Positions 1 through 64,000 of a stretch of 64,000 bases of DNA are shown here, in pieces. Numbering within the stretch: the stretch's first letter is position 1; each line of letters opens with the position of its first letter. A program made the position numbers and the translations under genes. Below the pieces are notes generated by a model, which was not told where the DNA came from, ran no database searches, and saw nothing but the letters and a program-made list of their open reading frames with translations. Source of the stretch: an uncultured Candidatus Saccharibacteria bacterium (lineage in GTDB: Bacteria > Patescibacteriota > Minisyncoccia > 2-02-FULL-40-12); the NCBI GenBank assembly GCA_964368135.1, contig CAYIZI010000001.1, positions 42,926-106,925 of the forward strand, in the 5' to 3' direction.

Positions 1-2
1 TC

Positions 3-125
3 AAGGTTGAAATCTGTTCTGCTTGCCATCCTTTTTACACCGGCAAAGGTAAGATAGTTGATACTAAAGGAAGAGTGGAAAGATTTAAACGTAGATTAGA
101 AAAAACCCGAAAGAGAAAAAAATAA
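3..125 (+). CDS. rpmE: 50S ribosomal protein L31, 3' end only (gene truncated by window edge)
   Basis: Frame 3 translates [40 protein letters not shown]-stop. The CHPFYTGK block is the conserved L31 C-terminus. Confidence 0.8.
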
Positions 126-135
126 CATCCCAATC

Positions 136-156
136 TACAAATTCGTAAATTGGAAT
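136..156 (+). promoter_or_regulatory. Upstream box TACAAATTCGTAAATTGGAAT, repeated in related form at 1008-1026 ahead of the next gene
   Basis: Near-identical ~20-nt motif plus a similar start context (AATGAnATATGG) precedes both + strand genes at 169 and 1025. TTCGTAAATT also occurs at 159-169 and 941-950. Confidence 0.3.
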
Positions 157-168
157 TCATTCGTAAAT

Positions 169-906
169 TTGAATGATATGGACGAAGTCATTATGGAAAT
201 CCGGGCCGGAACCGGCGGTGAAGAAGCAGCCCTCTTTGCCTCTAATCTATTCAATATGTATAAAAAATACGCCCTTAAGCAGGGATGGAAATTTAACATT
301 CTTGATTATAGCCCCACTACTTTAGGCGGCTTCAGGCAGATTACTTTTGAAATAGCCGGGCCAGAGGTGTTAAAAAAACTTGCTCGGGAAGCCGGAGTCC
401 ACCGGGTTCAGCGGATCCCTAAAACCGAAAAATCGGGGCGGGTTCACACCTCCACGGCCACGGTGGCCGTCCTGCCTAAAGTAAAAGAAACCGATGTTAA
501 AATAAATCCAAACGACTTAGAGGTCTCTTTCTTCCGTTCATCCGGGCCAGGCGGCCAAAATGTCCAAAAAGTTGAAACCGCCGTCCGGATTAGACATAAA
601 CCGACCGGTATTGTAGTATCCTCTCAAGAAGAACGTTCCCAGCAAAGAAACCGGGATAAAGCCCTGGAAATTCTAAGGTCCAAGCTATGGCAGGCCCGGC
701 AGGAAAAGCAAAGCGGCGAGATAACCGAAGAAAGAAGAAAACAGATCGGGCAAGCCCAAAGGGCGGAAAAAATAAGAACCTATAATTTTCCTCAAGACCG
801 AGTGACTGACCACCGAGTTAAAAAGAGCTGGGGCAATTTAGAAGGAATAATGGATGGTGAATTAGACAAGATCGTTGAAGTTCTTTCAAAAAAGAGTAAT
901 AAATAA
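169..906 (+). CDS. prfA: Peptide chain release factor 1-like protein lacking N-terminal domain 1 (RF domains 2-4 only)
   Basis: GGQ motif (SGPGGQNVQK), an RF1-type PxT tripeptide (RIPKTEKSGR) and strong similarity to RF1 domains 2-4. The frame is closed by TAG at 97-99, so only TTG169 or ATG178 can start it, giving ~245 aa against ~360 for canonical RF1. Confidence 0.8.
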   Translation: MNDMDEVIMEIRAGTGGEEAALFASNLFNMYKKYALKQGWKFNILDYSPTTLGGFRQITFEIAGPEVLKKLAREAGVHRVQRIPKTEKSGRVHTSTATVAVLPKVKETDVKINPNDLEVSFFRSSGPGGQNVQKVETAVRIRHKPTGIVVSSQEERSQQRNRDKALEILRSKLWQARQEKQSGEITEERRKQIGQAQRAEKIRTYNFPQDRVTDHRVKKSWGNLEGIMDGELDKIVEVLSKKSNK

Positions 907-953
907 CACCAAATATACGAATGTATCCCTATCTGCGAATCTTCGTAAATTGA

Positions 954-1003
954 TCGTCGAAGGTTCCGCCGATTAGCGAAGCTAATCGTAGCGGAATCGC
1001 TGT
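954..1003 (+). other. Conserved ~50-nt hairpin-containing motif, copy 1 (second copy at 60408-60456)
   Basis: TCGTCGAAGGTTCCGCC - GATTAGC-GAA-GCTAATC - GTAGCGGAATCGCTGT. Both flanks are identical in copy 2, but the internal hairpin differs there (CCCGAC-GTAA-GTCGGG) while still pairing. Confidence 0.4.
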
Positions 1004-1007
1004 TGAA

Positions 1008-1026
1008 TACATTTGTAGATTGGAAT
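1008..1026 (+). promoter_or_regulatory. Second copy of the upstream box (TACATTTGTAGATTGGAAT)
   Basis: See feature 136-156. It lies immediately 5' of the start at 1025/1034. Confidence 0.3.
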
Positions 1027-1675
1027 GAGATATATGGCCGAAGAACAGCAAAACCAAGGAATGAGAGCTTTGATCCCAGAATCAAGACAATCCGAGTTAA
1101 AGCCAGAGCCGCCTCAACAACCCCCCCAATTACCTGGTCCAGTTTTTGAACCAAAGCCGGGTTGGGGAGGAAAATTCTCAAATTGGTGGAAAAAGAATTT
1201 CATCAAAGTGGCTCTGCCGATAATCATAGCGGCGGTTATAGTAGCAGTAACTATCTTTCTTAGAACCAGGCAAGAACCGGAACAAGAATCCAAGACCCAA
1301 GTTCCCGGAGCTACCGACCAAATTAGGACTGAAGAACAAGTAATCGTTGAAGAAATAACCACTGAAGAAGGCCGGGTTGAAAGCATTTACCGGGCTGCCG
1401 CCCAAAAAGGTGAAGGCACCACTCACTTAGCCAGAAAAGCTTTGAAAGAGTATCTAAAAGAAAACTCATCGGCTGGCGAAGGACTAAGGGCCGAGCATAA
1501 AATTTACATTGAGGACTACCTGAAAGACCAGCACGGAGAAAGATTTTTGGAAATAGGCGAAGAACTGGAATTCTCCTCCAACGACATTACTCAAGCGGTT
1601 GAAATGGCGAAAAGTTTATCGGAAAATCAATTATCCAACTTGAGCCAATTTGTTCCGCTGGTCTCGGGGTTATAG
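1025..1675 (+). CDS. Hypothetical membrane-anchored protein (Pro/Gln-rich N-terminus, single TM helix, Glu-rich C-terminal region)
   Basis: 216-aa ORF with hydrophobic segment VALPIIIAAVIVAVTIF. The alternative ATG at 1034 matches the start context of the preceding gene. No recognisable family. Confidence 0.5.
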   Translation: MRYMAEEQQNQGMRALIPESRQSELKPEPPQQPPQLPGPVFEPKPGWGGKFSNWWKKNFIKVALPIIIAAVIVAVTIFLRTRQEPEQESKTQVPGATDQIRTEEQVIVEEITTEEGRVESIYRAAAQKGEGTTHLARKALKEYLKENSSAGEGLRAEHKIYIEDYLKDQHGERFLEIGEELEFSSNDITQAVEMAKSLSENQLSNLSQFVPLVSGL

Positions 1676-1770
1676 CAAATTGATTTTTTGCTATAACGGG
1701 CATTTTAGGCGAGCGTACTGGCTCGCCGTAAAAATGCCCCGGGTTTCGCCCAGAAGGCGAAAATAAACTA

Positions 1771-1798
1771 AAAATCCGCCTCACCGGCGGATTTTTAG
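1771..1798. terminator. Bidirectional intrinsic terminator between convergent genes
   Basis: AAAAATCCGCC-TCACC-GGCGGATTTTT stem-loop flanked by A-run and T-run, between the + gene ending 1675 and the - gene ending 1800. Confidence 0.6.
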
Positions 1799-1799
1799 T

Positions 1800-2498
1800 T
1801 TATTTCTTTTCCTTGCCCTCCGAAGCCTTGGCGGAGGGAGGTTCTTTCCCTTTTTCCGTAGCCGGCGCTTCTGCCTCTGGTTTTTCCTCCTTTTTAATAA
1901 CCTCAACCTCCTCAACTGACGGCGGCGCCGCTTCTTCAATCTCCTCTTTTCTCGGCTCCTGAACAAGGGCAATCACGTCTTCGGGGTTGGCATTAATTTT
2001 CACCTTATCTGACAAAAGAATATTTTTAATTTTCACTTCATCGCCGAAATTATTTAAAACTGAAATATCAATCTGAAGTTCGTGGGGCAAATCCTGGGGC
2101 AGGGCTTCCACTTCAAGTTCATTGACCGTCTTAACCAAAATACCGCCGCTTTTAACCGCTTCTGATTCGCCTATCACGACAACTTGAACATTTGCCTTTA
2201 TTTTTTCCAAAAGATTAACTTTATAAAAATCGGCGTGAGTAATCTGATCGGTGATCGGATCTCTCTGAATATCTTTTATCACTGCCGGCTCAACTTTCGC
2301 CCCTATTTTTAAATTTATCAAAGTTGACTCACCGGCTTTTTTAAAGACTTTTTCAAAATCTGTGTATTTAATCTGAATCGGAACTGTCGCAAAGTCGTGG
2401 CCATAAACAACCGATGGCAAAAACCCCTCTTTTCTCAAAGAATTAAGCGCCTTCCCGACTGATTCGCGTTTCTGGGCCTGGAGTTCAATACGATCCAT
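1800..2498 (-). CDS. rplY: 50S ribosomal protein L25 / general stress protein Ctc with a Lys/Glu/Pro-rich C-terminal tail
   Basis: MDRIELQAQKRE...GFLPSVVYGH matches the L25/Ctc N-terminal domain. The start is taken at the internal Met (2498), because the 41-aa upstream extension in the ORF track is not protein-like. Confidence 0.8.
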   Translation of the reverse strand: MDRIELQAQKRESVGKALNSLRKEGFLPSVVYGHDFATVPIQIKYTDFEKVFKKAGESTLINLKIGAKVEPAVIKDIQRDPITDQITHADFYKVNLLEKIKANVQVVVIGESEAVKSGGILVKTVNELEVEALPQDLPHELQIDISVLNNFGDEVKIKNILLSDKVKINANPEDVIALVQEPRKEEIEEAAPPSVEEVEVIKKEEKPEAEAPATEKGKEPPSAKASEGKEKK

Positions 2499-2566
2499 AA
2501 CGAAAAAAGTATAGAGTATCTGATAAAAATTATCAAGTATAAAAAGAGGGTCGTTTTTCGCTTTCC

Positions 2567-4033
2567 TTATTCTTCTGGTAATTCTTCTTTCTGAACCTTG
2601 GGCCTCTGTTTCTCCAACCACTCTTTCACCATCATCGTGGCCCGCGCGTCATCTTCATTGTATTTGATGAGCTTATTTAAAAATTCTTTCTTCTGCGTCT
2701 GAAGCCATTGGTCATACCACAAAACCGCTTCTCCCCCGCCCGCGCCTTCATCCTGCCACTTATAACCGGCATAACCAGCCACATCTTTTAAACTATAAAA
2801 ATACAACGGCAGAACTACTGAACCGGTTGTAATGTAATACAAATCTAAACTATTTTCCCTGAATTTCCTCATTAAGTCTGATTGAGGGCCATATCTTTTT
2901 TCCAACCGATTTAAAACATGCTTCTCATAATATCCGTAATGGTAGAGAACAAAATTTTCCTGCTTCTCTAAAAATTTTAAAAAATCTTGCCAGATTTTTT
3001 CCTCGTCTTTTTTGTTTTTAGCCAAATAGTATTCAAAGCTTGGAGTTTTTCGGTCAGCTTTTTTAATTAATAATCCAAAGAGAAAATCTGTCCCCTGGGT
3101 TGGATCGCTTTCAACATCAAAATAAATTTCGGTTTCTGCTTCCGGAAAATTATATTTTTGGATAATTAGGGGTTGGTCTGAAACCAGGACTTGGGCCTGA
3201 TTATGGAGCCGGACCAACTTATCAAAATTCCAGCTCGAGAGACTGTCGCGCAACCAAGACAAATCTGCTTCGGCCATGTCTTTCAATGTTTTTATACCTA
3301 TTTCATAAAGCTCTTTTTGGTCTCTCTGGCTGATTCCGTGAATTAAAGAAACATCATCACAGCCTCTGGAATCTTGCTCGCAAATTGAAAACCAGGGGCT
3401 TCTTTTGCAGCCACCTTTCAAAAAAGGCACTGGTTTTTCACCATTCAGAACTTTTTCTATTTCCTGCAAAGTAAAATTAAATCTATCCAAAAAAGGCTCA
3501 ATTAAAAAAGATCTGGTTTCACCGTCAGCATTTATGATTACTGCTTCGGCCGGCCGGATGCCCTGGATGTTTTCCAGAATCAAACTGGCGAATACCAAAG
3601 GGAATTTATATTCATCCCGAAGCTCTGGGTCGTTTCTGATATCGTAAGCTACATAGTACCAATCACCGAAATTACTCTTGCGGACTTTCTCGCCAAAGTC
3701 TTTAAGTTCGCTAATCGGCCGGGCTTCAATAAAATCAGGCTCGCCGACCCAGTGATGATGCATTAAAACTGGTTTATAAATATTTTTACCCTGTTTCATC
3801 AGTTCAACTGTGGCTAAAAATGCCTCATCAAGATCATTATAAAGTTCTGGCTTTATTTCCACGAATTCTTTTTGAGACAAGACTTTGTGCGGCTCGCGGA
3901 TGCGGCCAGAATAAAGCATCTCCAAAACCGGCGGAATATGTTTATGCTTTTTCTGGTCTTCGTAAATGTCATACCAAATCCAATGAGGGCAAAGGAAAAA
4001 TTTATAGAAGTGTTCGGATTTTATTTTTTGCAT
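2567..4033 (-). CDS. RecB-family PD-(D/E)xK nuclease with a C-terminal RNase H-like (DnaQ-like) domain, TM0106-like
   Basis: 488-aa protein carrying YFDVESDP and HYGYYEK motifs typical of the RNase H-like exonuclease fold, plus an N-terminal Cys/His-containing nuclease-like region. The family assignment is from memory of TIGR03491-type proteins. Confidence 0.5.
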   Translation of the reverse strand: MQKIKSEHFYKFFLCPHWIWYDIYEDQKKHKHIPPVLEMLYSGRIREPHKVLSQKEFVEIKPELYNDLDEAFLATVELMKQGKNIYKPVLMHHHWVGEPDFIEARPISELKDFGEKVRKSNFGDWYYVAYDIRNDPELRDEYKFPLVFASLILENIQGIRPAEAVIINADGETRSFLIEPFLDRFNFTLQEIEKVLNGEKPVPFLKGGCKRSPWFSICEQDSRGCDDVSLIHGISQRDQKELYEIGIKTLKDMAEADLSWLRDSLSSWNFDKLVRLHNQAQVLVSDQPLIIQKYNFPEAETEIYFDVESDPTQGTDFLFGLLIKKADRKTPSFEYYLAKNKKDEEKIWQDFLKFLEKQENFVLYHYGYYEKHVLNRLEKRYGPQSDLMRKFRENSLDLYYITTGSVVLPLYFYSLKDVAGYAGYKWQDEGAGGGEAVLWYDQWLQTQKKEFLNKLIKYNEDDARATMMVKEWLEKQRPKVQKEELPEE

Positions 4034-5289
4034 TATCTAAAAATTGCTTTTAAAAAAATTCTGGTCACGTAAACGGCGCTGAAGATGCTGAAAATTGTGC
4101 CGATGGCCAAGGTTAAGGCAAAACCTTTGACCAGTGAGGCGGCAAAAATGTAAAGAATAACTGCGGCAATCAATGTGGTAATCTGCGAGTCGCGGATTGA
4201 AGACCAGGCCCGGTTAAAACCAATATCAATCGCCGCGGCCCTGTTTTTTCCATCTTTTAATTCTTCTTTAATCCTTGAAAAAATCAAAATGTTGCCGTCC
4301 ACGGCCATACCCAAAGACAAAATGAACCCGGCTATGCCAGATAGAGTCAGGGTCACCGGGATAAGTTTAAAAACAGCAAGAACCAAAACAGTATAAAAAG
4401 CCAGAGCAAAAACTGAAACCAGACCAAAACCGCGGTAAAAAATAATCATAAACAAAACCAAGGCCAATAAACCGTAAACTCCGGCCTGCAAACTTTTTTC
4501 CAAATATTCCCTCCCCAGAGTCGGCCCAATTGTCTGCTGGGAAATAAGACCTATCGGTACCGGCAAAGCTCCAGCTGAAAGCCGCTGAGCCAAGTTTCTA
4601 GCCTCATTAATGGTAAACCGCCCGCTAATTACGGCTTGGCCATTAGCTATCTCATCTTGAACTATGGGAGCGCTGATCGGCTGGCCATCAAGAAAAATAG
4701 CCAGGGGTTTGCCTAAATTTCTTTTTGTAATTTCAGAAAGCAATCTTGTTCCCTCGTCATTAAACTCTAAACTTACCAGCGGCAAATTTGTATTTGGGTC
4801 AAAAGCAAGAAAGGCTCGCTTTAATTGCTTACCGGTTAAGCCGGTTGAAACAAAGCCAGATGCCTCGGCCACAACCTCGCCTTCAGCTTCAATTTCCGGC
4901 AGTTCAATATTAACTAATTCTCTAAACTCCAAAAAAGGCGTTTCCCCTATCAGTTTAATCGCTTCGGCAGTATCTTTGACTTGAGGTAATTCAACAATCA
5001 ATCTATTCTCGCCGCTCACCTGAATATTTGGCTCAGCGACGCCAAAAATATTAACCCGCCTTTCGATAACGTCTCTAACCCCTGCCATTGAATCTTCTCT
5101 ATCGCCCGGCGGCACCGCGGTTAAATCAGCCTCATAAACTAAATGGGCCCCGCCAAGCAAATCAAGGCCTAATCGAAACGGTTTTTCCGGAATTTTTATG
5201 TTTAAAGAAACAAGCCACCCACTGGCCAGTTGCGGATAAACAAAAAAAGCCAGGAGAACTAAAACTATTGTTAAAATTAAAACCTTCAT
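4033..5289 (-). CDS. secD: Protein translocase subunit SecD
   Basis: N-terminal TM helix, the LGLDLLGGAHLVYEAD periplasmic-domain signature and a C-terminal 6-TM bundle. No secF is adjacent. Confidence 0.85.
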   Translation of the reverse strand: MKVLILTIVLVLLAFFVYPQLASGWLVSLNIKIPEKPFRLGLDLLGGAHLVYEADLTAVPPGDREDSMAGVRDVIERRVNIFGVAEPNIQVSGENRLIVELPQVKDTAEAIKLIGETPFLEFRELVNIELPEIEAEGEVVAEASGFVSTGLTGKQLKRAFLAFDPNTNLPLVSLEFNDEGTRLLSEITKRNLGKPLAIFLDGQPISAPIVQDEIANGQAVISGRFTINEARNLAQRLSAGALPVPIGLISQQTIGPTLGREYLEKSLQAGVYGLLALVLFMIIFYRGFGLVSVFALAFYTVLVLAVFKLIPVTLTLSGIAGFILSLGMAVDGNILIFSRIKEELKDGKNRAAAIDIGFNRAWSSIRDSQITTLIAAVILYIFAASLVKGFALTLAIGTIFSIFSAVYVTRIFLKAIFR

Positions 5290-6164
5290 AAATTCAGAAA
5301 TACTTTCACTTTTTTTTCTACGACTTCTTGCATTTTTTCAACCGCTTCTTCTAAGAACTTGTAAGGCGTTGTTTCAGCCGGAGCTTCTTTTAACTTCTCG
5401 TCTAATCCTTTACGATAAGCCACTCTGACTTCGGTGTTTATATGAATATTAATGACGCCGTTTTCAATAGCTTTTTTAAAATCTTTATCGTCCAAACCAG
5501 AACCGCCGTGTAAGACAAGAAAAGTTTGGGGCACGGCCTCGTTTATTTTTCTAAGCAAAGAGAAATCTAATTTTTCTTCTTGTTTGGTGACTACGCCGTG
5601 AATATTGCCGAAAACCACGGCTAATCGGTCAACCCCGGTTTTTTCAACGAACTCCTTAGCTTCCTCGGGTTTAGTAAAATCTTCTGATTTTATCGCAATT
5701 GTTTCCTGAAGTTTTGACTCCCCTTTTAAATAACCCAACTCGCCCTCAACGGTAATTCGTCCATTTTTGGATTTGGCATAATCTCTAACCCGGTGTGCCA
5801 CTTTTATATTTTCTTCAAATGGCAAAGATGAGGAATCAATCAGTACGGTGTCATAACCAGCGTCCAGGGCCTCTTTGCAGGATTCAAAGCTTTTATGGTG
5901 GTCAGCGTTTAAAAAAATAGCTAAGTTAGTGTCTGACTTCCAAGCATCAACCAATTTTCTGGCTTCTTTATAGCCCAAAAACTTCGCCTCGCCCTCGCTT
6001 GTACCGACCATTAAAGCATACTGATCGTAGGGTAAATTATAAAAATCCAAGACCTTCTTAAATCCCAAAACAATGGCCTTCAATTGTTCCGCCGACGCAA
6101 AATTAAAATGCGGGACAGCAAAATGTTTTTCCTTGGCAATTTTTAAATAATCATTTAAATTCAT
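5286..6164 (-). CDS. fba: Class II fructose-bisphosphate aldolase family protein
   Basis: KHFAVPHFNF ... LVLHGGSGL ... INIHINTE motifs of class II FBA/tagatose-bisphosphate aldolases. Confidence 0.8.
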   Translation of the reverse strand: MNLNDYLKIAKEKHFAVPHFNFASAEQLKAIVLGFKKVLDFYNLPYDQYALMVGTSEGEAKFLGYKEARKLVDAWKSDTNLAIFLNADHHKSFESCKEALDAGYDTVLIDSSSLPFEENIKVAHRVRDYAKSKNGRITVEGELGYLKGESKLQETIAIKSEDFTKPEEAKEFVEKTGVDRLAVVFGNIHGVVTKQEEKLDFSLLRKINEAVPQTFLVLHGGSGLDDKDFKKAIENGVINIHINTEVRVAYRKGLDEKLKEAPAETTPYKFLEEAVEKMQEVVEKKVKVFLNL

Positions 6165-7441
6165 TAAAGTTCAATATATCCCTTTATGATATTGTCTTCA
6201 ATCAGTTCATTCATTTTCTCGCGGCCCAAATACTCAATAAAAATCTTGTTCCAAAGCGCTTCCTCTTGATGGTATAAATATTTAACTTCTTCTTTTTTGA
6301 CCAAAGTCATTACCAAATCAATCAAATCAAAACTAACCAGCTCATCACCGAAAAAGTCGCCGACAAAATCCAGTTCTTTCCATAAAAAACCAGAACCAAG
6401 TTTGCCTAAGCTTTCCTCGGCTTTAAACCAATGCTCTGCCTCCGGATTAACATGCGGTTCAAAAAGCCGGAAATCATTTTCGTCATCCTTAGCTAAATAT
6501 CTTTGAACAATTCGCCAATTTAATTTTCCCTTATCCGACAAAGGCCCTTCTAAAATATCTCCGCGAAGAAGCGATTTTAACCTCCCAACGAAATCTGACC
6601 CTGTTGAAAAACGCCTGAATAATTTTGAGTAAAACGGAACTTCGTTAAGATAATGGAGAAGTAAAGTAAAGATTCTTAAGATTTCGCCGGGCGTATCCAG
6701 TTTAAGAGGAATTATAAAAATTATTCCGAGTTCTTTAAGATGGCTCACATTATGATATTTCTTTTCCAGAAACTTTCCTACCCCGTAGGGTCGCGAAGCG
6801 ACTCCTTCGGGGTCGGCCACGCCCAACCACTTCTCTTCCAAAACCTTTAATTGTATCGGCCGTTCTTCAAAATCTTCGGGCTTTAAATTATCGTAGGCCT
6901 CGTCAAAAAACTTGTGCATCCACTCGGTATTTTGGGTGAATCGCAAAGCCGCAAAAACCGATTCAAGGGATTCTTTGTCTATCAGTTCGCGAACATCTTT
7001 ATAGCCGAAAAAATCCAAAAGATTCTGCGGCGGATATTCCCCCAGGAGTTCAACTGCCTTATCTTTCTTTATAAAAAAGCCGGCTGTGCCCTCCGAAGCT
7101 TTAGCGAAGGAGGGTTCTTTTACTAAATTAACAGCTACTTCACACATCTTGCCGCAAACCATAGAAATTTTACTTAAATCCGGCCTATCTAAAATCTCAA
7201 AAAGCTCTTTATCTAAATGAATGAGTCTTGCCTGCAAAGCATCGCGGACTTTCTTCGCCCCGGCCTCTTTTGATAAACCCAATTCATCCAAAGTCCGATT
7301 AACCAATAAATCATTCTCCTCAACGATTTTCTCAATCACCCCCCTTTTCCCGGTAATTGAAGACATTTTTTGTTCCAAATCCAAAAGCACCTCCGGCCTT
7401 ACTCGTAAAATTTTTGCTAATCGATTAAACGGATCAAGCAT
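6164..7441 (-). CDS. Hypothetical soluble protein (425 aa), translationally coupled to fba
   Basis: Long ORF with protein-like composition. Its stop overlaps the fba start. I could not recognise a family-specific motif. Confidence 0.5.
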   Translation of the reverse strand: MLDPFNRLAKILRVRPEVLLDLEQKMSSITGKRGVIEKIVEENDLLVNRTLDELGLSKEAGAKKVRDALQARLIHLDKELFEILDRPDLSKISMVCGKMCEVAVNLVKEPSFAKASEGTAGFFIKKDKAVELLGEYPPQNLLDFFGYKDVRELIDKESLESVFAALRFTQNTEWMHKFFDEAYDNLKPEDFEERPIQLKVLEEKWLGVADPEGVASRPYGVGKFLEKKYHNVSHLKELGIIFIIPLKLDTPGEILRIFTLLLHYLNEVPFYSKLFRRFSTGSDFVGRLKSLLRGDILEGPLSDKGKLNWRIVQRYLAKDDENDFRLFEPHVNPEAEHWFKAEESLGKLGSGFLWKELDFVGDFFGDELVSFDLIDLVMTLVKKEEVKYLYHQEEALWNKIFIEYLGREKMNELIEDNIIKGYIEL

Positions 7442-7482
7442 GAAACCAGTATAAAATATTTGGTATTAAATATAAAGAAAAT

Positions 7483-7511
7483 GGCGGGAACTCTGCAAAA
7501 GAATTCCCGCC
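7483..7511 (-). terminator. Intrinsic terminator downstream of the sigma-factor gene
   Basis: GGCGGGAACTC-TGCAAAA-GAATTCCCGCC stem-loop. On the minus strand it is followed by a T-rich tract. Confidence 0.5.
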
Positions 7512-7512
7512 T

Positions 7513-8193
7513 TTAACTATCTAAAAGTTTGATCCGAATCTTGTTGATGGCTTTGGTGTGAAGTTGCCGGACTTTGCTCTCAACGACCCCGAGAACCTGT
7601 CCGATCTGCTTAAAGGTGGCATCTTCGAAGTAATAAAGATGCACCACAATTCTTTCTTGCCGAGACAGCGTTGCAATTACATTCCTGAGACGCTTTTGGG
7701 TTTCTTTTCTTTCATATATTTTTTCTGGCGACTCAGGTTGGGGCGGGACAACTTCATCCGGCAACATCGCCGTTTCACCATTCAAACCGGCTATTGATTC
7801 CATGGCTCTGATCCGCCAAATCGTTCGCCTTATGCCTTTCTTCCAGCCGAGTCGAGCAGCTAACTCGGCATAAGAAGGTCCTTCTCCCAGTTCGGCTCGC
7901 AAGGATTCTTCAGCCTCCAAAAGCCGCCGCCTTTGTTTACGTATGGACCGCGGCCAAGCATCATGACGCATACCGTCCATCATCGCCCCGCGAATCCGTT
8001 TTGCAGCAAAAGTCTTGAGCTTGATGCCGCGGCTTTCATCAAATCGGCTGAGAGCATCAATCAAACCGATTACGCCGTATTGAACAAGGTCGTTCGCCTC
8101 AACGCTGGACGGCAGTCCTTTTGCCATATTCCAGGCAATCTGCTTAATAAGTGGAAGGGTCTCAACAATTTTCGAAGAATGATCTTCTGTCAA
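7513..8193 (-). CDS. RNA polymerase sigma factor, sigma-70 family group 3 (FliA/WhiG/SigB-like)
   Basis: The region 2 motif LVQYGVIGLIDALSRFD and the region 4 HTH LSRQERIVVHLYYFEDATFKQIGQVLGVVESKVRQLH. Visibly more GC-rich than neighbouring genes. Confidence 0.75.
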   Translation of the reverse strand: MTEDHSSKIVETLPLIKQIAWNMAKGLPSSVEANDLVQYGVIGLIDALSRFDESRGIKLKTFAAKRIRGAMMDGMRHDAWPRSIRKQRRRLLEAEESLRAELGEGPSYAELAARLGWKKGIRRTIWRIRAMESIAGLNGETAMLPDEVVPPQPESPEKIYERKETQKRLRNVIATLSRQERIVVHLYYFEDATFKQIGQVLGVVESKVRQLHTKAINKIRIKLLDS

Positions 8194-8361
8194 AGTACAT
8201 CACCTCCTAACCGTTAAACCTACTCTATACCTATCAAAAAATTTCAACTTCTACCTGATAGAGATTGATTCCGGAAAAGCTGACTCTGAATTCACCTTGT
8301 ATACTTCACCTCTTTTCCAATCAAAATATATTACTTTTAAAATAAAGCGGCAAGTTAAAAT

Positions 8362-8388
8362 AAAAAAATGGCGAGGAATACTCGCCCC
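8362..8388 (-). terminator. Intrinsic terminator downstream of the PfkB-kinase gene
   Basis: On the minus strand GGCGAG-TATTC-CTCGCC is followed by TTTTTTT. Confidence 0.5.
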
Positions 8389-8413
8389 CACACTATTTCA
8401 AAGTTAGTCAAGA

Positions 8414-9463
8414 TTACAAAACTTCAACCTCCACCAGCGGCCACGGACCAAAGTCGCCTTTGTGAAGAATCCCGGCTTTGGGACCGTATTGAGCCACTAC
8501 CGAAGAAGCATTAGCTGTGGCGAATTGGATTGATTTAGTGATATCGCCATTAGATAAAATGTATTGAGCAGTAAAACCTGAAACAAAAGCGTCGCCGGCG
8601 CCGGTGCGTTCAACTTTCGGCGAATCCGGTGTCCCAGCCCGATAAATATTTTTCTTATCTGAAACCAAAACTCCTTTTGGCCCGAGCGTCAAAACCACAA
8701 TCCCCTTCACCAGCTTATCCAATTCTTTTAAAACATCTTCTTTGGTCATTCCTCCATTAGAGTTTGACTGGTCATTGGGATTTGTAATTTGGGATTTTAG
8801 CAAGCTTTTTGCTTCTTCCAAATTGACGCTGAAAATATCAACCTCCGTCAGATAAGGTCTTAAATTCTCTAACCCATTAGCTATCTCTTTTCCGCCAGGA
8901 TTAAAAGCAATTTTAAAATTCCTGGTACTAATATATTCAAATGCTTTTTGTAATAAATCCAAGTTCCCGCCCAGACTGCCTAAAAAAAACCACTTGGCTT
9001 TTAATTTTTTCCATTTAATTTCCTGAAGATTAAGATGTTGACCCTCGCCTTTGTAGCTTAAAATAGTTCGTTCAGCATTTGGATGGACTAAGATAACCGA
9101 GTAAGCGGTGTAATCATCTTTATGAGTCACAAAAAATAGCTTAACTCTTTCTCGTTTTAACTCTTTAATCACCTCTTTTCCGTTAAAATCATTGCCAACC
9201 ATACTGACACAGCCGGTCTTAAGGCCTTGCCTGGCAAAAGTTACGGCTGTATTGGTTGCTCCACCGCCGGTGGTAAAAACAACCTCTCTTATTTCAATCT
9301 TCGCGCCCAAAGGAAAACACTGCTCCACACCGGTCGGCGAATCAGCCCGGCCTTCACTTGCACGCAAGTGAGGGCCGTGCTTGCGGATTTCAAAACCCTC
9401 GCTTTTCAAAAAGACATCGCGGGTAGCCGAACCAATCGTAATAATATCTAATATACTAAACAT
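8414..9463 (-). CDS. PfkB-family carbohydrate/nucleoside kinase (ribokinase-like)
   Basis: Begins MFSILDIITIGSATRDVF and ends with the GAGDAFVSGF anion-hole/ATP motif characteristic of the PfkB family. Confidence 0.75.
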   Translation of the reverse strand: MFSILDIITIGSATRDVFLKSEGFEIRKHGPHLRASEGRADSPTGVEQCFPLGAKIEIREVVFTTGGGATNTAVTFARQGLKTGCVSMVGNDFNGKEVIKELKRERVKLFFVTHKDDYTAYSVILVHPNAERTILSYKGEGQHLNLQEIKWKKLKAKWFFLGSLGGNLDLLQKAFEYISTRNFKIAFNPGGKEIANGLENLRPYLTEVDIFSVNLEEAKSLLKSQITNPNDQSNSNGGMTKEDVLKELDKLVKGIVVLTLGPKGVLVSDKKNIYRAGTPDSPKVERTGAGDAFVSGFTAQYILSNGDITKSIQFATANASSVVAQYGPKAGILHKGDFGPWPLVEVEVL

Positions 9464-10091
9464 TGCTCGTCGTTAATTCTTTTAATGCCTCTCCAATATT
9501 ATCGCTCTTAAAAATATAGCTTCCGACTGCTGCCCGGCTAACCCCGACAGCTTCAACCAACTTTACTATTTCGGGTTTAATTCCGCCATCAACCTGAATT
9601 ACCTTATTTGGATATTGGCTTTGGAAATTCTTGATTTTCTCCAAAACTTCTGGCAAAAACGGCGAACCGTAAAAACCAGGGTCTACAGTCATGAACTGGA
9701 CTAAATCAATCCGATCTGTATAAGGTTCCGATACTATCCAGTTTGTTTGGGGATTAAAAACAAGGCCAATCTCTTTACCATTGGTGCTTAATTCATTTAT
9801 AACGGCATCAATCTCGGCGGTACTCTCCCAATGAATTAGAAACCTTATGGCTTTTGTTTTTAGCCAGCGGCCGATCTGGCCCTCCGGATTATTAACCATC
9901 AAATGAACTTCAAAGTTAAGTTTTGTGTTTATTTTTTGCAATTCCTCATAGCCGCCGATAGTTTTATTCGGCACAAATGCACCATCGGCAATATCTAAGT
10001 GGACTAAATCAGTATGAGGCTCTACCGCGCGAATCATTGTTTCAAATTCTTCTGGCGTTTTAGCGAGGATGGCAGGAATAATTTTTATCAT
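9456..10091 (-). CDS. rpe: Ribulose-phosphate 3-epimerase
   Basis: LHLDIADGAFVPN, HLMV and MTVDPGF...VDGGI motifs. Confidence 0.85.
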   Translation of the reverse strand: MIKIIPAILAKTPEEFETMIRAVEPHTDLVHLDIADGAFVPNKTIGGYEELQKINTKLNFEVHLMVNNPEGQIGRWLKTKAIRFLIHWESTAEIDAVINELSTNGKEIGLVFNPQTNWIVSEPYTDRIDLVQFMTVDPGFYGSPFLPEVLEKIKNFQSQYPNKVIQVDGGIKPEIVKLVEAVGVSRAAVGSYIFKSDNIGEALKELTTSNV

Positions 10092-11053
10092 ATCAAATTC
10101 GGCGGTGTTTTCCCTTCCAGTGCCTCAATTATATTTTTCGCGGTCAGTTCGGCCATCTTATTTCTTGTTTCTTCGGTGGCCGAAGCAATGTGGGGAGTCA
10201 AAATTATGTTGTTTAATCTTAACAGCTCGGGCTCCACTTTAGGCTCGTTTTCAAAAACATCAATCGCCGCTCCGCGAATCCAGCCATCGCTCAAAGCCCT
10301 GGCTAAAGCTTTTTCATCTATCACCGGCCCTCGGGAAGTATTTACTAAATAAGACGTTCTCTTCATTGACTTTAACCGGTTCTCATTGATTAAGTGGCGA
10401 GTTGATTCAAGAAGCGGAACGTGCAAAGAAACATAATCGCATTGGGGCAGTAGATTATCAATATTATTAAAAAAACTGGCCCCAAATTCTTCTTCAAACT
10501 TCTCGTCCTGTTTTACGTCAGTGTATAAAACTTTCATTCCAAAACCTTTGACCGCATGATAAGCAACCCGCGAACCGATTCGGCCAAGCCCAACCACGCC
10601 CAAATTTTTACCAGACAAATCACTGCCGAGCATTAGCATCGGCCCCCAGGCCTGATACAATCCGGCTCGGGTAAATTTATCGGCTTCGGCAATGCGATGG
10701 CTTATTGCCAACATCAAAGCAAAGGTGTGCTCGGCTACGGTATCGGTCAAGACGCCGGGCGTATTAGTAACCATTATGTTTCTTGTTTTGGCCGCTTCTA
10801 AATCAATATTGTCAAAACCAACCGCCATATTGGCGATTATTTTCAGACTCGGCAAGCCGGCATCCATAACTTCTCCATCAATCTGGTCGGTTAAAACAGA
10901 AAGTAAAGCATCAGCCCCTTTAATGCCAACTAAAATTTCCTCTTTGTCTGCCGGTCGATCCCTTGCCTGTTCGTTAACTAAAATCTCATAGCCCTTGCCG
11001 CGCAGCATTTCCACTCCTGCCTCCGGAATTGGTCTGGTAATAAATATTTTCAT
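10088..11053 (-). CDS. D-isomer-specific 2-hydroxyacid dehydrogenase family protein (glyoxylate/hydroxypyruvate reductase or PGDH-like)
   Basis: NAD-binding GKNLGVVGLGRIGSRVA motif and the catalytic region ending ...TPHIASAT. Confidence 0.75.
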   Translation of the reverse strand: MKIFITRPIPEAGVEMLRGKGYEILVNEQARDRPADKEEILVGIKGADALLSVLTDQIDGEVMDAGLPSLKIIANMAVGFDNIDLEAAKTRNIMVTNTPGVLTDTVAEHTFALMLAISHRIAEADKFTRAGLYQAWGPMLMLGSDLSGKNLGVVGLGRIGSRVAYHAVKGFGMKVLYTDVKQDEKFEEEFGASFFNNIDNLLPQCDYVSLHVPLLESTRHLINENRLKSMKRTSYLVNTSRGPVIDEKALARALSDGWIRGAAIDVFENEPKVEPELLRLNNIILTPHIASATEETRNKMAELTAKNIIEALEGKTPPNLI

Positions 11054-11493
11054 AATTGATCAATCTTATTGATCCTTCTGACGTGTCTCTCTTCGCCGGT
11101 AAATTTGGTCTTGAACCAAATCTCAAGCGCTTTTTTAGCCGCTTCTTCATTTACAAAAAAAGTGCCAAGCGATAATACATTAGCGTTATTATGCTCGCGA
11201 GCCAGCTTAATGATTTCTTCTGAACCTCCCTCATATACGGCAGCCCTTACTCCTCTATACCGATTAGCCACCATTGCCTCGCCCTGGCCGGACATACCCA
11301 AAACTATAGCTTCCGAGTTTTCCGGGTCTTGAGAAACTTTTTGGGCAGCTTTGTGAACAAAATCCGGATAATCATCGTCTTTATCATAAACGAAAGCACC
11401 CATGTCTACATATGGATAACCCCACTCGGTCAACCATTCTTTAATTTTCTCTTTAAGTTTAAAACCGCGATGATCGGTAGCTAGGTATATCAT
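11050..11493 (-). CDS. rpiB: Ribose-5-phosphate isomerase B (RpiB/LacA/LacB family)
   Basis: MIYLATDHRGFKLKEKI...AIVLGMSGQGEAMVANRYRGVRAA. Confidence 0.85.
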   Translation of the reverse strand: MIYLATDHRGFKLKEKIKEWLTEWGYPYVDMGAFVYDKDDDYPDFVHKAAQKVSQDPENSEAIVLGMSGQGEAMVANRYRGVRAAVYEGGSEEIIKLAREHNNANVLSLGTFFVNEEAAKKALEIWFKTKFTGEERHVRRINKIDQL

Positions 11494-12497
11494 CTTAGTC
11501 TATTAAGATAATTAACCGCTTGGAGCAGGGCGCAAGTACCCTGTCCGGCGGCAATGACAATCTGCTTAAACGGCACATCAGTCACGTCGCCGGCGGCAAA
11601 AAGACCCGGAATATTAGTTTCACAGTTTTTGGAAACCACAATTTCGCCGAAATTATTCTTCTCGACGCCTTCGGACACAAGACCGCTATTTGGCACCATG
11701 CCGATATGAATAAAAATACCGTCAACTTTCAGCTCCGACGTTTCAGTCGGAGCCCCGACTTCCGACGTCGGGGTTCCTTTATTTATTTGATACATTAATC
11801 CCCTAACAAAACCATCGCCAAAAATACTGGTGGTTTTAGCATTATAAATCACCTCCACATTTTTCTTGTTCAATAAATTATCTATCAAAACCTGGTCGCC
11901 CTTGAAAGCCGGGTTTTTGTTTATAACATAAACTTTTGAAGCAATATCAGCCATCATTATGCCAGCTTCCAAAGCCGAGTTGCCGCCGCCGATTACAGCC
12001 ACAGTTTTCCCCGGAAACAGGGGGCCGTCGCAAACCGTACAATAACTCACCCCTTTGTTTCTTAATTCTTTCTCGCCCGGGACATTCAACTCTCGGGGGT
12101 GGACGCCGGTGGTTACTATCACGGTTTTAGCGATATAATCGCATTTTGGGGCGCTATTTCCATCTTCTGATATCTTCTCGGCGGCCATAGTCGTTTCTTT
12201 TCCGGTCTTGGCGGTTATACAAAAAGTGCCGTCTTCCTGTTTTGAAATTTTTTCAACTTCAACTCCGATTTCCGGCTCAACGCCGTAGTCGGACAGATGC
12301 TTTTTGAATTTATCGGCCAATTCAATGCCGTCGGTATCAGGCACACCCGGATAATTATCTACTTCGCCGGAAGTAGCCACCTCCCCGCCAAAATCCTTGG
12401 AAATTATTTTGAAACTCAAGTTCCGCCGCACCGCATAAATGGCGGCAGCCGTTGCGGCCGCCGAACCACCAATAATAATTAAATCGTATTTATTCAT
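11490..12497 (-). CDS. trxB: Thioredoxin-disulfide reductase
   Basis: FAD motif DLIIIGGSAAATAAAIYA, redox-active CTVCDG and NADPH motif VAVIGGGNSALE. The start is taken at MNKYDL (12497), because the upstream extension is hydrophobic junk. Confidence 0.8.
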   Translation of the reverse strand: MNKYDLIIIGGSAAATAAAIYAVRRNLSFKIISKDFGGEVATSGEVDNYPGVPDTDGIELADKFKKHLSDYGVEPEIGVEVEKISKQEDGTFCITAKTGKETTMAAEKISEDGNSAPKCDYIAKTVIVTTGVHPRELNVPGEKELRNKGVSYCTVCDGPLFPGKTVAVIGGGNSALEAGIMMADIASKVYVINKNPAFKGDQVLIDNLLNKKNVEVIYNAKTTSIFGDGFVRGLMYQINKGTPTSEVGAPTETSELKVDGIFIHIGMVPNSGLVSEGVEKNNFGEIVVSKNCETNIPGLFAAGDVTDVPFKQIVIAAGQGTCALLQAVNYLNRLR

Positions 12498-12560
12498 AAA
12501 ATAATCATAACAGATAATCCCGCAAACAAAAAACCCAACTGGGGTTAAAACCAACTGGGT

Positions 12561-12950
12561 TTAAAAACTGATCGCTATCCTCAAATTATGAGTTCCGGCA
12601 ATGGTGTGGGCAACGGTTATGGCAACAGGCAACAGATACCACAGTTTGTGGTCTCTTTTCTTCATTTCATAGCTAGCATAGAACACCCCGGCGTCGACAG
12701 ATCCTTGAACCACATAGAGCCACGGCTTCCCTGCTTCTACAAAAGGTCTCATCAAGGGATTTAGCTCTCGGCCATTCTCATGCCTGCTAAAGGCAAAATA
12801 GGTGCTCTCCACGTCATAAATTGTGGAGCCGATCATAAGGGAATTCACGGTCCAGAATTTACTGTCGGCCACTTTTTCTTGCGTCTGGGCAAATGCCATA
12901 GAGCCGATCAGTAGTAAAAAAATGCTCAAAATCAGTGTTTTCTTCGGCAT
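12561..12950 (-). CDS. Hypothetical secreted protein (signal peptide)
   Basis: N-terminal MPKKTLILSIFLLLIGSMAFAQ signal-peptide-like segment. 129 aa with no known family. Confidence 0.45.
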   Translation of the reverse strand: MPKKTLILSIFLLLIGSMAFAQTQEKVADSKFWTVNSLMIGSTIYDVESTYFAFSRHENGRELNPLMRPFVEAGKPWLYVVQGSVDAGVFYASYEMKKRDHKLWYLLPVAITVAHTIAGTHNLRIAISF

Positions 12951-13006
12951 TTCCTTCCGCCTTTCTTTTTAAACTGCTAATATATATTATACCACTAAAC
13001 GCCAAA

Positions 13007-14404
13007 ATGAAAAGGTACCTGCTGATAATCCTGGCTCTAAGTATTGCGACTCATTTCGCTTTTTTCGGCTATCCGCCAGAAACGGTCTTTGACGAAGTTC
13101 ACTTTGGGAAGTTTGTTTCCGGCTACTTTACCGGCGAATACTATTTTGACATTCATCCGCCGCTGGGAAAACTTATCATTGCCGGCATGGCTAAAATTTC
13201 GGGCTTTGAGCCGGGCTTTTCTTTTGAAACCATCGGCCAGGAATACCAGGATAACTCTTATAAATGGTTAAGATTTTTACCAAAACTTGCCGGTAGCCTA
13301 TTACCGGCAATTGCTTTCTTAATCGCATTGGAGTTAGGCATCAGCCAGAAATTCGCCTTTCTGGCCGGACTGCTGATTGTTTTTGAAAACTCATTACTTG
13401 TTCAGTCGCGTCTTATTCTACTTGACTCTTTTCTGCTTCTTTTTGGATTTTTAGGAATCCTTTTTTATCTTAAATTTAGAAAAACCGACGATCTAAAACC
13501 TAAAACCTATCCGGCTATCTGGCTTTTTCTTGCTGGTTTCTTCGCCGCCTTAGCCGCCTCAATAAAATGGACTGGCCTTGGCTTTCTGGCTTTAATGGGG
13601 ATTTTTTATTTTATCAATTTACTCAAATCCCCAGTAGCAGAACCTCGCAGACTCGGCTCACTACGGGGCACGGCAGAAGAAAAGTTAAAACTGGCACTTA
13701 AGGGCCTGGTGTTTTTAATAGTCATACCGTTTATGATTTACTTTTTAATTTTCGCTGTTCATTTTACCTTCCTTGATAAACCAGGGCCAGGTCTTGCCTT
13801 CCATCCGCCTAATTTTCAGGAAGATAATATTTTTAAAAAATTTGTTGAACTGAATACTGAACTTTATGCAAGCAATGCCCGGCTTACCGCCACTCATCCC
13901 TATTCCAGCCAGTGGTATGAGTGGCCGCTTATGATTCGCTCGGTTTTTTACTGGCAAGGAGACAACGAACGCATCTATCTTTTAGGCAATCCGCTGATTT
14001 ACTGGCTCTCAACAGTTGCCGTGATTTATTTTTTAGTTAACTTTTTCAAAAATAGAAAAAATTTCAGTTATTCGTCCCGATTCGCTTCCAGCGAATCGAG
14101 GATCCTCGATTTTCGTTTACGAAAATCGGGATTATTAGTTATCGGTTATTTGTTAAACTTATTGCCTTTCATCTTCATCGGCCGGGTGATGTTTCTGTAC
14201 CATTACTTCATCTCCCTGATTTTCGCGGTTTTAATTACGGCTTATTCACTGGATAAACTTGATTTTGAGCATAAAAAAACTGCCTTCAATGCAATTTTAG
14301 CTGGTTCAGTAGTTTTGTTTCTATTTTTCTCGCCATTGACTTACGGCTTCTCGATTCCAGAATGGTATTATAAGCTTTTAGTCTGGTTACCTTCTTGGAG
14401 ATAA
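13007..14404 (+). CDS. GT-C fold membrane glycosyltransferase, PMT/GT39-like (dolichyl-phosphate-mannose-protein mannosyltransferase family)
   Basis: Polytopic membrane protein with the first-loop motif DEVHFGKF...YYFDIHPPLGK typical of PMT-family transferases. Start taken at MKRYLL. Confidence 0.7.
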   Translation: MKRYLLIILALSIATHFAFFGYPPETVFDEVHFGKFVSGYFTGEYYFDIHPPLGKLIIAGMAKISGFEPGFSFETIGQEYQDNSYKWLRFLPKLAGSLLPAIAFLIALELGISQKFAFLAGLLIVFENSLLVQSRLILLDSFLLLFGFLGILFYLKFRKTDDLKPKTYPAIWLFLAGFFAALAASIKWTGLGFLALMGIFYFINLLKSPVAEPRRLGSLRGTAEEKLKLALKGLVFLIVIPFMIYFLIFAVHFTFLDKPGPGLAFHPPNFQEDNIFKKFVELNTELYASNARLTATHPYSSQWYEWPLMIRSVFYWQGDNERIYLLGNPLIYWLSTVAVIYFLVNFFKNRKNFSYSSRFASSESRILDFRLRKSGLLVIGYLLNLLPFIFIGRVMFLYHYFISLIFAVLITAYSLDKLDFEHKKTAFNAILAGSVVLFLFFSPLTYGFSIPEWYYKLLVWLPSWR

Positions 14405-14606
14405 AAAAAGAGCCTCGTTTCTCCTTGCGAAGAAACGGGGCTGGCGAATCACCTGATATAAAGAAGTTCCTTAGTGGAAATAATAGTACTAAACCTCAAT
14501 TTTTCTTAATTTAATGTTGATTTTTACCATTACTGTCCACTAAGCAACCTCCCCTTTTCCCCTGATAATGCCATTATAACACAGCTATATTTGTTGTCAA
14601 GTTTTG

Positions 14607-14849
14607 TTAATTTACCCCGAGTGCTTCATCTATCGCCCCTCGGTCAAATCCAACAATCACCTTGCCGTCAATTAAAATCAGCGGCACAGCCATTTGGCCG
14701 CTTATCTGAACAAGCTCCTGAATTCTGTCAGGATTCTTGCCCAAATCTATTTCTTCATACTCAACTCCTTTTTCTTTAAAGTATTCTTTAGCCCCCTTGC
14801 AGTAAACGCAAGTCGGAGTGGTGTAAATTTTTACGGTTTTTTGTTCCAT
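14607..14849 (-). CDS. Glutaredoxin-like protein
   Basis: 80 aa with a CVYC active site in a thioredoxin-fold context (KIYTTPTCVYCKGAKEYF). Confidence 0.75.
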   Translation of the reverse strand: MEQKTVKIYTTPTCVYCKGAKEYFKEKGVEYEEIDLGKNPDRIQELVQISGQMAVPLILIDGKVIVGFDRGAIDEALGVN

Positions 14850-14901
14850 TAATTTAATTATAACAAAAGAAAAAATATCATCAAGATGATATAATCAAAA
14901 T

Positions 14902-16050
14902 ATGAGAACAGGAATTGCGAATTTTACTTTAGATTACGGAAAAGCCCCCCGGTGGCTGATTGAACGGATGGTAAAACTCGGCCGGATAATCGGCATTGCT
15001 ATTGTTGAAGAATTCGGAACCGAGGAATTCATAAAACGGCTGTCTGATCCGGTCTGGTTTCAGAGTCTTGGCTGTGTCCTTGCTTTTGACTGGAACGCAT
15101 CGGGTCTCACCACAACCACCATGGGCGCCCTAAAAGAGGCCTTTCGCGGACTTGAGCAAGAATTCGGCATTTATATTTGCGGCGGCAAAGGCAAAACCTC
15201 GCGCAAAACGCCTGATGAAATTTTTGATTGGGGATTAAAAATTGGGCTGGACGAAAACAAGGGTAAACGGTTGATTTTTGCTTCCAAAGCCGCGGCCAAA
15301 GTAGATAGTTCTCTGATTCAAGACGGTTTTCAAATCTATCACCATAATTTTATCTTCACTCATAACGGAAAATGGTCAGTAATCCAGCAAGGCATGAATA
15401 CAATTTGGCAAAAAGCCAGGCGCTACCACTGGTTCGGCGATTTAACTTTGTCTGATTTTGTGAACGAGCCTCATAGCGGTATCGCCAGTCAGGCAAAATT
15501 AAAACAGGTATTAAATCTAACCTCTGGCCATAGCGAGAAAAATAGAGTCATATCAACTCAATTGGTGGATGACCGGAAAAATTTAGTCAAAGATATTAAT
15601 CTTATCCAAACATTCTCAAACCCAACAGCTTCCCTTTTTGAAAATGATGGAGTAAAAATCCTCAACCTGACTGACAATGACTTTAGAACTCATCGGGTGG
15701 TAGATGAAAAAATCAATTTTGAATCGCCGCATCTCAAAAAAAGCTTTGATAAAATTTTCACCGAACAGCCAAAAACCTTTCAAGATTTAATGATGATCCG
15801 CGGCGTCGGGCCAAAAACTATTCGCGCCTTGTCTTTGGTCGCCGAAATAATCTATGGCGCCAAGCCCTCATACGAGGACCCGGCCCGCTACTCATTTGCC
15901 CATGGCGGCAAAGACCATATCCCCTACCCGGTTGACCGCCAGACTTATGACAAAACCATTGACATTATGGGGCGAGCCGTCAGAAACGCTAAGAATCTCT
16001 CCTCAAAAGAAAAAGACGGCGTCCAGCGCCGCCTTGCCCAGATAAATTGA
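14902..16050 (+). CDS. DUF763-like protein with a C-terminal helix-hairpin-helix motif
   Basis: The N-terminus MRTGIANFTLDYGKAPRWLIERM resembles DUF763 proteins as I recall them. The C-terminal IRGVGPKTIRAL is an HhH motif. Function unknown. Confidence 0.45.
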   Translation: MRTGIANFTLDYGKAPRWLIERMVKLGRIIGIAIVEEFGTEEFIKRLSDPVWFQSLGCVLAFDWNASGLTTTTMGALKEAFRGLEQEFGIYICGGKGKTSRKTPDEIFDWGLKIGLDENKGKRLIFASKAAAKVDSSLIQDGFQIYHHNFIFTHNGKWSVIQQGMNTIWQKARRYHWFGDLTLSDFVNEPHSGIASQAKLKQVLNLTSGHSEKNRVISTQLVDDRKNLVKDINLIQTFSNPTASLFENDGVKILNLTDNDFRTHRVVDEKINFESPHLKKSFDKIFTEQPKTFQDLMMIRGVGPKTIRALSLVAEIIYGAKPSYEDPARYSFAHGGKDHIPYPVDRQTYDKTIDIMGRAVRNAKNLSSKEKDGVQRRLAQIN

Positions 16051-16055
16051 GAGTT

Positions 16056-16813
16056 TCAAAGATTAATGAGCTTCTGGGCCAGCTTTCTCACCCCCTCTTT
16101 CCACAGAGCCGGTTCGGTCGTGTCAATGTCAGCCAGAAGATAAGCCGGCGGTTTTTTCAAAATCCACTTGCCGCCGCCTTCTCTGGACCAGCGATAATGG
16201 TGCGGCGTTCTCCGCCACATCTCCTTGAATTTAATCACTGCTCCTTTCTGCTGTCCCTTGCCTTCTTTCCAGGTGCTCTTTGCACCGCCGAAGAAATCTT
16301 CAGACGAATCTTCGTAAGAGGCTGAGAGCATTCGGCCCAACATCACTTCTGGATCAGTATAGGTTCGGATAAAGAAGAGTTCTGCTCCGGCCTTGGCGAC
16401 TTTTGCTTTCAAGCTGGCTCTTTTTTTCTCATCAGCAAAGTCAGCATCAAAAATGACATTGCCGCCCCGTTTCAAGATTTCAAGAGATACATTTTCGGCA
16501 ATCTGCCGGACATAGAGATACTTCTCGCCGACTTTTCGAAGCTGGACCCTGATCGCATCTCCTTCAATTACCACGCCGCCGATCCTCAAGCCAGCTCTTT
16601 GGCCACCGAGCTCTTGCCCGAACCGACAAGTCCCAAAAGAGCAACAACAACCCTGTTTTTGGTCTTGCGTTTGACAGGCCCAATATCAGACTGAACCTTG
16701 TTGATGAAGGCTTCTTGGGCCTTTTTTGCTTTAGCAGAGAGGGTTTCTTTCCTATGAACCATTACCTTCATGATAAAAGGCAGAATGGCCTCGGTCAATC
16801 TTCTAAACATCAC
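16056..16813 (-). pseudogene. P-loop (AAA-domain) kinase/ATPase gene interrupted by a frameshift
   Basis: The Walker A segment ...LLGLVGSGKSSVAKELA-stop (16586-16813) continues in another frame as GLRIGGVVIEGDAIR... (16056-16589). The two ORFs overlap by 4 nt, and together they give a ~250-aa kinase-like protein. Confidence 0.55.
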
Positions 16814-16936
16814 TCACCTCCGTATACGTATAAAAGTTTAAAACCAACCCAAACGAGCTAATTTAAAAATACCACGAAAAACTAAGAGTGTCAAAAACAA
16901 AAACTGCAAACATGAAACTTTAGCTTAAGGGCCGCA

Positions 16937-17137
16937 GGGTATAGCCAATTTCCGAGAGTTCGGCCGGAGCAGATACAAATAACCGAAGCGAGTAAAAATT
17001 TGCCGGTAACACAAAGTTGGTGGAGGATCCAATTTTGTCGGCAAATTTTAGTGAGTAAATTCTTATTTACGAACAATACTCGCTGAGGATTATTTGTCTG
17101 CGGAGGTTGCTTGAGGAAATTGGCTATACCCGAGAGC
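16937..17137. repeat. ~200-bp element bounded by perfect 17-bp terminal inverted repeats (GGGTATAGCCAATTTCC ... GGAAATTGGCTATACCC), with internal nested hairpins
   Basis: The terminal IRs were read directly (16937-16953 and 17115-17131) and each is followed by CGAGAG. The internal long hairpin AAAATTTGCCG...CGGCAAATTTT is at ~16996-17050. The element is non-coding and lies between the clpC 3' end and the kinase pseudogene 5' end. Confidence 0.6.
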
Positions 17138-17159
17138 CCTAATTGGATGTTTGCGGTTT

Positions 17160-19856
17160 TTAGTGCCTCATTTGCTCCTTAATCCTCACCTTGAAATTTT
17201 TATCGTAATCAATCTCAATGGCGCTGCCCCGCTCCGGTTCTTCTTTTAAAAGCAATTCCGAAATTCTATTCTCAATCTGCCGCTGAATCACCCGGCGAAG
17301 TTCCCTGGCCCCAAAATGCGGGTCATAACCCTCTTCAGCTAATTTTTTAATCGCTTGAGACGAAATATTTAGATTATAGCCGAGCATCTTCAGTTTCTCG
17401 GTCAGCTTTTCCAGCTGAAGAACAACAATCTTTTGAATCTGTTCTTTCTCAAGCGATTTAAAGACAATCACTTCGTCAAAACGATTCAAAAACTCAGGCC
17501 GGAAATAGGTCCTTAAATTGTTTACCAAAAGCTCGCGCAAAGATTCATAGCCCATTCGGTCGCTGTCGGACTTATCAAATTCGCGGTGAATTATATCAGA
17601 ACCGACATTAGAAGTGGCGATAATAATGGTGTTTGAAAAATCAACCTTGCGGCCCTGGCCGTCAGTCAAACGGCCGTCTTCCAAAACCTGAAGCAGAATA
17701 TTAAAAACATCGGGGTGGGCTTTTTCAATTTCATCCAGTAAAATTATTGAATGCGGACGGCGGCGGACAATTTCTGTCAGCTGTCCCCCTTCTTCGTAGC
17801 CGACATATCCGGGCGGCGCGCCGATTAAACGGGAAACATTGTGCTTTTCCATATATTCAGACATATCCAGGCGGGCCATTGCATTTTCATCGCCAAAAAG
17901 CACATTAGCCAAAGTCCGAACCATTTCGGTTTTGCCGACACCGGTCGGCCCAAGAAACAAAAACGAAGCAATCGGCCGGTGAACATCGCCCAATCCGGCC
18001 CGGCCCCGCCTGATTGCTTCAGCCACAGCCTTAACCGCCTCTTCCTGGTCAATTAACCGTTCGTGAATCCTATTTTCCAGATTCAGCAGCTTCTCCTTTT
18101 CGGCCTGGGTCAATTGAGTCACCGGAACTCCGGTCAGCTTAGAGACCACTTCCGCCACATTTTCAAAGGTAACTTCTGGGATAATCTTCGCTTTTTTATT
18201 TTCCCAGGTGTCAAGCTTCTCGGCTCTTTCTTTTTCCAATTCAACAAGTTCCTTTTCAATCAGCGACACTTTTTTGCTTTTAGAATGCTTGGCCGCATCA
18301 AGCTCTTTTTTCAGGCCGCGAATTTTTTCTTCAATTCTTTTCAGCTCATCCGGCTCGGTAGTGAACTTAATCCTGACTCGCGAGGCGGCCTGGTCAATTA
18401 AATCAATAGCTTTGTCCGGCAAGAAGCGGCCGGTGATGTAGCGATGCGAAAGTTCGGCCGCGCCGACAATGGCTTCATCAGAAATCTTAACCCGGTGATG
18501 CGACTCATAGCGGTCGCGTAAACCATGCAATATCTCCACGGTTTCGCCAACTGTCGGCTCACTGACATAAATCGGTTGGAAGCGACGCTCCAGAGCCGCA
18601 TCTTTCTCAATGTGCTTTTGGTACTCTTTCAAAGTGGTGGCGCCGACAATATGAAGCTCGCCCCGAGCCAAAGCCGGCTTAAACATATTAGCCGCGTCCA
18701 TTGCCCCGCCTTCAGCCCGGCCAGCACCGACAAGTAAATGCAATTCATCAATAAAAACAATCAACTTGTTGGAATTGGCAACTATTTCTTCCAAAACTGA
18801 CTTTAGCCGCTCTTCAAACTGGCCGCGAAACTGGGTGCCGGCTAAGATGCCGGACAAATCTAATTCAACCACTCTTTTACCTTGCAAGGGCTCGGGCACA
18901 TTTCCAGAAACGATTCTTTGGGCGAGCCCTTCAATAATGGCTGTTTTACCGACTCCGGGCTCGCCGATTAAAACCGGGTTGTTCTTGGTTCGGCGGGCCA
19001 AAACTTCAATTGCCGTTTCAATCTCTTTGTGCCGGCCAATAACCGGGTCTAACTTCCCTATTCTGGCAAGTTGGGTAAGGTCGCGGGAAAACTGATCCAA
19101 AGCAGGGGTCTGCATCATCGGAATAAAACCTTCTTTGGCTCCCCGGCCCACCGCCTTAACCACCGCGTTCCTTAGTTTCTCGTAATCAAGCTTTTGTTTC
19201 TTTAAAACACGAGCACCCAAACCCTCACCCTCCTGCATCAAAGCCAAAAGCAGATGTTCTGGACCGACATAGTTGTGGTGTAAATTTTGGGCTTCAGGCA
19301 AAGCAATATCCAGAATTCTTTTCATTCGCGGTGAAAACTCTAACTCGTCTTCAGCAGTCCCGCCCTTTTGAATACTTTTTTCAAGATTAGACCTGACTTC
19401 TGTTTCCGAAATTCTTAAATTATTCAAAATCTTTTTGATGACCTGGTCATTTATCAAAGCCAAAAGCAGGTGCTCGGTGTCAACTTCCGAACTGCCGAAA
19501 GCTTGAGCCTGACCGCCGGCCTCTCCTAAAATGTGCTTGGCTGATTCGGAAAGGTAATCCTGGACGTCAACTCTTTCCTGAACTCTTGGCTCGGCCTGAA
19601 ATATGTCGCCGAAAAAATCGCCGAAAATATCGTCGCCAAAAATACTGCCAAACCCAAACGGATCGCGCGGATCGCGGCCGCGACCGCTTGGTTTTTTAGG
19701 GCTATCTCCTTGCCCTGAACCTGCTGAACCGCCAAAACTAAAACTCACTCCTTTGGCAGAGCACTGGTCACAAACATTGGTCACCGACTGGACCCCATTA
19801 ACTATCTTAACCACTCGCCGTGTAGCAGAATTTTTCTTGCAAATATCACAGAGCAT
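17160..19856 (-). CDS. clpC: ATP-dependent Clp protease ATP-binding subunit ClpC-like (two AAA+ modules) with an N-terminal Cys4 zinc-ribbon extension
   Basis: NBD1 GEPGVGKT, NBD2 GPTGVGKT, Clp_N repeats and a short ClpC-type M-domain. An extra N-terminus CDICKKN...CDQC is followed by a Gly/Phe/Asp-rich linker. Confidence 0.8.
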   Translation of the reverse strand: MLCDICKKNSATRRVVKIVNGVQSVTNVCDQCSAKGVSFSFGGSAGSGQGDSPKKPSGRGRDPRDPFGFGSIFGDDIFGDFFGDIFQAEPRVQERVDVQDYLSESAKHILGEAGGQAQAFGSSEVDTEHLLLALINDQVIKKILNNLRISETEVRSNLEKSIQKGGTAEDELEFSPRMKRILDIALPEAQNLHHNYVGPEHLLLALMQEGEGLGARVLKKQKLDYEKLRNAVVKAVGRGAKEGFIPMMQTPALDQFSRDLTQLARIGKLDPVIGRHKEIETAIEVLARRTKNNPVLIGEPGVGKTAIIEGLAQRIVSGNVPEPLQGKRVVELDLSGILAGTQFRGQFEERLKSVLEEIVANSNKLIVFIDELHLLVGAGRAEGGAMDAANMFKPALARGELHIVGATTLKEYQKHIEKDAALERRFQPIYVSEPTVGETVEILHGLRDRYESHHRVKISDEAIVGAAELSHRYITGRFLPDKAIDLIDQAASRVRIKFTTEPDELKRIEEKIRGLKKELDAAKHSKSKKVSLIEKELVELEKERAEKLDTWENKKAKIIPEVTFENVAEVVSKLTGVPVTQLTQAEKEKLLNLENRIHERLIDQEEAVKAVAEAIRRGRAGLGDVHRPIASFLFLGPTGVGKTEMVRTLANVLFGDENAMARLDMSEYMEKHNVSRLIGAPPGYVGYEEGGQLTEIVRRRPHSIILLDEIEKAHPDVFNILLQVLEDGRLTDGQGRKVDFSNTIIIATSNVGSDIIHREFDKSDSDRMGYESLRELLVNNLRTYFRPEFLNRFDEVIVFKSLEKEQIQKIVVLQLEKLTEKLKMLGYNLNISSQAIKKLAEEGYDPHFGARELRRVIQRQIENRISELLLKEEPERGSAIEIDYDKNFKVRIKEQMRH

Positions 19857-19918
19857 AAATATAAAAAACTAACCATTATATTTTATGATTTTTTAAAAAG
19901 AGAGTCAATAGAAGACCG

Positions 19919-20275
19919 CTACTTCATCGCAAATCCGCCGCCGATCAGTGCACCGACCATATTCATTTCAAGGGCAAAAACAGCCAAAGGCCAAACATCG
20001 TTAACGCCCATTGCCTTAACTACTCCCCATCCTAAAACTATTAATATTGCCCAAACCACACCAATCACAACTCCGCTCGAGAATGCTTTGCCCCAGCCCT
20101 GGCCTCCGTTTTGATAACCAACCCAAAGACCAAAAGCCAAAGCAATCAATGCCCAAGTGTCTACCGACATCATTGATTCCACTCCTTCAACATAGCTTAA
20201 AATAACCGCTACAACAGCAACTAAGACGGCTGCGGTAACAGGCACTCTCATCATTCCTCCCATATTTAGTTCCAA
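19919..20275 (-). CDS. Hypothetical small integral membrane protein (3-4 TM helices, Gly/Trp-rich)
   Basis: 118-aa hydrophobic ORF, visibly GC-richer than its surroundings. No known family. Confidence 0.4.
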   Translation of the reverse strand: MELNMGGMMRVPVTAAVLVAVVAVILSYVEGVESMMSVDTWALIALAFGLWVGYQNGGQGWGKAFSSGVVIGVVWAILIVLGWGVVKAMGVNDVWPLAVFALEMNMVGALIGGGFAMK

Positions 20276-20410
20276 TTACTTAAGCTGCTTAAGTTTAAGT
20301 AACCAGATAAATTATTAAAGTTCCCGAAACACTTATTTTATAAGTGTACGGATAAACAGCTGCTCGACTCGCCTGCTTTTCGCAGACCTTATATCAGCCG
20401 ATTATATCGT

Positions 20411-20438
20411 GAATATATGGATTTGAATCCATATATTC
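20411..20438. promoter_or_regulatory. Perfect palindrome GAATATATGGATT-T-AATCCATATATTC just 3' of the Cas4-like gene
   Basis: 13-bp arms read directly. Possible terminator or protein-binding site. Confidence 0.35.
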
Positions 20439-20465
20439 ATTTCGCTCGGTCGAAATAAATGACAA

Positions 20466-21143
20466 TCATTCATTTCTTCCTCGCTCGTGAATATCATCTA
20501 CCCAGCGGCAGTAATCGCATTTTTCATGCTTGTCCGGTATTGGACCAGCCAGTAAACTGATTGCCTTGTAAAATAACTCTTTGGCGTTTTCTTTTGATGT
20601 CTCTATCCTCTTTGGTATTATATCAAATTCTATCAAATTGTTGCTGTGGATTTTTAAGGGCGCGAAAAAGACCAGGTAGCCGATATCTTTGGTCGGATAG
20701 CCGTTTTCGTCCAAAAGCCAGGTGTAAATATTAAGCTGATTTTGATGAAAGATATGGGAATCATCCCTGATTTCACCTTTTGATTTGTAATCCAAGGGTA
20801 AAAAGCGGTTGTCTTCAGAAACAAGGCAATCGTCCAAAGCACTAACTAACTTTGTATCGGCTTTTTTGTCAATAAAACTTAAACCGGTCCGCCAATTCCG
20901 CCATTTTTTCAAAAGCTCCTGGTTATCCATCAACCGATCTTCAACCAAGTTCTCAAGCTGGGGCGGCAATTTACCTTTGGCTCGGAAACCGTCAAAATAA
21001 CTTTTAATCAAAAGATCCATCTTGGTGTAAAGCGGCATCGGGATGCCCTGGGGCCGCCTGACTCTTTCTTTTACTTGTAAATAAAAACAGCGCGGACACT
21101 CGTTGAACAAAGCTAAACTTGAAGCGGATAAAATAGTCATCAA
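20466..21143 (-). CDS. Cas4-like PD-(D/E)xK nuclease (DUF83-type) with Fe-S-cluster cysteines, stand-alone
   Basis: N-terminal ...LFNECPRCFYLQ, central LDYKSKGE (D/ExK) and C-terminal KCDYCRW. The Cys arrangement (1 N-terminal + 3 C-terminal) is typical of Cas4/AddB-type nucleases. No CRISPR repeats or other cas genes lie nearby. Confidence 0.6.
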   Translation of the reverse strand: MMTILSASSLALFNECPRCFYLQVKERVRRPQGIPMPLYTKMDLLIKSYFDGFRAKGKLPPQLENLVEDRLMDNQELLKKWRNWRTGLSFIDKKADTKLVSALDDCLVSEDNRFLPLDYKSKGEIRDDSHIFHQNQLNIYTWLLDENGYPTKDIGYLVFFAPLKIHSNNLIEFDIIPKRIETSKENAKELFYKAISLLAGPIPDKHEKCDYCRWVDDIHERGRNE

Positions 21144-21914
21144 TTATTTTTTCCCGAATAAACTCAATAAAAATATGCCGACGCCAATTAAAATAATAAT
21201 CGGGCCAGGCGGCAAGCCATATGTTCTGGCGATCATTAAACCGGACGGTGCGGTCAATAAACCAAAAATAGTACTCAAAGAAGCATATCTTCCAATACTG
21301 CGGCTTAAATTTTTAGCGGCCGTGGCTGAAACTATTATTAAAGCACCCATTAGTAGTGTGCCGACAACCTTTACTCCCAAAGCCACCACGGCCGAGACCA
21401 AAACCAAAAACAATAAGTTAATTTTCCTCAACTTCACGCCATTGGCAATGGCCAAATCCTCGGAAATAGTTCCCAAAACCAGGCCTCTGTAAATTTTAGC
21501 CCCGATAGTAAACACGGCAGCTGAAAGTAAAATCGCCAGCGCGGTATCAAAAAAATCAATTTCGGAAATATCGCCGAAAAGCGCCTCACCAAGCTCTTCC
21601 AAATCAGGAATAAGCATTACGCCAATGGCCAGCGAAGCGACAAAGAAAATACCGATTAAGGCCTCGGTTGGAATTCTGGTCCTGCCTTCAAGCAGCCAAA
21701 TCAGCCACGAGGCGGCAAAGAGAAACACAAAAGCCAGCAAAAACGGATTAAGATTAAAAAGCAAGGCAAGGCCGATACCGGGCAAAGCGACATGGCTTAA
21801 AACATCGCCGGCCAAAGCCAGCCGCCTCAAAACCATTATTGAGCCAAGATATCCGGCGGCCGCGCCGACCACTCCGGCGGTGATTAGCGAAAAAAGTAAA
21901 TTTTGGTCAATCAT
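21144..21914 (-). CDS. Metal (Zn/Mn-type, ABC-3 family) ABC transporter permease
   Basis: Polytopic; RRLALAGDVLSHVALPGIGLALL resembles ZnuB/MntB family permeases. Start taken at MIDQNLL, giving an ATGA overlap with the ATPase gene. Confidence 0.75.
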   Translation of the reverse strand: MIDQNLLFSLITAGVVGAAAGYLGSIMVLRRLALAGDVLSHVALPGIGLALLFNLNPFLLAFVFLFAASWLIWLLEGRTRIPTEALIGIFFVASLAIGVMLIPDLEELGEALFGDISEIDFFDTALAILLSAAVFTIGAKIYRGLVLGTISEDLAIANGVKLRKINLLFLVLVSAVVALGVKVVGTLLMGALIIVSATAAKNLSRSIGRYASLSTIFGLLTAPSGLMIARTYGLPPGPIIILIGVGIFLLSLFGKK

Positions 21915-22669
21915 ATACGTTTGTGAGTATGCGGATAAATTCCAACTTCTGTTCCATAAAGTTTTTTTAACTCCTCCCTGCTTAACGCCTCCTGGGGAGG
22001 ACCAAAACAAACTTTTTCCTTGTTGATGCACAAAACGCTGGAGGCCTGTTCATAAACAACATGAATGTCATGGGAAATAAAAATTATAGTCAAATCATGC
22101 TCGTCTCTTAACTTACGAAGGAGATTGTAAATCGTTTCTTCACCGCCGATATCTACTCCGGTGGTTGGCTCATCAAAAAGCAAAACTTTTGGATTACCCA
22201 AAAGAGCAAAAGCAATTAAAACCTTCTGAAGCTCACCGCCAGACAGCACCCCAAGTGGCTGGTTTAAAATGTGATGGACTAAGTGGTGCTCATCATGGGT
22301 ACCTGCCCCGTAGCTCGCCGCAGGCGATGGTTCGGGGTGAAAACCGACCCATTTTAAAACCTCGGCTACTTTACTCTTGCCGGCTTTTTTATAGTTCAAA
22401 AACTCTTTGACACTCAAAGGCAGATCGCGTTCAACAATGAAACGCTGGGGCACGTAGCCGACTTTAATATTTTTATACCAAAGGAACTTTCCTGAATAAG
22501 GCACCAGGCCCAGCAAAGTCCGGAATAAAACCGTCTTCCCGGCGCCGTTTGGTCCGACCACGGCCATGATGTCGCCTTTCTTGACTTCAAAACTCAAATC
22601 GCTGATAACTTTATCGCCGTTAAACTGAACATTCAGGTTCTCCACTTTGAGGATTAAATCGTTGGGCAT
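21911..22669 (-). CDS. Metal ABC transporter ATP-binding protein (ZnuC/MntA-like)
   Basis: Walker A GPNGAGKT, signature LSGGELQKV and Walker B LLLFDEPT. Confidence 0.8.
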   Translation of the reverse strand: MPNDLILKVENLNVQFNGDKVISDLSFEVKKGDIMAVVGPNGAGKTVLFRTLLGLVPYSGKFLWYKNIKVGYVPQRFIVERDLPLSVKEFLNYKKAGKSKVAEVLKWVGFHPEPSPAASYGAGTHDEHHLVHHILNQPLGVLSGGELQKVLIAFALLGNPKVLLFDEPTTGVDIGGEETIYNLLRKLRDEHDLTIIFISHDIHVVYEQASSVLCINKEKVCFGPPQEALSREELKKLYGTEVGIYPHTHKRI

Positions 22670-22691
22670 CGGTTTTAATGATAACAGATTG

Positions 22692-22742
22692 CTCGGGTAT
22701 AGCCAATTTCTTTTCTGACTTTTTTAGACAAATAATCCTCAG
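22692..22742. repeat. Partial inverted-orientation copy of the right end of the 16937-17137 element (CTCGGGTATAGCCAATTTC - 15 nt - AGACAAATAATCCTCAG)
   Basis: Two conserved blocks, 19 and 17 nt, match the reverse complement of 17085-17137 in the same order and with similar spacing. The copy lies in the divergent promoter region between the ABC ATPase and the ClpP-like gene. Confidence 0.55.
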
Positions 22743-22831
22743 AGAGTATCCGGTTTTCGTTTTTTAAAAATTTTATTGACAAATACCTTAAATTATTTTA
22801 CTCTTTCCAAAGCTCAAAAGGAGGTGTAGTA

Positions 22832-23437
22832 ATGGAACCAAAGGAAGAAATAGCCAAAAAGTTGCTGGAAAGACGGATTTTAGTGATGACCGGCGAAATA
22901 ACCAAAGAGAAAGTTGATGAAGTGAGGAGTGGCCTGATATGGCTGAATGCCCTCTCCAATGACGAAATCAAACTGATCATTGACACAAAAGGAGGTGAAT
23001 GTGAGCCTGGGTTTTGGTTGGTAGATTTCGTCCAGATGCTTAGTGCTCCTGTTATAGGTATAGTGAACGGGGAATGTTACTCAATAGGCATCGCCATTCT
23101 CCAAGGATGCCGCAAGAGGCTGGCGACGCCCCATAGCTGGTTCCAAGTTCATTTCACCGGTGGCACCTTCAGGTACGCTCCCCGCGACGAGAAAAGAGAA
23201 AAGAAGTTTGAAATCAGATTGACACAGAGCCAAAAAGTCCAGGAACAGATGCTCCAACTTCTTTCCTCCAGAACCGGCAAAACTCCGAAGGAAATAATCG
23301 CTCTCTGTGAAAAAGGAGAGAAGTACGATTGGAGGTTTTCGGCCTCCGAAGCAAAGGAGCTGGGATTCGTTGACAAGGTAGTGGAAAAGTTCGAGTTATT
23401 TCCTGCTCCACCTTTGACAACACCGCCAACGCCTTAG
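22832..23437 (+). CDS. ClpP-family (S14) serine protease, atypical/possibly acquired copy
   Basis: Aligns to ClpP with the catalytic Ser (CYSIG), His (QVHFTGG) and Asp (KYDWRF) conserved. It is preceded by a strong SD (AAAGGAGGTG) and a TTGACA -35-like hexamer. Codon usage is visibly GC3-richer than the genome background. Confidence 0.7.
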   Translation: MEPKEEIAKKLLERRILVMTGEITKEKVDEVRSGLIWLNALSNDEIKLIIDTKGGECEPGFWLVDFVQMLSAPVIGIVNGECYSIGIAILQGCRKRLATPHSWFQVHFTGGTFRYAPRDEKREKKFEIRLTQSQKVQEQMLQLLSSRTGKTPKEIIALCEKGEKYDWRFSASEAKELGFVDKVVEKFELFPAPPLTTPPTP

Positions 23438-23459
23438 GGCCGCGGCGGTTTTTCGTTTT

Positions 23460-23717
23460 TTATTTATACAAATTCGGGTGAGTATCTAAAGCAATAAAGT
23501 ATGCAGTATTATCATCAACTAACTCATAAACCGCTCGATAATTTCCGGTAATATTAATACTGCGACAGCCTTTATACTTTCCAGTGAGTCCGTGATTATT
23601 CAAAATTGGATCAAACGGGTCTTTCGAAAATAAAACAAGTCGTTCATCGACTTTTTTCTGAATAGCTCGTAGTTTCTTAAACTTCTTCTTAAAATTTTGG
23701 TGAAAAAGAATTTTCAC
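23460..23717 (-). CDS. relE: Type II toxin, RelE/ParE (YafQ-like) family
   Basis: 85 aa; ...LTGKYKGCRSINITGNYRAVYEL...IALDTHPNLY is typical of RelE/YafQ toxins. It lies directly downstream of an antitoxin gene with a 1-nt gap. Confidence 0.7.
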   Translation of the reverse strand: MKILFHQNFKKKFKKLRAIQKKVDERLVLFSKDPFDPILNNHGLTGKYKGCRSINITGNYRAVYELVDDNTAYFIALDTHPNLYK

Positions 23718-23990
23718 TTACGAATGCAGGTAATCAAAGGCTTCTTCAATAGAATCAAAAACAGGAGAAATATTCTTCTTGGCTTTATAATCTTTTCTGG
23801 CCTGACCAATAAGCTTTTCTAATTCCGGAGTCATTTTAGGCATAACTGAAAAGTAAAGTCTTCGGCTTCTAATAAACTGTTTAAGGTTTGCATTTATAAT
23901 TGTACTTAAATTAAGACCTAATTCTTTGGCTAATTTTTGAGCATTCTCTTTAACTTCCTTATCTGCTTTTATATTGATCATCGTCTTCAT
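23718..23990 (-). CDS. relB: Type II antitoxin, RelB/DinJ family
   Basis: MKTMINIKADKEVKENAQKLAKELGLNLSTIINANLKQFI is a ribbon-helix-helix DinJ-like N-terminus. Start taken at 23990. Confidence 0.7.
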   Translation of the reverse strand: MKTMINIKADKEVKENAQKLAKELGLNLSTIINANLKQFIRSRRLYFSVMPKMTPELEKLIGQARKDYKAKKNISPVFDSIEEAFDYLHS

Positions 23991-24078
23991 CCCGTTAGAA
24001 ATTTTACAGACCGTCAACCACTCTAAGCTGGTAGCTAAACTTATAAAACTTCATATCACTTAATTTGTGTTTATTCCC

Positions 24079-24105
24079 GTTAGGGCTAACTTCTAACGGG
24101 ATTCA
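24079..24105. promoter_or_regulatory. Hairpin TCCCGTTAG-GGCTAACTT-CTAACGGGA, with a third CCCGTTAG half-site at 23995-24002. Candidate operator of the relBE promoter or topA terminator
   Basis: 9-bp perfect stem read directly. The same octamer recurs just upstream of the antitoxin start. Confidence 0.35.
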
Positions 24106-24136
24106 TATCTAAAGTATATACAACGGATATTTAATG

Positions 24137-25960
24137 TCAAGGGTTAATATTTTTTAATTCCAAGTTTTTCGTATTCTTGCATTTCGGGAAATTCGAGCAG
24201 GCCAGGAATTTGCCGAAGCGGCCCATCCGAATGACCATCTTGCCGCCGCATTTCTCGCAGATTTCATCGGTCTCCTCCACTTCCTTTCCGCCGACTTCTT
24301 TGTACTTCTTTTCAAGGTTAGCCGAAAACGGTCCGTAAAATTCTCTAATCAAACTAACCCACTTTTCTTTACCTTCAGCCACATCATCCAATTCGTTTTC
24401 CATATTGCTGGTAAATTTTATATCAACCACGTCCGGGAAGTGCTCAACAAGAAGGTCGTTGACCATTTTGCCAATTTCGGTCGGGTGAAAATAACGAGAA
24501 CGGTCTTTTTGAACATAGTTCCTTAGCTGAATGGTGGAAATTATCGGCGCGTAAGTTGAGGGTCGGCCGATTCCGTATTTTTCCAAAATTTTAACCAATG
24601 AGGCTTCGTTATAACGGGCCGGCGGTTTGGTAAAATGCTGTTCCGGCTTTAATTCCAAAAGTCTTAATTTTTCTTTTTCCTCAAGCGGCGGTAACTCGGT
24701 TTCTTCGTATTTAATCGGATAGACTTTTAAAAAGCCGTCAAATTTCAAAGTCTGGCCATTGGAGCTGAAAGTATAATTCTTGGCCAAAATTTCCACGCTC
24801 ATCGTGTCAAACACCGCCTCTTTCATCTGAGTGGCCATAAAGCGCCGCCAGATTAAATCATAGAGTTTGAACTGCTGGGGGGTTAAACCGCTTTTGATGC
24901 TTTCCGGTGTTCGCGAAGGCTCGGTCGGCCGGATAGCTTCGTGAGCTTCTTGGGCCAAACGAGACTTGGTTTTATATTTTCTCGGAAATCCGGCATAGTA
25001 TCTTTGGCCAAACAGATTTATAATCGCCTCTTTAGCCGCAAAAAGTGATTGTTCCGAAAGATTAGTGGAGTCGGTCCTCATATAGGTAATATAGCCGTTT
25101 TCGTAAAGCTGCTGAGCTATCATCATTGTCTGCTTTGAGGAGAATCTTAATTTTTTAAACCCTTCCTGCTGGAGGGTGCTGGTGGTAAATGCCGCCGCCG
25201 GAATTCTTTTCATCTCTTTTCGCTCAATTTTTGAAACGGCATAATCCGCGCCTTCCAAATCTTTCAAAATCTTATCGGCTTCGGCTTTGTTTTTTATCCC
25301 TAATTTTTCTATTGCTTCACCGTTCAATTTTGAAAGCAAAGCTGTAAGTTTGCCTTGTTTTGCTTTCAATAACGCCTCAATACTCCAATATTCCTGGGGT
25401 TTAAAATTCTCAATTTCTCTTTCCCGCTCAACCACCAGCCGCACCGCCACTGACTGAACCCGGCCGGCTGAAAGGCCGCGGGCAACTTTCTTCCATAAAA
25501 ACGGCGAGAGCTTATAACCAACCAAACGGTCAAGTACTCTGCGGGCCTGCTGGGCATCAACCAAATTCATATCAATATCGCGCGGATTTTTGAGAGCTTC
25601 TTCAATTGCCCGCTTGGTGACTTCGTGAAAAACAATTCTTTCAACTGCTTTTTTACCGCCCTTATCCAAACCTAAGGCCTTAACCAAATGCCAGGAAATT
25701 GCCTCCCCTTCTCGGTCTTCATCAGTGGCCATTATCACTTTTTCCGCCTTTGGCAGAAATTTCTTCAAAATAGTAATGGTTTTTCTGGCTTTTGGCGGAA
25801 TCACATACTTTGGCTGAAAATCATTTTCAACATCCACGCCCAAATCGGTCTTGGGCAAATCCCGCACATGGCCAAACGAAGACTGAACCGAATAATCCCG
25901 GCCTAAAAACTGACTTATTGTCCGCGCTTTGATCGGACTCTCAACCACAATCAACTTCAT
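24137..25960 (-). CDS. topA: DNA topoisomerase I (type IA), short form with a single C-terminal zinc ribbon
   Basis: Toprim N-terminus MKLIVVESPIKARTI...GHVRDLP, active-site Tyr region and C-terminal CEKCGGKM...CSNFPKC. Confidence 0.9.
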   Translation of the reverse strand: MKLIVVESPIKARTISQFLGRDYSVQSSFGHVRDLPKTDLGVDVENDFQPKYVIPPKARKTITILKKFLPKAEKVIMATDEDREGEAISWHLVKALGLDKGGKKAVERIVFHEVTKRAIEEALKNPRDIDMNLVDAQQARRVLDRLVGYKLSPFLWKKVARGLSAGRVQSVAVRLVVEREREIENFKPQEYWSIEALLKAKQGKLTALLSKLNGEAIEKLGIKNKAEADKILKDLEGADYAVSKIERKEMKRIPAAAFTTSTLQQEGFKKLRFSSKQTMMIAQQLYENGYITYMRTDSTNLSEQSLFAAKEAIINLFGQRYYAGFPRKYKTKSRLAQEAHEAIRPTEPSRTPESIKSGLTPQQFKLYDLIWRRFMATQMKEAVFDTMSVEILAKNYTFSSNGQTLKFDGFLKVYPIKYEETELPPLEEKEKLRLLELKPEQHFTKPPARYNEASLVKILEKYGIGRPSTYAPIISTIQLRNYVQKDRSRYFHPTEIGKMVNDLLVEHFPDVVDIKFTSNMENELDDVAEGKEKWVSLIREFYGPFSANLEKKYKEVGGKEVEETDEICEKCGGKMVIRMGRFGKFLACSNFPKCKNTKNLELKNINP

Positions 25961-25966
25961 AACTTA

Positions 25967-27103
25967 TTATGCTTCTTCATCTTCAACTTCGGTTAAATAT
26001 TTTTCTTCCAAGACATACTGCCCATTGCCTAAGTTCTTGATTATTCCCTTAACTTCCATTGCTGTCAATGCAGAATTAACTTTTTGAACAGTAAAATCCG
26101 AGTTTCTTGCAATTTCGTCAATATTTTTCGGCTCGCCGGTTTTGTTTAAAATGTCAAAAATCCTCTCTTCAATCTGGTTGTCGGGTTTAAATTCTTTTTT
26201 CAAAACAGATCCAAGGTTAAATTTCAAATTCAGCTCCTGAAAAATGTCTTCGGCTCGGGTAACTAAGGCTGCCCCTTGTTTGATGAGCAGATTGGTTCCA
26301 TAAGACATTCTTGAAGAAATATTTCCCGGAATAGCAAAAACCTCGCGGTTTTGCTCAAGGGCATGCCGGGCCGTAATCAAAGCGCCTGACCGCAAAGGTG
26401 CTTCAACAATTAAAACGCCGCGCGATAAACCGCTGATGATTCGGTTTCTGGCAACAAATTTCTCTCTGTCGGCATTCATTCCAAGGGCATGTTCGGAAAT
26501 TAAAGCACCCCGTTCAATAATTTTTCTGGATAGCCCCGCATTTTCCTGCGGAAACAAACTCTTTTCATCCAAACCAGAAGCAACCACGGCGATAGTTCGG
26601 CCTTTGGCGGCTAAAGCCCCTTTATGAGCCTCGGTATCAATCCCTACGGCCATTCCGCTGACAATAGTCAAGCCGGTTTGAGCGAGCTTAAAACCAATCG
26701 TGTAAGCGGTTTCTTTGCCATAACCCGTAGCCAGTCTCGTCCCGACTATCCCGAATGAAAAATCATCTTCTTTCTTTAGCTCTCCTTTGACATAAAAAAA
26801 GAGCGGCGCCGCTGGTATCTGTTTTAAAAGTTTAGGGAACTCCGCCTCATCAGAAACAATCATCTTAACTCTCTCTTTTTCAAGCTTGCGCCACTCTTTT
26901 TCAGGATTTATTTTACTTCGGCCATTCAAAACCGCGGCTAACTCGGTATTTTCTACCGCCCCAGCCCTAAGTTGACTCTCGGATGCTTCAAAACCAGCTT
27001 CAAAATCACCGCCAAAAAAAATTTCAATCTTTTTCAGCGTCTCATAGCCAACACCGGGAACACAATTTAGAGCATTTAAAAATATTTTTTGACTTTGAAT
27101 CAT
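25967..27103 (-). CDS. dprA: DNA-processing protein DprA (Smf)
   Basis: Rossmann-like core GIVGTRLATGYGKETAYTIG...IVSGMAVGIDTEAHKGAL. The dprA-topA arrangement is conserved. Confidence 0.85.
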   Translation of the reverse strand: MIQSQKIFLNALNCVPGVGYETLKKIEIFFGGDFEAGFEASESQLRAGAVENTELAAVLNGRSKINPEKEWRKLEKERVKMIVSDEAEFPKLLKQIPAAPLFFYVKGELKKEDDFSFGIVGTRLATGYGKETAYTIGFKLAQTGLTIVSGMAVGIDTEAHKGALAAKGRTIAVVASGLDEKSLFPQENAGLSRKIIERGALISEHALGMNADREKFVARNRIISGLSRGVLIVEAPLRSGALITARHALEQNREVFAIPGNISSRMSYGTNLLIKQGAALVTRAEDIFQELNLKFNLGSVLKKEFKPDNQIEERIFDILNKTGEPKNIDEIARNSDFTVQKVNSALTAMEVKGIIKNLGNGQYVLEEKYLTEVEDEEA

Positions 27104-27666
27104 AAAATAGAAATAATTTTCTGGGCCGTTTCTTTTACTACTTTACTTACTTTTGTTTTTTCGCTCGCGCCGAAAGGGCTAATCACGAATTTGTTCATTT
27201 CACTCAACCTTTTCCTTTTATCTTTGATTTTTCTTATTTTAGCAAGCTGATTATTAAAAGTGCCGATTCTGATTCGGTAGAATTTATCGGTTTTCAAAGC
27301 CCTGATTATTGATTCAACTCCTTTGTGGCCGGCGGAACCACGAGCAAAAGACATTTTTACCTTGCCGAAAGGAATATCCAGATCGTCATGAACGATGACT
27401 AAATTTTCAATTTTAAATTTTAAATTTTCAATTAACTTCTTAATGGCTTGGCCGGAGTTATTCATAAAAATCTGGGGCTTGGCTAATAATATTTTTTTAC
27501 CGTTGACCTTAATTTCCGAAACTTCTGAATCTGATTTTTTATCAAAAGTGAAACTGCGGCCGTACTCTTTATTTAAATAACCGACCACTCTAAACCCAAG
27601 ATTATGACGAGTATTTTCGTATTCTTCACCGGGATTGCCAAGACCAACAATTAATTTCACTTTCAT
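27100..27666 (-). CDS. pth: Peptidyl-tRNA hydrolase
   Basis: MKVKLIVGLGNPGEEYENTRHNLGF. Start taken at MKVKL (27666). Confidence 0.85.
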   Translation of the reverse strand: MKVKLIVGLGNPGEEYENTRHNLGFRVVGYLNKEYGRSFTFDKKSDSEVSEIKVNGKKILLAKPQIFMNNSGQAIKKLIENLKFKIENLVIVHDDLDIPFGKVKMSFARGSAGHKGVESIIRALKTDKFYRIRIGTFNNQLAKIRKIKDKRKRLSEMNKFVISPFGASEKTKVSKVVKETAQKIISIL

Positions 27667-27700
27667 TTTTCTGAATTTTATTTTATATTTACAAATGAGA

Positions 27701-27762
27701 TAGAAATGAATGAAATTCATTTCTATCGAATGAAATAAATATATAGATACTTATCTATATAT
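27701..27762. promoter_or_regulatory. Two perfect palindromes in the pth/lepB divergent intergenic region
   Basis: TAGAAATGAAT-GAA-ATTCATTTCTA (27701-27725) and ATATAGATA-CTT-ATCTATATAT (27741-27762), read directly. Confidence 0.35.
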
Positions 27763-27767
27763 CATCT

Positions 27768-28370
27768 ATGTTAATGGACGGAGAGATACAAAGTCAAAAG
27801 GAAGAAAGGGGTGGAGGCTTTTTTTTATTTGTCTGGGAAATAGTCAAAATCACTATTCTGGCTTTGGTGATAATCGTGCCGATCCGTTACTTTATCGCCC
27901 AGCCGTTTTTCGTCAAAGGCGCTTCAATGGAGCCGAGTTTTGAGAACGGCGACTATCTAATAATTGACGAAATAAGCTACCGATTCGCAAAGCCCTTGCG
28001 GGGCGATGTGGTTGTTTTCCGTTTCCCCGAAGACCCGAAGCAGTTTTTTATAAAAAGAATTGTCGCTCTGCCCGAGGAAACAATCCAGATAAAAAACGGG
28101 GAAATTATGATTTTCAACGAGTCAAATCCGCTGGGCTTTGTTTTGGACGAATCCGGCTATCTTAGCCCGAATGAAACCACTACCGGCGATTTAAGAATGA
28201 AGCTCGACGATAATGAATACTTTGTTATAGGCGACAATCGCTCCCAAAGCTCTGATTCAAGAAGATGGGGCGCTTTAAACAGACATTTTATTATCGGGAA
28301 AACTTTTATCAGGGCTTGGCCAATAGATAGAGCTAAATATTTCAGGCCAGTCCCCTATCCGGCGAATTAA
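27768..28370 (+). CDS. lepB: Signal peptidase I
   Basis: S26 motifs: GASMEPSF (Ser nucleophile), GDNRSQSSDSRRWG and catalytic-Lys region FIKRIVALPE. Confidence 0.85.
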   Translation: MLMDGEIQSQKEERGGGFFLFVWEIVKITILALVIIVPIRYFIAQPFFVKGASMEPSFENGDYLIIDEISYRFAKPLRGDVVVFRFPEDPKQFFIKRIVALPEETIQIKNGEIMIFNESNPLGFVLDESGYLSPNETTTGDLRMKLDDNEYFVIGDNRSQSSDSRRWGALNRHFIIGKTFIRAWPIDRAKYFRPVPYPAN

Positions 28371-28417
28371 GTTTTTGGAGTAATAAGAGTTGTTCTTTGG
28401 TGAAATTAGACCAAATT

Positions 28418-29212
28418 TTATCTAATCTCGTAAGTAAGAGTAACGTTAATAATTACTTCCTGGGAACCGGGCTCAATTGATGGACCGGCGCCGCCTGCAT
28501 CTTTTGCTATTGTTTCTAATCTAAAAGGAATCGGTCCGCCAAATCCTTCCTGAATTGAAATGAGTTTTCCCAGTCTAAACTTTCCTGCCTTCGACATCAG
28601 TACCGCTTTCTCTCTGGCTTCTTTGATTGCTTTTTCTCGAGCTTCATTTTGAAGTCCAACCGGGTCGTCAATTGTGAAATTAGGACCATAAATCGCATTC
28701 GCCCCGCGCTCAACCGTTCCGGCTAAAATATCCCCGGCTTTATTTAAATCTCTTACCTTAACCGAAAGGCTCTGGCTGATGCTATAACCGATAATTTCCG
28801 GGACATCTGTTGGACAAGGCCGAACTATTTCCGGGAAAGTTTGTAAAATGACCGGCGGACAGTAAACATTGCTGTATCTTGGCGAAATATTATAATACTC
28901 GGTTTTAATATCTTCCTTTTTTATCCCCTGCTCTTTTAAATAATCAATGACTCTATTTATTTTTTCGGTGTTTTGTTTTTGCAAATCAGTCAGATTTTTG
29001 CCGCCTTCAGTCAAGACGCCGATAGAAAGCTGGGCGATATCAGGCACGGCCACCACTTTTCCTTCGCCCGAAACAGTGAAGCTGCGTTCGGGCACCACCG
29101 AACGCGAATAAGCGCTGACGTACCAAAAAACGGCAATTATAAAAAGAAAAAGTAAAACAACTTTTGTTTCTCTAAACCAAAAACCGTGGTAATTTTTAAT
29201 TTCTTTATCCAT
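28418..29212 (-). CDS. SIMPL-domain (DUF541) secreted/membrane-anchored protein
   Basis: N-terminal TM anchor followed by a domain resembling the SIMPL/26-kDa periplasmic protein family (memory-based assignment). Confidence 0.55.
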   Translation of the reverse strand: MDKEIKNYHGFWFRETKVVLLFLFIIAVFWYVSAYSRSVVPERSFTVSGEGKVVAVPDIAQLSIGVLTEGGKNLTDLQKQNTEKINRVIDYLKEQGIKKEDIKTEYYNISPRYSNVYCPPVILQTFPEIVRPCPTDVPEIIGYSISQSLSVKVRDLNKAGDILAGTVERGANAIYGPNFTIDDPVGLQNEAREKAIKEAREKAVLMSKAGKFRLGKLISIQEGFGGPIPFRLETIAKDAGGAGPSIEPGSQEVIINVTLTYEIR

Positions 29213-29226
29213 ATTTTAAGTATAGA

Positions 29227-29370
29227 CTATTTCTGCAATTTTTTCCAGAGCCAGCCAATTGCCAAAATCCCGACGATCAGCCAGACAATAGAGTTTAAAC
29301 CAAGAATGAACCCCCAAAAGCCCAGCCATCCGGAGTCCATCATACCGTACCCCCAAAAATTCCCCATCAT
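29227..29370 (-). CDS. Possible unannotated 47-aa small membrane protein
   Basis: Minus-strand ORF MMGNFWGYGMMDSGWLGFWGFILGLNSIVWLIVGILAIGWLWKKLQK, read manually. It is below the length cut-off of the ORF track and fills the gap between two genes. Confidence 0.25.
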   Translation of the reverse strand: MMGNFWGYGMMDSGWLGFWGFILGLNSIVWLIVGILAIGWLWKKLQK

Positions 29371-29376
29371 AAACTT

Positions 29377-29748
29377 TTATATCTTATTTTTAATTCTTCG
29401 ACCTGATAGAAAATAAAGCGCTAACGGCGCTCCCCAATTAGCCCAACGTTCAACAAAATCCCAGACTGGCTGGCCGACAAGCGGCCGGATAAGCGCCGTC
29501 CAAAATCCCCAAAACGCCATCCATAATAAAACGGGGCGAATTGGTTTAACTAACACTAAAATTGCCAAAGCGACATCTATAATGCCGATAAAAACTAAAA
29601 GTTGGGTTGCTAACCCAGTATCATAAACACCAAAATTTAAAAACCAGTTAATCCAATCTTTTTTACCCTGTAAAGCAAGCACGCCATGGCCCAAAAACTC
29701 ACCAAAAACCGCAACCCGTAAAATCCATTCAATAAGTTTTGTATTCAT
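29377..29748 (-). CDS. DoxX-family membrane protein
   Basis: 123 aa with 4 TM helices and a DoxX-like N-terminus (LRVAVFGEFLGHGVLAL). Confidence 0.6.
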   Translation of the reverse strand: MNTKLIEWILRVAVFGEFLGHGVLALQGKKDWINWFLNFGVYDTGLATQLLVFIGIIDVALAILVLVKPIRPVLLWMAFWGFWTALIRPLVGQPVWDFVERWANWGAPLALYFLSGRRIKNKI

Positions 29749-31781
29749 AAAACTTTCTTTTTTAATAATAGCGCGTTTACCGCCACAATTACAGTTGATA
29801 AAGACATAAACAAAGCGGCTAAAGCCGGTTCAAGTATAATTCCTTTTGAGTACATCGCGCCGGCCGCCAAAGGCAAAGCCACCACATTGTAGCCGGTTGC
29901 CCAGAAAAGATTCTGCATCATTTTGGCATAAGTCAGGTGAGAAAGCTTAATAATCTTAACGATGTCTCTTGGGTCATTTTTAGCTAAAATTATCCCGGCC
30001 GACTCAATCGCCACATTAGTGCCGGCGCCAATGGCAATGCCTAAATCTGCCTGAACCAAGGCCGGAGCATCATTAATCCCATCCCCCACCATTGCCACTT
30101 TAACTCCCTTTGCTTGTAAAGCTCTGATTTTTTCCGACTTCTCATGAGGAAGAACTTTTGAAAAATATTCCTCGATGACAAGCTCTTTTGCCACCCAAGA
30201 AGCAACATCTTCCGAATCGCCGGTAATCATCGAAACTTTTACACCCATTTTCTTCAAATCTTTTATTGCTTCCTTTGATTCGTCTCTGATTAAATCGGCT
30301 AAAGCTAAAACTCCGGCCAACTCTTTTTCTTGAATGACGTAGATAATCGTCTCTCCTTTCCCGCTCTCAGCGTCAACTTCTTTTTTGATTTCCGGCGGAA
30401 CTGAAACTCCGGAATCAATTAAAATAACATAACCGCCCACCATAACTTCCCTGCCGTTCAAAATTCCCTTAACCCCTTTGCCGGGAATCCTGACAAAATC
30501 TTTTACTTCCGAAGTCACTACTCCTACTTCCTTTGCCTTTTTCACAATAGCCCTTGAAATATAATGCTCGGAATGAAAACCTATTGAAGCCGCCAATCGC
30601 AAAACTTCTTTCTCATCTTGGACCTTAAGGGACCAGATTTTGGTTATACCAAACTCACCCTTAGTCAAAGTTCCTGTTTTATCAAAGATAACCAGGTTAA
30701 CTTTTCGAGCAAGCTCTAAAGCAAGGCGTTGTTTCACTAAAAAACCCTGCCTGGCAGCAAGAGTGGTTGAAATCGACGCCACCAAAGGAACAGCCAAACC
30801 CAAAGCATGAGGACAAGCAATGACTAAAACCGCCACTAATCGTTCAAGAGCAAACCCGAACCCAGCTTGTGCCAGAATCCATAATACAAATGTAAGAGCT
30901 CCGCCACCGATGGCGATTATGGTAAGGTAAAAAGCGGCTCGGTCAGAAAGAATCTGAAGCCGCGATTTTGAGGCCTGGGCTTCTTTGACCAGCCGCATCA
31001 CTCCGGCTAAAAACGTCTTCTCGCCTACTTTGATTACTTTGACTTTTAACGAACCGTCACCGTTAATGGTACCGGCAATAACTTCTTTACTGATATCTTT
31101 TTCAACTGGTTTTGATTCTCCAGTAATCGCCGCTTCATTGACATGCGACTTTCCTTCTATAACCCTTCCGTCAGCCGGAATTCTGGCTCCAGGCCTGATG
31201 AAAACAATGTCGCCTTCTTTCAACTCCGCCAACTGAATTGTTTCCAGCTTTCCGTCCCTTTCAATTTCGGCTGTATCCGGCAAAAGTTTTGAAAGTTCTT
31301 TTAATGCCCCTTGAGCCGAACTGACAGCCCGCATTTCCATATAGTGACCAAGGAGCATAACCGTAATTAAAGTGGTCAATTCCCAGAAAAGCGTTTCCCT
31401 CTGACCTAAAATAACGGCTCCAACGCTGTAAAAATAAGCTGTTGAAATGGCCAGACCGATTAAAGTCATCATCCCGGGCAGTCGGGCTTTTAATTCGCGG
31501 GCTGCCCCCTCAAGGAAAATCCAGCCGCCATAGAAAAAAACAATTGAGCCAAAAATAAGCGGAAAAAATACAGGGAATTCCTTAAAAACAAAATTGTAAA
31601 GAACCACTGGAACGGTCAAAACCAAACTGACCCAAAATTTTTTGAGAAACATCTCAGTAGTGTGACCGGCGTGTTTTTTATATTCTTCTTCTCTGGCCGG
31701 CAAAAGATTCATTCCGCACTCACTGCAAATGCCCGGAGTCTCACTCCTTATATTTGGATGCATCGGACAAGTATAAATCAT
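29745..31781 (-). CDS. Heavy-metal-translocating P1B-type ATPase with a CPH transmembrane motif (CopB-like) and an N-terminal TCPMHP...CxxC metal-binding motif
   Basis: DKTGTLT phosphorylation site, GDGINDAP hinge, IACPHALGLA in TM6 and N-terminal YTCPMHPNIRSETPGICSECGM. Confidence 0.85.
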   Translation of the reverse strand: MIYTCPMHPNIRSETPGICSECGMNLLPAREEEYKKHAGHTTEMFLKKFWVSLVLTVPVVLYNFVFKEFPVFFPLIFGSIVFFYGGWIFLEGAARELKARLPGMMTLIGLAISTAYFYSVGAVILGQRETLFWELTTLITVMLLGHYMEMRAVSSAQGALKELSKLLPDTAEIERDGKLETIQLAELKEGDIVFIRPGARIPADGRVIEGKSHVNEAAITGESKPVEKDISKEVIAGTINGDGSLKVKVIKVGEKTFLAGVMRLVKEAQASKSRLQILSDRAAFYLTIIAIGGGALTFVLWILAQAGFGFALERLVAVLVIACPHALGLAVPLVASISTTLAARQGFLVKQRLALELARKVNLVIFDKTGTLTKGEFGITKIWSLKVQDEKEVLRLAASIGFHSEHYISRAIVKKAKEVGVVTSEVKDFVRIPGKGVKGILNGREVMVGGYVILIDSGVSVPPEIKKEVDAESGKGETIIYVIQEKELAGVLALADLIRDESKEAIKDLKKMGVKVSMITGDSEDVASWVAKELVIEEYFSKVLPHEKSEKIRALQAKGVKVAMVGDGINDAPALVQADLGIAIGAGTNVAIESAGIILAKNDPRDIVKIIKLSHLTYAKMMQNLFWATGYNVVALPLAAGAMYSKGIILEPALAALFMSLSTVIVAVNALLLKKKVL

Positions 31782-31790
31782 ATAAAGAAA

Positions 31791-32249
31791 CTACTTAAAC
31801 CAAATTGGTATTTCCAGGGCGTCATCATATTCCGGTAGACCGGAGGGATTGCTTTTTTGTAAAATCAAGTACCCGCGCCGACTAAAATGGTTTTCATCTG
31901 CCCCGGGGAAGGCCGGACTTTCAAATTCCAGCACCGCCTTAAACGGCACATACTCTTCGGTCATCCATTCGTCTTGGGCCTGGGCATAATGCTGGGCGAT
32001 TATCAGACCGTCCCAGTTTGTGAGCACCACCGGAAAAGTGGCTTCAAAAAACCAATAACCCCGCGCCTCGCCTTCTATTATAAGAGGGCTTGAGATGGCT
32101 TGGTTTGGCCTGGGCGTAAAAACTCTGATTAAACCGGGTTTTTCAGCAATGGGTTCTACTTTTTCACCTTCTTTAGAAAAAAAGGAAAACCACGAAGCCA
32201 AGGCAGCCGCAGCGATAATTATTAAAATAACAGGTAATCTCTTAGACAT
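31791..32249 (-). CDS. Gmad2-like immunoglobulin-like domain lipoprotein/secreted protein
   Basis: Signal/TM N-terminus. The fold assignment is from memory of PF10648-type sequences (PLIIEGEARGYWFFEATFPVVL). Confidence 0.45.
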   Translation of the reverse strand: MSKRLPVILIIIAAAALASWFSFFSKEGEKVEPIAEKPGLIRVFTPRPNQAISSPLIIEGEARGYWFFEATFPVVLTNWDGLIIAQHYAQAQDEWMTEEYVPFKAVLEFESPAFPGADENHFSRRGYLILQKSNPSGLPEYDDALEIPIWFK

Positions 32250-32261
32250 TATTTGAAAATA

Positions 32262-33482
32262 CTATAATGCTTCTTCGGTGTAAATATTGGCCGGGTTCCA
32301 GAGCATAAAGCCGCGGTACTGTTCGGCATCTTCTCCGCCAAAAGCATCAATCACCGCCTGAATCTGGGCCTGGACTTTTTCAACGTCATAATCAGCGCCA
32401 AGGTCAAAATCCTGAAGCCAAGGCCGCAAAGAAACACTGGCCTTGCTATTATTTAATCTAACCAAAGCCGCATCCATTGACTTGCGAACCACTTCATAAG
32501 GATATTCGGCCGGTTTTCTCTGTCCTTCGGAGGCGATTCCCGTGCCTTCGGCACGTGAACCTTCGCCTGAACCTGGCGGGTCAAGAAACGACAGCGGGAA
32601 ATGGGACGGATAAAGCATCGGTGAAACAAAATCAAAATAATCATAGGCATCTTCAATCATCTGGCCGACTCCAAAATCATAAAAAGTGTCGGCGGCCAAA
32701 CCGAAAAGGTCTACTGAAAGCGTCGCGTCAGGCATTTGGCGCCGAATCTCTTTGTAAAAATCTTTTATCACTAAACTCATCAGCCGTTTGCCGTCCCAAA
32801 CCGGAAACTTTCGGTCGTCCAAATCGCCATCGGTCGGAAAACGGATGTAGTCAAAATTTATCTCGTCAAAGCCGCGGTCCCAGGTATCGCGGGCAATTTT
32901 AATATTGTAATCCCATGAGACGCTGGCCGCCGGGTCAATCCAAGCCAAACCTTTGTAATCGCGCCAAATATCGTCGGAGGCAGTAGCACTTTCGCTCAAC
33001 TTTATGCTTTTAACCGCCAGCTCTGGCCGAGCCGCAGCTAAAACTGGATCCTGAAACACCGCGAGCCGGGCAATGACATAAATATTTTCATCATGAAGCC
33101 GCTTGATTAAAGCATTGGGTCTCGGGAAAAGATACGTTTTACCGGAAAAATCTTTTATGTCTATGACCACCGCGTTTATTTTCCCGGCCCGGGCCAAATT
33201 TATCACCTCCTGAATCTTGGCTTCTTTGCCGCCTGACCAGCCGGTCAAATAAATTGCTCTCACCACCTTTGGCGGGTCTTCAATTTGCTTTTGCGCTTCA
33301 ATATCCGGAAGAAAAGCGGTTCTTAAAACTGTTGGTAAAGGAGTAGCCGGAGTTGGAGAAACTAAAGATTCGGCCTCGGATAATGAATTTTCCACCTCAA
33401 TCATTCTACCGGGCAGATAAAAGAAAAAAAATCCGACTGCGGCCAGAGCCAAAATTATTAAGATCAGAATCAGAAACTTCAC
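32262..33482 (-). CDS. Membrane-anchored putative glycoside-hydrolase-like TIM-barrel protein (DUF4015/GHL-like)
   Basis: N-terminal TM anchor, then a domain with VRAIYLTGW...AVVIDIKD...YVIARL pattern resembling hypothetical glycosyl-hydrolase-like families. Tentative. Confidence 0.4.
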   Translation of the reverse strand: MKFLILILIILALAAVGFFFFYLPGRMIEVENSLSEAESLVSPTPATPLPTVLRTAFLPDIEAQKQIEDPPKVVRAIYLTGWSGGKEAKIQEVINLARAGKINAVVIDIKDFSGKTYLFPRPNALIKRLHDENIYVIARLAVFQDPVLAAARPELAVKSIKLSESATASDDIWRDYKGLAWIDPAASVSWDYNIKIARDTWDRGFDEINFDYIRFPTDGDLDDRKFPVWDGKRLMSLVIKDFYKEIRRQMPDATLSVDLFGLAADTFYDFGVGQMIEDAYDYFDFVSPMLYPSHFPLSFLDPPGSGEGSRAEGTGIASEGQRKPAEYPYEVVRKSMDAALVRLNNSKASVSLRPWLQDFDLGADYDVEKVQAQIQAVIDAFGGEDAEQYRGFMLWNPANIYTEEAL

Positions 33483-33523
33483 TCTTTAATTATTATATAG
33501 AGTATTGAAAAAAACCGCCAAAC

Positions 33524-34279
33524 TCATAGAGTATGACCAAAATCAAGCGGATATATTCCGCCCGAAGAACGGACAAAACAAAACCGTATGACGGTATCAA
33601 CAAATTCCTGAACCCCTTCTTTATCACTTATCGGGTATTTGATAATTGAGCCGGCTCGAATCTCCTGCCACTCTTTATCAGTAATATCATCTGGCTTTAG
33701 AACCGGCCCGGGGGCAATTGAATTTATGAAAATACCTCTCGGCCCGAGTTCAACCGCCAAAGCCCGGGTCATGGCCGCGACTGCCGATTTAGTAACCACA
33801 TAGGGCAGATGATCCGCATAGATTTTTCCGATTGAAGTCCGGTCAGCCACGGTAATAATGTGTGAACCGGCTGGCATCAAAGGCAAACTCAACTGAACCG
33901 GCCAGAAAGTGCCTTTAATGTGGGCCGCGAAATTTCCATCCCAGTCCTTGTCTAAAATTTCTTCCAGCTTCACCGGCTTAAACATAGATGCCAGTAAAAT
34001 CAGGATATCCAATTTGCCAAACTTGTTTTTGATTTGCTTAACGGCTGTGACAACACTTTCCCGATCACTTACATCAACCTGAATCAATAAAACTTTTCTT
34101 TTAAATTTTTTGACTTTTTTGGCAGTCTGGTCAGCTTCTTCTTTTGATGACCGATAGCTGATCGCTAAATCCGCACCCAGCTCGGCCAAAGCCGCAGCAA
34201 TTTCCTGGCCAATCCGTTTTCCGCCGGTAATCCAGACAGTCTTGCCTCTTAGAGAGTGTCGTTTTAAAAATTCAGTCAT
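33524..34279 (-). CDS. SDR-family oxidoreductase
   Basis: TGGKRIGQEIA Rossmann motif and a short-chain dehydrogenase core. Confidence 0.75.
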   Translation of the reverse strand: MTEFLKRHSLRGKTVWITGGKRIGQEIAAALAELGADLAISYRSSKEEADQTAKKVKKFKRKVLLIQVDVSDRESVVTAVKQIKNKFGKLDILILLASMFKPVKLEEILDKDWDGNFAAHIKGTFWPVQLSLPLMPAGSHIITVADRTSIGKIYADHLPYVVTKSAVAAMTRALAVELGPRGIFINSIAPGPVLKPDDITDKEWQEIRAGSIIKYPISDKEGVQEFVDTVIRFCFVRSSGGIYPLDFGHTL

Positions 34280-34328
34280 AACTATATCCTACCAGATTTT
34301 TGAACTAAAATATGCAGGCTAAAAACGA

Positions 34329-35579
34329 TTAGTGTCTAAAACTGAAAATCATCTTAATAAATGAAAGTAAGTAATAGACAAAATTTCCCCCTTGTTTAAC
34401 AAGAGTTATCTCAACTTGCTGGTTTTGAGTCGCTACGTTTAAAACCTCGTCCAAGTAGCCTTCAGCAGAAACGTTTAACTGAAGGAGGCTGTCATTTTTC
34501 AGATAAGGAAGCTCAAAATAACCGTTGCTTCTGGTTGTCGCGGACCTGTAATTATTTTTAACAATGGCTCCGGCAATGGGCCTATCCAGCCTATCTTTAA
34601 CAAAACCGGAAATAAGTAAAGGTTTATAAAAAGACTTTATGACTTCAACTGCCGGGGCAGGCATTCCTTTTTCATTCCACAACTGGGTTGAACCTCCGAT
34701 ATTAGTCCAATAGTTTATGCCTTTTAATTCTTCAATTTTTACTAACTCTTCCAGGGCGCTTTCTATCCAAGCCGCCTGGCCAGCTTTAGAAAGCCGGCCG
34801 TGGATATCCGGAATCGGAGCCCCGAACTCGCCCAAAACAACTTCTCCTCCGCTTATCTTGGCAAAATTTTTGATATCGCTGACGAGTTTCTCCACGGTTC
34901 TTACATAGTGGTCAATAGTAACTGCGCCGCCAAGGTTTTCAGTCGTGCTTTTATTCATAACCAACCTGGCAACATCTCCGTTCATTGAAAAATAGCTGGC
35001 TTTGACATCCTTATCTATTTTTTCAAAGGCGGCTTGGACTTTGTTGTACTCGTTGATCAAAAACTGCCTGTGGCCTGAAACATCGCCGTTATGCCTTGGG
35101 TCGCCCGGCCCGCCGTTCTCGCATTCAGGACAAGCGGTAAATATGTCGCCGTCTTCAAATAAGTTTTCGTTGTTCAATATAAACTTTTCGGTCAAAGCAA
35201 TATGGTTAGCCCTTGATATAATAGGATAATCAAACCAACCTTCCCAGCCTGACCAGTTACCCCTGAACCAAACATTAAGGTTATATTTTCTCGCCGCCGC
35301 CACCCACCGCCTAAGCATCGGCAGAAACTCCGCGTCATAAGGCGTGCCGACGGCCACATGGGTGGCGCCGGTGCCAGCGATAGCTTTTATTTGTTGGTCT
35401 ATTACCGCGTCAAAAGAACGGACATTAAGTTTTTCTCTGGCCAAATCTCTTGAATACTTCATTGTGTCTATGGATTGGACTTCCCAGAAAGTTGTCCTGC
35501 TCTCTTCCTGCGCATTTGAAATAGAAAAAACCGTAAATAGATAGATGATAAAAACAAAAATAAACGATTTGATTTTCAT
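34329..35579 (-). CDS. Secreted glycosyl-hydrolase-like protein with a C-terminal carboxypeptidase-regulatory-like beta-sandwich domain
   Basis: Signal peptide. The C-terminal ISGFVKDRLDRPIAGAIVK...SNGYFEL matches the CarboxypepD_reg-like pattern. The catalytic-domain family is uncertain. Confidence 0.4.
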   Translation of the reverse strand: MKIKSFIFVFIIYLFTVFSISNAQEESRTTFWEVQSIDTMKYSRDLAREKLNVRSFDAVIDQQIKAIAGTGATHVAVGTPYDAEFLPMLRRWVAAARKYNLNVWFRGNWSGWEGWFDYPIISRANHIALTEKFILNNENLFEDGDIFTACPECENGGPGDPRHNGDVSGHRQFLINEYNKVQAAFEKIDKDVKASYFSMNGDVARLVMNKSTTENLGGAVTIDHYVRTVEKLVSDIKNFAKISGGEVVLGEFGAPIPDIHGRLSKAGQAAWIESALEELVKIEELKGINYWTNIGGSTQLWNEKGMPAPAVEVIKSFYKPLLISGFVKDRLDRPIAGAIVKNNYRSATTRSNGYFELPYLKNDSLLQLNVSAEGYLDEVLNVATQNQQVEITLVKQGGNFVYYLLSFIKMIFSFRH

Positions 35580-35580
35580 A

Positions 35581-37206
35581 TTAATCTTGGTTTTCCAAAA
35601 TTGGCTCGGTATTCAAAATATCCAAATACTCATCCCTTAATTGGTAAATATCGGCAAACGGATAAGAATCAACTAAATCGTATCTTTCAAATCCGGGCGT
35701 TCTTGAAACAAAACTCCATACCGAATCATTATCATCATGAGTCCGCATCACTATCCATCTTGCCCAATGGTCAGGCAGAGTTGTCGCCTCTTTCCAATAA
35801 TCGCCTGTTCCTTCATGGATGAATTTTTTCATCGGCATGCCGGACGAGAATATGATGGCGTCATGCGAAGCGGCGGATATTAATACAAATCCATCTTTAC
35901 CAGCGGCGTTTTGAGCCAGCCAGCCGCTTACTTCGGCGACGTTCTTCTGGCTTGAACCGACTCTGGCATCATCTATAGTAACCGCATCACCGCTTGAAAA
36001 CTGGAAAAAGAGAACAAAAAGAATCAATCCGATGATGACCGGCCTTAATTTTGAAACATAATGAATAAGATATCCGACAAATATCGCGATTGTCGGCATC
36101 AGCATTACTCCGTATCGGGCGTTAAACCAGGTGTCTCCTGATAAACCCTGAATAAATAATACCGAATGGCCAAGATAAAGAGCTAATATATTGAAGAAAA
36201 GGGGGGCCAACAAAACAAAAGTGGCAAAACGCACGCCTCGTCTTATATTCCCTGAAAACCAAAGAGCGACCGCCCCAACAAGACCCATAAGCGCTAAAAA
36301 CGCATTGGAATTATATGCCAAAGCGTAGAAATAGACTTTTAATGAAAAAAACCAATCCCCTTTTGTTGAAAGAACTCCGGCCGCTTCAAGCTGGGTCTGC
36401 TGGGTTCTGGCCGAATAAGGCCCGAAGGCAAAGTAAAGAGGATCGCCGAATATCAAAAGATTCCATAAAAACCACAATACTATGCCAAGCCCGGCCAGAG
36501 TAATGAATAAAATAAGCTTGCCCTCGGCCTGCTTATAGCCGTTTTTCTTCCATACGTAAAAAACAATCATCATTGAGGCTAAAACTAAAAGGAGCCAGCC
36601 GTCATACCTGACCAAGGTTGAAAGCATTATCCAAAAAGCTGACTTGACCAAGTCTACAACCTTGTCATCTTTGAACCACAGCATCAGATAATACGCACCC
36701 GCGGTCATAGCGGCGACAAGCGTTAATTCAGTCATGGCCGTTGACTGAAGATAAAGAACATTCAAATTTGAAGCAAATATCCCCACCCCGATTAATCTGC
36801 CGGTCATTTTAACTCCTATTTTTTCTAAGAACTTATAGATTATCAACCCGGTCAAAACAAAACCAAACATTGACCAGATCGTGCCGGCTAAGCCGGAATG
36901 CCACATAAAATCATTCCAGATTGTCAGGACCATAAGAAGGTGGGTAAGCGGCAGCCAGACGCTTCCCAACTGGGCAAACCCCGGCTTTAATCCCTCAACG
37001 ACCCGGCGGCCAATATCCAAGTGAGAACGGGCATCGTTATAAGCCAAGCTAAGCCCGTTCTGGAAATAAAACATGAAACTTAACACCGAGATAACTGATA
37101 GTATCGCCGCCACAATGGCAAAACCGTTTCTTTCAAAGAAAACTCCGACTCTATTTAGAGCATCGCTGCTTATATTGATTTTAATTACGCCCTTACTTTT
37201 GTTCAT
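35581..37206 (-). CDS. Polytopic membrane protein, putative GT-C fold glycosyltransferase (ArnT/PMT-like)
   Basis: 541 aa with >10 TM helices and a first-loop Asp/Arg/His motif (YNDARSHLDIGRR). Tentative. Confidence 0.35.
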   Translation of the reverse strand: MNKSKGVIKINISSDALNRVGVFFERNGFAIVAAILSVISVLSFMFYFQNGLSLAYNDARSHLDIGRRVVEGLKPGFAQLGSVWLPLTHLLMVLTIWNDFMWHSGLAGTIWSMFGFVLTGLIIYKFLEKIGVKMTGRLIGVGIFASNLNVLYLQSTAMTELTLVAAMTAGAYYLMLWFKDDKVVDLVKSAFWIMLSTLVRYDGWLLLVLASMMIVFYVWKKNGYKQAEGKLILFITLAGLGIVLWFLWNLLIFGDPLYFAFGPYSARTQQTQLEAAGVLSTKGDWFFSLKVYFYALAYNSNAFLALMGLVGAVALWFSGNIRRGVRFATFVLLAPLFFNILALYLGHSVLFIQGLSGDTWFNARYGVMLMPTIAIFVGYLIHYVSKLRPVIIGLILFVLFFQFSSGDAVTIDDARVGSSQKNVAEVSGWLAQNAAGKDGFVLISAASHDAIIFSSGMPMKKFIHEGTGDYWKEATTLPDHWARWIVMRTHDDNDSVWSFVSRTPGFERYDLVDSYPFADIYQLRDEYLDILNTEPILENQD

Positions 37207-38764
37207 TTTTTAAGAAAAATAAACTAACCATTAATGATAAAGTCACGGCTATTACTAAAGCTGTCATCATCTGATGATACTCTTGAGCGGTTAGGTATTG
37301 GCTGGCATATCTTTGGAATATAAACGACTTGGATTTATTCTTTTTCAATAAATCAAAATTTCTCTCATAAGTGAACTTTTCTTCTTTTCCTGACACCTCT
37401 TCAAGAGAAAGGACCTGCGCTTGCGGAGGATTAGTATCAGAAGTTATTGCTCCAAGAACATTAACCCAAACTGAATAGCTTACTAAAACAATAAATATTA
37501 TGCCGAATAAATAATTTTTCCTGAATTTAGTAAGAGCGAGTGAAAGGCCTATCCCTCCCAAGGCATAAGACGGAATCAGATATCTTGAACCAAATGCCCA
37601 CCCACCCCAAGGATCTCCCCAAAGAGAATAAAGAATTATATTAAATCCAATAGTTGCCAAAATTAAATTAGCGGCGGATCTATTTAACTTATACAAATAA
37701 GCAAAGCCCAAAATGCTTAAAAGAATAACCGGCGTGAACCAGACAATTCCCCTATCCGGACTTATGAAGTGGATATAAAATCCGTTAAGTAAATTCCTGG
37801 TTTTGAAAAATCCGACTGCTGTTTTCTCTTTATGGTAAGTTTTCTGTAGATTTAATAACTTGCTTATTTCTGATTGGGTTGGTAAACCTTTTTCATCTAT
37901 GGCCTCGACTGATTGAAGCGTACCGGGCAACTGGAATGGGTTGCCGGTAGAAGCCTGGTTAAACCATAGAAATAAAACGATGGGGGGGATAACGGCAAGT
38001 AGGGTTAAAAACCCGAGTATGTTGAAATTAATCTTTAATTTGAATTTTTCTTTTTCAATCCAGATTATTCTGGCCAAGGCAAAAACTCCAAGCGGAATCA
38101 TAAAAAATATGTTCGGGTTGTCCACCACGACCGAAAAGGCGATTAAAAACCATATCAAAGCCACTGACCAAAGATTATTCCAGCGGATAAGCGCATAAAT
38201 ACCCAATAGAATCAAAAAAGTTGATATATGATGCTGGTATAAAGTGGCGGCATAAGCAAAAGCCGGCGAAGCAAAAGCAAAAACAAGAGCCCCGATACTG
38301 GCCGCCAAAGGATTAGACCCTAACCTTATCGCTATCAACCTCACAAAGATTATATTCAAAAGAGCGAATAAAGCTGCGGTTGAAAATGCTCCCACTTGTG
38401 ATAATCCAAACTCTCTTCCTATCACGTAACCAGGTATAGCCAAAAAAGAAACACCCGGATTAAAAAGAGAAACATAACCGCCATTAACATAAGCAACATC
38501 TGGGGTAGTGAATTTGGCTAATGGCACTGAAAACTGAAAAGACTTATCCTCAACTAAAGAATAAGTCAAAGCAAATCTGCCCCTTTCCGGAGATAATTCA
38601 AAAGGCGCGCTTTCTGTAGGTTCATTAGGCTTCCACTGAGAAGTATTTAAGGCATCTTTGTTTGGATTTCCGGGAATGCCGCGCAAACCAAGAATTAAGA
38701 TAGCGGCGCAAAATAGTATAAACAATATGGCCGGAATTAATTGTAATATTTTAATTTTATCCAT
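37193..38764 (-). CDS. Polytopic membrane protein, putative GT-C fold glycosyltransferase or polymerase
   Basis: 523 aa with many TM helices. It is co-located with glycan genes. No confident family. Confidence 0.3.
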   Translation of the reverse strand: MDKIKILQLIPAILFILFCAAILILGLRGIPGNPNKDALNTSQWKPNEPTESAPFELSPERGRFALTYSLVEDKSFQFSVPLAKFTTPDVAYVNGGYVSLFNPGVSFLAIPGYVIGREFGLSQVGAFSTAALFALLNIIFVRLIAIRLGSNPLAASIGALVFAFASPAFAYAATLYQHHISTFLILLGIYALIRWNNLWSVALIWFLIAFSVVVDNPNIFFMIPLGVFALARIIWIEKEKFKLKINFNILGFLTLLAVIPPIVLFLWFNQASTGNPFQLPGTLQSVEAIDEKGLPTQSEISKLLNLQKTYHKEKTAVGFFKTRNLLNGFYIHFISPDRGIVWFTPVILLSILGFAYLYKLNRSAANLILATIGFNIILYSLWGDPWGGWAFGSRYLIPSYALGGIGLSLALTKFRKNYLFGIIFIVLVSYSVWVNVLGAITSDTNPPQAQVLSLEEVSGKEEKFTYERNFDLLKKNKSKSFIFQRYASQYLTAQEYHQMMTALVIAVTLSLMVSLFFLKNEQK

Positions 38765-40010
38765 TATATTGGTGATTTATCCTGCTATACGACTGAATAC
38801 CTATATCCTTTGAACTATTAGGGTTTTTGACTATCTGTTTATATAAACTATTCATACTATCGGCAACTTCCCTCCAAGAATTTCCAAGACTAAAGTTCAC
38901 GCAGTTTTTTTGCATATCTTTTATAAATTTGGAGCCATTATTTTTAAGGACAAAATCTATTTTCTTAGCTAAGGCTTTGTGATCACGAATCCCGATGCAG
39001 TATCCGTTTATTCCATTCTTAATCAAATATGTCAGGGCTTCATTATTAGAAACAATACATATTAAACCTTGACTTAAACCTTCATTTATAACATTTGGAT
39101 AAGCTTCTTTAATAGACATCAGAATCATCATCCCGGCCTTTTTAATTATATAGTACTTATCTATGCCTTTTATCAGCCCAGTAAATACCACTCTGTCTTG
39201 TAAACCTAATTTTTCTATAAGCTCCTGGAGGTATTTTTTATAAGAATTATCATCTTCTGGCCCTACAATCACAAACTTAAGATTTTTAGGCAGTATGGCC
39301 AGGGCTTTAATAGCGGTTTCGTAATTTTTAATTGGGTGGATCCTGCCTACCTGAATTATGTAATTACCTAATCCCTCAACTATTTTCTTTATTTCGGGAC
39401 TGGCCTTAGTTTCAACATCTTCAAAGGCCTCGCTTTCAATCCCGTTCTCAATAACCACAACAAGTTCTGGTTTTACTCCTTTTTCAATTATTTCAGATTT
39501 TTCTAATTCAGAAACAGCCCTGACCGCATCAACAACAAGATTTATAAAAAGTATTCCCGCTGTATAATGGTAGACTATTTTTATTATCTTCTGGATGGGA
39601 TTGAATATGGACCAGTCTGGAGTAAAGCCGCCGTGAGGAGTTAAAACCAAAGCAAAATTCTTTTTGCCTAAGATTTTTAGGAACAAAGCTTTAAACAAAA
39701 TGTGGAAGTGCGGAAAGATATTAAAATTGTGAAGGCAAACAAGGTTTGTATTTTTCCAGTTTATACTTGGCAAATAGCCATACCATTTAAAAGGATATCT
39801 TCTAATCTTGATGCTTCTAACTTCGTCTGTGTTAGGCAGATAATTTTTATTCGTAAACGTGTCTTTAGAAGTGTGGATAGTAACATCCCATCCTTTTTCG
39901 GCAAGAACGCTGTAAGTCTCCAAAATATTTGTCTCGGCGCCGGCTACAACCGGATAGAAGTACTTTTGTACTATATCAATATGACCAAGTTTTTCTGATT
40001 TTATATTCAT
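38757..40010 (-). CDS. GT4-family glycosyltransferase
   Basis: C-terminal GT4 signature ...EAYPNVINEGLSQGLICIVSNNEAL. Confidence 0.7.
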   Translation of the reverse strand: MNIKSEKLGHIDIVQKYFYPVVAGAETNILETYSVLAEKGWDVTIHTSKDTFTNKNYLPNTDEVRSIKIRRYPFKWYGYLPSINWKNTNLVCLHNFNIFPHFHILFKALFLKILGKKNFALVLTPHGGFTPDWSIFNPIQKIIKIVYHYTAGILFINLVVDAVRAVSELEKSEIIEKGVKPELVVVIENGIESEAFEDVETKASPEIKKIVEGLGNYIIQVGRIHPIKNYETAIKALAILPKNLKFVIVGPEDDNSYKKYLQELIEKLGLQDRVVFTGLIKGIDKYYIIKKAGMMILMSIKEAYPNVINEGLSQGLICIVSNNEALTYLIKNGINGYCIGIRDHKALAKKIDFVLKNNGSKFIKDMQKNCVNFSLGNSWREVADSMNSLYKQIVKNPNSSKDIGIQSYSRINHQYNG

Positions 40011-40019
40011 GATAATTTT

Positions 40020-40961
40020 TTATTCAGTTTGTTTATAAATTAATGTTTTGGATGACCTGTGAGGCATAAATAGAGGATCAAATTTTGAAACTTTTAATGT
40101 CGTAATCCTATTGATACATACCTCCAATAAATACAAGACGATCAAAACAGGATTCCTGAAAAAGCTTGATAAAACAGACTTAACGACCAACCCGAACGGC
40201 GGGCTATATTCCTTTTTAATCCAGGCTGGTTCAAAATACTTACAAAATGATCTTCGGCCGCTTATGAATTTAGTGCACTGCTTTTTCCTATCTTTGAAAT
40301 TGGTAACATTCCTAAAATAAAATCTTGCGCGATGTTGTTTAACCATTTTTAAATTCAACTGTTTTAACCTGAAATAAGTGTAAACGTCTTCTGGAAGGTC
40401 TAATGGCCATGTGAGATTTTGGGTAAAGTTCCTTGATAAAATTTTGGCTGAATTGCAACAATAAATATTATCGCCTCCTCGCCACTCACTGAACATCTTA
40501 CTTTTCATACGACTACCTTGAGTCATTACCTTTTCAAATAAACCAACGGGTTTAACCGGCTCTGCATTGCCGACTGCAATGCCCAGATTTTTAATACTTG
40601 ATTTCTTAAATGGATGCACCAACTCATCAATAACTCCTGTGTCGGCGGGCAAGGCGTCGCCTTCCACTATCATTAATAAGTCGCCGGAATATTTTTTAAG
40701 CATCAAGTTCTGCATAGCTTGCTGGCCTGATCTTTTTTTAAAGATAAACATTTTAATTATCTTAAATCTATTTGCCAAAGATTTAACAATATCTACAGAA
40801 TTATCTGTGGTGCCATCAAAGAAAACCATAATTTCTTTAAGCATATAATTATCCTGTTCCTGTTTAACCAGCCTCAAAATAAGCTCTTTAATATTGGCTT
40901 CCTCGTTGTAAACCGGAATGCCTATAGAAACCGTCAATTTTCTTGTTTTTTTCTGGTTCAT
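40020..40961 (-). CDS. GT2-family glycosyltransferase
   Basis: The N-terminal SIGIPVYNEEANIKELI and DGTTDNS motifs. Confidence 0.7.
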   Translation of the reverse strand: MNQKKTRKLTVSIGIPVYNEEANIKELILRLVKQEQDNYMLKEIMVFFDGTTDNSVDIVKSLANRFKIIKMFIFKKRSGQQAMQNLMLKKYSGDLLMIVEGDALPADTGVIDELVHPFKKSSIKNLGIAVGNAEPVKPVGLFEKVMTQGSRMKSKMFSEWRGGDNIYCCNSAKILSRNFTQNLTWPLDLPEDVYTYFRLKQLNLKMVKQHRARFYFRNVTNFKDRKKQCTKFISGRRSFCKYFEPAWIKKEYSPPFGLVVKSVLSSFFRNPVLIVLYLLEVCINRITTLKVSKFDPLFMPHRSSKTLIYKQTE

Positions 40962-40962
40962 T

Positions 40963-41871
40963 TTATTTATTTATTTGCTTAGTCGACGCATCAACATCCC
41001 AAACAGGATCAATAACTTTCTTTTCCGGTTGTTTATTTAATCTGGTATAAATAAACACACCCATATAAGAAACCAAAGATATAGGATGCCTAATAAATTC
41101 CTCTAAAAAGCTTAAAACTAATGCCTTGATTGGGATTTTATATTCGGCTGCTACTTGCTGACCAAAATAAGACACCATTTCTTTTAGAGCATATTGGTAG
41201 CGGCTGCTTGGACCCACCTGGTCGCTAATTTTTTGGGGACAGCGGATTTTAACAATAGCTTTGTCTGCTAAGGCAAACCTTCCGCCTAATCTCCTGTTTT
41301 CCAAGTACATATACATATCGCCGGTTACAATATTTTCGCGAAGATTAAACCTTTTAAAATGCTCGGTTCTAAATGCAAGACAACGACCGCTGGCCAATAG
41401 ATGGTTGCTCTTGCCTTTTAATTTTAAGACCATGTGGTCAATAACCCTGACCATACTTGCCATTGCCGACTCAAAAAAAGTTTCAGGCGGCAAAGGCAAA
41501 ACTCTTGCCCCAACCATGGTTGCTTCTGGATTACTCTGAAAAACAGACAGTATTTCTTTTAAAGTCCCGGGTTCAAAGGTTATATCGTCTTGAGTGGAAA
41601 CATAAATATCGCTATTGCATACATCAACCGTCTGCTTAATTTTTTTAAGCTGGCTCCCCTCTTTTTCATTCCAAATCAATTCAACTCCCAATTTGGAAAG
41701 CTCGGATTTAATTTCAGGCGATATCGGCGTGCGGTCAGCGCAAATTATAAATCTGAAGTTGCCCACTCCTTTTGAATTTCTAAGACCTTTGGCGGTGTCC
41801 GAAAGAGATTCGCCTCCGTAGCAAGTGGGTATAGCGACGGTTAATGTCAATTGTTTTTCTTTGTTATCCAT
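40963..41871 (-). CDS. GT2-like glycosyltransferase
   Basis: The GT-A-like N-terminus LTVAIPTCYGGESL. Weaker match. Confidence 0.5.
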   Translation of the reverse strand: MDNKEKQLTLTVAIPTCYGGESLSDTAKGLRNSKGVGNFRFIICADRTPISPEIKSELSKLGVELIWNEKEGSQLKKIKQTVDVCNSDIYVSTQDDITFEPGTLKEILSVFQSNPEATMVGARVLPLPPETFFESAMASMVRVIDHMVLKLKGKSNHLLASGRCLAFRTEHFKRFNLRENIVTGDMYMYLENRRLGGRFALADKAIVKIRCPQKISDQVGPSSRYQYALKEMVSYFGQQVAAEYKIPIKALVLSFLEEFIRHPISLVSYMGVFIYTRLNKQPEKKVIDPVWDVDASTKQINK

Positions 41872-43150
41872 TTTTGAAATGTTTGGTTTGTTCTTCTCTT
41901 AACTTATCTGATAAACGACCGTCCGGCCGCTCAACATCGGCATATGTAATTACTTCATCTTGTTTTATATCTCTCTTTAAAACACAGCCGTCCGTTAAAC
42001 CCATCGACAAGAGATTTTCTTTCAAACTGACATCATAATTTTCAATAACTCCATAACAGGTGAATCCGCCGATTCCGTCCAAAACTTCTCCTTTCTTAAG
42101 ATCTTTTTTGGCTAAAGTAATGACATCACAAAATGGCCTGCCGACTGGAGCCAAGGTGGCGTCTTTCATTAATACGGCTCTGGCCACACTGGCTGGTGTC
42201 TCAATAGGACTTAAATGATATGGCCTGTAAAATGTATATACTGGGCCATTGCCCATCTTATAGACCTTCATATACCTCTGTTTTATCGGGTGCTCGCTAT
42301 AAGCCAAGACAAAAACTCCAAAACTTGGTTCGGCTCCCAAGATATAATCCACTATCGGCCTGTCTTTTATTTCTTCAAACGGAAATAAATTAACGGCTTG
42401 CTCCACTCTCTCACAGCGATGGCCGAACATTCCTCTTTTTCCGACTCCAAACCCGACGGCATTGCCGATTGTGGCCATTTCCATGGCTATCTTTGTGCCA
42501 TCGGCAAAAGAAGTAATCATTTTCGGCCTCTGGAAATGGGCTTCGGCAAACGCCTTCTGGGTCTCCGGAGTTCTCCTCGCATCAATCAAGCTTTTTATAT
42601 TGCCCGCTAATATGGGTTTAAACCCCCACATTTTTACTTCCCTAATCAAATTCATTAAAACCGCAGGCTGGTCTCCGTCTCCTTGGGTATAGATAACTCC
42701 GGCAGCGTCAGCGTACTTTTTTAATATCGGCCCCAAAGTTGCATCAAGCTCGGCATTTATCAAAACGATGTGCTTTTTATTTTTTATCGCCTCCATCGCC
42801 ACTTTTGCCCCAAATTCAACTTCTCCGGTAGCATCAACAATTGCATCAATATAGGAAGAATTGCATAACAGCATTGGATTATCGGTGATAACATATTCTC
42901 CTGACTTAATAGCCGAATCTAAATCATTTTGATTATCCGCGCGCCTAATCGGACTGGCATTAAGTTCTTTCAGCGCCTCCTCCGCCGTATCTATAGTCCT
43001 ATTGGAAACTGCGCTCAACTTCATCCCCGGAGTTGAAGTAATAAGCTGAAGCATAAAACCCTTAGCCGCAAAGCCGGCGCCAACAAGGCCTACTCTTATG
43101 AGTTGGCTGTTGTTCTTTAATTCCTCTAATTTTTTATCAATGATAATCAT
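41864..43150 (-). CDS. NAD(P)-binding oxidoreductase with a C-terminal SAF-like domain (COG4091-like), sugar-nucleotide modification
   Basis: Rossmann N-terminus RVGLVGAGFAAKGF. Overall architecture recalled from homoserine-DH-like/SAF proteins found in polysaccharide loci. Confidence 0.45.
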   Translation of the reverse strand: MIIIDKKLEELKNNSQLIRVGLVGAGFAAKGFMLQLITSTPGMKLSAVSNRTIDTAEEALKELNASPIRRADNQNDLDSAIKSGEYVITDNPMLLCNSSYIDAIVDATGEVEFGAKVAMEAIKNKKHIVLINAELDATLGPILKKYADAAGVIYTQGDGDQPAVLMNLIREVKMWGFKPILAGNIKSLIDARRTPETQKAFAEAHFQRPKMITSFADGTKIAMEMATIGNAVGFGVGKRGMFGHRCERVEQAVNLFPFEEIKDRPIVDYILGAEPSFGVFVLAYSEHPIKQRYMKVYKMGNGPVYTFYRPYHLSPIETPASVARAVLMKDATLAPVGRPFCDVITLAKKDLKKGEVLDGIGGFTCYGVIENYDVSLKENLLSMGLTDGCVLKRDIKQDEVITYADVERPDGRLSDKLREEQTKHFKNG

Positions 43151-43159
43151 ATTTATTTA

Positions 43160-43690
43160 TTAGCTTTTAAAATCCGGCCAAGATGAATCTTTTTCAGAAA
43201 CATGCTCTACCGCTACCGGCCAATCAAAATTAAATTTCTTATCATTAAATCTAATTCCTTTTTCACATTCGGCCGTAAACGGCGCCGTATATAAATTTAT
43301 AAATTCAACATCGTCTCCCAGGGTTAAAAATCCGTGGGCAACGCCTTTAGGAACATACAGTGATTTCATATCTGAATCGCTAAGCTTAAAACCCTGCCAC
43401 TTCAGGTATGTCGGAGAGTTAGGTCTTACATCAACAATAACTTCATAGATAGAACCCCTGGTAACTCTGGTCAACTGGGCCATCTCTTGAGGTTTAATCT
43501 GATAATGGATTCCTCTGATTGTGCCTTTATTTTTTGTAAAAGAAATATAGCCCTGAACAATTTCATTGCTTATATTTACTTTTTTAAACTCATCCTTGCC
43601 GAATATGCGGGTTAAATTGCCTCGGTCATCCTCTCGCTTGGCAAGTTGAATTAAATACGAACCTTCAATGTTTGTTTTTATAAATTCCAT
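43160..43690 (-). CDS. dTDP/CDP-4-dehydro-6-deoxyhexose 3,5-epimerase (RmlC-like cupin)
   Basis: The RmlC core ...REDDRGNLTRIF...GIHYQ. Confidence 0.75.
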   Translation of the reverse strand: MEFIKTNIEGSYLIQLAKREDDRGNLTRIFGKDEFKKVNISNEIVQGYISFTKNKGTIRGIHYQIKPQEMAQLTRVTRGSIYEVIVDVRPNSPTYLKWQGFKLSDSDMKSLYVPKGVAHGFLTLGDDVEFINLYTAPFTAECEKGIRFNDKKFNFDWPVAVEHVSEKDSSWPDFKS

Positions 43691-43691
43691 A

Positions 43692-44723
43692 TTATTTTTT
43701 AACTTTCCAATTAAGCATATTGTCCAACTGGCCAGTTTCCATCAGGTATTTTATTTCTTTTAATCTGGTGAATGGATTCGACTCAAATACCTCCTTGGTC
43801 ATGGAAATTTTTTCAAATATTTGTTTTAACTGCTCGGCCCCGTCTTTAATGCTCCACTGGCATTTAAATCCGGGCAGTTTAGAATATATTTTGTCAAAAT
43901 TTACTCTGTAACTTCTGTTGTCGCTGCCGGCCTGGTCCATTGTAATTTTGCAATTGGGGAATACGTCAGATATTACTTTGGCAATATCTCTGACCTGATA
44001 ATTCCCTTTGTTGCTCCCAACATTGAATACTTGATTATGGACGACTTCTTTAGGCGCTTTAGCGGCGCAAATCATTGCCTGGCAAATATCAAGAATATGA
44101 ACCAATGGCCTCCAGGGAGTACCGTCGCTATTTAGTTTTATCTCTTTATCAACCCAGGCCAAGCCACTAAGGTTATTCAATACGATATCAAATCTCATTC
44201 TTGGAGAGGGTCCGTAAGCCGTGGCATTTCTTAAAAATACGGGCGAAAAATTATCATCGGCCAGTTTAAATAATTCTTTTTCCACCAATATTTTGCATTT
44301 AGCATAAGCTGTCTGGGGATTGACGGCAGACTCTTCAGTCACCAAATCATCTTTGGCAATGCCGTAAACGCTGCACGAAGACGAATATATAAACCTTTTG
44401 ACACCGGCTTTCTTGCATTTTTCAGCCAGTGAAACCGAGCCATGATAGTTTATGGAATAGGTTAAATCAGGGTTAATTTCGCCGAGAGGATCATTAGACA
44501 GCTCGGCCAGATGAATAACAACGTCAAATCCTCTTAAATCATCTTCGGTCACATCACGGGTATCTTTGCGCAGAATTTCCGGCTGTTTGCCAAAACCGTT
44601 ATAAAGCTGGCCGGACTTATAAAATCCGGCATCTAAACCAACCACCTCATATCCTTTTTCGATCATTTTAGGAGCTAAGACAGAACCGATATATCCGTCT
44701 GCTCCGGTTATTAATATTTTCAT
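43692..44723 (-). CDS. NAD-dependent epimerase/dehydratase (extended SDR; CDP/dTDP-glucose 4,6-dehydratase or 4-epimerase-like)
   Basis: MKILITGADGYIGSVL Rossmann motif. Start taken at MKILITG. Confidence 0.8.
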   Translation of the reverse strand: MKILITGADGYIGSVLAPKMIEKGYEVVGLDAGFYKSGQLYNGFGKQPEILRKDTRDVTEDDLRGFDVVIHLAELSNDPLGEINPDLTYSINYHGSVSLAEKCKKAGVKRFIYSSSCSVYGIAKDDLVTEESAVNPQTAYAKCKILVEKELFKLADDNFSPVFLRNATAYGPSPRMRFDIVLNNLSGLAWVDKEIKLNSDGTPWRPLVHILDICQAMICAAKAPKEVVHNQVFNVGSNKGNYQVRDIAKVISDVFPNCKITMDQAGSDNRSYRVNFDKIYSKLPGFKCQWSIKDGAEQLKQIFEKISMTKEVFESNPFTRLKEIKYLMETGQLDNMLNWKVKK

Positions 44724-44725
44724 AA

Positions 44726-45448
44726 TTACCAAACCTTCCAAAGGGCCTGGCCTTTTTGCCAAAGCTCCTCCAGAATATTTTTATCTCTTAGCGTATCCAG
44801 ACACATCCAAAATCCTTTGTGGCGATACGCGGCTAATTTACCGTCTTCGACCAACTGCTTCATTGGTTCTTGTTCAAAAACAGTTTCATCTCCTTGGATG
44901 TAATCAATTACTTTCGGGTCAAGAATAAAAAATCCGCCGTTTATCCACGAACCCCCATTTTTTGGTTTTTCCCTGAAACTTGATACCAATCCATTCTTGC
45001 CCTCAATTTTTAAAATACCGAACCTCCCTTCCGGCTGAACTGCTGTTACGGTGGCTGGTAAATTATGGCCATTATGGAATTCTAAAAGTTTTTTTAAATC
45101 AACATCGGCAACACCGTCGCCATAAGTAAGGAAAAACTGGCCATTACCAAGATAATCTTTTATTCTCTTTATCCTGCCGCCGGTCATGGTTTCCTGTCCG
45201 GTATCAACAATGGTTATATTCCAATTTTCATTATCAATCCCTTTGCTAAAATACTCCTTTATCATGTCGCCTTTGTAGCCGGCACAAATGATAAAGTCGT
45301 TAAAACCCTGGGTTGAAAATATTTTCATAACATGCCAAAGCATCGGTTTGCCGCCGATTTCAACCATTGGCTTAGGCCTGACCGAAGTTTCCTCGGCTAT
45401 CCTGGTGCCATAACCGCCTGCTAAAATTACCACTTTCATATCATTCAT
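44726..45448 (-). CDS. rfbF: Glucose-1-phosphate cytidylyltransferase
   Basis: MKVVILAGGYGTRIAEETSVRPKPMVEIGGKPMLWHVMKIF closely matches RfbF (CDP-glucose pyrophosphorylase). Confidence 0.8.
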   Translation of the reverse strand: MNDMKVVILAGGYGTRIAEETSVRPKPMVEIGGKPMLWHVMKIFSTQGFNDFIICAGYKGDMIKEYFSKGIDNENWNITIVDTGQETMTGGRIKRIKDYLGNGQFFLTYGDGVADVDLKKLLEFHNGHNLPATVTAVQPEGRFGILKIEGKNGLVSSFREKPKNGGSWINGGFFILDPKVIDYIQGDETVFEQEPMKQLVEDGKLAAYRHKGFWMCLDTLRDKNILEELWQKGQALWKVW

Positions 45449-45452
45449 ATAG

Positions 45453-46364
45453 TTAATTATTCTTACAAAAATCTTTGACGTAATTTATGTCTTCCTGGGA
45501 CAGCTTCGGCCAATACGAACTCACCAGCCACTTGCCGCCTAACATCACTGAATTACTGTTAAAAGCTTCCTGCGTCTTCAGATTGGACAGACCAATGGCG
45601 TGACCAAAACCGTGAATCATTTCTCTTATCAAGGCGGATTCTATTAATTTCCCTTCATCTGCTAAACTGCCTAAATAAACATTACTGTTGGCTGCATAGT
45701 CAAATAAGGCCGTAAAAATATTCAGCATAAAATGATCCACGGTTCCATTGCTATATATCTTTTGATACGAAACATCAGTATAATCATAATCTTCCCCATT
45801 CTTAAATTTAAAGGCCGGGTCAAGAATAAAGTTAACCGTATTTACGGTTCCTTGGTAATTATTGAATAAATCAATACCCAAAGCATCTTCCCACTGTTTT
45901 TCGGCATAACCGAGAAGCTCGTTAAGCCGCTGGCGGCTATAACCCAGTTCAAATAATCTCACATCAACATTCCCTAATTTGTAGGTTAGTTGAATTGAAC
46001 AATGAGCCGGAGGCGGCAGAGGCGTAGGCGTGGGAGTTGGAGTTGGGGTCGGAGTTGGAGTTGGGGTCGGTTTCGGAACTGGTTTTGGTTTTTGCGTAGA
46101 ACTTGGAGTAGAAACCGGCCCAATCGGCGATTCAGACGGTTCTGACGTAGCCGATGGACTTAAAATAGGAGTCGGCGTCGGAGTTGATTCTTCAAATAAT
46201 TGGGCAATGAGGGCCGCCGGGTTATTATCAGTATTCATTATCTTACTTAAACCAAAAGTAAATCCGACTGAAATAATCAATGCAAAAGCAGGAACTAATA
46301 CAGACAGTGGGATGAAACCTGACTTTATGCTTATTATTTTTTTGTTTTTGTTGGTTTTATTCAT
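45453..46364 (-). CDS. Membrane-anchored protein with a Pro/Thr-rich (PTPT) linker and a C-terminal domain carrying a HGFGH motif
   Basis: TM anchor, (TP)n linker, then the conserved-looking MIHGFGHAIGL. Possibly a degenerate metallopeptidase-like domain. Confidence 0.45.
   Translation of the reverse strand: MNKTNKNKKIISIKSGFIPLSVLVPAFALIISVGFTFGLSKIMNTDNNPAALIAQLFEESTPTPTPILSPSATSEPSESPIGPVSTPSSTQKPKPVPKPTPTPTPTPTPTPTPTPLPPPAHCSIQLTYKLGNVDVRLFELGYSRQRLNELLGYAEKQWEDALGIDLFNNYQGTVNTVNFILDPAFKFKNGEDYDYTDVSYQKIYSNGTVDHFMLNIFTALFDYAANSNVYLGSLADEGKLIESALIREMIHGFGHAIGLSNLKTQEAFNSNSVMLGGKWLVSSYWPKLSQEDINYVKDFCKNN
46030..46072. repeat. Tandem hexanucleotide repeat (GGAGTTGGAGTTGGGGTC)n encoding the (TP)n linker
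   Basis: Read directly. The ORF track shows antisense (GV)n and sense PTPTPT. Confidence 0.6.
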
Positions 46365-46370
46365 ATTTTT

Positions 46371-49300
46371 TTACTTACTGATTATTGATAAAAACGCCTT
46401 GCTTGTTTTACTCCAGTCAAAATTACTGGCCCATTTTACTGCTTCCTGGCTCATCCGGTCGCGGAGATCCTTGTCTCGAATTATCGTTAAGATACTCTCC
46501 GCGAATGCATCGCTATTGCCGTAAGAAACAAGGCGGCCAGTTTCCATATTTTTCACAGAATCCCTTAAGCCCGGTACGTCAGAAGCCACTATCGGGGTGC
46601 CGCAAGCATTGGCTTCAATCGTGGTAATGCCCCACCCTTCCATAAACGAAGGATTTACAAATACCCAGGCTTTTTGAAAAAGTTCTATTTTCTCTTTTTC
46701 AGAAACCTTTCCTCTAAATACTACTTTGCCGTTAAGATTAAGTTCAGAGGCTAATCTTTTTAACGAATTTTCTTCTTCGCCGCTGCCGACAATGACCAAC
46801 CGGGCATCATCAACTTGTCTTATAACCTTTTCAAAAGCTCTTACTAAAACATCAACCGACTTATAGGCTTTAAGCCTTCCCAAATAAAGAATAGTCGGTT
46901 CCGGACTCTTTCTCCCAAGAGTTAAATTTTTAGAATTGACTCCGGGATGGACTATTTCAATTCCTTTCTTAGTTCCAAGGCCAAAACTCTGAATATCTTT
47001 TTTGCTTGATTCCGAAACCGTAATAAACTTTACATTCCGGTAGACTATGGGCATCAAATCCTTCTCTAAAAATATTGCCAGCTTTGCTAAGGGTTTAGGC
47101 AAAGAATGCCTGAAGACTTCCTGATGGATATGATGGATAAGACAATAAATCGGCTTCCTTGAATAGATGGGCGTAAAAAAAGGAATGCCGTTATGACAAT
47201 CAACTATGATGTCATATTTGCCTCTGAATTGGGTCAGGTAGTAAATAAAAGCCCAGAGGTAAACAAAGTAAAACCCGCCTCTTCTTATGATTTCAACCCC
47301 ATCTATAATTTCTCTTCTCTTTGAATAACTGTCATTGCCGCAAAAAACAGTGACCTGGTGTCCATCCTTGACCCACTGTTTGGCGATTTCGTGGACATAA
47401 AGTTCTGCTCCGCCACCATATATATGCCTTGTGTCTCTCCAGTTAAATATAAGAATCCTCTTGCCGAGCTTCGCCATCGGAGCCTCGGTTTCAATAGGTC
47501 TAAACGCATCTTTCAAATCAATAATGCCCCTCCAGACAAACTTAAGCCTGCCCTCAAGTACGTGGAATAAATAAACCAGGCCCAACCCAAAGATGCTGGC
47601 CCATAAAATAACATTGACTATCTCTTCGACGCTGCCGTGATTTAGGATTATGCCGATAGACATAAACAATGAAGCAGTCATTGAAATAATCGGGAATATA
47701 AATTGCCTTTTAGCCAAATGATAGACGACTATAGAATTTGAAATCGTGAAAACAGTAAGCGCGAGAGTGTAAATATTAAGATAAGGCAGAATGGCCAGCG
47801 TCTTGGAGCCAAAAAGTATCGGCACGGTTAAATTGCCCAGAGGGCCCAAAAAAATAAACCCGGCTAATGACAAAAGGACGGTTGAACCAACCAGCAGCTC
47901 AAATGTCTTTTTAGTATTTCTCTTTAATCCCTCGTCTCGGCCAATCAAAGTAATCATAAATATATTGGGCAGAGAGCCGAGAAAATATATCATCTTGCCG
48001 ACAAGCGATATTAGAGTGTACTCGCCGGCCAAACGCGGCGATAAAAAGTGTTTGACTAAAATAATGTCAATGCTTAAAAATATCGTCGCCGACATTAAAG
48101 TAAGTATTGAGGCGTAGAAAAACCTGCCCGGAAACTTATGGTTTTTAGTCTGAATAAAATCTTCAGAATGCCTTGAAACAGCCAAAACAGAAGCCATTGA
48201 AGCAACCGCTATGGATATCGGAATTGAAAGATAAACTAAATGATTTAACCCATACCAGGCGAAAAGAGCCGCCGCAATAAACTTACTTACTGATTCAAAA
48301 AGAATAACGAAAGCAACACTGGTAAAGTAAAGATTGCCATTAAGAAACCCCCTGTTTGCCGACGCAATCACTCCCAAAGTCAGAACCGGAGTGAACATAA
48401 AAAGGATGGACTGGCTGCTTATGTTAAAGAAATTAGAAAGGAATGAAACTGAAACTATCCACATTACCGATATGCCTAAGGCAATAGGAATTGCTTTGTT
48501 CAAAGTTGATTTGAGAAACGCAAGCGCCGACCCCTCACCCTTTTCAACGGCCAGATGAGCAGTCTTATGGTTTACCGTTGAGGAAACCGCGCCCATAAAT
48601 ATCGCCGCTACTGACCATAAAGTATTAACCAGTATCACTAGACTAAGTTCTTCAAAAGACAAAACCCTTCCCAGGAAAGCGTTAAAAAGAAAATTAAGGA
48701 AATTGGCGAACATCATCGCCGCAATCATAAGCGCCGCTCCCGAAAGAGCATTTTCGGTCAGCGATAACGGCAAAAATTTATTAGTGGTTTTTTTCAGCCA
48801 AGAATCTTTCTTTATAAAATTAAGAGTCAATTCAGGTTTCGGGGCCGGTCCCGATTTTATCGTCCCTAAAACAGGTAAGGGTTTTAATTTCTTTAAATGC
48901 AGGCCGTGCTTGGTCTTTTCCCAGAAATGCGGCTTAATGAAAAGCTGGTAAGTTGCCATTACCGCGGCAATACTCATAAAGAACCAATAGAAAGGTATTA
49001 AAAAGACATATTTTATTATTGGCCAGTGGCCCCTTTTGGCACAGCCGATCATGTAATAGTAAAAATAGAGAAAATTCCCGAAGACCAGAGAAAAAACGGC
49101 GATATAAAAGACCGGGGTCGGATATATTGATTCTATGGTCGGACCGACAACGGAACGCAGGGCGAAATAAGAGATCGTCATAAACCACAAAATTGGATTT
49201 ATAAGCATAAAGACAATTTTGCCGCCGATGTTAAGCTGGAAAAGAAAAGTATGGATGCCGCTTTTTTTCAAAAATTCCATCGGCTTTCTCATATGAACCA

Positions 49301-51047
49301 GATATGTCTGCATATAGCCCTTAATCCACCTTGACCTCTGCCTTATCCAGTTCCAAACCTGACTATTTGCTTCTTCAAGAGTTATTGAATCAATAATCGC
49401 CGTGTTGAAACCCTGTTTAAATAACCGCACCCCCAAGTCGGCGTCTTCGGTAACGTTGAAGGGATCCCAACCCTTAAGATTCCTTAAGTCGGCGGTCCGG
49501 AAATGGTTGCTGGTGCCGCCAAGAGGAATTGAAGTATTAATTGACTGAAGACCCGGCAGAATGATTTCAAACCACAACGAGTACTCGGCCGTAAAAAGCC
49601 GGGTCAAAAGATTTTGATTGGTGTTATAATAATTGAGTTTTGCCTGAAGACATTTAACTTTTTCTGGCACTCTTTGAAAAGCCAAATAAGCTTTCTTAAG
49701 CTGCTGGGGTTCGGGCATATCTTCGGCGTCGTAAACGACAAGATACTCACCCTTGGCTGAATTAAGACCATAATTGCAGGCCTTGGGCTTGGTCTTAGGC
49801 AAAGAGTGAGGAACGATTACTATCCTTACGTAGCTTGGCAAATCTATTGACCTGGCAGTATCTATTGTCTCTAAGTCGTTTTCTTCTAAAAGCAGCTGGA
49901 CATCCAATTTATCCTTAGGCCACTCCAATTTGCTTATTGAATTTAAAAATTTTGGAAGAACCGCTGATTCCCGATAAAGCGGGCAGAGAATCGCATAAAC
50001 CGGCAGAGAACTTTCGTCTATCCGGGAAAGTTCCTCATCAGTAAAACTAAGTTCCGGAGGATTATGCAGACTTTTTGTGATAAGGAATAAATTAAACAAA
50101 ACGTCAAAAAAGTATAGAGAGCTTAAAACAGCCATTAAAGCTATGGCCGTATAGAGCGGGAAAAATAAAAATCCGGCAACAGCCAAAATAACGGATAGAA
50201 ATATTAAAAATTTCTGGCTGGCGGTAAATGTGATTAGGGCCGAGGTTTCACTGTCAAGATTAGAATGAGTAATGAACCTTCTGCCTTTATGGGCCATTCC
50301 GGCGCCGATCATACTTGATTCGTCTTGCGGCGGTATTTGAATCGGCTTTTTCTTTTTTAACTTGTTGGCCAACGCGTTAGTGCCTATTTCCCAACTGGCT
50401 TTTATGACATTGATTTTTGATTCACCGGAATGCCTCTTTTCAAAATCTATATTAACGGTGGCTATTTCATGGCCGGCGTATCTGGCGTTAACCAAGAATT
50501 CCAGATCAAAGGTCCACTGGGACGGATTAACTGCTATTTCCTTGGTTATCTGTTTTTTAAAAACTTTTAACCCTGACTGGACATCGCACTTAAGCCCGTG
50601 AAGAATCCGGCCAAAAACAAAATTAAAACCTTTGCTGGCCAGCTTTCTTAAGGGGCTTATGCCTTTATAACGTCTATTGGCCACAACTACGCCGGCGCCA
50701 TCTCTAATTTTTCTCACCATTTCCGGTATCGCTTCCGGCGGGTACTGCAGGTCAGCGTCAATCATCCCGACAGTGTCATACTTGGCATAATCAAAACCCT
50801 CAAGAATAGAAAAGGCCTTACCCTTTTTGCCTTTCTTCAAATGACAACTAATTGGATATTCGTCGGCCAGATTATTGGCAATCTTAACCGTATTATCGGT
50901 TGAGTGGTCATCTATTGTGACTATTTCATACTCAATACCGCCTTTTTTTAAAGCATTATCAATCCTCTTGACTAACTTCTGGATATTTCCTTCTTCATTA
51001 AAAGTAGGAATAATTATTGATACTTTTTCAGTGTTTTTGGCCTCCAT
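46371..51047 (-). CDS. 1558-aa multidomain glycan-synthesis fusion protein: DPM1-like GT2 + processive QxxRW GT2 + multi-TM flippase-like block + GT4
   Basis: aa 1-230 IIIPTFNEEGN...DADLQYPPE (DPM1/GtrB-like GT2). aa ~340-600 YDAEDMP, TEDADLG and QRSRW (cellulose-synthase/NodC-like). aa ~760-1170 give about 12 predicted TM helices. The C-terminal ~380 aa ...EGWGITTIEANACGTPIVASDVPG is GT4. It is one uninterrupted ORF. Confidence 0.8.
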   Translation of the reverse strand: MEAKNTEKVSIIIPTFNEEGNIQKLVKRIDNALKKGGIEYEIVTIDDHSTDNTVKIANNLADEYPISCHLKKGKKGKAFSILEGFDYAKYDTVGMIDADLQYPPEAIPEMVRKIRDGAGVVVANRRYKGISPLRKLASKGFNFVFGRILHGLKCDVQSGLKVFKKQITKEIAVNPSQWTFDLEFLVNARYAGHEIATVNIDFEKRHSGESKINVIKASWEIGTNALANKLKKKKPIQIPPQDESSMIGAGMAHKGRRFITHSNLDSETSALITFTASQKFLIFLSVILAVAGFLFFPLYTAIALMAVLSSLYFFDVLFNLFLITKSLHNPPELSFTDEELSRIDESSLPVYAILCPLYRESAVLPKFLNSISKLEWPKDKLDVQLLLEENDLETIDTARSIDLPSYVRIVIVPHSLPKTKPKACNYGLNSAKGEYLVVYDAEDMPEPQQLKKAYLAFQRVPEKVKCLQAKLNYYNTNQNLLTRLFTAEYSLWFEIILPGLQSINTSIPLGGTSNHFRTADLRNLKGWDPFNVTEDADLGVRLFKQGFNTAIIDSITLEEANSQVWNWIRQRSRWIKGYMQTYLVHMRKPMEFLKKSGIHTFLFQLNIGGKIVFMLINPILWFMTISYFALRSVVGPTIESIYPTPVFYIAVFSLVFGNFLYFYYYMIGCAKRGHWPIIKYVFLIPFYWFFMSIAAVMATYQLFIKPHFWEKTKHGLHLKKLKPLPVLGTIKSGPAPKPELTLNFIKKDSWLKKTTNKFLPLSLTENALSGAALMIAAMMFANFLNFLFNAFLGRVLSFEELSLVILVNTLWSVAAIFMGAVSSTVNHKTAHLAVEKGEGSALAFLKSTLNKAIPIALGISVMWIVSVSFLSNFFNISSQSILFMFTPVLTLGVIASANRGFLNGNLYFTSVAFVILFESVSKFIAAALFAWYGLNHLVYLSIPISIAVASMASVLAVSRHSEDFIQTKNHKFPGRFFYASILTLMSATIFLSIDIILVKHFLSPRLAGEYTLISLVGKMIYFLGSLPNIFMITLIGRDEGLKRNTKKTFELLVGSTVLLSLAGFIFLGPLGNLTVPILFGSKTLAILPYLNIYTLALTVFTISNSIVVYHLAKRQFIFPIISMTASLFMSIGIILNHGSVEEIVNVILWASIFGLGLVYLFHVLEGRLKFVWRGIIDLKDAFRPIETEAPMAKLGKRILIFNWRDTRHIYGGGAELYVHEIAKQWVKDGHQVTVFCGNDSYSKRREIIDGVEIIRRGGFYFVYLWAFIYYLTQFRGKYDIIVDCHNGIPFFTPIYSRKPIYCLIHHIHQEVFRHSLPKPLAKLAIFLEKDLMPIVYRNVKFITVSESSKKDIQSFGLGTKKGIEIVHPGVNSKNLTLGRKSPEPTILYLGRLKAYKSVDVLVRAFEKVIRQVDDARLVIVGSGEEENSLKRLASELNLNGKVVFRGKVSEKEKIELFQKAWVFVNPSFMEGWGITTIEANACGTPIVASDVPGLRDSVKNMETGRLVSYGNSDAFAESILTIIRDKDLRDRMSQEAVKWASNFDWSKTSKAFLSIISK

Positions 51048-51070
51048 TTCTCAAATTTAACCAAATAAAA

Positions 51071-51087
51071 ATCCCATATTATGGGAT
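51071..51087. promoter_or_regulatory. Palindrome ATCCCATA-T-TATGGGAT immediately 5' of the giant gene start (a T-run follows on the minus strand)
   Basis: Read directly. It could be a weak terminator of the GNAT gene or an operator. Confidence 0.3.
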
Positions 51088-51146
51088 ATTAGGTATCTAT
51101 CTAACCTATCGCCCTACTTTACATCATCTTAATGAAAACAGTCAAG

Positions 51147-51614
51147 TTAGAGGTTTGGCCTGAATTCAAGACGATGAAACTTATGGCCATTATACTGGCC
51201 TGGCTCATCCAGCAGTTGAAAGCCATTTTTTATGTAAAAATCTTTCACGCCGTACTCGTAAAAAGAAGTTGTCCGTAAAATTTTAAAGCCATTTTCCCGA
51301 GCAAATTGTTTGGCAAACTCAATTAGCCTTGAACCGACTCCCTTGGCCTGCCCCCCACTTGCGGGCAAGCGGGGGGCCTGAATATCTTTGGCCACAGCCA
51401 ATGTTTCAATATAAAGCATCTTGTTTCTTTCTCTTAAACTCATTACTCCGGTTGTTTTACCATTCTCTTCGCTTAAATAATACTCCCCTTTCTCAATTTG
51501 CTTCCTAATAAATTTTTCGGTCGTCCACACAAAATCAGGTATCTCTAAATAAAGAACTTGGGCTATTTCAACGACTCTTTCTACATCTTCAGAAACTGCT
51601 TTTCTTATACTCAT
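51147..51614 (-). CDS. GNAT-family N-acetyltransferase
   Basis: Acetyl-CoA-binding motif region ...Q--GVGSRLIEFA and a GNAT-fold-length protein. Confidence 0.7.
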   Translation of the reverse strand: MSIRKAVSEDVERVVEIAQVLYLEIPDFVWTTEKFIRKQIEKGEYYLSEENGKTTGVMSLRERNKMLYIETLAVAKDIQAPRLPASGGQAKGVGSRLIEFAKQFARENGFKILRTTSFYEYGVKDFYIKNGFQLLDEPGQYNGHKFHRLEFRPNL

Positions 51615-52159
51615 TTCTTTAATCTATCCTTGAACTTTTTTCTGAATTTTTCCAGCTTCGGATTAATCACTGCCTGGCAATAAGGCGCCTCTGGATTATG
51701 GGAATAATAATCCTGATGATATTGTTCGGCCGGGTAAAATTTATCAAGCGGCACAATTTCGGTAACGATTGGTTTTTCAAATTCACCCGAATCACCCAAC
51801 CGCTTCTTTGACTCCTCGGCCAACCTCTTTTGTTCATCATCATAGTAAAAAATCATTGACCGATACTGATGACCCACATCCGGCCCCTGGCGGTTTACTT
51901 GGGTCGGATCATGAGTCGCCCAGAAAACTTCCAGTAAATCTGCATAAGAAATCTTTTCCGGGTCATAAGTTATCTGAATGGCTTCGGCATGGCCGGTTCG
52001 GCCGCCGGAAACTTTTTCGTAAGTTGGTTTTTCTTTACCGCCGCCAGCATAACCGTTCTCAACTAAAACTACGCCTTCAAGTTCCTCAAATATTGCCTCT
52101 CCGCACCAAAAACAGCCGGAGGCAAAAGTCGCTTTTTCAAAATTTTTATTTTCACTCAT
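51611..52159 (-). CDS. msrA: Peptide-methionine (S)-S-oxide reductase MsrA
   Basis: ATFASGCFWCGEAIF active-site motif. Confidence 0.85.
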   Translation of the reverse strand: MSENKNFEKATFASGCFWCGEAIFEELEGVVLVENGYAGGGKEKPTYEKVSGGRTGHAEAIQITYDPEKISYADLLEVFWATHDPTQVNRQGPDVGHQYRSMIFYYDDEQKRLAEESKKRLGDSGEFEKPIVTEIVPLDKFYPAEQYHQDYYSHNPEAPYCQAVINPKLEKFRKKFKDRLKK

Positions 52160-52587
52160 TGTAAAAATTCTATCATGCCACCAATTCTAATTCCGTTCTT
52201 TTCGGTAAAACCGGCGTTGACTTCCAGAATATATAGGGCCGGCGCTCGCGGTTCAAATACTTCCGGAAACGAATCTGACTGAACATCAGAAGCAATGTCT
52301 ACCACCCGGTAATTTCCGTCCAGCCAAATCACATCAATCGGAAACTTCATATCTTTCATCCAGATGCCGTAGATGCCAGGTTTATCGTGGATAAAAAGAA
52401 GACCGGTGCTCTTATCTAAACTCTCACGGCCGGAAAGGCCTTTAGCTCTTTCGTCAGGCGTATCAGCTATTTCAATAGTGATATCAATATCCCTGACCCC
52501 TGCCATTTCACCTTTATTCTCGTTTCGGCTGAAAACATAAAATCCAAGCCCAATGATAATTACTATTATTAATAATAAAATCTTCAT
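52156..52587 (-). CDS. DUF192-domain protein
   Basis: Signal/TM N-terminus, then GLSGRESLDKSTGLLFIH...MKDMKFPIDVIWLD typical of DUF192. Start taken at MKILLL. Confidence 0.6.
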   Translation of the reverse strand: MKILLLIIVIIIGLGFYVFSRNENKGEMAGVRDIDITIEIADTPDERAKGLSGRESLDKSTGLLFIHDKPGIYGIWMKDMKFPIDVIWLDGNYRVVDIASDVQSDSFPEVFEPRAPALYILEVNAGFTEKNGIRIGGMIEFLQ

Positions 52588-52639
52588 ATATCTTAGATTA
52601 TACCTATGAAATGGGATACTGAAAATTAGAATCATAAAA

Positions 52640-52700
52640 CCGCCTCTTGGGTGGTTTTATGATTTAGTTTACCCACTCATATATGAGTGAGGGGTTGCTC
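52640..52700 (-). terminator. Tandem hairpins and a T-tract downstream of the major pilin gene
   Basis: CCACTCATATATGAGTG(A)GG and AAAACCGCCTCTTGGGTGGTTTT stem-loops. On the minus strand a T-rich tract follows, then a TATAAT hexamer sits 9 nt before the DUF192 ATG. Confidence 0.45.
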
Positions 52701-52702
52701 TC

Positions 52703-53179
52703 TTAACGAGTGACTTCGATTATTTGTCCAAGCTCAGCTGAAGGCGCACTAATTGTAACCCTTCCAGCTGAATCAACTTCTAAATCATAGCCAGTATCGT
52801 CTCCTACTGCTGATGTTGGATCTGTAGGAAATGACGGAACGTATGTTGGTGTAAGGCAAGAAAGATCAATATCTCCTGCCACGGCACCAGAAGTAACAAT
52901 ATCGACTGCCGAACCGGCAGCTGGAAGCGATGGACATGTATATGTAGTGCCGCCGATTGTGAATGAACCGCTGAAAATTCCTTTATTATCAGCAATCCTT
53001 TGGCCAACTGAGTTCAAAATAGTGTTAGCATTACTGGTTCTCTGGGTATTTCTGCCTTGGGCAAACTGTCTGGCTGGGTTTATGGCGATCAAGACAATAG
53101 TTGCTAAAATAGCAATAATCCCGATAACTACCAGAATTTCAATAAGGGTAAAGCCCCTATTTTTTCTTTGATTTTTCAT
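52703..53179 (-). CDS. Type IV pilin (prepilin with an N-terminal G/FTLIE class III signal), likely major pilin
   Basis: KNRG-FTLIEILVVIGIIAILATIVL and two C-terminal Cys. Confidence 0.8.
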   Translation of the reverse strand: MKNQRKNRGFTLIEILVVIGIIAILATIVLIAINPARQFAQGRNTQRTSNANTILNSVGQRIADNKGIFSGSFTIGGTTYTCPSLPAAGSAVDIVTSGAVAGDIDLSCLTPTYVPSFPTDPTSAVGDDTGYDLEVDSAGRVTISAPSAELGQIIEVTR

Positions 53180-53269
53180 AATCTCCTGATTTTTTAAACT
53201 ATATCAATTTATCGACCTGATTTTTAAAGATAAAGAGAGGTTATAATGGGATATGGGTCTTGTCAATAT

Positions 53270-53731
53270 TTATGGAAAATTTCCTATCTCTTCCCAAGAT
53301 TCAACTTCTATTTTGCCAAATGGTTTTGAAACAATTATTTCAAGATTAGTATAGGAACTTTTATTGCCGTCTTGAGGGTATTTGCCTTGAACTTGGATTG
53401 TCTTAGTCCCAGAGCCGGATATTGAATAAATAATACATGAATCATCACCAACCGGAATAGTTTCGCCAGGCGGCGAAAGCGAGTAATCATTAAATTCGTC
53501 ATCATTTAGCGCCTGTAATTTTAAAATCGCGGTGTCGGCGCAGGCCTCGGCCAAGCCAATGCTTTTTTCCTTAAACTCTGAATCAAGAACATTTATCCTG
53601 GCGAAAAAACTGCGAAAGCCCAAAGCAAAAGTAATAGTCATCAAAATAATGGCAATAATGACCGTAGAAATCAAAGCAATATAGCCGTTTTTATTTCCGG
53701 ATAAATTTGGTGGTCTCATAATAAAAATCAT
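53270..53731 (-). CDS. Minor pilin-like protein with a non-canonical leader (PilX-like)
   Basis: Hydrophobic N-terminal helix NGYIALISTVIIAIILMTI, but no Glu at +5. Confidence 0.45.
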   Translation of the reverse strand: MIFIMRPPNLSGNKNGYIALISTVIIAIILMTITFALGFRSFFARINVLDSEFKEKSIGLAEACADTAILKLQALNDDEFNDYSLSPPGETIPVGDDSCIIYSISGSGTKTIQVQGKYPQDGNKSSYTNLEIIVSKPFGKIEVESWEEIGNFP

Positions 53732-54209
53732 TTAAGTAAAAGTTGGTCTTGACTGCTGGGGGCTGGCCAGTGGCTGAAGGAGGAATATACTCAAAGCTCA
53801 AAGTGGCGGCTTTTACGCTATCGCTGTCTAAGGCCAAAAAAACTCCTATCCCTGGATCAATCTCAATATTTTCGTTAACCAATCTAAATTTGACTCGTTG
53901 GGATAAACCATATTTATCAACTGACAGTTCATCCCCTTCTGGCGGGATAATTATTGGAGTTGGGTTTGATAAATCTATTCCAGTCAACGCCCAATTTATT
54001 TTCCGCAAAACAAAGTTGGCCTCGTCGCTGATTAAAACCTTAATGTTGGAACGGTCGGTTGCTTCAATAACTGAATAAACCGAAACAATCACTCCGGCCA
54101 TTAATAGAGAAAAAAGAGCTATATATATTAGCACTTCAATAATGGTAAATCCATTTTCGTGACTAAATTTAGACATCAGAAAATCAATTGCAAACTGGTG
54201 ATGGTTCAA
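53691..54209 (-). CDS. Minor pilin/pseudopilin (prepilin-type N-terminal cleavage/methylation domain)
   Basis: HENG-FTIIEVLIYIALFSLL. Confidence 0.7.
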   Translation of the reverse strand: MNHHQFAIDFLMSKFSHENGFTIIEVLIYIALFSLLMAGVIVSVYSVIEATDRSNIKVLISDEANFVLRKINWALTGIDLSNPTPIIIPPEGDELSVDKYGLSQRVKFRLVNENIEIDPGIGVFLALDSDSVKAATLSFEYIPPSATGQPPAVKTNFYLNDFYYETTKFIRK

Positions 54210-55785
54210 TAATCCGCAGTTTGCTTTGTTGGTTAGTTACTGTGTAGATAACGTCGTTCTCATAAGCAAAGTTTTGCGGGTCTACTGAAAAGTTATAGGG
54301 ACAGGTATCCCATCTCTCAATATTGGCCGGATCACTTACATCTAAAACAAGAAAGGGGTCGTTGGGATCTCTTGTTGTAACAAAAGCTAACTGTCCTGAA
54401 ACTTTAATGCCGGTAATGCCCGCACCCTGGTTATAATTAAAAAAATCATTAAAGTTTACTGACCCAGGAGCAGAAGATAAGTCGTTAGTATCAACAACGT
54501 AAAAATCTCGGTCATTCCCTGGATTTGAACGTCCTATTCCAAGATAAATTTTATTTCCAATAACATATAAATCTCTCCCGTCTTTTGAACTTGCCGAACC
54601 GTCGGCTCTTTCCGCATCAAAGGTACCGGCAATAGTTATATTTAAAGGATTGGCTATATTAAGAACGATAATTTCCTCGTTATTAGAAGAAGTGGCAAGA
54701 TAGGCCCTATCCTCTCTTACTTCAATATCATTGATATTATGATCTACTTGGGTAGAGCCTGTATTCCCAAGGTGAACGGGGTTTGTTGGATCAGTTACAT
54801 CAAAAATGTGAAACTCCGAACCGCCAACTCTATGGGTACCTATATAAATGCGGTTATTGTAATAAGCAATGCTTCGTCCGCCGGGACAAGTAAAATTACA
54901 AGTTCCACTTACTCCGGGTAAAGACACAGAAGCAATTTGAATAGGCGCCGCGGGGTCAGTCACATCAATTACCTGGAGTTGGCCGCTGGCTTTTTCATTG
55001 CCGCTGCCACTGCCGTCATCCGGATCGTAAAAATCTCCGTGGATACTGGCCGCAAAAATATAACGTTTATTTAACGATTGAAAATCAACGGCCACTAAAT
55101 CAACAATCCCGTTTAGTTTTTTACCTGGTCCCCAATCCACCCCGATACTCCCTAAAAAAACTGGGTTTGAAGTATTAGCCGCATCATAAATAAATAGGTC
55201 ATCTAAATTTTCATTAGAATCATAGACCCCTAAGTAAACAATCTTATTCAGGACGGCAATACTTTCACCGTTAACAGTATTTATAATAATATTGTCGTGA
55301 TTGGTTACGGGATTCCTCCAATTATCATTTGACGGAGATATTATGGAACAATTACTGCCAGCATCAATAAAAGCTTTTAGACTGCCGATAATACTAGAAA
55401 TACTTATTGATTGAGGCCTGTTTTCCACATCCCAATCAATAGTACTTTTAATTTCTTTGACACAGGGAGAGATATCTAATACTTCTAAAGTTTTAGTGTA
55501 AATGTCAGTCGTAGTCGGAGTTGTAGAAATAATGGAGTTAAATTCTCCGACTGTACCACGAGATTGAGCTCGAGTATTCTCAAGTTCCTCTTGAGCAAAA
55601 TACAAAGCTTCCTGATTTGTCTCGGTGTCTATTTCGGTTGACTGACCGCCAAACAAAACCATTATCACCGCGGAAATCGTCAAAACGAAAATAAACATCG
55701 CAATCATAATTTCCATTGTGGTCAGACCGCTTTCTAACCCGCTCTGGCGCTTAAGTTTCTTAGTAATTGATCCGGCCTTGTTCAT
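54184..55785 (-). CDS. Prepilin-leader protein fused to an LVIVD-repeat beta-propeller domain, candidate pilus tip adhesin
   Basis: N-terminal SG-LTTMEIMIAMFIF (Glu at +5). The C-terminal ~430 aa carry repeated LQVIDVTDPAAP / FHIFDVTDPTNP / FLVLDVSDPAN / IIVLNIANPLN LVIVD-type repeats. Confidence 0.7.
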   Translation of the reverse strand: MNKAGSITKKLKRQSGLESGLTTMEIMIAMFIFVLTISAVIMVLFGGQSTEIDTETNQEALYFAQEELENTRAQSRGTVGEFNSIISTTPTTTDIYTKTLEVLDISPCVKEIKSTIDWDVENRPQSISISSIIGSLKAFIDAGSNCSIISPSNDNWRNPVTNHDNIIINTVNGESIAVLNKIVYLGVYDSNENLDDLFIYDAANTSNPVFLGSIGVDWGPGKKLNGIVDLVAVDFQSLNKRYIFAASIHGDFYDPDDGSGSGNEKASGQLQVIDVTDPAAPIQIASVSLPGVSGTCNFTCPGGRSIAYYNNRIYIGTHRVGGSEFHIFDVTDPTNPVHLGNTGSTQVDHNINDIEVREDRAYLATSSNNEEIIVLNIANPLNITIAGTFDAERADGSASSKDGRDLYVIGNKIYLGIGRSNPGNDRDFYVVDTNDLSSAPGSVNFNDFFNYNQGAGITGIKVSGQLAFVTTRDPNDPFLVLDVSDPANIERWDTCPYNFSVDPQNFAYENDVIYTVTNQQSKLRIIEPSPVCN

Positions 55786-56233
55786 TGATGGTTATGGTTA
55801 AGGGAGGTTTACCCACGCTAATCAGAGTAATCTCAAGCGGCGCCGCCGCTACATTCCCAGTCAGCTGCTCAAAATTTATAATCCCGGACCAGGCTATCCC
55901 TAATCTTTCTATCGGGATACTTTCATTGCTTGGATCATTTGGAACGTAAACTGAACCTTCAAAAATTACAAGCTCTTTTTTAGCGTCATCATAATAAACG
56001 CTGTAAGACGACTGATTAATATTGCTGACGGCCTGATTCCTGGCTTTCTGCAAAATACTTATCACTATATCTTTGTCGTAATTAAAAGAATAGGTTCGGT
56101 AAAAATCCATACTCAAAAAAAGGCCGATGCCCATTAGCAGAACCAAAATACCGATGGCAACCAGAATTTCAATAATAGAGAATCCGTTACTACGCCGGCC
56201 GGCTAAATTAAGGCGAGAGGTTCCTGGTAATTT
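55760..56233 (-). CDS. Pseudopilin (GspH/FimT-like)
   Basis: RRSNG-FSIIEILVAIGILVLL. Start taken at MKLPGT. Confidence 0.7.
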   Translation of the reverse strand, partial: KLPGTSRLNLAGRRSNGFSIIEILVAIGILVLLMGIGLFLSMDFYRTYSFNYDKDIVISILQKARNQAVSNINQSSYSVYYDDAKKELVIFEGSVYVPNDPSNESIPIERLGIAWSGIINFEQLTGNVAAAPLEITLISVGKPPLTITINEQGRINY

Positions 56234-57278
56234 CATAAATCGGGGTAATGATTGAAACAGCAATAAAGCCGACAATCAAACCCATAAACACCATCAAAGC
56301 CGGCTCAAGGATCGTAGATAAATTCTTAGTCAGTTCGTCCATCTCGGCCTCATACATTTCGGCCAGATAAAGTAAAGTTTCATCCAAGCGGCCGGTTGAT
56401 TCGCCGATTTCAATCAAATGAGTCAAAATATGCGGGAAAAGGTCTGGCCTTCTTTCCATCTGACTGACTATTTTTTCGCCCTTAACCACGCACTTTGAAA
56501 TCTTCACAAGTTCGTTTCGGTAGACCAGATTAGTGGTCGTCTGCGAGGCAATTAAAAAAGCATTAATCACTCTGATGTCGCTTTTGATCAAAATTCCAAG
56601 GGTCCGGCAAATATTGGCCAAGTGATAATTCTTGAATATCGGACCAATCAAAGGCATTTTAAAGCTGGCCAGGTGCAGAAGATAGCGAAACTTATCCGAA
56701 GTCCTAAAAAAAACAATTAAACCAACCGCCAAAACAATAATCCCGGCAACTAAAAACAACCCATAGGCCTTCAAAAAATCAACGCTGGCAATCAGGGCCC
56801 GGGTAGTAAGGGGCAGGTTCACATTCAAACTGGCGAAAATCGGCAAAATCTTCGGGAAAATATAAAGAGTTAAAAGGCCGGCCAAACCTAAAGTAGCAAT
56901 AATTATAAAAATCGGATAAACCAGCGCGCCCATCACTTTACGCTGCAGGGCCTGCTTTTTCTTCATCTCATCGGCCAAATAGTTCAGGTTCTCGTCCAGA
57001 GTACCGCTCTCTTCGCCGACCCGAATCAAATTAATGGCCAGCTGGTCAAAGTTATGCCGAAACTTAGCCAAACTGCTTGAAAGATACTGACCGTTGGAAA
57101 CGTCTTTAATCACCTGGTCAAGAACCAATGACTTGGCGCCCGATGGACTTTGTTTTCTTAAAATATTTAAACTCTGGAGCAAGGGCACGCCGGCCTTAAC
57201 CAAAAAAGACAGCCGCTTGGCAAAAAGGGTTTTCTCTTTTACGGAAATTCTGGTAAATAACTCTCTTAATCTACTCAT
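56208..57278 (-). CDS. pilC: Type IV pilus assembly platform protein PilC (GspF family)
   Basis: Two GspF repeats and the conserved ...LVYPIFIIIATLGLAG and ...MVFMGLIVGFIAVSII helices. Confidence 0.85.
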   Translation of the reverse strand: MSRLRELFTRISVKEKTLFAKRLSFLVKAGVPLLQSLNILRKQSPSGAKSLVLDQVIKDVSNGQYLSSSLAKFRHNFDQLAINLIRVGEESGTLDENLNYLADEMKKKQALQRKVMGALVYPIFIIIATLGLAGLLTLYIFPKILPIFASLNVNLPLTTRALIASVDFLKAYGLFLVAGIIVLAVGLIVFFRTSDKFRYLLHLASFKMPLIGPIFKNYHLANICRTLGILIKSDIRVINAFLIASQTTTNLVYRNELVKISKCVVKGEKIVSQMERRPDLFPHILTHLIEIGESTGRLDETLLYLAEMYEAEMDELTKNLSTILEPALMVFMGLIVGFIAVSIITPIYEITRNLSP

Positions 57279-58503
57279 TGATCACTCTCAAAACTTCCTC
57301 CAGAGTGGTAATGCCTTCTTTGGCTTTCCTGATGCCGTCCTCAACTATAGTGGTCATCCCATTGCCGGAAGCGATTAACTTAATCTCATTGGCCGAAGCC
57401 CTCCTTAAAAAAGCTTCTCTGACCATATTGTCTACAACCATCACTTCAAATATGCCGACTCGGCCCTGAAAACCGGTCTCGCCGCATTTCTCACAGCCCC
57501 TGCCGTAATAAAACTGCCAGTTGGAATCTGAACCCAAAACCGAATTCTGGAAAAAATTTTCCAAGCTCTTCTTTTCGGCGTCGGTCAGCTTTCTTAAAGT
57601 TTTGCATTTGGGGCAAATTTTCCTGACCAATCTCTGGGCAATGGCCAAGTTGACCGTTGAAGCAACCAGGTACGGCTCAACTTTCATATCTAATAATCTG
57701 GGCAAAGTGGTGGCCGCGTCATTGGTATGCAAAGTGGACAAAAGCAGGTGGCCGGTTAAAGCGGTGTTGACAGCTAAGGCCGCGGTCTCAACATCTCTGA
57801 TTTCGCCAACCATTATTATATCGGGGTCCTGCCGTAAAATTGACCTTAGTCCGTTGGCAAAGTTTAAGCCGACCCGGGAATTAACCTGAATCTGTTCAAT
57901 TCCTTCAACCGCGTATTCAATCGGGTCCTCCACCGTGACAATTGAAACATCTTTGTTGTTTAAAAATTTTAAAACGGTGTAAAGAGTGGTGGTTTTGCCA
58001 GATCCGGTCGGTCCGGTGGCTAAAATCATGCCGTGACTTTTTTTGGCGGCCCTCAAAACCTTTTCCTTGTCTGACGGACTAAAGCCAAGTTTATCCAAAG
58101 TGTATTCTTCTTCCTTATCTGATAAAAGACGCAAAACCGCGTTCTCGCCGTAATAGGTTGGAGCTACGGAAACGCGAATATCAATCGGCGCCTGCCCGTC
58201 AAAAGCAATACTGAACCGGCCGTCTTGAGCAGTCTGGTGTTCGTCAGTCCTTAAGTTTGATAAAATTTTAATTCTGGAAACCACCTCTGATTTGATTTCT
58301 CTTGGAAAAGTAAAAAAATCCTGCAAAACGCCGTCAATTCTAAACCTGATTCTGACTCCCTTTGTGCCCGGGTCAATATGAATATCCGAAGCCCGCGAGT
58401 TGTGGGCGTATTCTATTAAGTTGTCCACCAGGCTGATTAAGGAAATCTGTTCAGAGTTTTGCTCAATTTCCCGCTCAATTTTATTTCTTAGTTCTGTTGA
58501 CAT
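57271..58503 (-). CDS. pilB: Type IV pilus assembly ATPase PilB (GspE family), short form
   Basis: Walker A GPTGSGKTTT, Asp box, His box and the tetracysteine CPKC...CEKC motif that distinguishes PilB/GspE from PilT. Confidence 0.85.
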   Translation of the reverse strand: MSTELRNKIEREIEQNSEQISLISLVDNLIEYAHNSRASDIHIDPGTKGVRIRFRIDGVLQDFFTFPREIKSEVVSRIKILSNLRTDEHQTAQDGRFSIAFDGQAPIDIRVSVAPTYYGENAVLRLLSDKEEEYTLDKLGFSPSDKEKVLRAAKKSHGMILATGPTGSGKTTTLYTVLKFLNNKDVSIVTVEDPIEYAVEGIEQIQVNSRVGLNFANGLRSILRQDPDIIMVGEIRDVETAALAVNTALTGHLLLSTLHTNDAATTLPRLLDMKVEPYLVASTVNLAIAQRLVRKICPKCKTLRKLTDAEKKSLENFFQNSVLGSDSNWQFYYGRGCEKCGETGFQGRVGIFEVMVVDNMVREAFLRRASANEIKLIASGNGMTTIVEDGIRKAKEGITTLEEVLRVINE

Positions 58504-58583
58504 TAGAGAAAAATTAATCTTAATCGTATAATCTTATATCTTTCCTTTGAATATAGTCAACAAAAAAAGCCCAAAGAGCCATG

Positions 58584-58613
58584 GAACATAATAAATTCAG
58601 AAAAGGTGCGGGG
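58584..58613. repeat. 30-bp perfect direct repeat, copy 1 (GAACATAATAAATTCAGAAAAGGTGCGGGG)
   Basis: Identical to 59430-59459. On the minus strand it encodes the last 6 codons of dedA (YTPHLF-stop) followed by ATGTTC. Confidence 0.7.
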
Positions 58614-59181
58614 TGTATAGGCCAATAAACGCAGCCAGGGTGTTAAAAACGATATTGCCTAAAGTCATCGGAATCATCAGCCGCCAGTAAGGATAGTGAA
58701 TAAAACCAAGGGGCATGACCACCAAATCATCAGGCAGAGGGATAAAAGCGCCGTAGCTGAAAATGGCCAGACTGGCCAGCCACTTGGGATGAGACAAAGA
58801 CCATTCATAAGCCCGGTCAATGGTTTTTTGAATTCTTGAAGGGATAATTTCCCGGCCATGATATGCAATAACATAAGAAGTTGAATCACCCAAGAAAAGG
58901 CCGATGCCGGCCACAAAACCCAAAAGAAATGGGTTTAACCCGCCGGCGGCAAAAGTCATCACAAAGAGATAATAAGGAATCGGAACAAAGGTTGAGATGC
59001 CGCCCAAGAAAGCCAAAACAAAGGTAATCAAATAGCCGTTTCGGACGCCCAGAATCTCAATAATGTCAGCCGGCGGAATCCGGTAAATAAAAACTGTCCA
59101 GGCGACAAAAAGAGCAATCAGGATTAAAAAAGGAAATTGGGCTTTACTAACTATCCCCCGCACCTTTTCTGAATAGGTCAA
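58597..59181 (-). CDS. dedA: DedA-family (VTT/SNARE-associated domain) membrane protein
   Basis: FLGGISTFVPIPYYLFVMTFAAGG...GDSTSYVIAYHG matches the DedA core. Confidence 0.7.
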   Translation of the reverse strand: MTYSEKVRGIVSKAQFPFLILIALFVAWTVFIYRIPPADIIEILGVRNGYLITFVLAFLGGISTFVPIPYYLFVMTFAAGGLNPFLLGFVAGIGLFLGDSTSYVIAYHGREIIPSRIQKTIDRAYEWSLSHPKWLASLAIFSYGAFIPLPDDLVVMPLGFIHYPYWRLMIPMTLGNIVFNTLAAFIGLYTPHLF

Positions 59182-59435
59182 GACGACAAACTGCCGAGTA
59201 TTCTTCTCTTAAGCTGAGAATATACTTTACCGAACTGTTTCAGTTTTTTCTCACGGTTTCTGACGTCTTGACCGTTTAGATAACCTTCACAATAAACTAA
59301 CTTCCAAGGAATGAAAGCTTTAGTCGACCGATTATATCCTAAATTATGTTCTCTTATCCTTTTTAAAATATTAGTTGTTATGCCAATATATAATTTCTTG
59401 TTTTTATCGCTTTTCAATAAATAGACATAGAACAT
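59178..59435 (-). CDS. Stand-alone GIY-YIG nuclease family protein (~85 aa)
   Basis: MFYVYLLKSDKNKKLYIGITTNILKRIREHN...KLKQFGKV gives the GIY-YIG core. The ORF-track N-terminal 110 aa overlap the upstream gene in another frame and are rejected. Confidence 0.7.
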   Translation of the reverse strand: MFYVYLLKSDKNKKLYIGITTNILKRIREHNLGYNRSTKAFIPWKLVYCEGYLNGQDVRNREKKLKQFGKVYSQLKRRILGSLSS

Positions 59436-59459
59436 AATAAATTCAGAAAAGGTGCGGGG
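59430..59459. repeat. 30-bp perfect direct repeat, copy 2
   Basis: On the minus strand it holds the ATG and the 21 nt upstream of the GIY-YIG gene. Confidence 0.7.
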
Positions 59460-59463
59460 TTCA

Positions 59464-60501
59464 CTATTTGTTTTGATTCTTGAAAGACGGATAGCGGTCT
59501 GGGTCAATGGTTCGGCTGAAGCAAGTTCTTTCAGCGTCATGGAGCCAGCTTTCTTCAGTAATGCCAGGGTAAGGATAATAAAGCTCGCGGGGGGCCAAAG
59601 GCACTGGTTTTGCTCCGCTCTTTTCCGGCTCCTGCTTGTTTGAGGTCTTAAAAGTGGCGCAAAGCTCAAACTGCAAAGTACCGCGAACTCGGTATTCATA
59701 CGAGTCCCCTGTTTCCGGGTCAGCCGGCGGGATGAAGCCACGGATATCGTCGCGAAGCTGATCAAGATTTTGAGGCAATGTTTCTTTGGCCTGCCAAAAG
59801 TTTATAATTTCATTCTGAATCGCCTGTAGATCCGAAATTCTCCGCTCATCAAATCTCTTCAAGCGCTGGGCAATTGGCGAACCGGCCGTAACAAAGCCGA
59901 TGACGATGAAAAAAATGCCAGCCAGGGAAACCAACCAAACGAACCATCTCATTTTCGGGTCTTTAGCGGCCGGAACTTTCCGCCGGATATTCCACAAGTA
60001 ATAGGTAAACACCGCTAAAGCAATAACCAGAACGGTCAAAATCTTAAGCACAAATTGAGTGGTTAAATCTCCATTAAGATAGCGATAAATAAGAGCGATT
60101 AAATCAGCGACAATAATGATGGCGGCAACAAAAAGCGTAAAATGCAAAAGCCATTTCCTGACTTTTAATTCTTTTTTCTCGGGATTCCGTTCAAGGTCTT
60201 TCTGAAGATAGGAGTTATACCAAAGATACAAAGGGAAAACCACGATCAGGGTAGCCAAAGGCCATCTGATGGCCTGGCGGTTATAAAAATCGTAGCTTAA
60301 AACATCGGGGAAATATATATCAATCAAACCGAAAATTAAAACACCAAAAGAAATTACCAGGACATAAAGGCCGATAATGACCAAGAGTTGGCCAAACACG
60401 TCTTTGCTCGTCGAAGGTTCCGCCCCCGACGTAAGTCGGGGTTGCGGAATCGCTGTCGGCCCGGTTTTTGCAGAATCAGTCATTGTTTTAAATTCTACCA
60501 A
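59464..60501 (-). CDS. Hypothetical integral membrane protein (5-6 TM helices, C-terminal soluble domain; DUF5671-like)
   Basis: The true start is uncertain. The annotated N-terminal ~30 aa overlap the 60408-60456 motif, and a GTG just downstream (MFGQLLVIIG...) would start at the first TM helix. Confidence 0.45.
   Translation of the reverse strand: MVEFKTMTDSAKTGPTAIPQPRLTSGAEPSTSKDVFGQLLVIIGLYVLVISFGVLIFGLIDIYFPDVLSYDFYNRQAIRWPLATLIVVFPLYLWYNSYLQKDLERNPEKKELKVRKWLLHFTLFVAAIIIVADLIALIYRYLNGDLTTQFVLKILTVLVIALAVFTYYLWNIRRKVPAAKDPKMRWFVWLVSLAGIFFIVIGFVTAGSPIAQRLKRFDERRISDLQAIQNEIINFWQAKETLPQNLDQLRDDIRGFIPPADPETGDSYEYRVRGTLQFELCATFKTSNKQEPEKSGAKPVPLAPRELYYPYPGITEESWLHDAERTCFSRTIDPDRYPSFKNQNK
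60408..60456 (+). other. Conserved ~50-nt hairpin-containing motif, copy 2
   Basis: TCGTCGAAGGTTCCGCC - CCCGAC-GTAA-GTCGGGG - TTGCGGAATCGCTGT. The flanks are identical to copy 1 at 954-1003, and the central hairpin differs but is self-complementary. Confidence 0.4.
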
Positions 60502-60522
60502 ACTTATCTAATTTTTACAAAT

Positions 60523-61005
60523 TTATTTCTTTAACTTATCATAATTTTTCCTAAACTCTTCCAGTACTTCTTGGGCGTGGATTTCCGGCTTCACCTTTTC
60601 GTAAATTTTGGCGATTTTGCCTTTAGGGTCAATTAAAAAAGAAGTGCGCAAGGTTCCGTAATACTCGCGGCCCATCATTTTTTTCTTAGCCCAAACACCG
60701 TATTTTTTAAGTACTTCTTCCCCTTCGTCAGCTAAAATCGTGAAGGGCAAGCTGTATTTTTCGGAAAATTTTTTGTGGCTTTTAACCGAATCCGCGCTCA
60801 GGCCTAAAACCTTGACCTTTATTTTTTTGAAATCCGGAAAGTTGTCGCGGATGGCGCAGGCCTCTTTGGTGCAGCCAGGCGTATCGTCTTTAGGATAAAA
60901 ATACAAAAGCACCCACTGACCCCGATAATCGGAAAGTTTGTGAATTTTACTATCTTGGTCCGGCAAATTGAAATCCGGCGCAACTTGCCCTATTTTCAGC
61001 TTCAT
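60523..61005 (-). CDS. bcp: Thioredoxin-dependent thiol peroxidase (Bcp/PrxQ peroxiredoxin)
   Basis: [19 protein letters not shown] with the peroxidatic and resolving Cys. Confidence 0.85.
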
Positions 61006-61029
61006 ATAAAAATTCTATCATAATATCAT

Positions 61030-61647
61030 ATGAATCCAAAAACTATTAGATACTTTATAATAGGATTTGCCTATCTGGCGGTGGCTTATCCTTTATGGGT
61101 GAGATTTAGAAGTTTAACCTGGGTTTTTGATTTTGATTTGCTGCTGTCCAATCTCTTTCCGATGTTCGGGCTGGCCGCTTTTGCAATTTTATGGCTTCAT
61201 GTTGTAAGCGGCGTGTTTGAACCGTGGCTAAGAGAAAATTTTGACTTTGACCGCTTCGTCAACAACACCTCGTTTCTGCTTTTTATTTTTATAATCCTCC
61301 ACCCGCTTTTACTGCTGATCAGTTTGAATTTCAGTTTCAGCAATTTGTTTCTGGCTTACGGCGTTCGCTCCGTTTGGCTTGGCATTATCGCCTGGCTTTT
61401 GCTTATCACCTATGACATTGGCAAGGCCTTTAAAAAACGGGGCTTCTTTAGCTCAAATTGGAATAATATTTTAATCATAAGCACAGTTGGAATTATATTG
61501 ATATTTTTCCACTCTTTAGATTTAGGAAGCGATTTGCAGTCAGGACACTTGAGAGTTATTTGGCTTTTTTACGGCCTGACCGCCATCATTGCCGCGATTT
61601 ATGTTTATGGAATAAAAAGATTTTTGATCTCCTCTCATAAAATTTGA
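61030..61647 (+). CDS. Hypothetical integral membrane protein (6 TM helices, His residues within the helices)
   Basis: 205-aa hydrophobic ORF, divergent from bcp. No family assigned. Confidence 0.5.
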   Translation: MNPKTIRYFIIGFAYLAVAYPLWVRFRSLTWVFDFDLLLSNLFPMFGLAAFAILWLHVVSGVFEPWLRENFDFDRFVNNTSFLLFIFIILHPLLLLISLNFSFSNLFLAYGVRSVWLGIIAWLLLITYDIGKAFKKRGFFSSNWNNILIISTVGIILIFFHSLDLGSDLQSGHLRVIWLFYGLTAIIAAIYVYGIKRFLISSHKI

Positions 61648-61712
61648 TTTCCCATTTTTACTCAACAATCCGGAAAATCTCTGGATTTAGAGTATTAACA
61701 ACAAGGACTCAT

Positions 61713-61868
61713 TTATATCCCAAGAAATCTCAGCAACTCGTAAACAAGAAAAGCTGGCCAGAGAATCGCTTTTAGCAGACCTAAAACTATCGCCCCAAAG
61801 CCATCAGCTTGGGACAAATAGTATATCGCCGCGCCAATGAAGCCTAATCCGTAGACAGGACTTTTCAT
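61713..61868 (-). CDS. Possible unannotated 51-aa small membrane protein
   Basis: Manually read minus-strand ORF MKSPVYGLGFIGAAIYYLSQADGFGAIVLGLLKAILWPAFLVYELLRFLGI, with two predicted TM helices. Confidence 0.25.
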   Translation of the reverse strand: MKSPVYGLGFIGAAIYYLSQADGFGAIVLGLLKAILWPAFLVYELLRFLGI

Positions 61869-62245
61869 AGCTGCACTATCTTTGTGAAAAAAGCCAATCC
61901 ATCAACCGCTTGCGGTGCTTCTCAATTGACCAATCTTCAGATTTTTTGAAAAGCGAAGAGTGGGTAATCTGAAATTCTTTCAAGGCTTTGCTTGTTGCTT
62001 GCGGAAAATCTTCGGGAATACTCTTATTATAATTTTCAATAAAAACACCTAAAGATGTAGTAATTTGATTTTGCTCAAATTCGTTGCTCTTAGATCTCAT
62101 CAGTTTAAGATAGCATAAATCACTCGAAAATGAAAGAGATAACTTACTTATTAGATAAGGCGCGAGCTTCTTGAAAAAAAATGCAAAAAGACTATAGTAT
62201 TTTCAATTAGGTCGATTCAGGTTTATTAAAGAAAACCCAACAAAT

Positions 62246-62449
62246 ATGAGCAAATTCTCAATGACCTGTTCCTGCGGCCACACAATGGCGGTTGAAGCAG
62301 CCAGCCAGGCCGAAGCAGTCAAAAAGCTTAAAGGCATGATGAATAAAGCAGCGGTTAAAGCTCACCTGGCTGAAAAACACGCTGGCCAGCCAATGATGAC
62401 CGTGGCAGACGTTCACGCCGCAATTGAAAAGACCACTGTTCTCGTCTAA
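62246..62449 (+). CDS. Small putative metal-binding protein (CSCGH motif), GC-richer than background
   Basis: 67 aa with a Cys-x-Cys-Gly-His motif and an Ala/Lys-rich helix. Followed by a clean terminator. Confidence 0.4.
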   Translation: MSKFSMTCSCGHTMAVEAASQAEAVKKLKGMMNKAAVKAHLAEKHAGQPMMTVADVHAAIEKTTVLV

Positions 62450-62467
62450 GTTTTTATCAGCATAAAT

Positions 62468-62497
62468 AAAACCGCTTAAAAATTAAAAGCGGTTTTA
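62468..62497. terminator. Intrinsic terminator AAACCGCTT-AAAAATTAA-AAGCGGTTT with flanking A/T runs
   Basis: Read directly, 20 nt after the stop of the 62246-62449 gene. Confidence 0.6.
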
Positions 62498-62573
62498 TTT
62501 ATGCTCCGACTGTTGGATGCGTTTAGAATGGAGTTATGGACTAGGAGTCGGGGTTGGACTGGGGCTTCCTATT

Positions 62574-63062
62574 TTATGGTTTCACCTCGCCTGGTTCGGT
62601 TGCATCCTTGGTCACTATAAAAATCGTCATCACCGATTCGCCGCTGATAGAATCCTTTGCGGGGTAGTCTTCCCCGGCCTCAAATACTTTGTCTCCGTCA
62701 TCGAGATGAATCATGGCGTAGAGCGTCTCACCATCCACGGTCATCCGGGAAAAAACGACCAAGACATCTTTTGTTTCGCCTTTAGAGAGTAAAGCGCTGG
62801 CGCCCAAAATTTTGCCGGGCCTGCCGTTTATATCTTCATGAATAACCACAAAACCAGGTCTCTCAAATTGGACAACCGCCACTGACACATTTTTGGCCGG
62901 TACCTGCTCCGCAACATAGATCGCATTTTTCGCGATAATAAGACCGGTGGAGTCTCCATTAAGGCGGCCGGGCTCGGGAGTTTCTCTAAGGAATAAAAAT
63001 GTTGCGCCGAGGCCAATAGCAATAAGAATAACAAGAATAAAGAAGGTTTTTGTATTCATCAT
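62574..63062 (-). CDS. Hypothetical N-terminally membrane-anchored secreted protein
   Basis: TM anchor KTFFILVILIAIGLGATFLF followed by a ~140-aa soluble domain. Start taken at MMNTK. Confidence 0.45.
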   Translation of the reverse strand: MMNTKTFFILVILIAIGLGATFLFLRETPEPGRLNGDSTGLIIAKNAIYVAEQVPAKNVSVAVVQFERPGFVVIHEDINGRPGKILGASALLSKGETKDVLVVFSRMTVDGETLYAMIHLDDGDKVFEAGEDYPAKDSISGESVMTIFIVTKDATEPGEVKP

Positions 63063-63137
63063 ATTAAGAATATATAATCTACAAAAATAAACAACCCCTT
63101 GCAAGGGATTGTTTATTTTTATTCTCTCAAAGCAATT

Positions 63138-63917
63138 TTAGTCAGCCCAGATAATAAAGGTGAATACCTTCTCGTTATTTCCGAGCTCATGGACATAAAG
63201 CGAAGTCCTGCCTTTTGAATCTTTTCGAAGCTCTTTACCCCATTCAGCCGCCTCTGCCCCATTACCATTTCCGAAGCGGTTAGAAACCGTCTGATTAATC
63301 GTGGTTATGGAATCAACATGGCTGTAAATTGCCTCAAGCTGTTCATAGTCGTGCGAATTGGGATGCTCGTTTGAAGGCGGACCATCTGGATCGCTGGTGT
63401 AGTCCATGCAGGTGCCGAGATTCGGATTCGAAAAGTTTTCATCTTGGTGATCAAGACCAAACTCATGACCAACTTCCTGGCACATTACCAGACGCCTCCA
63501 AGCTGGAGTATTATAGGCAGAAGTATCGAAGTAGTTATCATTCATCTTCACGGTACCTTGGACAATGTGGCTGCCGCTTACCCAAATTGAAGCAACCCCA
63601 AGCCAACCGTTAAAACCATATCTGTAGTTACAAACCTCAACGCGGCCATTCGTCGCTCGACACCTTCGAGGGGTCGTGCCGCCTCCAACAACTGTAGTAT
63701 TCAAGACACTTGATTTACTCCAGTCACTCGAGGCCTCGGCCAGATAGGCATCCCAGGCCGTGGAAACATTATCACCCAATTTCAGAGTAAAGGGATTGGC
63801 TGTCCGCGCCCAGTGGTAAGAACCCCATGAATGAAACGCATATGCCGCCGTCCCTGCTGTCAGAACCGCGATAAGAACCAAAAGTCCGACTGTTTTCCCG
63901 CGATAATTTGAAAACAT
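63138..63917 (-). CDS. Secreted putative zinc metalloprotease (HExxH), GC-richer than background
   Basis: Signal peptide MFSNYRGKTVGLLVLIAVLTAGTAAYA and the VGHEFGLDHQDE zinc-binding HExxH motif, with Cys pairs consistent with a small secreted protease. Confidence 0.55.
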   Translation of the reverse strand: MFSNYRGKTVGLLVLIAVLTAGTAAYAFHSWGSYHWARTANPFTLKLGDNVSTAWDAYLAEASSDWSKSSVLNTTVVGGGTTPRRCRATNGRVEVCNYRYGFNGWLGVASIWVSGSHIVQGTVKMNDNYFDTSAYNTPAWRRLVMCQEVGHEFGLDHQDENFSNPNLGTCMDYTSDPDGPPSNEHPNSHDYEQLEAIYSHVDSITTINQTVSNRFGNGNGAEAAEWGKELRKDSKGRTSLYVHELGNNEKVFTFIIWAD

Positions 63918-64000
63918 AAATTATAAAGTTATGAAATAAAATTTAATTAATTTTCGACCCTGGTTTTATATTAGTGTCAATTATAGCAAATCTATAAATC

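Follow-up and report, generated by a model that had tools for sequence, protein, structure and literature searches.

Two hairpin motifs in a Saccharibacteria contig probably belong to a family of short mobile DNA elements in Patescibacteria

A motif of about 50 nucleotides occurs twice in a contig of an uncultured Candidatus Saccharibacteria bacterium, with the same ends and with cores that have no sequence in common and yet both fold. This raises the question of what kind of sequence keeps its ends and its ability to pair when everything in between is exchanged. The window is the whole stretch of 64,000 nucleotides that was analysed, and is itself part of a 126.9-kb Hainich contig. An initial annotation had listed three kinds of candidate: a small structured RNA or riboregulator, a recombination site with the architecture of integron attC sites, and a REP-like element. 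Of these the REP-like element comes closest, and neither the riboregulator nor the attC-like site is supported. The two motifs are probably copies of one family of non-autonomous mobile DNA hairpins of 41-71 bp in Patescibacteria (CPR bacteria). This hairpin family is apparently undescribed so far: a full-text literature search (of incomplete coverage) on repeats in CPR bacteria and Parcubacteria, and on the sequence itself, found no description of it.

Both motifs are present where they had been reported, with the correction that the element extends 2 nt further at its 5' end. Copy 1 occupies positions 952..1003 on the + strand (52 nt) and is matched by a covariance model of the family with 72 bits (E 6e-15); copy 2 occupies 60406..60456 on the same strand (51 nt, 64.4 bits). 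In copy 1, the conserved 5' tail GATCGTCGAA (952..961, +; the family consensus is GCTCGTCGAA) is followed by a hairpin at 962..998 (+), which is seen in RNA and DNA folds and in covariation, and by the conserved 3' tail GCTGT at 999..1003 (+). The basal stem of this hairpin, GGTTCCGC/GCGGAATC, pairs 962-969 with 991-998 (+ strand, 8 bp including a G-T at 963/997). Above it, a variable stem pairs 970-977 with 981-988 (+) around the loop GAA, and a 2-nt bulge, TA, lies at 989-990. The hairpin of copy 2 spans 60416..60451 (+), as seen in its folds, with the basal stem at 60416-60423 and 60444-60451, the variable stem CCCCGAC/GTCGGGG at 60424-60430 and 60435-60441 (+), the loop GTAA, and a TT bulge at 60442-60443. 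Element by element, copy 1 reads GATCGTCGAA GGTTCCGC C GATTAGC GAA GCTAATC G TA GCGGAATC GCTGT and copy 2 reads GCTCGTCGAA GGTTCCGC CCCCGAC GTAA GTCGGGG TT GCGGAATC GCTGT. The ends are common to both, G[C/A]TCGTCGAA-GGTTCCGC ... GCGGAATC-GCTGT, and the cores are unrelated sequences, each forming a perfect hairpin with a 2-nt bulge (TA or TT) on the 3' arm. The pattern TCGAAGGTTCCGCC-N(10-30)-GCGGAATCG has exactly 2 matches in the window and 0 in 100 dinucleotide shuffles. The flanks of the two copies are unrelated, and the likeness ends at the borders of the element. Mismatch searches and the covariance model found no third copy in the window, and the model found no further one in ~147 kb of the window's contig. 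Both copies have the same orientation on a replichore of uniformly negative GC skew, and opposite orientations relative to the local genes and their transcription.

Copy 1 is intergenic and upstream of a + strand gene, as had been described. It lies in a spacer of 127 nt between the gene of peptide chain release factor 1 (RF1; 193..906, +; a short form of 237 aa) and a gene for a hypothetical membrane protein of 213 aa (1034..1675, +; the exact product is on record), which starts 30 nt past the element. In three relatives (L129, L131 and L132 among the collected loci) the order rpmE-prfA-hypothetical-rplY is kept, and copy 1 is missing from all three RF1 spacers: one is 38 nt long, in one the genes overlap, and one is 157 nt long. 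The RF1 product itself has PCRF and RF-1 domains. Bacterial RF1 is usually ~355 aa long; with 240-242 aa in the relatives, the short form is a conserved feature of this lineage.

The same neighbourhood holds other repeated sequences. Between the convergent 213-aa gene and rplY, a region of ~97 nt (window 1665-1765) contains a long hairpin, GGGCATTTTAGGCGAGC-GTACTG-GCTCGCCGTAAAAATGCCC. In the sister genome L129 this region is 94% identical, against 75-80% for its surroundings, and it is found also at L025:53-148, L091:3477-3525 and in L052; it could represent a third repeat or else a small RNA. The insertion in the RF1 spacer of L132 is bounded by inverted repeats of the type seen in a MITE-like element of ~125 nt at 23976-24112 of the window. 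This element has the terminal inverted repeats ATCCCGTTAGAA...TTCTAACGGGAT, is 89% identical to the copy of another genome, and has sites at L067:9050-9173 and L132:~990-1110.

Copy 2 is, as the initial annotation had stated, on the strand opposite to its gene, but it does not merely overlap an N-terminus. It lies inside conserved coding sequence, between codons 9 and 27 of a gene for a DUF5671 membrane protein (59464..60483, -; 339 aa; from Pfam and alignment). When this protein is aligned with its 13 closest homologues (64-75% identity), a conserved N-terminus, M.D..KTGP followed by KDVFGQLL, is interrupted in the window protein alone, where 17 extra residues, TAIPQPRLTSGAEPSTS, stand between KTGP and KD. 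Copy 2 is an exact 17-codon in-frame insertion, missing from 13 of the 13 homologues. The annotation had taken the start of this gene to be probably mis-called; because the copy is inserted in frame within a conserved N-terminus, the ATG at 60483 is rightly called.

The reverse case is found elsewhere in the window. Positions 4363-12163 are syntenic with the contig CAYHZG010000011 (L014) at 75-80% nucleotide identity, and in the gene of a D-2-hydroxyacid dehydrogenase (Pfam 2-Hacid_dh) the sister genome (L014, L054) carries an in-frame copy of 54 nt. The window's version of the gene is uninterrupted, and the alignment shows a single clean 54-nt gap between GAAGAAT and TTGGGGCC at ~10485. The empty target site is at 10476..10501 (-), with the insertion point at ~10485/10486. 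Further pairs of filled and empty sites were found by joining the flanks of every copy and searching the joined sequence against the collected loci. With these there are about ten orthologous pairs, in the 2-hydroxyacid dehydrogenase gene, in cysS, between rplX and rplE, upstream of rplP, and at about six other places. In cysS an insertion of 48 nt adds 16 residues between DFVLWKFS and TADEPSWDSPWG, at a point where the uninterrupted spacing presumably matches that of E. coli CysRS. The hairpin element is thus shown to be a discrete insertion, present or absent at orthologous sites. The initial annotation had raised the question of whether loci carrying the motif are variable, and between relatives they are, with both window copies missing from the orthologous sites. 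Empty orthologous sites in relatives point to mobility rather than to a conserved regulatory site. Across the filled and empty pairs the position of the junction is ambiguous by at most 1 nt, a T, so there is no target-site duplication. Insertion is usually at T^(T)G: the last base of the left flank is T in 46 of 73 copies, and position +2 after the element is G in 48 of 73. Several copies are located in the loops of pre-existing terminator-like hairpins.

How far the family extends became visible in wider scans, which with the covariance model had been suggested in the initial annotation and which place the family in Patescibacteria MAGs and groundwater metagenomes. A first scan, with exact flanks and one genome per species, matched 26 loci. 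Fifteen of them had the hairpin together with the extended flanks CTCG.../...CTGT, and all 15 were in Patescibacteria MAGs; the remaining genome matches lacked the hairpin and look like chance. At least 8 copies are found in one assembly, JBBTUA01 (H51-bin010_1), and other MAGs with the element are labelled Yanofskybacteria, Parcubacteria and Saccharibacteria. A second scan went through metagenomes with the inner basal stem left free and TCGTCGAA fixed. It gave 92 loci, many from Hainich groundwater, with 76 non-redundant hairpin copies and 18 chance matches. These 76 copies, of 41-71 nt, all come from Patescibacteria MAGs or groundwater metagenome contigs; the lengths in the scans themselves were 45-71 nt, and the 41-nt variant was found by the covariance model. 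Among viral contigs there was a single chance match only. A peptide probe made from translated copies, which had to be concatenated since a query of at least 40 aa was needed, gave one weak match.

Within the family the foot of the hairpin is constant, GCTCGTCGAA-GGTTC ... GAATC-GCTGT, an apparent invariance that is partly imposed by the search, because both patterns fixed 21-22 bases of the foot. The bases CTCG were free in the first scan, yet are conserved among the Patescibacteria matches, and the 3' CTGT, also free in that scan, was found in 14 of the 15 true copies. Of 73 copies, 46 have the G and 61 the C in the two positions preceding TCGTCG. Above the foot the helix can have any sequence and length provided that pairing holds, usually with a 2-nt bulge on the 3' arm. 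Past its first 5 pairs the basal stem covaries as well, with such arms as CCGC/GCGG, CCAAT/ATTGG, AAGTCGGCC/GCCGACT and ATCCGCC/GGCGGAG.

The reading of constant ends around a variable but always pairing core holds up well. Covariation was computed on a model-based alignment of 68 distinct sequences, in which 97.3% of the cells are paired and 149 double-sided changes are found, against 35.5 in shuffles (a number as high was reached by 0 of 500 shuffles). If the 3' partner is shifted by one to three columns, pairing falls to 30-52%. The two window copies also fold well beyond their shuffles, as RNA with z about -3.3, and as DNA with z from -4.0 to -4.9, equally on both strands. G-U pairs in the variable helices are few, 13 of 702 in the + orientation and 5 of 682 in the - orientation, and the second basal pair (G963-U997 in copy 1) is an invariant G-U in the + orientation, in 68 of the 68 distinct sequences. 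A variable helix that is almost purely Watson-Crick fits a DNA palindrome better than an RNA structure, and the hairpin element is read here as a palindrome at the DNA level that has a polarity, not as a dedicated RNA. With Rfam 15 there was no match at gathering score in the window, and around copy 1 none overlapping the element at E <= 10; a tRNA and tmRNA search was negative. The polarity can be seen in relation to the genes: in 36 of 49 loci (p = 0.0014) the local genes run opposite to the GCTCG... strand, so that the mRNA carries the ACAGCG...CGACGAGC strand in 73% of copies (36 vs 13, p = 0.0014). Orientation is only weakly associated with the sign of the GC skew (31 vs 18), and the association with gene orientation (36 vs 13) is the stronger one. 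This bias could reflect a constraint at the RNA level.

Copies inside genes were called deep when an open frame of at least 200 nt continued on each side. All 12 of the deep copies have lengths divisible by 3, against 29 of the 64 others (Fisher p = 2.5e-4), and among them are those in cysS, in the 2-hydroxyacid dehydrogenase gene and in the window's DUF5671 gene. In-ORF copies use all three reading phases and both orientations. The three phases of the ACAGCG... strand read TAIPQ..AEPSTS, SDSA..GGTFDE and QRFQ..NLRRA, and the opposite strand can be read as LVEGSA..GIAV. On average 4.66 of the 6 frames of an element are free of stops, compared with 3.17 in shuffles. Since the in-gene copies keep the frame and are stop-free, they persist as short peptide insertions, copy 2 among them, and the deep ones are read through and not removed; translation through such a copy would be expected to give a peptide such as KTGPTAIPQPRLTSGAEPSTSK. 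Splicing or translational bypass of in-gene copies was rejected, as every deep copy is a multiple of 3 in length and stop-free. The idea that the motif is itself a coding sequence was rejected too: the window copies are 1 nt apart in length, and their frames differ. The end of a gene can also be affected. In nusA (L004:1-200 / L097:13437-13640) a 52-nt copy replaces the end of the gene and supplies the last 11 codons and the stop; the frame enters the element (...EEMKAEEADLVEGSADSRSES), and the stop codon lies within it.

Start codons are another frequent location. About 18 of 73 copies end at most 2 bases from the start codon of a gene encoded by the opposite strand (among others tpiA, rnc, rplE and rplP), and empty alleles show that the element had landed between the Shine-Dalgarno sequence and the ATG. 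Filled alleles of this kind, at L060:~1169, L075:~4562 and L111:~385, were compared with empty alleles in L046, L116 and L004; the sites are between rplX and rplE, upstream of rplP, and upstream of a gene for a membrane protein. At these sites the Shine-Dalgarno sequence is displaced by ~50 nt, and the element has no obvious replacement ribosome-binding site.

Several observations bear on how recently and how often the element has moved. On the contig JBBTUA010000003, identical copies of 51 nt and 52 nt are found at different, unrelated loci, and the same or closely related hairpin subtypes recur across different genomes; the hairpin type of copy 2, for instance, recurs at an unrelated locus in L005 with a 1-nt difference in the loop. 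Across 536 kb the covariance model added only two copies to those that have exact flanks, and degenerate copies are almost absent. Some orthologous sites hold different subtypes, as in L033 compared with L085, and in L020 compared with L071, where an A-T pair is changed to G-C with compensation. Three subtypes share one insertion position (GACGACCT^CGGAGG) in another, larger structured repeat, which suggests repeated site-specific insertion.

A second repeat family, 123-144 nt in length, was seen at L046:1390-1512 and ~9311-9484, L116:~5376-5507, L014:~2222-2365, and in L079, L095, L102 and L110. Its fold is strongly supported, with 46 predicted pairs, 14 of them with compensatory changes, and with G-U pairs present; its conserved loops are CGCUGGA and GAGAAUGAGCGAAC, and nothing in Rfam matches it. 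Where the hairpin element is nested in this repeat, it occupies one fixed junction. This second repeat is present in the sister genome and missing at ~10095-10113 of the window, so it also behaves as an insertion.

The best reading of the hairpin element is a non-autonomous hairpin transposable element, with REP elements and Rickettsia palindromic elements (RPE) as its closest relatives in kind. A structure-specific enzyme probably mobilises it in trans, acting on its folded single strand of DNA, as we infer from the insertion without duplication, the hairpin with its short conserved tails and bulge, the T found at each junction and the affinity that it shows for hairpin loops. Such a mechanism is modelled on the biochemistry of IS200/IS605 and REP/RAYT systems (PMC8266576, PMC3479197, PMC6006769). 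The foot would be the site of recognition and cleavage by the trans-acting enzyme on the folded strand, and the most plausible candidates are enzymes of the HUH/Y1 type, such as the TnpA of IS200/IS605 or the REP-associated transposases. The distal helix would need only to fold, which would explain why it drifts with compensation when the foot is invariant. Both window copies have the look of passengers that are neutral or nearly so: copy 1 makes an intergenic spacer longer, and copy 2 lengthens a short N-terminal tail by 17 residues.

In the fully annotated window and in ~80 kb of its contig there is no gene for a transposase, an integrase or an HUH protein. A tblastn search with two Y1 transposases (IS200 TnpA among them) against 876 kb of loci matched only L090, where a Y1 transposase gene lies ~200 nt from a copy. 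The element there, at L090:4735-5245 on the minus strand, is IS200-like, is ~510 bp long and has the end hairpins CTGCGGGCGGCAGCCCGCAG and CTACGGGCGGAAGCCCGTAG; its transposase of 144 aa has the HUH motif HIHIL and the catalytic Tyr in GYFVSTVG. Adjoining it is a MITE of 298 nt (L090:4424-4721 / L072:871-1168) with the inverted repeats TAGGACTTAC and a nested hairpin element of 71 nt. The IS200-like tnpA was judged not to be the mobiliser and its adjacency to be incidental, as the end hairpins of the IS are unrelated to the hairpin element and the MITE in which the L090 copy is nested occurs without the IS in L072.

Some points count against a mobile hairpin. The element has one hairpin and no GTAG, unlike known Y1 systems, and the invariance of the foot together with the scarcity of decayed copies could instead come from purifying selection for a function in the host. 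An element that spread by transposition might have been domesticated, that is, kept for a useful folded RNA or DNA, possibly as an mRNA stabiliser, as an RNase processing site in operons, as a translation-initiation context, or as a signal for DNA uptake or protein binding. This is unlikely, though it has several observations on its side: the constant foot and the near absence of degenerate copies, the abutting of about 18 of 73 copies on start codons (rplE, rplP, tpiA and rnc included), and the bias of 36 to 13 in orientation relative to genes. Orthologous copies are also ~96-98% identical between flanks of ~70-77% identity (L109/L023; L052/L093), and REP elements offer a precedent of exaptation (PMC8266576, PMC3479197). 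High identity can, however, come from repeated site-specific insertion, which is supported by the different subtypes at one site. Close relatives have empty orthologous sites, so no locus depends on the element; both orientations and all reading phases occur; and an element between Shine-Dalgarno sequence and ATG offers no obvious new ribosome-binding site. That the element is itself a cis-acting structured RNA, a riboregulator or a small RNA gene is less probable by a good margin. The strong covariation, the stable folds, the invariant G-U of the second basal pair and the position of copy 1, which precedes a same-strand gene by 30 nt, would all fit such an RNA. Against this stand neighbouring genes that are unrelated, the lack of an Rfam match even at E <= 10, copies within ORFs with lengths held to multiples of 3, in all phases and both orientations, window copies that would be transcribed in opposite senses, almost no wobble pairs in the variable helix, and orthologous loci that do without the element. 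Group II intron domain V, a mimic of the T-arm, Y RNA and ribozymes were also considered and rejected: their conserved nucleotides differ, the element is found in ORFs, and there is no Rfam match.

A site like the attC of integrons, a folded single strand with conserved ends and variable terminal structure that serves a tyrosine recombinase, has a similar architecture, in that the base is conserved, one arm carries bulges and the tip varies, spanning 13 to about 45 nt, and the 3' junction of copy 1 reads GTTGAAT, which fits GTTRRRY. This match is not conserved, as the right flanks vary. The boxes R''/R' (RYYYAAC ... GTTRRRY) are missing, RYYYAAC entirely so; the hairpin element ends in GCTCGTCGAAGGTTC and GAATCGCTGT, and the bases after GCTGT vary. 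The window has no integrase and no cassette array, and copies are solitary, 59 kb apart in the window and some of them inside housekeeping or essential genes, all of which makes an attC-like site highly improbable. The two copies were also considered as attL and attR of an island of 59 kb, and this was rejected, since their cores differ and each was inserted independently, at a site whose orthologue is empty. The least probable explanation, to which we give hardly any weight, is chance similarity or a recent local duplication with no wider significance, a case the initial annotation had tied to the existence of only two copies. Two is indeed the count for the window and ~147 kb of its contig, but not one of 100 shuffles had even one match, and the 76 non-redundant copies in other genomes and metagenomes mean that the family is not limited to these two.

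Beyond the preferred reading of a mobile hairpin, a bolder one can be put forward tentatively, with the odds rather against it: the family might be a new class of mobile DNA, with a single hairpin of 41-71 bp, inserting without duplication and recognised by an enzyme at its constant foot, or else a domesticated signal for operon expression. Were the new class to prove true, it might be the smallest self-contained transposition substrate known. Insertions are known in essential genes, in other repeats and exactly at start codons. With a constant foot and a free stem, the element offers a precisely delimited substrate in the search for the enzyme behind it, possibly a new nuclease or transposase that is structure-specific and acts on single-strand DNA.

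Genomes of Patescibacteria are tiny and streamlined, and the group is not known for repeat families. An element that spreads between lineages and into essential genes would mean that selfish DNA persists even in streamlined genomes. It is worth noting that the element is also a source of annotation artefacts, in the form of odd N- or C-terminal extensions, insertions of 16-23 residues (TAIPQ...AEPSTS) and displaced ribosome-binding sites. Which copies a genome has can also serve as a fine-scale marker of strains in groundwater CPR populations.

Among known systems, REP and REPIN sequences with their RAYT/TnpA-REP enzymes (PMC8266576, PMC3479197, PMC3116915) are short, multi-copy palindromic DNA like the hairpin element. 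A REP, too, is one imperfect hairpin that carries a bulge and is preceded by a conserved single-stranded 5' tail. REPs fall into sequence classes that differ by compensatory changes and have no target-site duplication described, and their mobilisation is presumed to take place in trans, on folded single-stranded DNA (PMC8266576, PMC3479197, PMC3116915). The hairpin element is flanked by CT dinucleotides (GCTCG..., ...CGCTGT), and CT is the dinucleotide cleaved by RAYT. In REPs and REPtrons a conserved tetranucleotide GTAG stands directly 5' of the palindrome (PMC8266576); this head is missing in the hairpin element, where the 5' tail is GCTCGTCGAA and the other strand begins with ACAGC, and GTAG occurs by chance only, in subtypes with a TA bulge. 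A tnpA-REP gene (Y1/HUH) is typically flanked by REPs; none was found in the window and ~80 kb of its contig, the genomes being partial. REPs are extragenic and species-specific; the hairpin element has at least 12 copies deep in ORFs, its foot is common to Patescibacteria MAGs of different lineage labels, and its distal stem varies much more in sequence and length.

Bacterial MITEs (PMC10969869, PMC3184786) are likewise small, non-autonomous, multi-copy and palindromic, and are mostly intergenic and sometimes fused in frame to ORFs, as is the hairpin element. They carry the terminal inverted repeats of a parent IS and have target-site duplications (PMC10969869, PMC3184786), and here neither a duplication nor a parent IS was found in the collected loci. 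The hairpin element is shorter than typical MITEs, is a hairpin over its entire length, and has asymmetric tails of 10 nt and 5 nt.

With IS200/IS605 elements and their miniature derivatives (PMC6006769, PMC8266576) the hairpin element shares the precise insertion without duplication, the need for a hairpin with short flanking recognition sequences, the insertion beside a short preferred sequence and an affinity for DNA prone to become single-stranded, hairpin loops for example. The same groundwater community also has a member of this Y1 transposase family, in L090, with an IS whose end hairpins are unrelated to the hairpin element. IS200/IS605 elements need two different end hairpins, left and right, and the hairpin element has one; its target preference, T^(T)G, is weak, with a left T in 63% and no strict tetranucleotide.

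The Rickettsia palindromic elements (PMC10969869) belong to hosts of another phylum. From their descriptions they are set apart by a size of ~100-150 bp and a conserved peptide per family, as against 41-71 bp in the hairpin element, which has no single conserved peptide because all three phases and both orientations are used. Their mobilising enzyme is, as here, yet to be found. They too are selfish palindromic repeats in reduced genomes, lying in frame in unrelated protein-coding genes and tolerated there as extra peptide segments (PMC10969869), just as the hairpin element is.

Follow-up and report, generated by a model that had tools for sequence, protein, structure and literature searches.

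A foldback hairpin downstream of clpC and a candidate REPIN/MITE-like repeat family in Parcubacteria-like (CPR) groundwater bacteria

The hairpin between clpC and a split kinase gene

The window analysed here is a stretch of 64,000 nucleotides inside a 126,877-bp contig from a Hainich groundwater metagenome (well H51, 0.1 µm fraction). Relatives of the ClpC protein of the window organism are labelled Parcubacteria or Patescibacteria. The element under study is placed between the 3' end of clpC (17160–19856, minus strand) and a small kinase gene, also on the minus strand. This small gene encodes an AAA_33-like P-loop kinase and carries a frameshift just past the P-loop, which splits it into 16586–16813 and 16056–16589 (minus strand); it shares 78% identity with its orthologue in a related contig (L249). 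In L249, the orthologous AAA_33 gene is preceded by the same promoter sequence (TTGACACTCTTA...TTTCGTGGTAT) as the kinase gene of the window. The features of the locus, and of a second site in the same window, are as follows; A5 denotes the alignment of the five short-type sequences described below, and helices are numbered as in that fold.

16866–16894, minus strand: sigma-70-like promoter of the split kinase gene (TTGACA-17-TGnTATTTT); abuts the hairpin and is context, outside the repeat
16897–16913, plus strand: left half of the outermost A-rich stem, AAAAACTGCAAACAT; pairs with 17147–17161 (inverted repeat 93% complementary, folds)
16925–16936, plus strand: family-typical outer stem TTAAGGGC and 5' internal-loop motif CGCA; other copies have AAAGCC-CGCA or AAAGCG-CGAG just 5' of GGGTATAGCC
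16937–16953, plus strand: 5' arm (terminal inverted repeat) GGGTATAGCCAATTTCC, an exact match; its core GGGTATAGCC is conserved in the arms of all copies
16975–16984, plus strand: 5' strand of the invariant helix, ACAAATAACC; pairs with 17087–17097 (helix 4, invariant in 5/5 short-type copies)
16994–17049, plus strand: apical hairpin (helices 6 and 7); the UUGCCG/CGGCAA helix is invariant and the upper helix (17011–17020/17029–17038) covaries
17021–17028, plus strand: G-rich terminal loop UGGAGGAU, capping the apical hairpin
17055–17070, plus strand: side hairpin GTAAAT-TCTT-ATTTAC (helix 8) on the 3' arm, forming a three-way junction outside the main palindrome
17083–17099, plus strand: invariant block 2, CTGAGGATTATTTGTCT, 3' strand of the invariant helix; invariant in A5, with a reverse-complement copy at 22726–22742
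17115–17131, plus strand: 3' arm GGAAATTGGCTATACCC, exact reverse complement of the 5' arm
17132–17142, plus strand: 3' internal-loop motif GAGA and outer stem GCCCTAA; other copies have GAG(AG)-GCTTT directly 3' of GGCTATACCC
17147–17163, plus strand: right half of the outermost stem, ATGTTTGCGGTTTTT; it and the stop codon of clpC (17160–19856, minus strand) overlap
22688–22758, plus-strand coordinates, reverse-complement orientation: apparent truncated remnant, corresponding to the 3' third of another short-type copy (arm, block 2 and start of the side hairpin)

An earlier note on this DNA had described a ~200-bp element with perfect 17-bp terminal inverted repeats and nested internal pairing. 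The terminal repeats are indeed exact (16937–16953 and 17115–17131), and both nested pairs are present, i.e. AAAATTTGCCG/CGGCAAATTTT (16995–17005/17039–17049) and AGCGAGTA/TACTCGCT (16987–16994/17077–17084). The size given holds for the core, but pairing goes past these borders: arm pairing stretches to 16928–16953/17115–17140, and an outer stem joins 16899–16913 with 17147–17161. The whole hairpin therefore measures ~265 nt (16897–17163), and the canonical repeat unit (~16925–17142) lies inside it. The plus strand has a folding energy of −126.3 kcal/mol, compared to −73.1 ± 4.8 kcal/mol in shuffles (z −11.1), and the minus strand has a folding energy of −105.2 kcal/mol (z −8.5); no shuffle was as stable. 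Judged by fold energy against shuffles, the pairing of the hairpin is not a product of chance.

The segment had also been described as free of open reading frames. A 61-aa frame with a TTG start (16891–17076, minus strand) exists mechanically and is the sole ORF in the element, but nothing supports it as a gene and we regard it as spurious. Two further candidates were rejected: (i) a small ORF after the GGAGG loop, because its length is unconserved (7, 10 or 17 codons) and compensatory changes in the stem would alter its amino acids; and (ii) a K-turn reading of the CGCA/GAGAG loop, because the GA placement is unsuitable.

Database searches place the element in no described family. Rfam, with families such as 6S, SRP, ribozymes and OMEGA/HEARO, gives no match at the gathering score anywhere in the window; for 16700–17300 there is none even at E ≤ 10. 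A tRNA/tmRNA scan also found nothing. Phage and plasmid collections searched with blastn contain no match; in viral contigs the two-arm pattern does not occur, and a 14-mer scan gave single, presumably chance, matches. Literature searches retrieved no interspersed palindromic repeat family of such a kind described for CPR bacteria. This is consistent with the earlier suggestion that the element is undescribed.

Copies, interior types and sites of the repeat family

Further copies, for which the earlier note had suggested looking, occur in related Parcubacteria-like genomes. The family comprises ~15 full copies and several fragments in eight contig sets: three copies in L014 (CAYHZG010000019), one in L086 (CAYHZG010000008), two in L122/L124, two in L125, one in L126, two in L247, three in L249 and one in L251. 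The arms of the L247 copies have drifted, and one of the three L249 copies is degenerate. Copies were found by a 16-mer scan, a two-arm pattern scan, inspection of the neighbourhoods of ClpC orthologues, and searches with nhmmer profiles and with a covariance model. Among the matches listed from the exact 16-mer scan (one-genome-per-species contigs), most are chance, such as that in L068 (57% GC coding DNA), and the real ones are L014 and L086. The two-arm pattern scan gave four loci in metagenomes. Related contigs include CAYHYT010000015 (GCA_964361065.1), VMGG01000015 (GCA_007376425.1) and JACQLM010000007 (GCA_016204105.1).

Copy density varies among these genomes. The window contains exactly three arms, i.e. 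one full copy and one fragment, and the total is the same over the 74 kb of this genome that were examined, since the 10 kb more of its contig (L252) contain no copies. Elsewhere there are two or three copies per 8–16 kb (L014, L122, L247 and L249). No copies were found in L120/L121, whose ClpC is 83% identical (22.7 kb of L120 covered), or in the more distant, lower-GC relatives L254–L256.

Family members are 200–300 bp long and share the ends ..AAAGC-CGCA-GGGTATAGCCAATTTC ... GAAATTGGCTATACCC-GAGAG-GCTTT... Every copy contains a basal module that consists of an outer stem (AAAGC/GCTTT), an asymmetric purine-rich internal loop (CGCA or GCGAG opposite GAG(AG)) and an arm helix. The arm is 10–16 bp, GGGTATAGCC(AATTTC), and the arm helix reads GGGUAUAGCC(AAUUUC) as RNA. 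Behind the same arms there are at least three unrelated types of interior. The short type (window, L014 copy 1, both L125 copies, L251 and L247) contains the invariant helices ACAAAUAACC/GGAUUAUUUGU and UUUGCCG/CGGCAAA, a covarying upper helix with a G-rich loop (UGGAGGAU and variants) and the side hairpin. The long type (L014 copies 2 and 3, L126, L249 and L247) contains a second stacked module (GCA-GGGnnUAU/AUAnnCCC-GAGAG) and the same apical hairpin. This hairpin is common to both types: covariance-model positions 24–74 match L126, L014, L249 and L247. Other interiors are present in L122/L124, and a further kind in L086/L249.

The copy most similar to that of the window lies upstream of dnaE in L014, where positions 1473–1671 are 99% identical to window positions 16933–17131 (199 bp) and the flanks are wholly unrelated. 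The interiors of these two copies are 100% identical and their outer stems differ; the outermost A-rich stem of the window is outside the common block, and the clpC-side half of that stem is kept directly past the clpC stop in L249. L014 copies 2 and 3 are more diverged, with the ends ..CGAAAAGCC-CGCA-GGGTATAGCC ... GGCTATACCC-GAGAG-GCTTTTCG.. and the same apical hairpin. L123 is the same MAG contig as L014 and was also recovered from Hainich H51. The window and L014 share no genes, and their tetranucleotide signature does not tell one genome from two. The 99% identity breaks off exactly at the arms, within the canonical outer stem. Such a block is explained as well by gene conversion from arm to arm as by transposition of a GGG...CCC unit into a hairpin-like target.

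The second site in the window is a divergent intergenic region that separates an ABC ATPase gene (minus strand) from a ClpP-like gene (22832–23437, plus strand). Two blocks of the hairpin were earlier said to recur there with conserved spacing. Both recur exactly: the 19-nt block CTCGGGTATAGCCAATTTC, reverse complement of 17116–17134, at 22692–22710, and the 17-nt block AGACAAATAATCCTCAG, reverse complement of 17083–17099, at 22726–22742. The spacing is only nearly conserved (16 nt in the element vs 15 nt at the second site) and the spacer sequences are unrelated. The similarity runs longer than the blocks, over 22688–22758: with the family profile, nhmmer aligns model positions 151–215 to 22750–22688 (E 1.8e-9), and the likeness can be followed by eye to ~22758. 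Both blocks are constant across all short-type copies of A5. In the spacer (TTTTCTGAC...) and in the sequence that continues beyond (AGAGAGTATCCGGTT..), the site is closer to the L125/L251 subtype than to the window's own full copy. Because the shared blocks are family-invariant and the rest is L125/L251-like, we read 22688–22758, from its sequence, as the broken, truncated remnant of a different short-type copy, and not as the partial duplicate of the window element that had been supposed. It would be a dead copy. At the corresponding position upstream of the ABC ATPase gene, L249 has a full copy and L122 has remnants, and in L120 topA directly abuts the ABC gene.

The recurrence of the two blocks also raises the possibility of a cis-regulatory operator or promoter module shared by stress-protease genes (clpC, the kinase and the ClpP-like gene), with one regulator acting at the two blocks. 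The blocks do have nearly conserved spacing, and at both sites they precede a gene in the same orientation. Read on the minus strand, the arm at the second site also provides the ABC ATPase gene with a −35-like TTGGCT, and positions 22714–22730 form a weak direct repeat of CtsR type with 3 mismatches. However, this direct repeat falls in the non-shared spacer of the second site, and no CtsR, CIRCE or HAIR operator was found in 16800–17250 or in the shared blocks. At the first site the blocks are ~270 nt from the kinase gene, whose own promoter intervenes. Moreover, in relatives the same blocks, which are the invariant segments of the whole family, lie in both orientations beside dnaE, secY, L25, RmuC, PMT and other genes. 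In the two cases in the window the blocks do, taken literally, face the 5' end of the adjacent gene, but orientation is mixed across the family. The operator reading is thus largely refuted by the family distribution and we give it hardly any weight; a promoter module is essentially excluded.

The copies have housekeeping genes as neighbours (dnaE, secY, mreB, L25 and fpg), with RmuC and PMT also represented, and copies occur in either orientation, which is mixed relative to the neighbouring genes. The position directly after clpC is occupied by a short-type copy in the window, by a different interior type in L122/L124 and in L249 by a decayed orthologue, which has the post-stop AAAAACCGCAAACA and the kinase promoter downstream in common with the window. 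Other relatives have no copy there: the glutaredoxin gene is directly next in L120/L121 and L251, a 107-aa ORF and then the glutaredoxin gene follow in L247, and DUF763 is next in L254/L256. The grx–PMT spacer and the region upstream of the ABC ATPase gene likewise have a copy in some genomes and lack one in others. Copies nested inside outer arms occur in L125, L122 and L086, and there are solo arms too. No precise empty site was recovered among the orthologous sites, which were compared among strongly diverged genomes; the clpC–DUF763 spacers of L254 and L256, considered as empty sites, hold an unrelated hairpin or no spacer at all.

These positions bear on whether the hairpin is in the first place a host structure, a long bidirectional intrinsic terminator or RNA-stability hairpin that separates clpC from the following gene, with similar copies elsewhere retained because they end or stabilise the transcripts beside them. 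Its base is flanked by runs of A and U (AAAAAC...GGTTTTT in the window and CGAAAAGCC...GGCTTTTCG in most copies), and T5 comes after the stem on both strands. The stop codon of clpC (window, L122 and L249) or of dnaE (L014) is adjoined or overlapped by a copy, and the following gene has its own promoter immediately past the hairpin. A simple terminator scan, however, did not call the hairpin, and ~100-bp stems with conserved internal loops and 16-nt invariant arms far exceed what termination needs. Some copies are located in divergent promoter regions (L014 copy 1 and the L249 long copy), and there are relatives with no element at the same site. A primary terminator role is therefore improbable in our judgement. 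Because of the A-/U-runs at the hairpin base and the overlap with the clpC stop, a host terminator role in addition to repeat identity is possible.

The variable gene content beside both sites also suggests recombination sites of the integron attC type, marking gene cassettes. The copies are indeed imperfect palindromes that fold strand-specifically and vary in the centre. At both sites in the window, the element adjoins segments that are missing from L120 (the kinase segment at the first; the ClpP-like gene and a toxin–antitoxin pair at the second), and the identity block shared with L014 is bounded exactly by the arms. But the element ends contain no attC core sites (GTTRRRY/RYYYAAC), the length of 200–300 bp compares with 57–141 bp for attC, copies are scattered singly among housekeeping genes and not in arrays, and no integrase was found in the 74 kb examined. 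We consider an attC-like identity very improbable and essentially excluded.

The earlier note had suggested, as one of two readings, a MITE-like mobile family with terminal inverted repeats. Membership of a repeat family with conserved terminal repeats agrees with this, but neither a consistent target-site duplication nor a partner transposase was found. The flanks of 10 copies were inspected for duplications and reveal isolated direct repeats only, i.e. GAGCGAA (L014 copy 1), GGATTG (L014 copy 3) and TAA; all are ambiguous, and the first two may belong to the element consensus. The searches found no transposase, RAYT or integrase in the 64-kb window and 10 kb more of its contig, no transposase or RAYT beside any copy, and no Y1_Tnp match among the window ORFs or in the Pfam annotation of the compared loci. 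The CRISPR repeats beside Cas1 in relatives are unrelated to the arms and absent from the window.

Covariation, strand preference and conservation of the fold

Changes in the stems are compensatory. In A5, 95.5% of cells are paired and 16 of the 75 pairs are changed on both sides; shuffles give 8.8 ± 1.8 both-side changes (0/500 reach 16) and slid partners give 1–4. The long-type alignment (A4) behaves similarly, with 14/73 covarying pairs. The covariation that the earlier note had proposed to look for is thus present. It extends to the side hairpin (helix 8), where half of the 8 pairs are changed on both sides, giving five stem versions, and the loop is conserved (UCUU in four of the five copies, UCUG in L247).

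One strand folds better than the other throughout. All 13 folded copies are more stable, by 7.7–26 kcal/mol, in the same element orientation, and the consensus folds of the favoured and the other strand have energies of −84.2 vs −72.6 and −68.5 vs −60.7. The favoured strand has 30 G-U cells vs 7 A-C cells, and the covariance model scores 123 bits on the plus strand vs 21 bits on the minus strand. An energy-independent arm-against-arm count (65:39) gives a weaker strand preference. Interiors are 77–85% identical between genomes, which is approximately the level of clpC DNA (77%), and in an L247 copy the interior is better kept than the arms, which have drifted and still pair. Because the stems covary and one strand always folds better, we infer that a single-stranded form, either ssDNA or RNA, is under selection. 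This lends some support to the structured element that had been suggested as an alternative to a mobile repeat. Interiors conserved at about the level of clpC DNA are also more suggestive of a functional structured molecule than of a selfish MITE.

A possible explanation is that the copies are multi-copy structured non-coding RNA genes or cis-acting RNA domains that arose via duplication or recombination, not transposition. The favoured strand would then be transcribed and the function would reside in the fold, i.e. in a basal protein-binding module, the invariant helices and the G-rich GGAGG apical loop. Besides the covariation (including that of the side hairpin outside the palindrome), the consistent strand asymmetry and the conservation of interiors close to that of coding DNA, this agrees with two invariant helices and with unpaired blocks that are invariant across genomes (AUUUUAGUGAG in 4/5 copies, CGAA in all and the UCUU loop in 4/5), as well as with the L247 copy that keeps its interior while its arms drift. 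However, no copy has a conserved promoter upstream of the favoured strand, orientation relative to flanking transcription is mixed and no Rfam family matches. At least three unrelated interiors behind the same arms are hard to square with one RNA function, nested and truncated copies with presence or absence at orthologous sites are typical of selfish repeats, and the close relative L120 has no copies in 22 kb. We regard RNA genes or domains of this kind as the main rival explanation, yet a rather unlikely one.

Relation to known repeats and proposed identity

We compared the family with three groups of known bacterial repeats. Published REPINs have two invariant 16-mers at inverted ends and form a hairpin with compensatory changes; their clusters result from insertion into existing copies, their singlets decay and folding is proposed in ssDNA or mRNA (PMC3116915). 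The CPR family resembles these RAYT-mobilised elements in its invariant 16-nt blocks inverted at the ends, compensatory changes, extragenic location and non-autonomous nature, and likewise in its predicted ssDNA or mRNA folding, its clusters formed via insertion into or next to copies and its decaying singlets. It differs in that (i) it is two to three times longer (200–300 bp) and has conserved, branched interiors of several types; (ii) its arm GGGTATAGCCAATTTC cannot fold on itself, has no 5' GTAG motif and is not a REP-type palindrome; and (iii) no RAYT gene was found in the sequence examined and copy density is low in the window genome.

Prokaryotic MITEs are 50 to 800 bp long (PMC11602168), are intergenic, can insert into one another and can be terminators or RNase targets (PMC10969869). 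Like MITEs of the Correia/NEMIS and ERIC kinds, the CPR elements are small and non-coding with terminal inverted repeats (exact 17-nt arms), lie between genes in either orientation with a copy number that varies between relatives, and, as transcribed copies, could be terminators or RNase targets. The whole-length imperfect palindrome and the size variants through internal insertions are reminiscent of ERIC. By contrast, they have no consistent target-site duplication, no cognate IS or transposase was found, they have no sequence likeness to described families and their host belongs to the CPR. The pneumococcal BOX, RUP and SPRITE repeats offer a further parallel in modularity (a common basal module with alternative interiors), nested clusters and terminator-like flanks, but sequence and host are unrelated, and BOX modules are arranged in tandem whereas the CPR modules are stacked helices of one hairpin. 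In anatomy, the family appears to match published REPINs most closely, with a likeness also to ERIC- and Correia-type MITEs.

Taken together, the element is probably a full-length copy of a lineage-restricted, non-autonomous, REPIN/MITE-like foldback interspersed repeat family of a small groundwater Parcubacteria-like (CPR) clade. The family is apparently undescribed and new for CPR bacteria, yet it belongs to a familiar class of bacterial repeat. As such a repeat it would be DNA that depends for its spread on an enzyme acting in trans, the gene of which does not lie nearby, with a folded single strand as the functional intermediate, as proposed for REPINs and IS200/IS605-type elements. Alternatively, copies may spread when the conserved arms recombine with one another. 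In places where a copy and its neighbours share a transcript (here at the clpC 3' end), the ~100-bp hairpin with its A-/U-runs could act as a bidirectional terminator or RNA-stability element.

A bolder proposal, which we put forward tentatively and hold to be possible but short of probable, is that the family is no ordinary cut-and-paste MITE but represents a new class of structured single-strand CPR element, either a hairpin-dependent ssDNA mobile element or a multi-copy structured RNA, whose fold purifying selection would maintain about as strictly as protein-coding DNA. In its ssDNA version, a putative and possibly non-RAYT enzyme would target, or exchange at, the base of the arms; exchange at the arm bases would predict cleavage at GCA|GGG and CCC|GAG. 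In its RNA version, the common basal module (the CGCA/GAGAG loop and the GGGUAUAGCC helix) would bind a protein, and a Shine–Dalgarno-like GGAGG would be exposed in the apical loop.

Genomes of CPR/Patescibacteria are very small and, to our knowledge, few mobile or repetitive elements have been recognised in them. A foldback repeat family of the proposed REPIN/MITE-like kind would provide a marker of genome plasticity in variable gene islands, such as those after clpC and before the ABC transporter genes. Given the 99% identical copy on a second H51 contig, it is also a possible marker of exchange between co-occurring groundwater populations. Repeats of this kind call for caution in the assembly and binning of such MAGs, and they offer a lead to a mobilising enzyme or an RNA-binding partner. 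Should the fold act as RNA, a little-explored phylum would have yielded a new class of structured RNA.

Gene content between clpC and the glutaredoxin gene

The stretch that separates clpC from the glutaredoxin gene was compared between the window and the corresponding contig loci of relatives (L120, L122, L247, L249, L251, L254 and L256). This interval is a variable island, with the following contents:

Window, 14902-17160: foldback repeat, split kinase gene and DUF763 gene
L120 and L251: empty
L254 and L256: DUF763 gene, alone or with one more ORF
L247: 107-aa ORF
L122: small genes of nucleotidyltransferase/kinase/DUF2283 type

The split gene beside the repeat in the window is as follows:

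16056-16813, minus strand: AAA_33-like P-loop kinase, broken by a frameshift into overlapping ORFs of 75 aa and 177 aa

The frameshift lies directly past the P-loop (GLVGSGKSS). The L249 orthologue is 78% identical and its N-terminal part is likewise missing; the L122 homologue is intact (207 aa). The window kinase is probably a gene in decay. Also, an 18-nt part of the foldback repeat (17090-17107) reads ACCUCCGCAGACAAAUAA in the minus-strand RNA and shows 78% complementarity to the ribosome-binding region of the downstream kinase gene (16816-16833), a match that could represent anti-Shine-Dalgarno pairing or a coincidence.

The ClpP-like segment and the repeat fragment

A truncated repeat fragment lies between the ABC ATPase gene and a segment with three ORFs:

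Within 22832-24017: ClpP-like gene, 201 aa
23460-23717, minus strand: YafQ/ParE-like toxin
Within 22832-24017: 99-aa ORF adjoining the toxin gene

The whole segment (22832-24017) is placed between the topA and ABC transporter genes, and in L120 the ABC ATPase gene directly adjoins topA. It looks like an inserted island with the repeat fragment at its border.

On the minus strand at 22678-22706, a -35-like TTGGCT from the repeat arm (the conserved terminal inverted repeat) is followed after 17 nt by TATCAT, which ends only 8 nt ahead of the start codon of the ABC ATPase gene; in L249, the -10 and start region (CAATCTGTTATCATT) is kept. This stretch could be a repeat-derived promoter that yields a nearly leaderless ABC ATPase transcript. 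Two weak CtsR-box-like heptad direct repeats were also observed: GGGCAAAAACAGCCAAA (19972-19988, plus strand, 2 mismatches), ∼120 nt upstream of clpC, and TGTCTAAAAAAGTCAGA (22714-22730, minus strand, 3 mismatches), upstream of the ClpP-like gene. Because no CtsR homologue was seen, both may be chance matches.

Further loci, and repeat copies in relatives

Further loci were recorded in relatives and in the window:

L247 50-3480 and L122 4470-7710, between a PD-(D/E)XK nuclease gene and clpC: compact CRISPR-Cas locus
Window 46371-51047, minus strand: 1558-aa fusion protein with two GT2 domains and a GT4 glycosyltransferase domain

The CRISPR-Cas locus encodes Cas1 (broken into two ORFs in the case of L122) and an unannotated protein of 505-530 aa, and is flanked by two arrays, one per side and in opposite orientations, with a CRISPR repeat of ∼36 nt (GTTCATCCCACCC..GATGCATCAGAGAGTTGAAC). 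It is absent from the window, where the corresponding place holds only a 118-aa ORF and no CRISPR repeat remnants. The GT2/GT4 fusion gene lies within a long cluster of glycan and dTDP-sugar genes at about 38.7-51 kb.

A diversity-generating-retroelement-like pair (reverse transcriptase fragment and bAvd) occupies L251 1-1055, ∼3 kb from the L251 repeat copy; no link between this pair and the foldback repeat is evident. L122 carries two family copies (10800-11025 and 13905-14160) that are ∼95% identical, are inverted relative to each other and enclose a 2.9-kb segment in which the glutaredoxin gene lies together with the small variable genes. Such an inverted pair could promote inversion.

Follow-up and report, generated by a model that had tools for sequence, protein, structure and literature searches.

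An open reading frame encoding 1558 amino acids runs along the minus strand of the 64,000-nucleotide stretch of Candidatus Saccharibacteria DNA analysed here (the window); the ORF listing placed it at exactly 46371-51047, and our own translation showed that its sole stop codon is the terminal one. The original prediction had read four glycan-assembly modules in this uninterrupted frame, and the Pfam and fold matches agree with it on the modules and on their order, GT2-A, GT2-B, TM block and GT4; the two GT2 domains and the GT4 were supported by Pfam within the single frame. The parts of the fusion are as follows.

46371-51047, minus strand: fusion ORF, ATG start, 1558 aa
50343-51047, minus strand: module 1, GT2-A, residues 1-235, GT-A fold, DPMS/GtrB/ArnC class
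50223-50342, minus strand: conserved juxtamembrane segment, residues 236-275, between GT2-A and the TM hairpin
50064-50222, minus strand: TM hairpin, residues 276-328, forming the first two TM helices at the N-terminal end of the synthase unit
49257-50030, minus strand: catalytic domain of module 2, GT2-B, residues 340-597, HAS/BcsA-class membrane-embedded GT2
48900-49256, minus strand: C-terminal membrane helices of the synthase, residues 598-716 (helices 598-629, 644-672 and 681-704)
48747-48899, minus strand: disordered lysine-rich cytoplasmic linker, residues 717-767, joining the synthase half to the flippase half
47553-48746, minus strand: module 3, residues 768-1165, 12-TM MOP-superfamily (MurJ/Wzx/MATE) fold
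46374-47465, minus strand: module 4, GT4, residues 1195-1558, retaining GT-B glycosyltransferase

Independent assemblies yielded more than 120 full-length homologues, which are spread across the ultra-small Patescibacteria (CPR) at 51-86 % identity, are annotated just as 'glycosyltransferase' and align with the protein from end to end, bearing out the continuity of the frame; the fusion is thus confirmed as a real protein and not an assembly artefact. The motifs on which the modules had been recognised were all found and are invariant or nearly so across 120 homologues (DxD at 97-99, DAED at 440-443, TED at 533-535, QRSRW at 570-574 and E1470-x7-E1478), and each of the four modules belongs to a recognisable family or fold with its catalytic motifs intact. 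Hydropathy and AF2 together placed two TM helices at 276-328, three hydrophobic helices at 598-704 and 12 TM helices at 768-1165. Since the whole-model pTM was only 0.60, the packing of the modules against one another is not settled by the model.

GT2-A matched Pfam PF00535 (Glycos_transf_2) over residues 10-168 with a whole-protein E-value of 1e-38, and its PDB sequence matches were the P. furiosus DPMS (5mlz, 1.5e-33), ArnC (3e-22) and GtrB (5ekp, 9e-21). Foldseek with the structure model also returned ArnC and GtrB along with 5mlz, on which the catalytic domain superposes with an rmsd of 2.5 at about 30 % identity. Residues D97, D99, Q101, E105, D155 and R205 are kept in at least 117 of the 120 homologues (the DxD aspartates D97 and D99 in 119 and 118, respectively), and the motif DADLQ(Y/H)PPE is common to GT2-A and the DPMS/GtrB/ArnC enzymes. 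By family and fold, GT2-A is predicted to be a polyprenyl-phosphate sugar synthase of this class, for which polyprenyl phosphate would be the acceptor. DPMS, GtrB and ArnC have two to four TM helices of their own after the catalytic domain, whereas in the fusion the next TM helices are either common to GT2-A and the GT2-B unit or the latter's own. The intervening juxtamembrane segment carries the conserved pattern M.GAG...rF.TH..L....SA in the homologue alignment and small AF2 beta-strands at 236-238, 250-253 and 256-259, and the alignment of stand-alone GT2-B proteins to the fusion begins at about residue 263. Reading the hairpin that follows (AF2 helices 276-295 and 297-328, in agreement with hydropathy) as a mere anchor of the first GT2 is not supported, since stand-alone GT2-B proteins outside CPR contain it too and it lies inside the 48 % identical alignment to a Paenibacillus MshEN-GT2 protein. 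In two loci (L019 and L029), the gene is split downstream of the hairpin, which stays with GT2-A.

GT2-B is the most conserved module (median identity 72 % across the 120 homologues). It matched PF13641 (Glyco_tranf_2_3, residues 351-577, 2e-32) and PF13632 (Glyco_trans_2_3, residues 436-639, 2e-19), and the residues D391, KPKACN (420-425), DAED (440-443), GGTSNHF (510-516), TED (533-535) and QRSRW (570-574) are invariant in 120/120, the D, DxD, TED, Q(Q/R)xRW signature of the BcsA/HAS/chitin synthase/NodC class being complete. Like CvHAS and BcsA, the module combines the D, DxD, TED and QxxRW set with two TM helices before the GT-A domain and several after it; with three hydrophobic helices after GT2-B, however, the TM parity comes out wrong unless one of the three is counted as an interface helix. 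By sequence GT2-B had no PDB match. Foldseek aligned about 450 columns to the Chlorella virus HAS (7sp7, 8e-12, target-normalised TM-score 0.53-0.58), to BcsA (9b8v, 5ej1, 4p00) and to PcManGT (6yv7). Among the matches covering GT2-B, the best target-normalised TM-score was that of PcManGT, which we take to be a lipid-linked-glycan mannosyltransferase and not a polymer synthase; this leaves room for a non-processive GT2-B. The motif P706-x2-W709-x-K711-T712-x-H714-G715-L716, invariant in 120/120, closes the synthase and also terminates the stand-alone Paenibacillus GT2-B protein; its W709-x-K-T part may resemble the gating-loop motifs WGTR and FxVTxK. Two sequence patterns, one of them this motif, retrieved 592 relatives.

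Orthologues of GT2-B outside CPR are 46-50 % identical to it (48 % over 471 aa in Paenibacillus), and 11 of the 12 tested carry N-terminal MshEN c-di-GMP-receptor domains; by Pfam, the fusion protein of the window has no MshEN domain. E. coli NfrB, a GT2 synthase with a C-terminal MshEN, is an experimentally supported c-di-GMP-activated exopolysaccharide synthase, and the non-CPR orthologues resemble it in carrying this domain (PMC8669469). However, GT2-B is only 23 % identical to NfrB (E 3e-7), and MshEN, N-terminal in the non-CPR orthologues, is missing from CPR, whose fusions have GT2-A in its place. The fusion also has no PilZ domain, BcsB or outer-membrane partner. The structural matches to CvHAS and BcsA, the MshEN-bearing orthologues and the analogy with NfrB suggest that GT2-B is an exopolysaccharide-type synthase, which may polymerise processively and export its product.

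In the linker that joins the two halves of the fusion, pLDDT falls below 50 at 725-767; the equivalent of residues 705-767 ranges from 36 to 214 aa among homologues with a mean net charge of +7.9, and the median identity of the linker is 18 % (120 homologues). The linker and the segment after the MOP block are rich in K/R, which fits GT domains in the cytoplasm, and the positive-inside rule gives the MOP block an N-in, C-in topology. The AF2 model of the TM block (pLDDT 88.7, pTM 0.86) matched exclusively MurJ, WzxE or MATE structures among its top 50 Foldseek hits in the PDB, with a probability of 1.0 and query-normalised TM-scores of 0.55-0.77. The window's own block alone had no Pfam match even at E<=10, and 4 of 28 orthologous blocks match each of Polysacc_synt (best 1.6e-8), MatE and Polysacc_synt_3. 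Across the 120 homologues N785, K922, D994, H1000, K1018 and H1137 are invariant, R794 and E918 nearly so. The block thus resembles MurJ and WzxE in its 12-TM fold (query-normalised TM-score 0.70-0.75 to the best structures) and in conserved charged residues within TM helices, but differs from them in sequence (10-19 % identity, with the window block failing all Pfam MOP models) and in being flanked on both sides by fused glycosyltransferases; moreover, the two additional TM helices found in MurJ are missing. The original prediction had raised a channel contiguous with the QxxRW GT2, an idea that is not supported, as the synthase has HAS-like TM helices of its own and the 12-TM block is a separate MOP fold beyond a disordered linker of 36-214 aa and a net charge of about +8. 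In the models, the TM block is an independent MOP flippase fold tethered by this linker and not a BcsA-like channel, and its fold and fusion partners point to a domain that would flip a lipid-linked saccharide. Five CPR loci have the fusion without the MOP block (L020, L024, L028, L035 and L039), hence the flippase is dispensable or supplied elsewhere.

GT4 matched PF13439 (Glyco_transf_4, residues 1212-1372, 1e-17) and PF00534 (Glycos_transf_1, residues 1379-1539, 1.5e-45), with E1470-x7-E1478 and G1390-R1391 invariant in the 120 homologues, and its nearest PDB sequences were MshA (3c4q, 3e-21), PimA, PimB' and BshA. The commonest fusion partner of MOP was GT4 (39 of the 150 best representative proteins) and not GT2-A, so the substrate of MOP may be the product of GT4 and not that of GT2-A.

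The fusion gene had been placed at the end of its cluster; on the coding strand it is the first gene, and the cluster that it heads continues with the following genes.

38757-46364, minus strand: variable middle of the cluster (Pfam and NCBIfam), with a 303-aa Pro/Thr-rich membrane protein, G1P cytidylyltransferase, SDR epimerase/dehydratase, 3,5-epimerase, DRL oxidoreductase, two GT2 and one GT4
37193-38764, minus strand: unkA, 523-aa polytopic membrane protein, conserved, at the cluster end
35581-37206, minus strand: unkB, 541-aa polytopic membrane protein, GT-C/PMT_2-related, at the cluster end
34329-35579, minus strand: 416-aa protein with a hydrophobic N-terminus and a C-terminal CarboxypepD_reg, directly after unkB

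The middle of the cluster varies by locus, with deacetylases, methyltransferases and APH-like kinases among the genes that differ. Its reading as a CDP-deoxyhexose cluster stands for the G1P cytidylyltransferase, which exceeds the cutoff of NCBIfam TIGR02623 (357.6 vs 300.25 bits), but not for the neighbouring SDR, which falls below the CDP-glucose 4,6-dehydratase model. Pfam detected no initiating phosphoglycosyltransferase (Bac_transf, WecA/MraY-type) and no Wzy among the cluster proteins at 31791-46364, the components that would mark a Wzx/Wzy-dependent cluster; a set of Bac_transf and Wzy_C upstream of the fusion was seen in L006 only. The 416-aa protein (PF13620, 3.6e-8; one hydrophobic helix at residues 3-21) is probably secreted, and its family occupies the same position after unkB in L002, L003 and L004.

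The gene unkA, which shares 8 nt with the GT4 gene upstream of it, was found in nearly all CPR loci and is fused to a GT4 in L006. Its product had no Pfam match and no assignable fold, and its match to NCBIfam NF047440 ('LA_3751/LA_3752 putative glycosyltransferase', E 2e-10, 40 bits) lies under the cutoff; it may be a glycosyltransferase. More than 120 homologues of unkB were found at 62-69 % identity, all 'hypothetical' and devoid of Pfam domains, and unkB itself had no direct Pfam or PDB-sequence match. In hhalign comparisons with two Paenibacillus PMT_2 proteins it reached 97.8 % (E 1e-12, 401 columns) and 96.1 %, and at this level of sequence similarity it is related to the GT-C/PMT_2 family and would have GT-C activity. 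In most loci outside CPR (Actinomycetota, Chloroflexota, Bacillota) unkB adjoins GT2-B, and the two are fused in L072, L075 and L086, with some Chloroflexota joining a HAS/BcsA-class synthase to a GT-C-related protein; the fused homologue in L072 scores 30.5 bits against PMT_2 (cutoff 26.1), and in L054 unkB is fused to a DPMS-like GT2. These arrangements suggest that unkB is the invariant partner of GT2-B and links both branches of the pathway proposed below. As unkA, unkB and further glycosyltransferases share the cluster in nearly every long-enough CPR locus, and unkB-GT2-B fusions occur elsewhere, the fusion is not the self-contained system first imagined. The conserved cluster that it heads probably builds a major surface glycan.

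Each junction of the CPR fusion occurs split in some lineage with the module order kept, and other organisms have the modules as separate proteins, as had been anticipated. The supposed novelty of the architecture has to be qualified: no counterpart of the four-module fusion was found among characterised systems, but it is not unique, being common across Patescibacteria. In Paenibacillus, a gene for a DPMS-like GT2 with a GtrA_DPMS_TM domain adjoins the MshEN-GT2-B gene, with two PMT_2 proteins flanking. The overall pattern of fusion and fission suits two cooperating branches better than a strictly linear series of priming, polymerisation, translocation and decoration.

Considering these results, the model we favour, which has about an even chance of being correct, combines export of a backbone by the synthase with a polyprenyl-phosphate sugar made by GT2-A, flipped by MOP and used by unkB. 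As part of it, and with the same balance of doubt, the ORF would be one inner-membrane polypeptide uniting cytoplasmic and membrane steps of a surface-glycan pathway. Module 2 (hairpin, GT2-B and C-terminal TM helices) would turn NDP-sugar into a backbone threaded through its own TM helices, while GT2-A would load a sugar onto polyprenyl phosphate at the cytoplasmic face and the MOP module would flip the lipid-linked sugar, possibly after extension, to the outer face, where unkB would take up the flipped donor outside the cell and with it decorate the emerging polymer, extend it or anchor it. GT4, placed before flipping because MOP-GT4 is the commonest sub-fusion, would most likely make or extend, at the cytoplasmic face, the lipid-linked species flipped by MOP, and unkA may consume the product derived from GT4 and MOP. 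The sugar identities throughout this pathway are ones that we infer.

GT2 synthase, flippase and GT-C enzyme act in succession in GtrB/GtrA/GtrC, ArnC/ArnEF/ArnT, GacI/GacK/GacL and AglD/AglR/AglS, the last two having a flippase candidate of the MOP/Wzx type. The same three classes are co-encoded in one conserved cluster here, namely the DPMS/GtrB-class GT2-A, the flippase, of the MOP type proposed for GacK and AglR, and the predicted GT-C-type transferase unkB. Unlike in those three-component systems, the GT2 and the flippase are covalently joined, two further glycosyltransferases are added, and GT2-A itself lacks a TM domain, whereas its Paenibacillus homologue has GtrA_DPMS_TM. We know of no characterised synthase paired with a GT-C-like protein, and in this partnership with unkB GT2-B departs from HAS, BcsA and NfrB. 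Cytoplasmic GT4 enzymes, a polyprenyl-phosphate sugar synthase, flipping and GT-C enzymes on the outside also occur in the mycobacterial PIM/LM/LAM pathway (PimA/PimB' GT4, Ppm1 GT2, GT-C mannosyltransferases), and PimA and PimB' are among the nearest solved relatives of the fusion's GT4, although GT4 similarity is generic; the mycobacterial enzymes are, however, separate and include no HAS-like synthase. The best E-value match to the 1-1200 model, the E. coli K4 chondroitin polymerase (2z86), likewise has two GT-A domains per chain, but its query-normalised TM-score is low (0.14-0.16, rmsd about 18-20), and it is a soluble protein devoid of a TM synthase unit, a flippase and a GT-B domain.

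The strictly kept order GT2A-GT2B-MOP-GT4 and the frequency of GT2A-GT2B as a sub-fusion would also be expected if, all within a single polypeptide and with no obligatory partner, GT2-A primed, GT2-B processively elongated that same lipid-linked primer, the TM block translocated the lipid-linked polymer and GT4 decorated it. The WbbF O:54 pathway is a precedent for a synthase that elongates a lipid-linked primer, and PcManGT, structurally near GT2-B, is presumed to act on lipid-linked acceptors. We nevertheless regard such a single line as improbable: MOP flippases move short lipid-linked units and not long polymers, a variable disordered linker parts MOP from the synthase and some fusions do without MOP, GT4 cannot decorate after export because it needs cytoplasmic NDP-sugars, and unkA and unkB are retained beside the fusion in CPR, with unkB fused to GT2-B elsewhere. 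A Wzx/Wzy-like or archaeal Agl-like route, in which GT2-A supplies the first sugar as polyprenyl-phosphate-hexose, GT4, GT2-B and the cluster's other glycosyltransferases extend it non-processively to a lipid-linked oligosaccharide, MOP flips the oligosaccharide, and unkA and unkB serve as polymerase, ligase or oligosaccharyltransferase to protein or wall acceptors, is somewhat less improbable, though still unlikely. It agrees with the partial NCBIfam matches to AglJ (4.7e-22), Agl16 and a haloarchaeal dolichyl-phosphate hexose transferase, with the several extra GT2/GT4 genes and sugar-modifying enzymes in every cluster, and with the lack of an Und-PP initiating transferase among the scanned cluster genes, which is consistent with monophosphate-linked assembly; the tight MOP-GT4 fusion would be expected if GT4 completes the flipped unit, as MurG acts before MurJ. 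On the other hand, the processive-synthase signature of GT2-B is complete and invariant and its flanking TM helices are HAS-like, its orthologues are c-di-GMP-receptor fusions typical of exopolysaccharide synthases, and unkB resembles PMT_2, a family whose donors are polyprenyl-phosphate-monosaccharides.

Still less credit, and indeed very little, is given to a fusion that serves merely co-expression or stoichiometry in a reduced genome, the modules contributing, uncoupled, to at least two unrelated glycoconjugates, such as an exopolysaccharide and a separate GT4/MOP glycolipid or lipoglycan. GT2A-GT2B and MOP-GT4 are indeed independent proteins in many genomes, a disordered, variable linker lies between the halves, the glycolipid makers PimA and PimB' are among the closest solved relatives of GT4, and GT2-B paired with unkB is found outside CPR with no MOP-GT4. 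Yet the order and the fusion of both halves are retained over very divergent CPR classes, split halves are still adjacent (L033, L038, L041, L049 and L051), and unkA and unkB both stay in the same cluster.

Beyond the favoured two-branch model, we tentatively propose, as a possibility that is rather less than probable, a polysaccharide route not described before, formed by the fusion with its invariant partners unkB and unkA, in which a synthase of the HAS/BcsA class is physically coupled to a GT-C enzyme that is fed by an in-cis polyprenyl-phosphate sugar synthase and flippase; Patescibacteria would have condensed this route into a single polypeptide, lost its c-di-GMP control and used it to make a major, lineage-wide envelope glycan. 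The glycan, if this is true, would be one candidate for the surface layer, not yet characterised, through which Patescibacteria attach as epibionts.

The ORF listing recovered one reading frame of 1558 aa with an ATG start at 46371..51047(-), as the original prediction had it, and its translation contains a single stop, located at the end. Three glycosyltransferase domains were detected in it by Pfam in the predicted order, while hydropathy and the AF2 secondary structure placed two TM helices at residues 276-328, three hydrophobic helices at 598-704 and twelve TM helices at 768-1165.

Pfam domains of the fusion protein
Residues 10-168: Glycos_transf_2 (module GT2-A), whole-protein E 1e-38
Residues 351-639: Glyco_tranf_2_3 and Glyco_trans_2_3 (module GT2-B), 2e-32 and 2e-19
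Residues 1212-1372 and 1379-1539: the two GT4 halves, 1e-17 and 1.5e-45

Among 5.8 billion proteins searched, 1228 matched the fusion at E<=1e-10. The best 120 of these were 51-86 % identical to it and all carried GT2 and GT4 Pfam domains; 119 were 1533-1730 aa long, and the exception (1389 aa) was marked as partial by its source. The homologues originated from many independent assemblies (NCBI, ENA, JGI and Logan) and could be aligned end to end, the variable-length linker being the sole poorly aligned stretch. Since more than 120 full-length homologues came from independent assemblies and the frame has one stop only, an assembly chimera or missed stops were ruled out. The contig itself was obtained from the 0.1-µm filter fraction of Hainich groundwater.

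The N-terminal module, GT2-A (residues 1-235), matched the PDB sequences of the P. furiosus dolichyl-P-mannose synthase (5mlz, 1.5e-33), ArnC (3e-22) and GtrB (9e-21), and judged by these matches it is predicted to be of the polyprenyl-phosphate sugar synthase type. Its AF2 model superimposed on 5mlz with an rmsd of 2.5 at 30 % identity, and residues D97-x-D99, Q101, E105, D155 and R205 were kept in at least 117 of the 120 homologues. The following TM hairpin gave no real match when it was compared alone with Pfam. As a stand-alone Paenibacillus protein lacking GT2-A aligns with the hairpin included (48 % identity over 471 residues), the hairpin belongs to the synthase unit by descent; in two Microgenomates MAGs (loci L019 and L029) the gene split is placed after it.

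Module GT2-B (residues 276-716) found no match among PDB sequences at 1e-3. Its model aligned over approximately 450 columns to the Chlorella virus hyaluronan synthase (8e-12), BcsA, Xenopus HAS1 and PcManGT, the last being a minimal synthase-fold enzyme. D391, KPKACN, DAED, GGTSNHF, TED and QRSRW were invariant in 120/120 homologues, and so was P-x2-W-x-K-T-x-H-G-L (706-716), located after the last hydrophobic helix, which we take to resemble the gating-loop motifs WGTR of HAS and chitin synthase and FxVTxK of BcsA. GT2-B is better conserved than any other module of the fusion (median identity 72 %). Its C-terminal TM helices alone had no real match in Pfam.

The TM block at residues 768-1165 matched no Pfam model in the window's protein, even at E<=10, and a profile of 28 orthologous blocks hit only spurious GPCR (orexin-receptor) sequences in the PDB. 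Polysacc_synt (best 1.6e-8), MatE and Polysacc_synt_3 were each matched by 4 of the 28 orthologues. The AF2 model of the block was confident (pLDDT 88.7, pTM 0.86), and its best 50 PDB matches were all MOP-superfamily transporters (MurJ, WzxE, MATE; probability 1.0), with query-normalised TM-scores of 0.70-0.77 for the top matches. Therefore the modelled block adopts a divergent MOP flippase fold, which bears out the earlier guess that it is flippase-like. The idea that the same helices form a BcsA-like channel contiguous with the QxxRW enzyme had to be abandoned, because the MOP fold lies behind a disordered linker: the AF2 model of residues 1-1200 had a pLDDT of 86.6 and a pTM of only 0.60, with residues 725-767 disordered. 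In the homologues the region 705-767 is between 36 and 214 aa long and has a mean net charge of +7.9, and the positive-inside rule predicts it to be cytoplasmic. Thus, the MOP block is an independent domain on a flexible tether, and the synthase itself supplies the TM helices at its active site. If all three hydrophobic helices after GT2-B crossed the membrane, the parity would be wrong for a linker on the cytoplasmic side; one of the three is therefore probably an interface helix. The C-terminal module (residues 1195-1558) is an ordinary retaining GT4 whose E-x7-E is invariant, and the solved structures closest to it are generic ones (MshA, PimA, PimB', BshA). A Pfam 'GT4-conflict' match was discarded as a sign of a defence role, since a far stronger generic GT4 match covers the same stretch.

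When 1.84 billion representative proteins were scored with the MOP-block profile, 6408 relatives were found, 857 of them at E<=1e-30, and the best 150 of the 6408 were classified with custom HMMs, one set per module.

Architectures among the best 150 MOP-block relatives
MOP alone: 72
MOP-GT4, ~800 aa: 39
MOP with a generic GT2: 12
Complete six-element fusion: 8
Versions without GT2-A: ~6

Scanning one genome per GTDB species with the first 1200 residues of the fusion gave at least 592 relatives, and full-length matches occurred in MAGs titled Woese-, Dojka-, Roizman-, Ames-, Davies-, Gottesman-, Doudna-, Levy-, Moranii- and Saccharibacteria. Fused and split versions were both encountered in related genomes: according to the module HMMs, the order GT2-A, hairpin, GT2-B, TM helices, [MOP], GT4 was kept in all 86 homologous loci, each junction was split in at least some lineage, and the MOP block was missing from the fusion in five of the 86 (L020:9959-14089, L024, L028, L035, L039); L043 was noted as a further version of this kind. 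Constant order, fission at every junction and MOP-less versions together constitute the classic signature of functionally linked proteins. The MOP-less fusions of Patescibacteria (CPR) retain GT2-A, GT2-B and GT4, as in L020, where Pfam found GT2, GT2 and GT4 in 1377 aa. One Saccharimonadales MAG (L026, 3.8-17.7 kb) carries three paralogous GT2A-GT2B copies in a 22-kb stretch; an unkB homologue follows each of two copies, and the third copy is a fusion in which MOP is matched only weakly and which adjoins a separate MOP gene. The CPR-type fusion and cluster, at ~46-59 % identity and in CPR-type gene order, were also seen in MAGs titled 'uncultured Gammaproteobacteria', 'Bdellovibrionales' and 'Pseudomonadales' (L007, L008, L011, L017, L018, L020, L023 and others), and we suspect that these TPA assemblies are taxonomically mislabelled.

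The original prediction had the fusion gene terminate its cluster; on the coding strand it is instead the first gene, followed in this order by:

303-aa Pro/Thr-rich membrane protein, 45453-46364(-)
glucose-1-phosphate cytidylyltransferase (exceeding the NCBIfam cutoff)
SDR
3,5-epimerase
DRL oxidoreductase
two GT2
GT4
unkA, polytopic protein of 523 aa, 37193..38764(-)
unkB, polytopic protein of 541 aa, 35581..37206(-)
416-aa CarboxypepD_reg protein, 34329-35579(-)

A terminator-like hairpin at 51071-51087(-), a perfect 7-bp stem followed by TTTTATTT, stands 24 nt upstream of the fusion ATG and may terminate the preceding GNAT (acetyltransferase) gene or act as a leader element; in a terminator/promoter scan of the window, such sites were no more frequent than in shuffled sequence. 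A type IV pilus/T2SS set (T2SSE ATPase, T2SSF, several N_methyl pilins) lies directly upstream of the cluster (52703-53179(-) and upstream; L001 2545-8345). The 303-aa protein, which was not conserved at other loci, has a TM helix at its N-terminus, then a long spacer rich in Pro, Thr and Ser (PT-repeat) and finally a C-terminal domain, whose HGFGHAIGL resembles the metzincin HExxHxxG with Glu replaced by Gly; its repeat gives rise to a spurious antisense ORF at 46030-46524(+). The 416-aa protein has a hydrophobic N-terminus, a domain of ~300 aa without family and then CarboxypepD_reg, and is probably secreted; it directly follows unkB in several CPR loci. One SDR gene beyond it lies a DUF4015 'putative glycosyl hydrolase' (32262-33482(-)).

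In five further CPR loci the cluster was again headed by the fusion and contained the unkA-unkB pair, the CarboxypepD_reg protein was next in line wherever the locus reached far enough, and the middle genes varied, including PIG-L and Polysacc_deac_1 deacetylases, methyltransferases and APH-like kinases. Neither unkA nor unkB matched Pfam, and their profiles found no PDB sequence at E<=10. The conservation of unkB is striking: more than 120 homologues at 62-69 % identity, all named 'hypothetical protein', occur across Patescibacteria with the conserved motif YNDARSHLDIGRRV. In hhalign, the unkB profile matched two Paenibacillus PMT_2 (GT-C) proteins with 97.8 % (E 1e-12, 401 columns) and 96.1 % probability. 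No such match was obtained for unkA, and against unkB it gave only a weak one (19 % probability). The conserved motifs of unkA are FELSPERGRF, YQHH, DNPN, SPDRG and WGDPWGGWAFGSRYLIP; its sole, sub-threshold match was the NCBIfam 'LA_3751/LA_3752 putative glycosyltransferase', and in L006 it is joined to a GT4 in one protein.

GT2-B with its TM helices was also found at 46-50 % identity in Actinomycetota, Chloroflexota, Bacillota and Dormibacterota, where 11 of the 12 proteins examined carry one or two N-terminal MshEN domains, and an unkB homologue (a PMT_2-like gene) usually adjoins the GT2-B gene.

Orthologues and fusions outside CPR
L055, L059, L060, L063, L065, L067, L068, L073, L079, L081, L084, ORF starts ~8.7-9.2 kb: MshEN-bearing GT2-B
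L072:6173-9082, L075:9713-12622, L086:9773-12778: GT2-B-unkB in a single ORF (Ktedonobacteraceae and Chloroflexia); in L072 the PMT_2 match exceeds the Pfam cutoff
L054:11278-14595: DPMS-like GT2, unkB and a GH5 (cellulase-family) domain in a single ORF (Dormibacterota MAG)

These fusions therefore link unkB to both backbone-type and lipid-sugar synthases. The Paenibacillus foliorum cluster comprises GT4, GT2, MshEN-GT2-B, a DPMS-like GT2 with a GtrA_DPMS_TM domain, PMT_2, GH92, GH26-CBM35 and PMT_2. It is possible that the 416-aa and DUF4015 proteins of the window are counterparts of the hydrolases in synthase operons; the 416-aa protein showed no similarity to the L054 fusion. MshEN is a high-affinity c-di-GMP receptor (PMC5013675), and E. 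coli NfrB, a GT2 synthase with a C-terminal MshEN domain, is a c-di-GMP-activated exopolysaccharide synthase (PMC8669469). MshEN is N-terminal in the non-CPR GT2-B orthologues, unlike in NfrB, and because the fusion has no MshEN and is only 23 % identical to NfrB over GT2-B, membership in that family was rejected. MshEN-GT2-B with its PMT_2-like neighbour looks like an uncharacterised c-di-GMP-linked exopolysaccharide system.

Folds, motifs, synteny and fusions are consistent with a putative two-branch pathway, to which we give about an even chance. GT2-B would make the backbone and export it, while GT2-A would synthesize a polyprenyl-P-sugar that the MOP domain flips, possibly once extended, and unkB, as the GT-C partner, would use the flipped donor on the outside, where the polymer would be decorated, extended or anchored with it. 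The same logic operates in GtrB/GtrA/GtrC, ArnC/ArnEF/ArnT, GacI/GacK/GacL and AglD/AglR/AglS. The tight GT4-MOP pairing suggests that GT4 completes the unit that MOP flips, as MurG precedes MurJ, and unkA may consume this unit; the role of GT4 is the least certain part of the model. In CPR the c-di-GMP receptor domain has been lost, and GT2-A occupies its position.

An Agl-like or Wzx-like route, in which a lipid-linked oligosaccharide is assembled, shares the polyprenyl-P-sugar synthase and the MOP fold, and we regard it as possible though rather doubtful; a Wzx/Wzy pathway proper was rejected because the cluster genes scanned (31791-46364) include neither an initiating transferase nor Wzy. 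The linear, self-contained assembly line proposed originally agrees with the conserved module order, and the tethered MOP block and the constant unkA-unkB pair speak against it; it appears improbable. That unrelated pathways were simply fused is the least credible reading: separate modules do exist in other genomes, and their order is nevertheless kept wherever they are split.

Every module comes from a known family and the sequences are already public under generic names, thus the fusion is not new as a sequence. In the full-text literature, as far as its incomplete coverage reached, no account was found of the four-module architecture, of a conserved partnership between a HAS-class synthase and a GT-C protein, or of the CPR-wide cluster. 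Patescibacteria make up a large share of bacterial diversity, and almost nothing is known of the chemistry of their cell surface, the part that touches their hosts, or of how it is made. A further outcome is an uncharacterised exopolysaccharide system of Actinomycetota, Chloroflexota and Bacillota, in which an MshEN synthase is paired with a GT-C protein; cultured strains are among its carriers (Paenibacillus foliorum and P. tyrfis, Cohnella silvisoli, Desulforamulus), and this may make it accessible to genetics. The fusion serves as a natural 'Rosetta stone' linking five protein families, among them unkA and unkB, which are at present 'hypothetical', and as it occurs with its cluster across many CPR classes with each catalytic site intact, the two together are a specific candidate, amenable to testing, for a core pathway of envelope-glycan synthesis.
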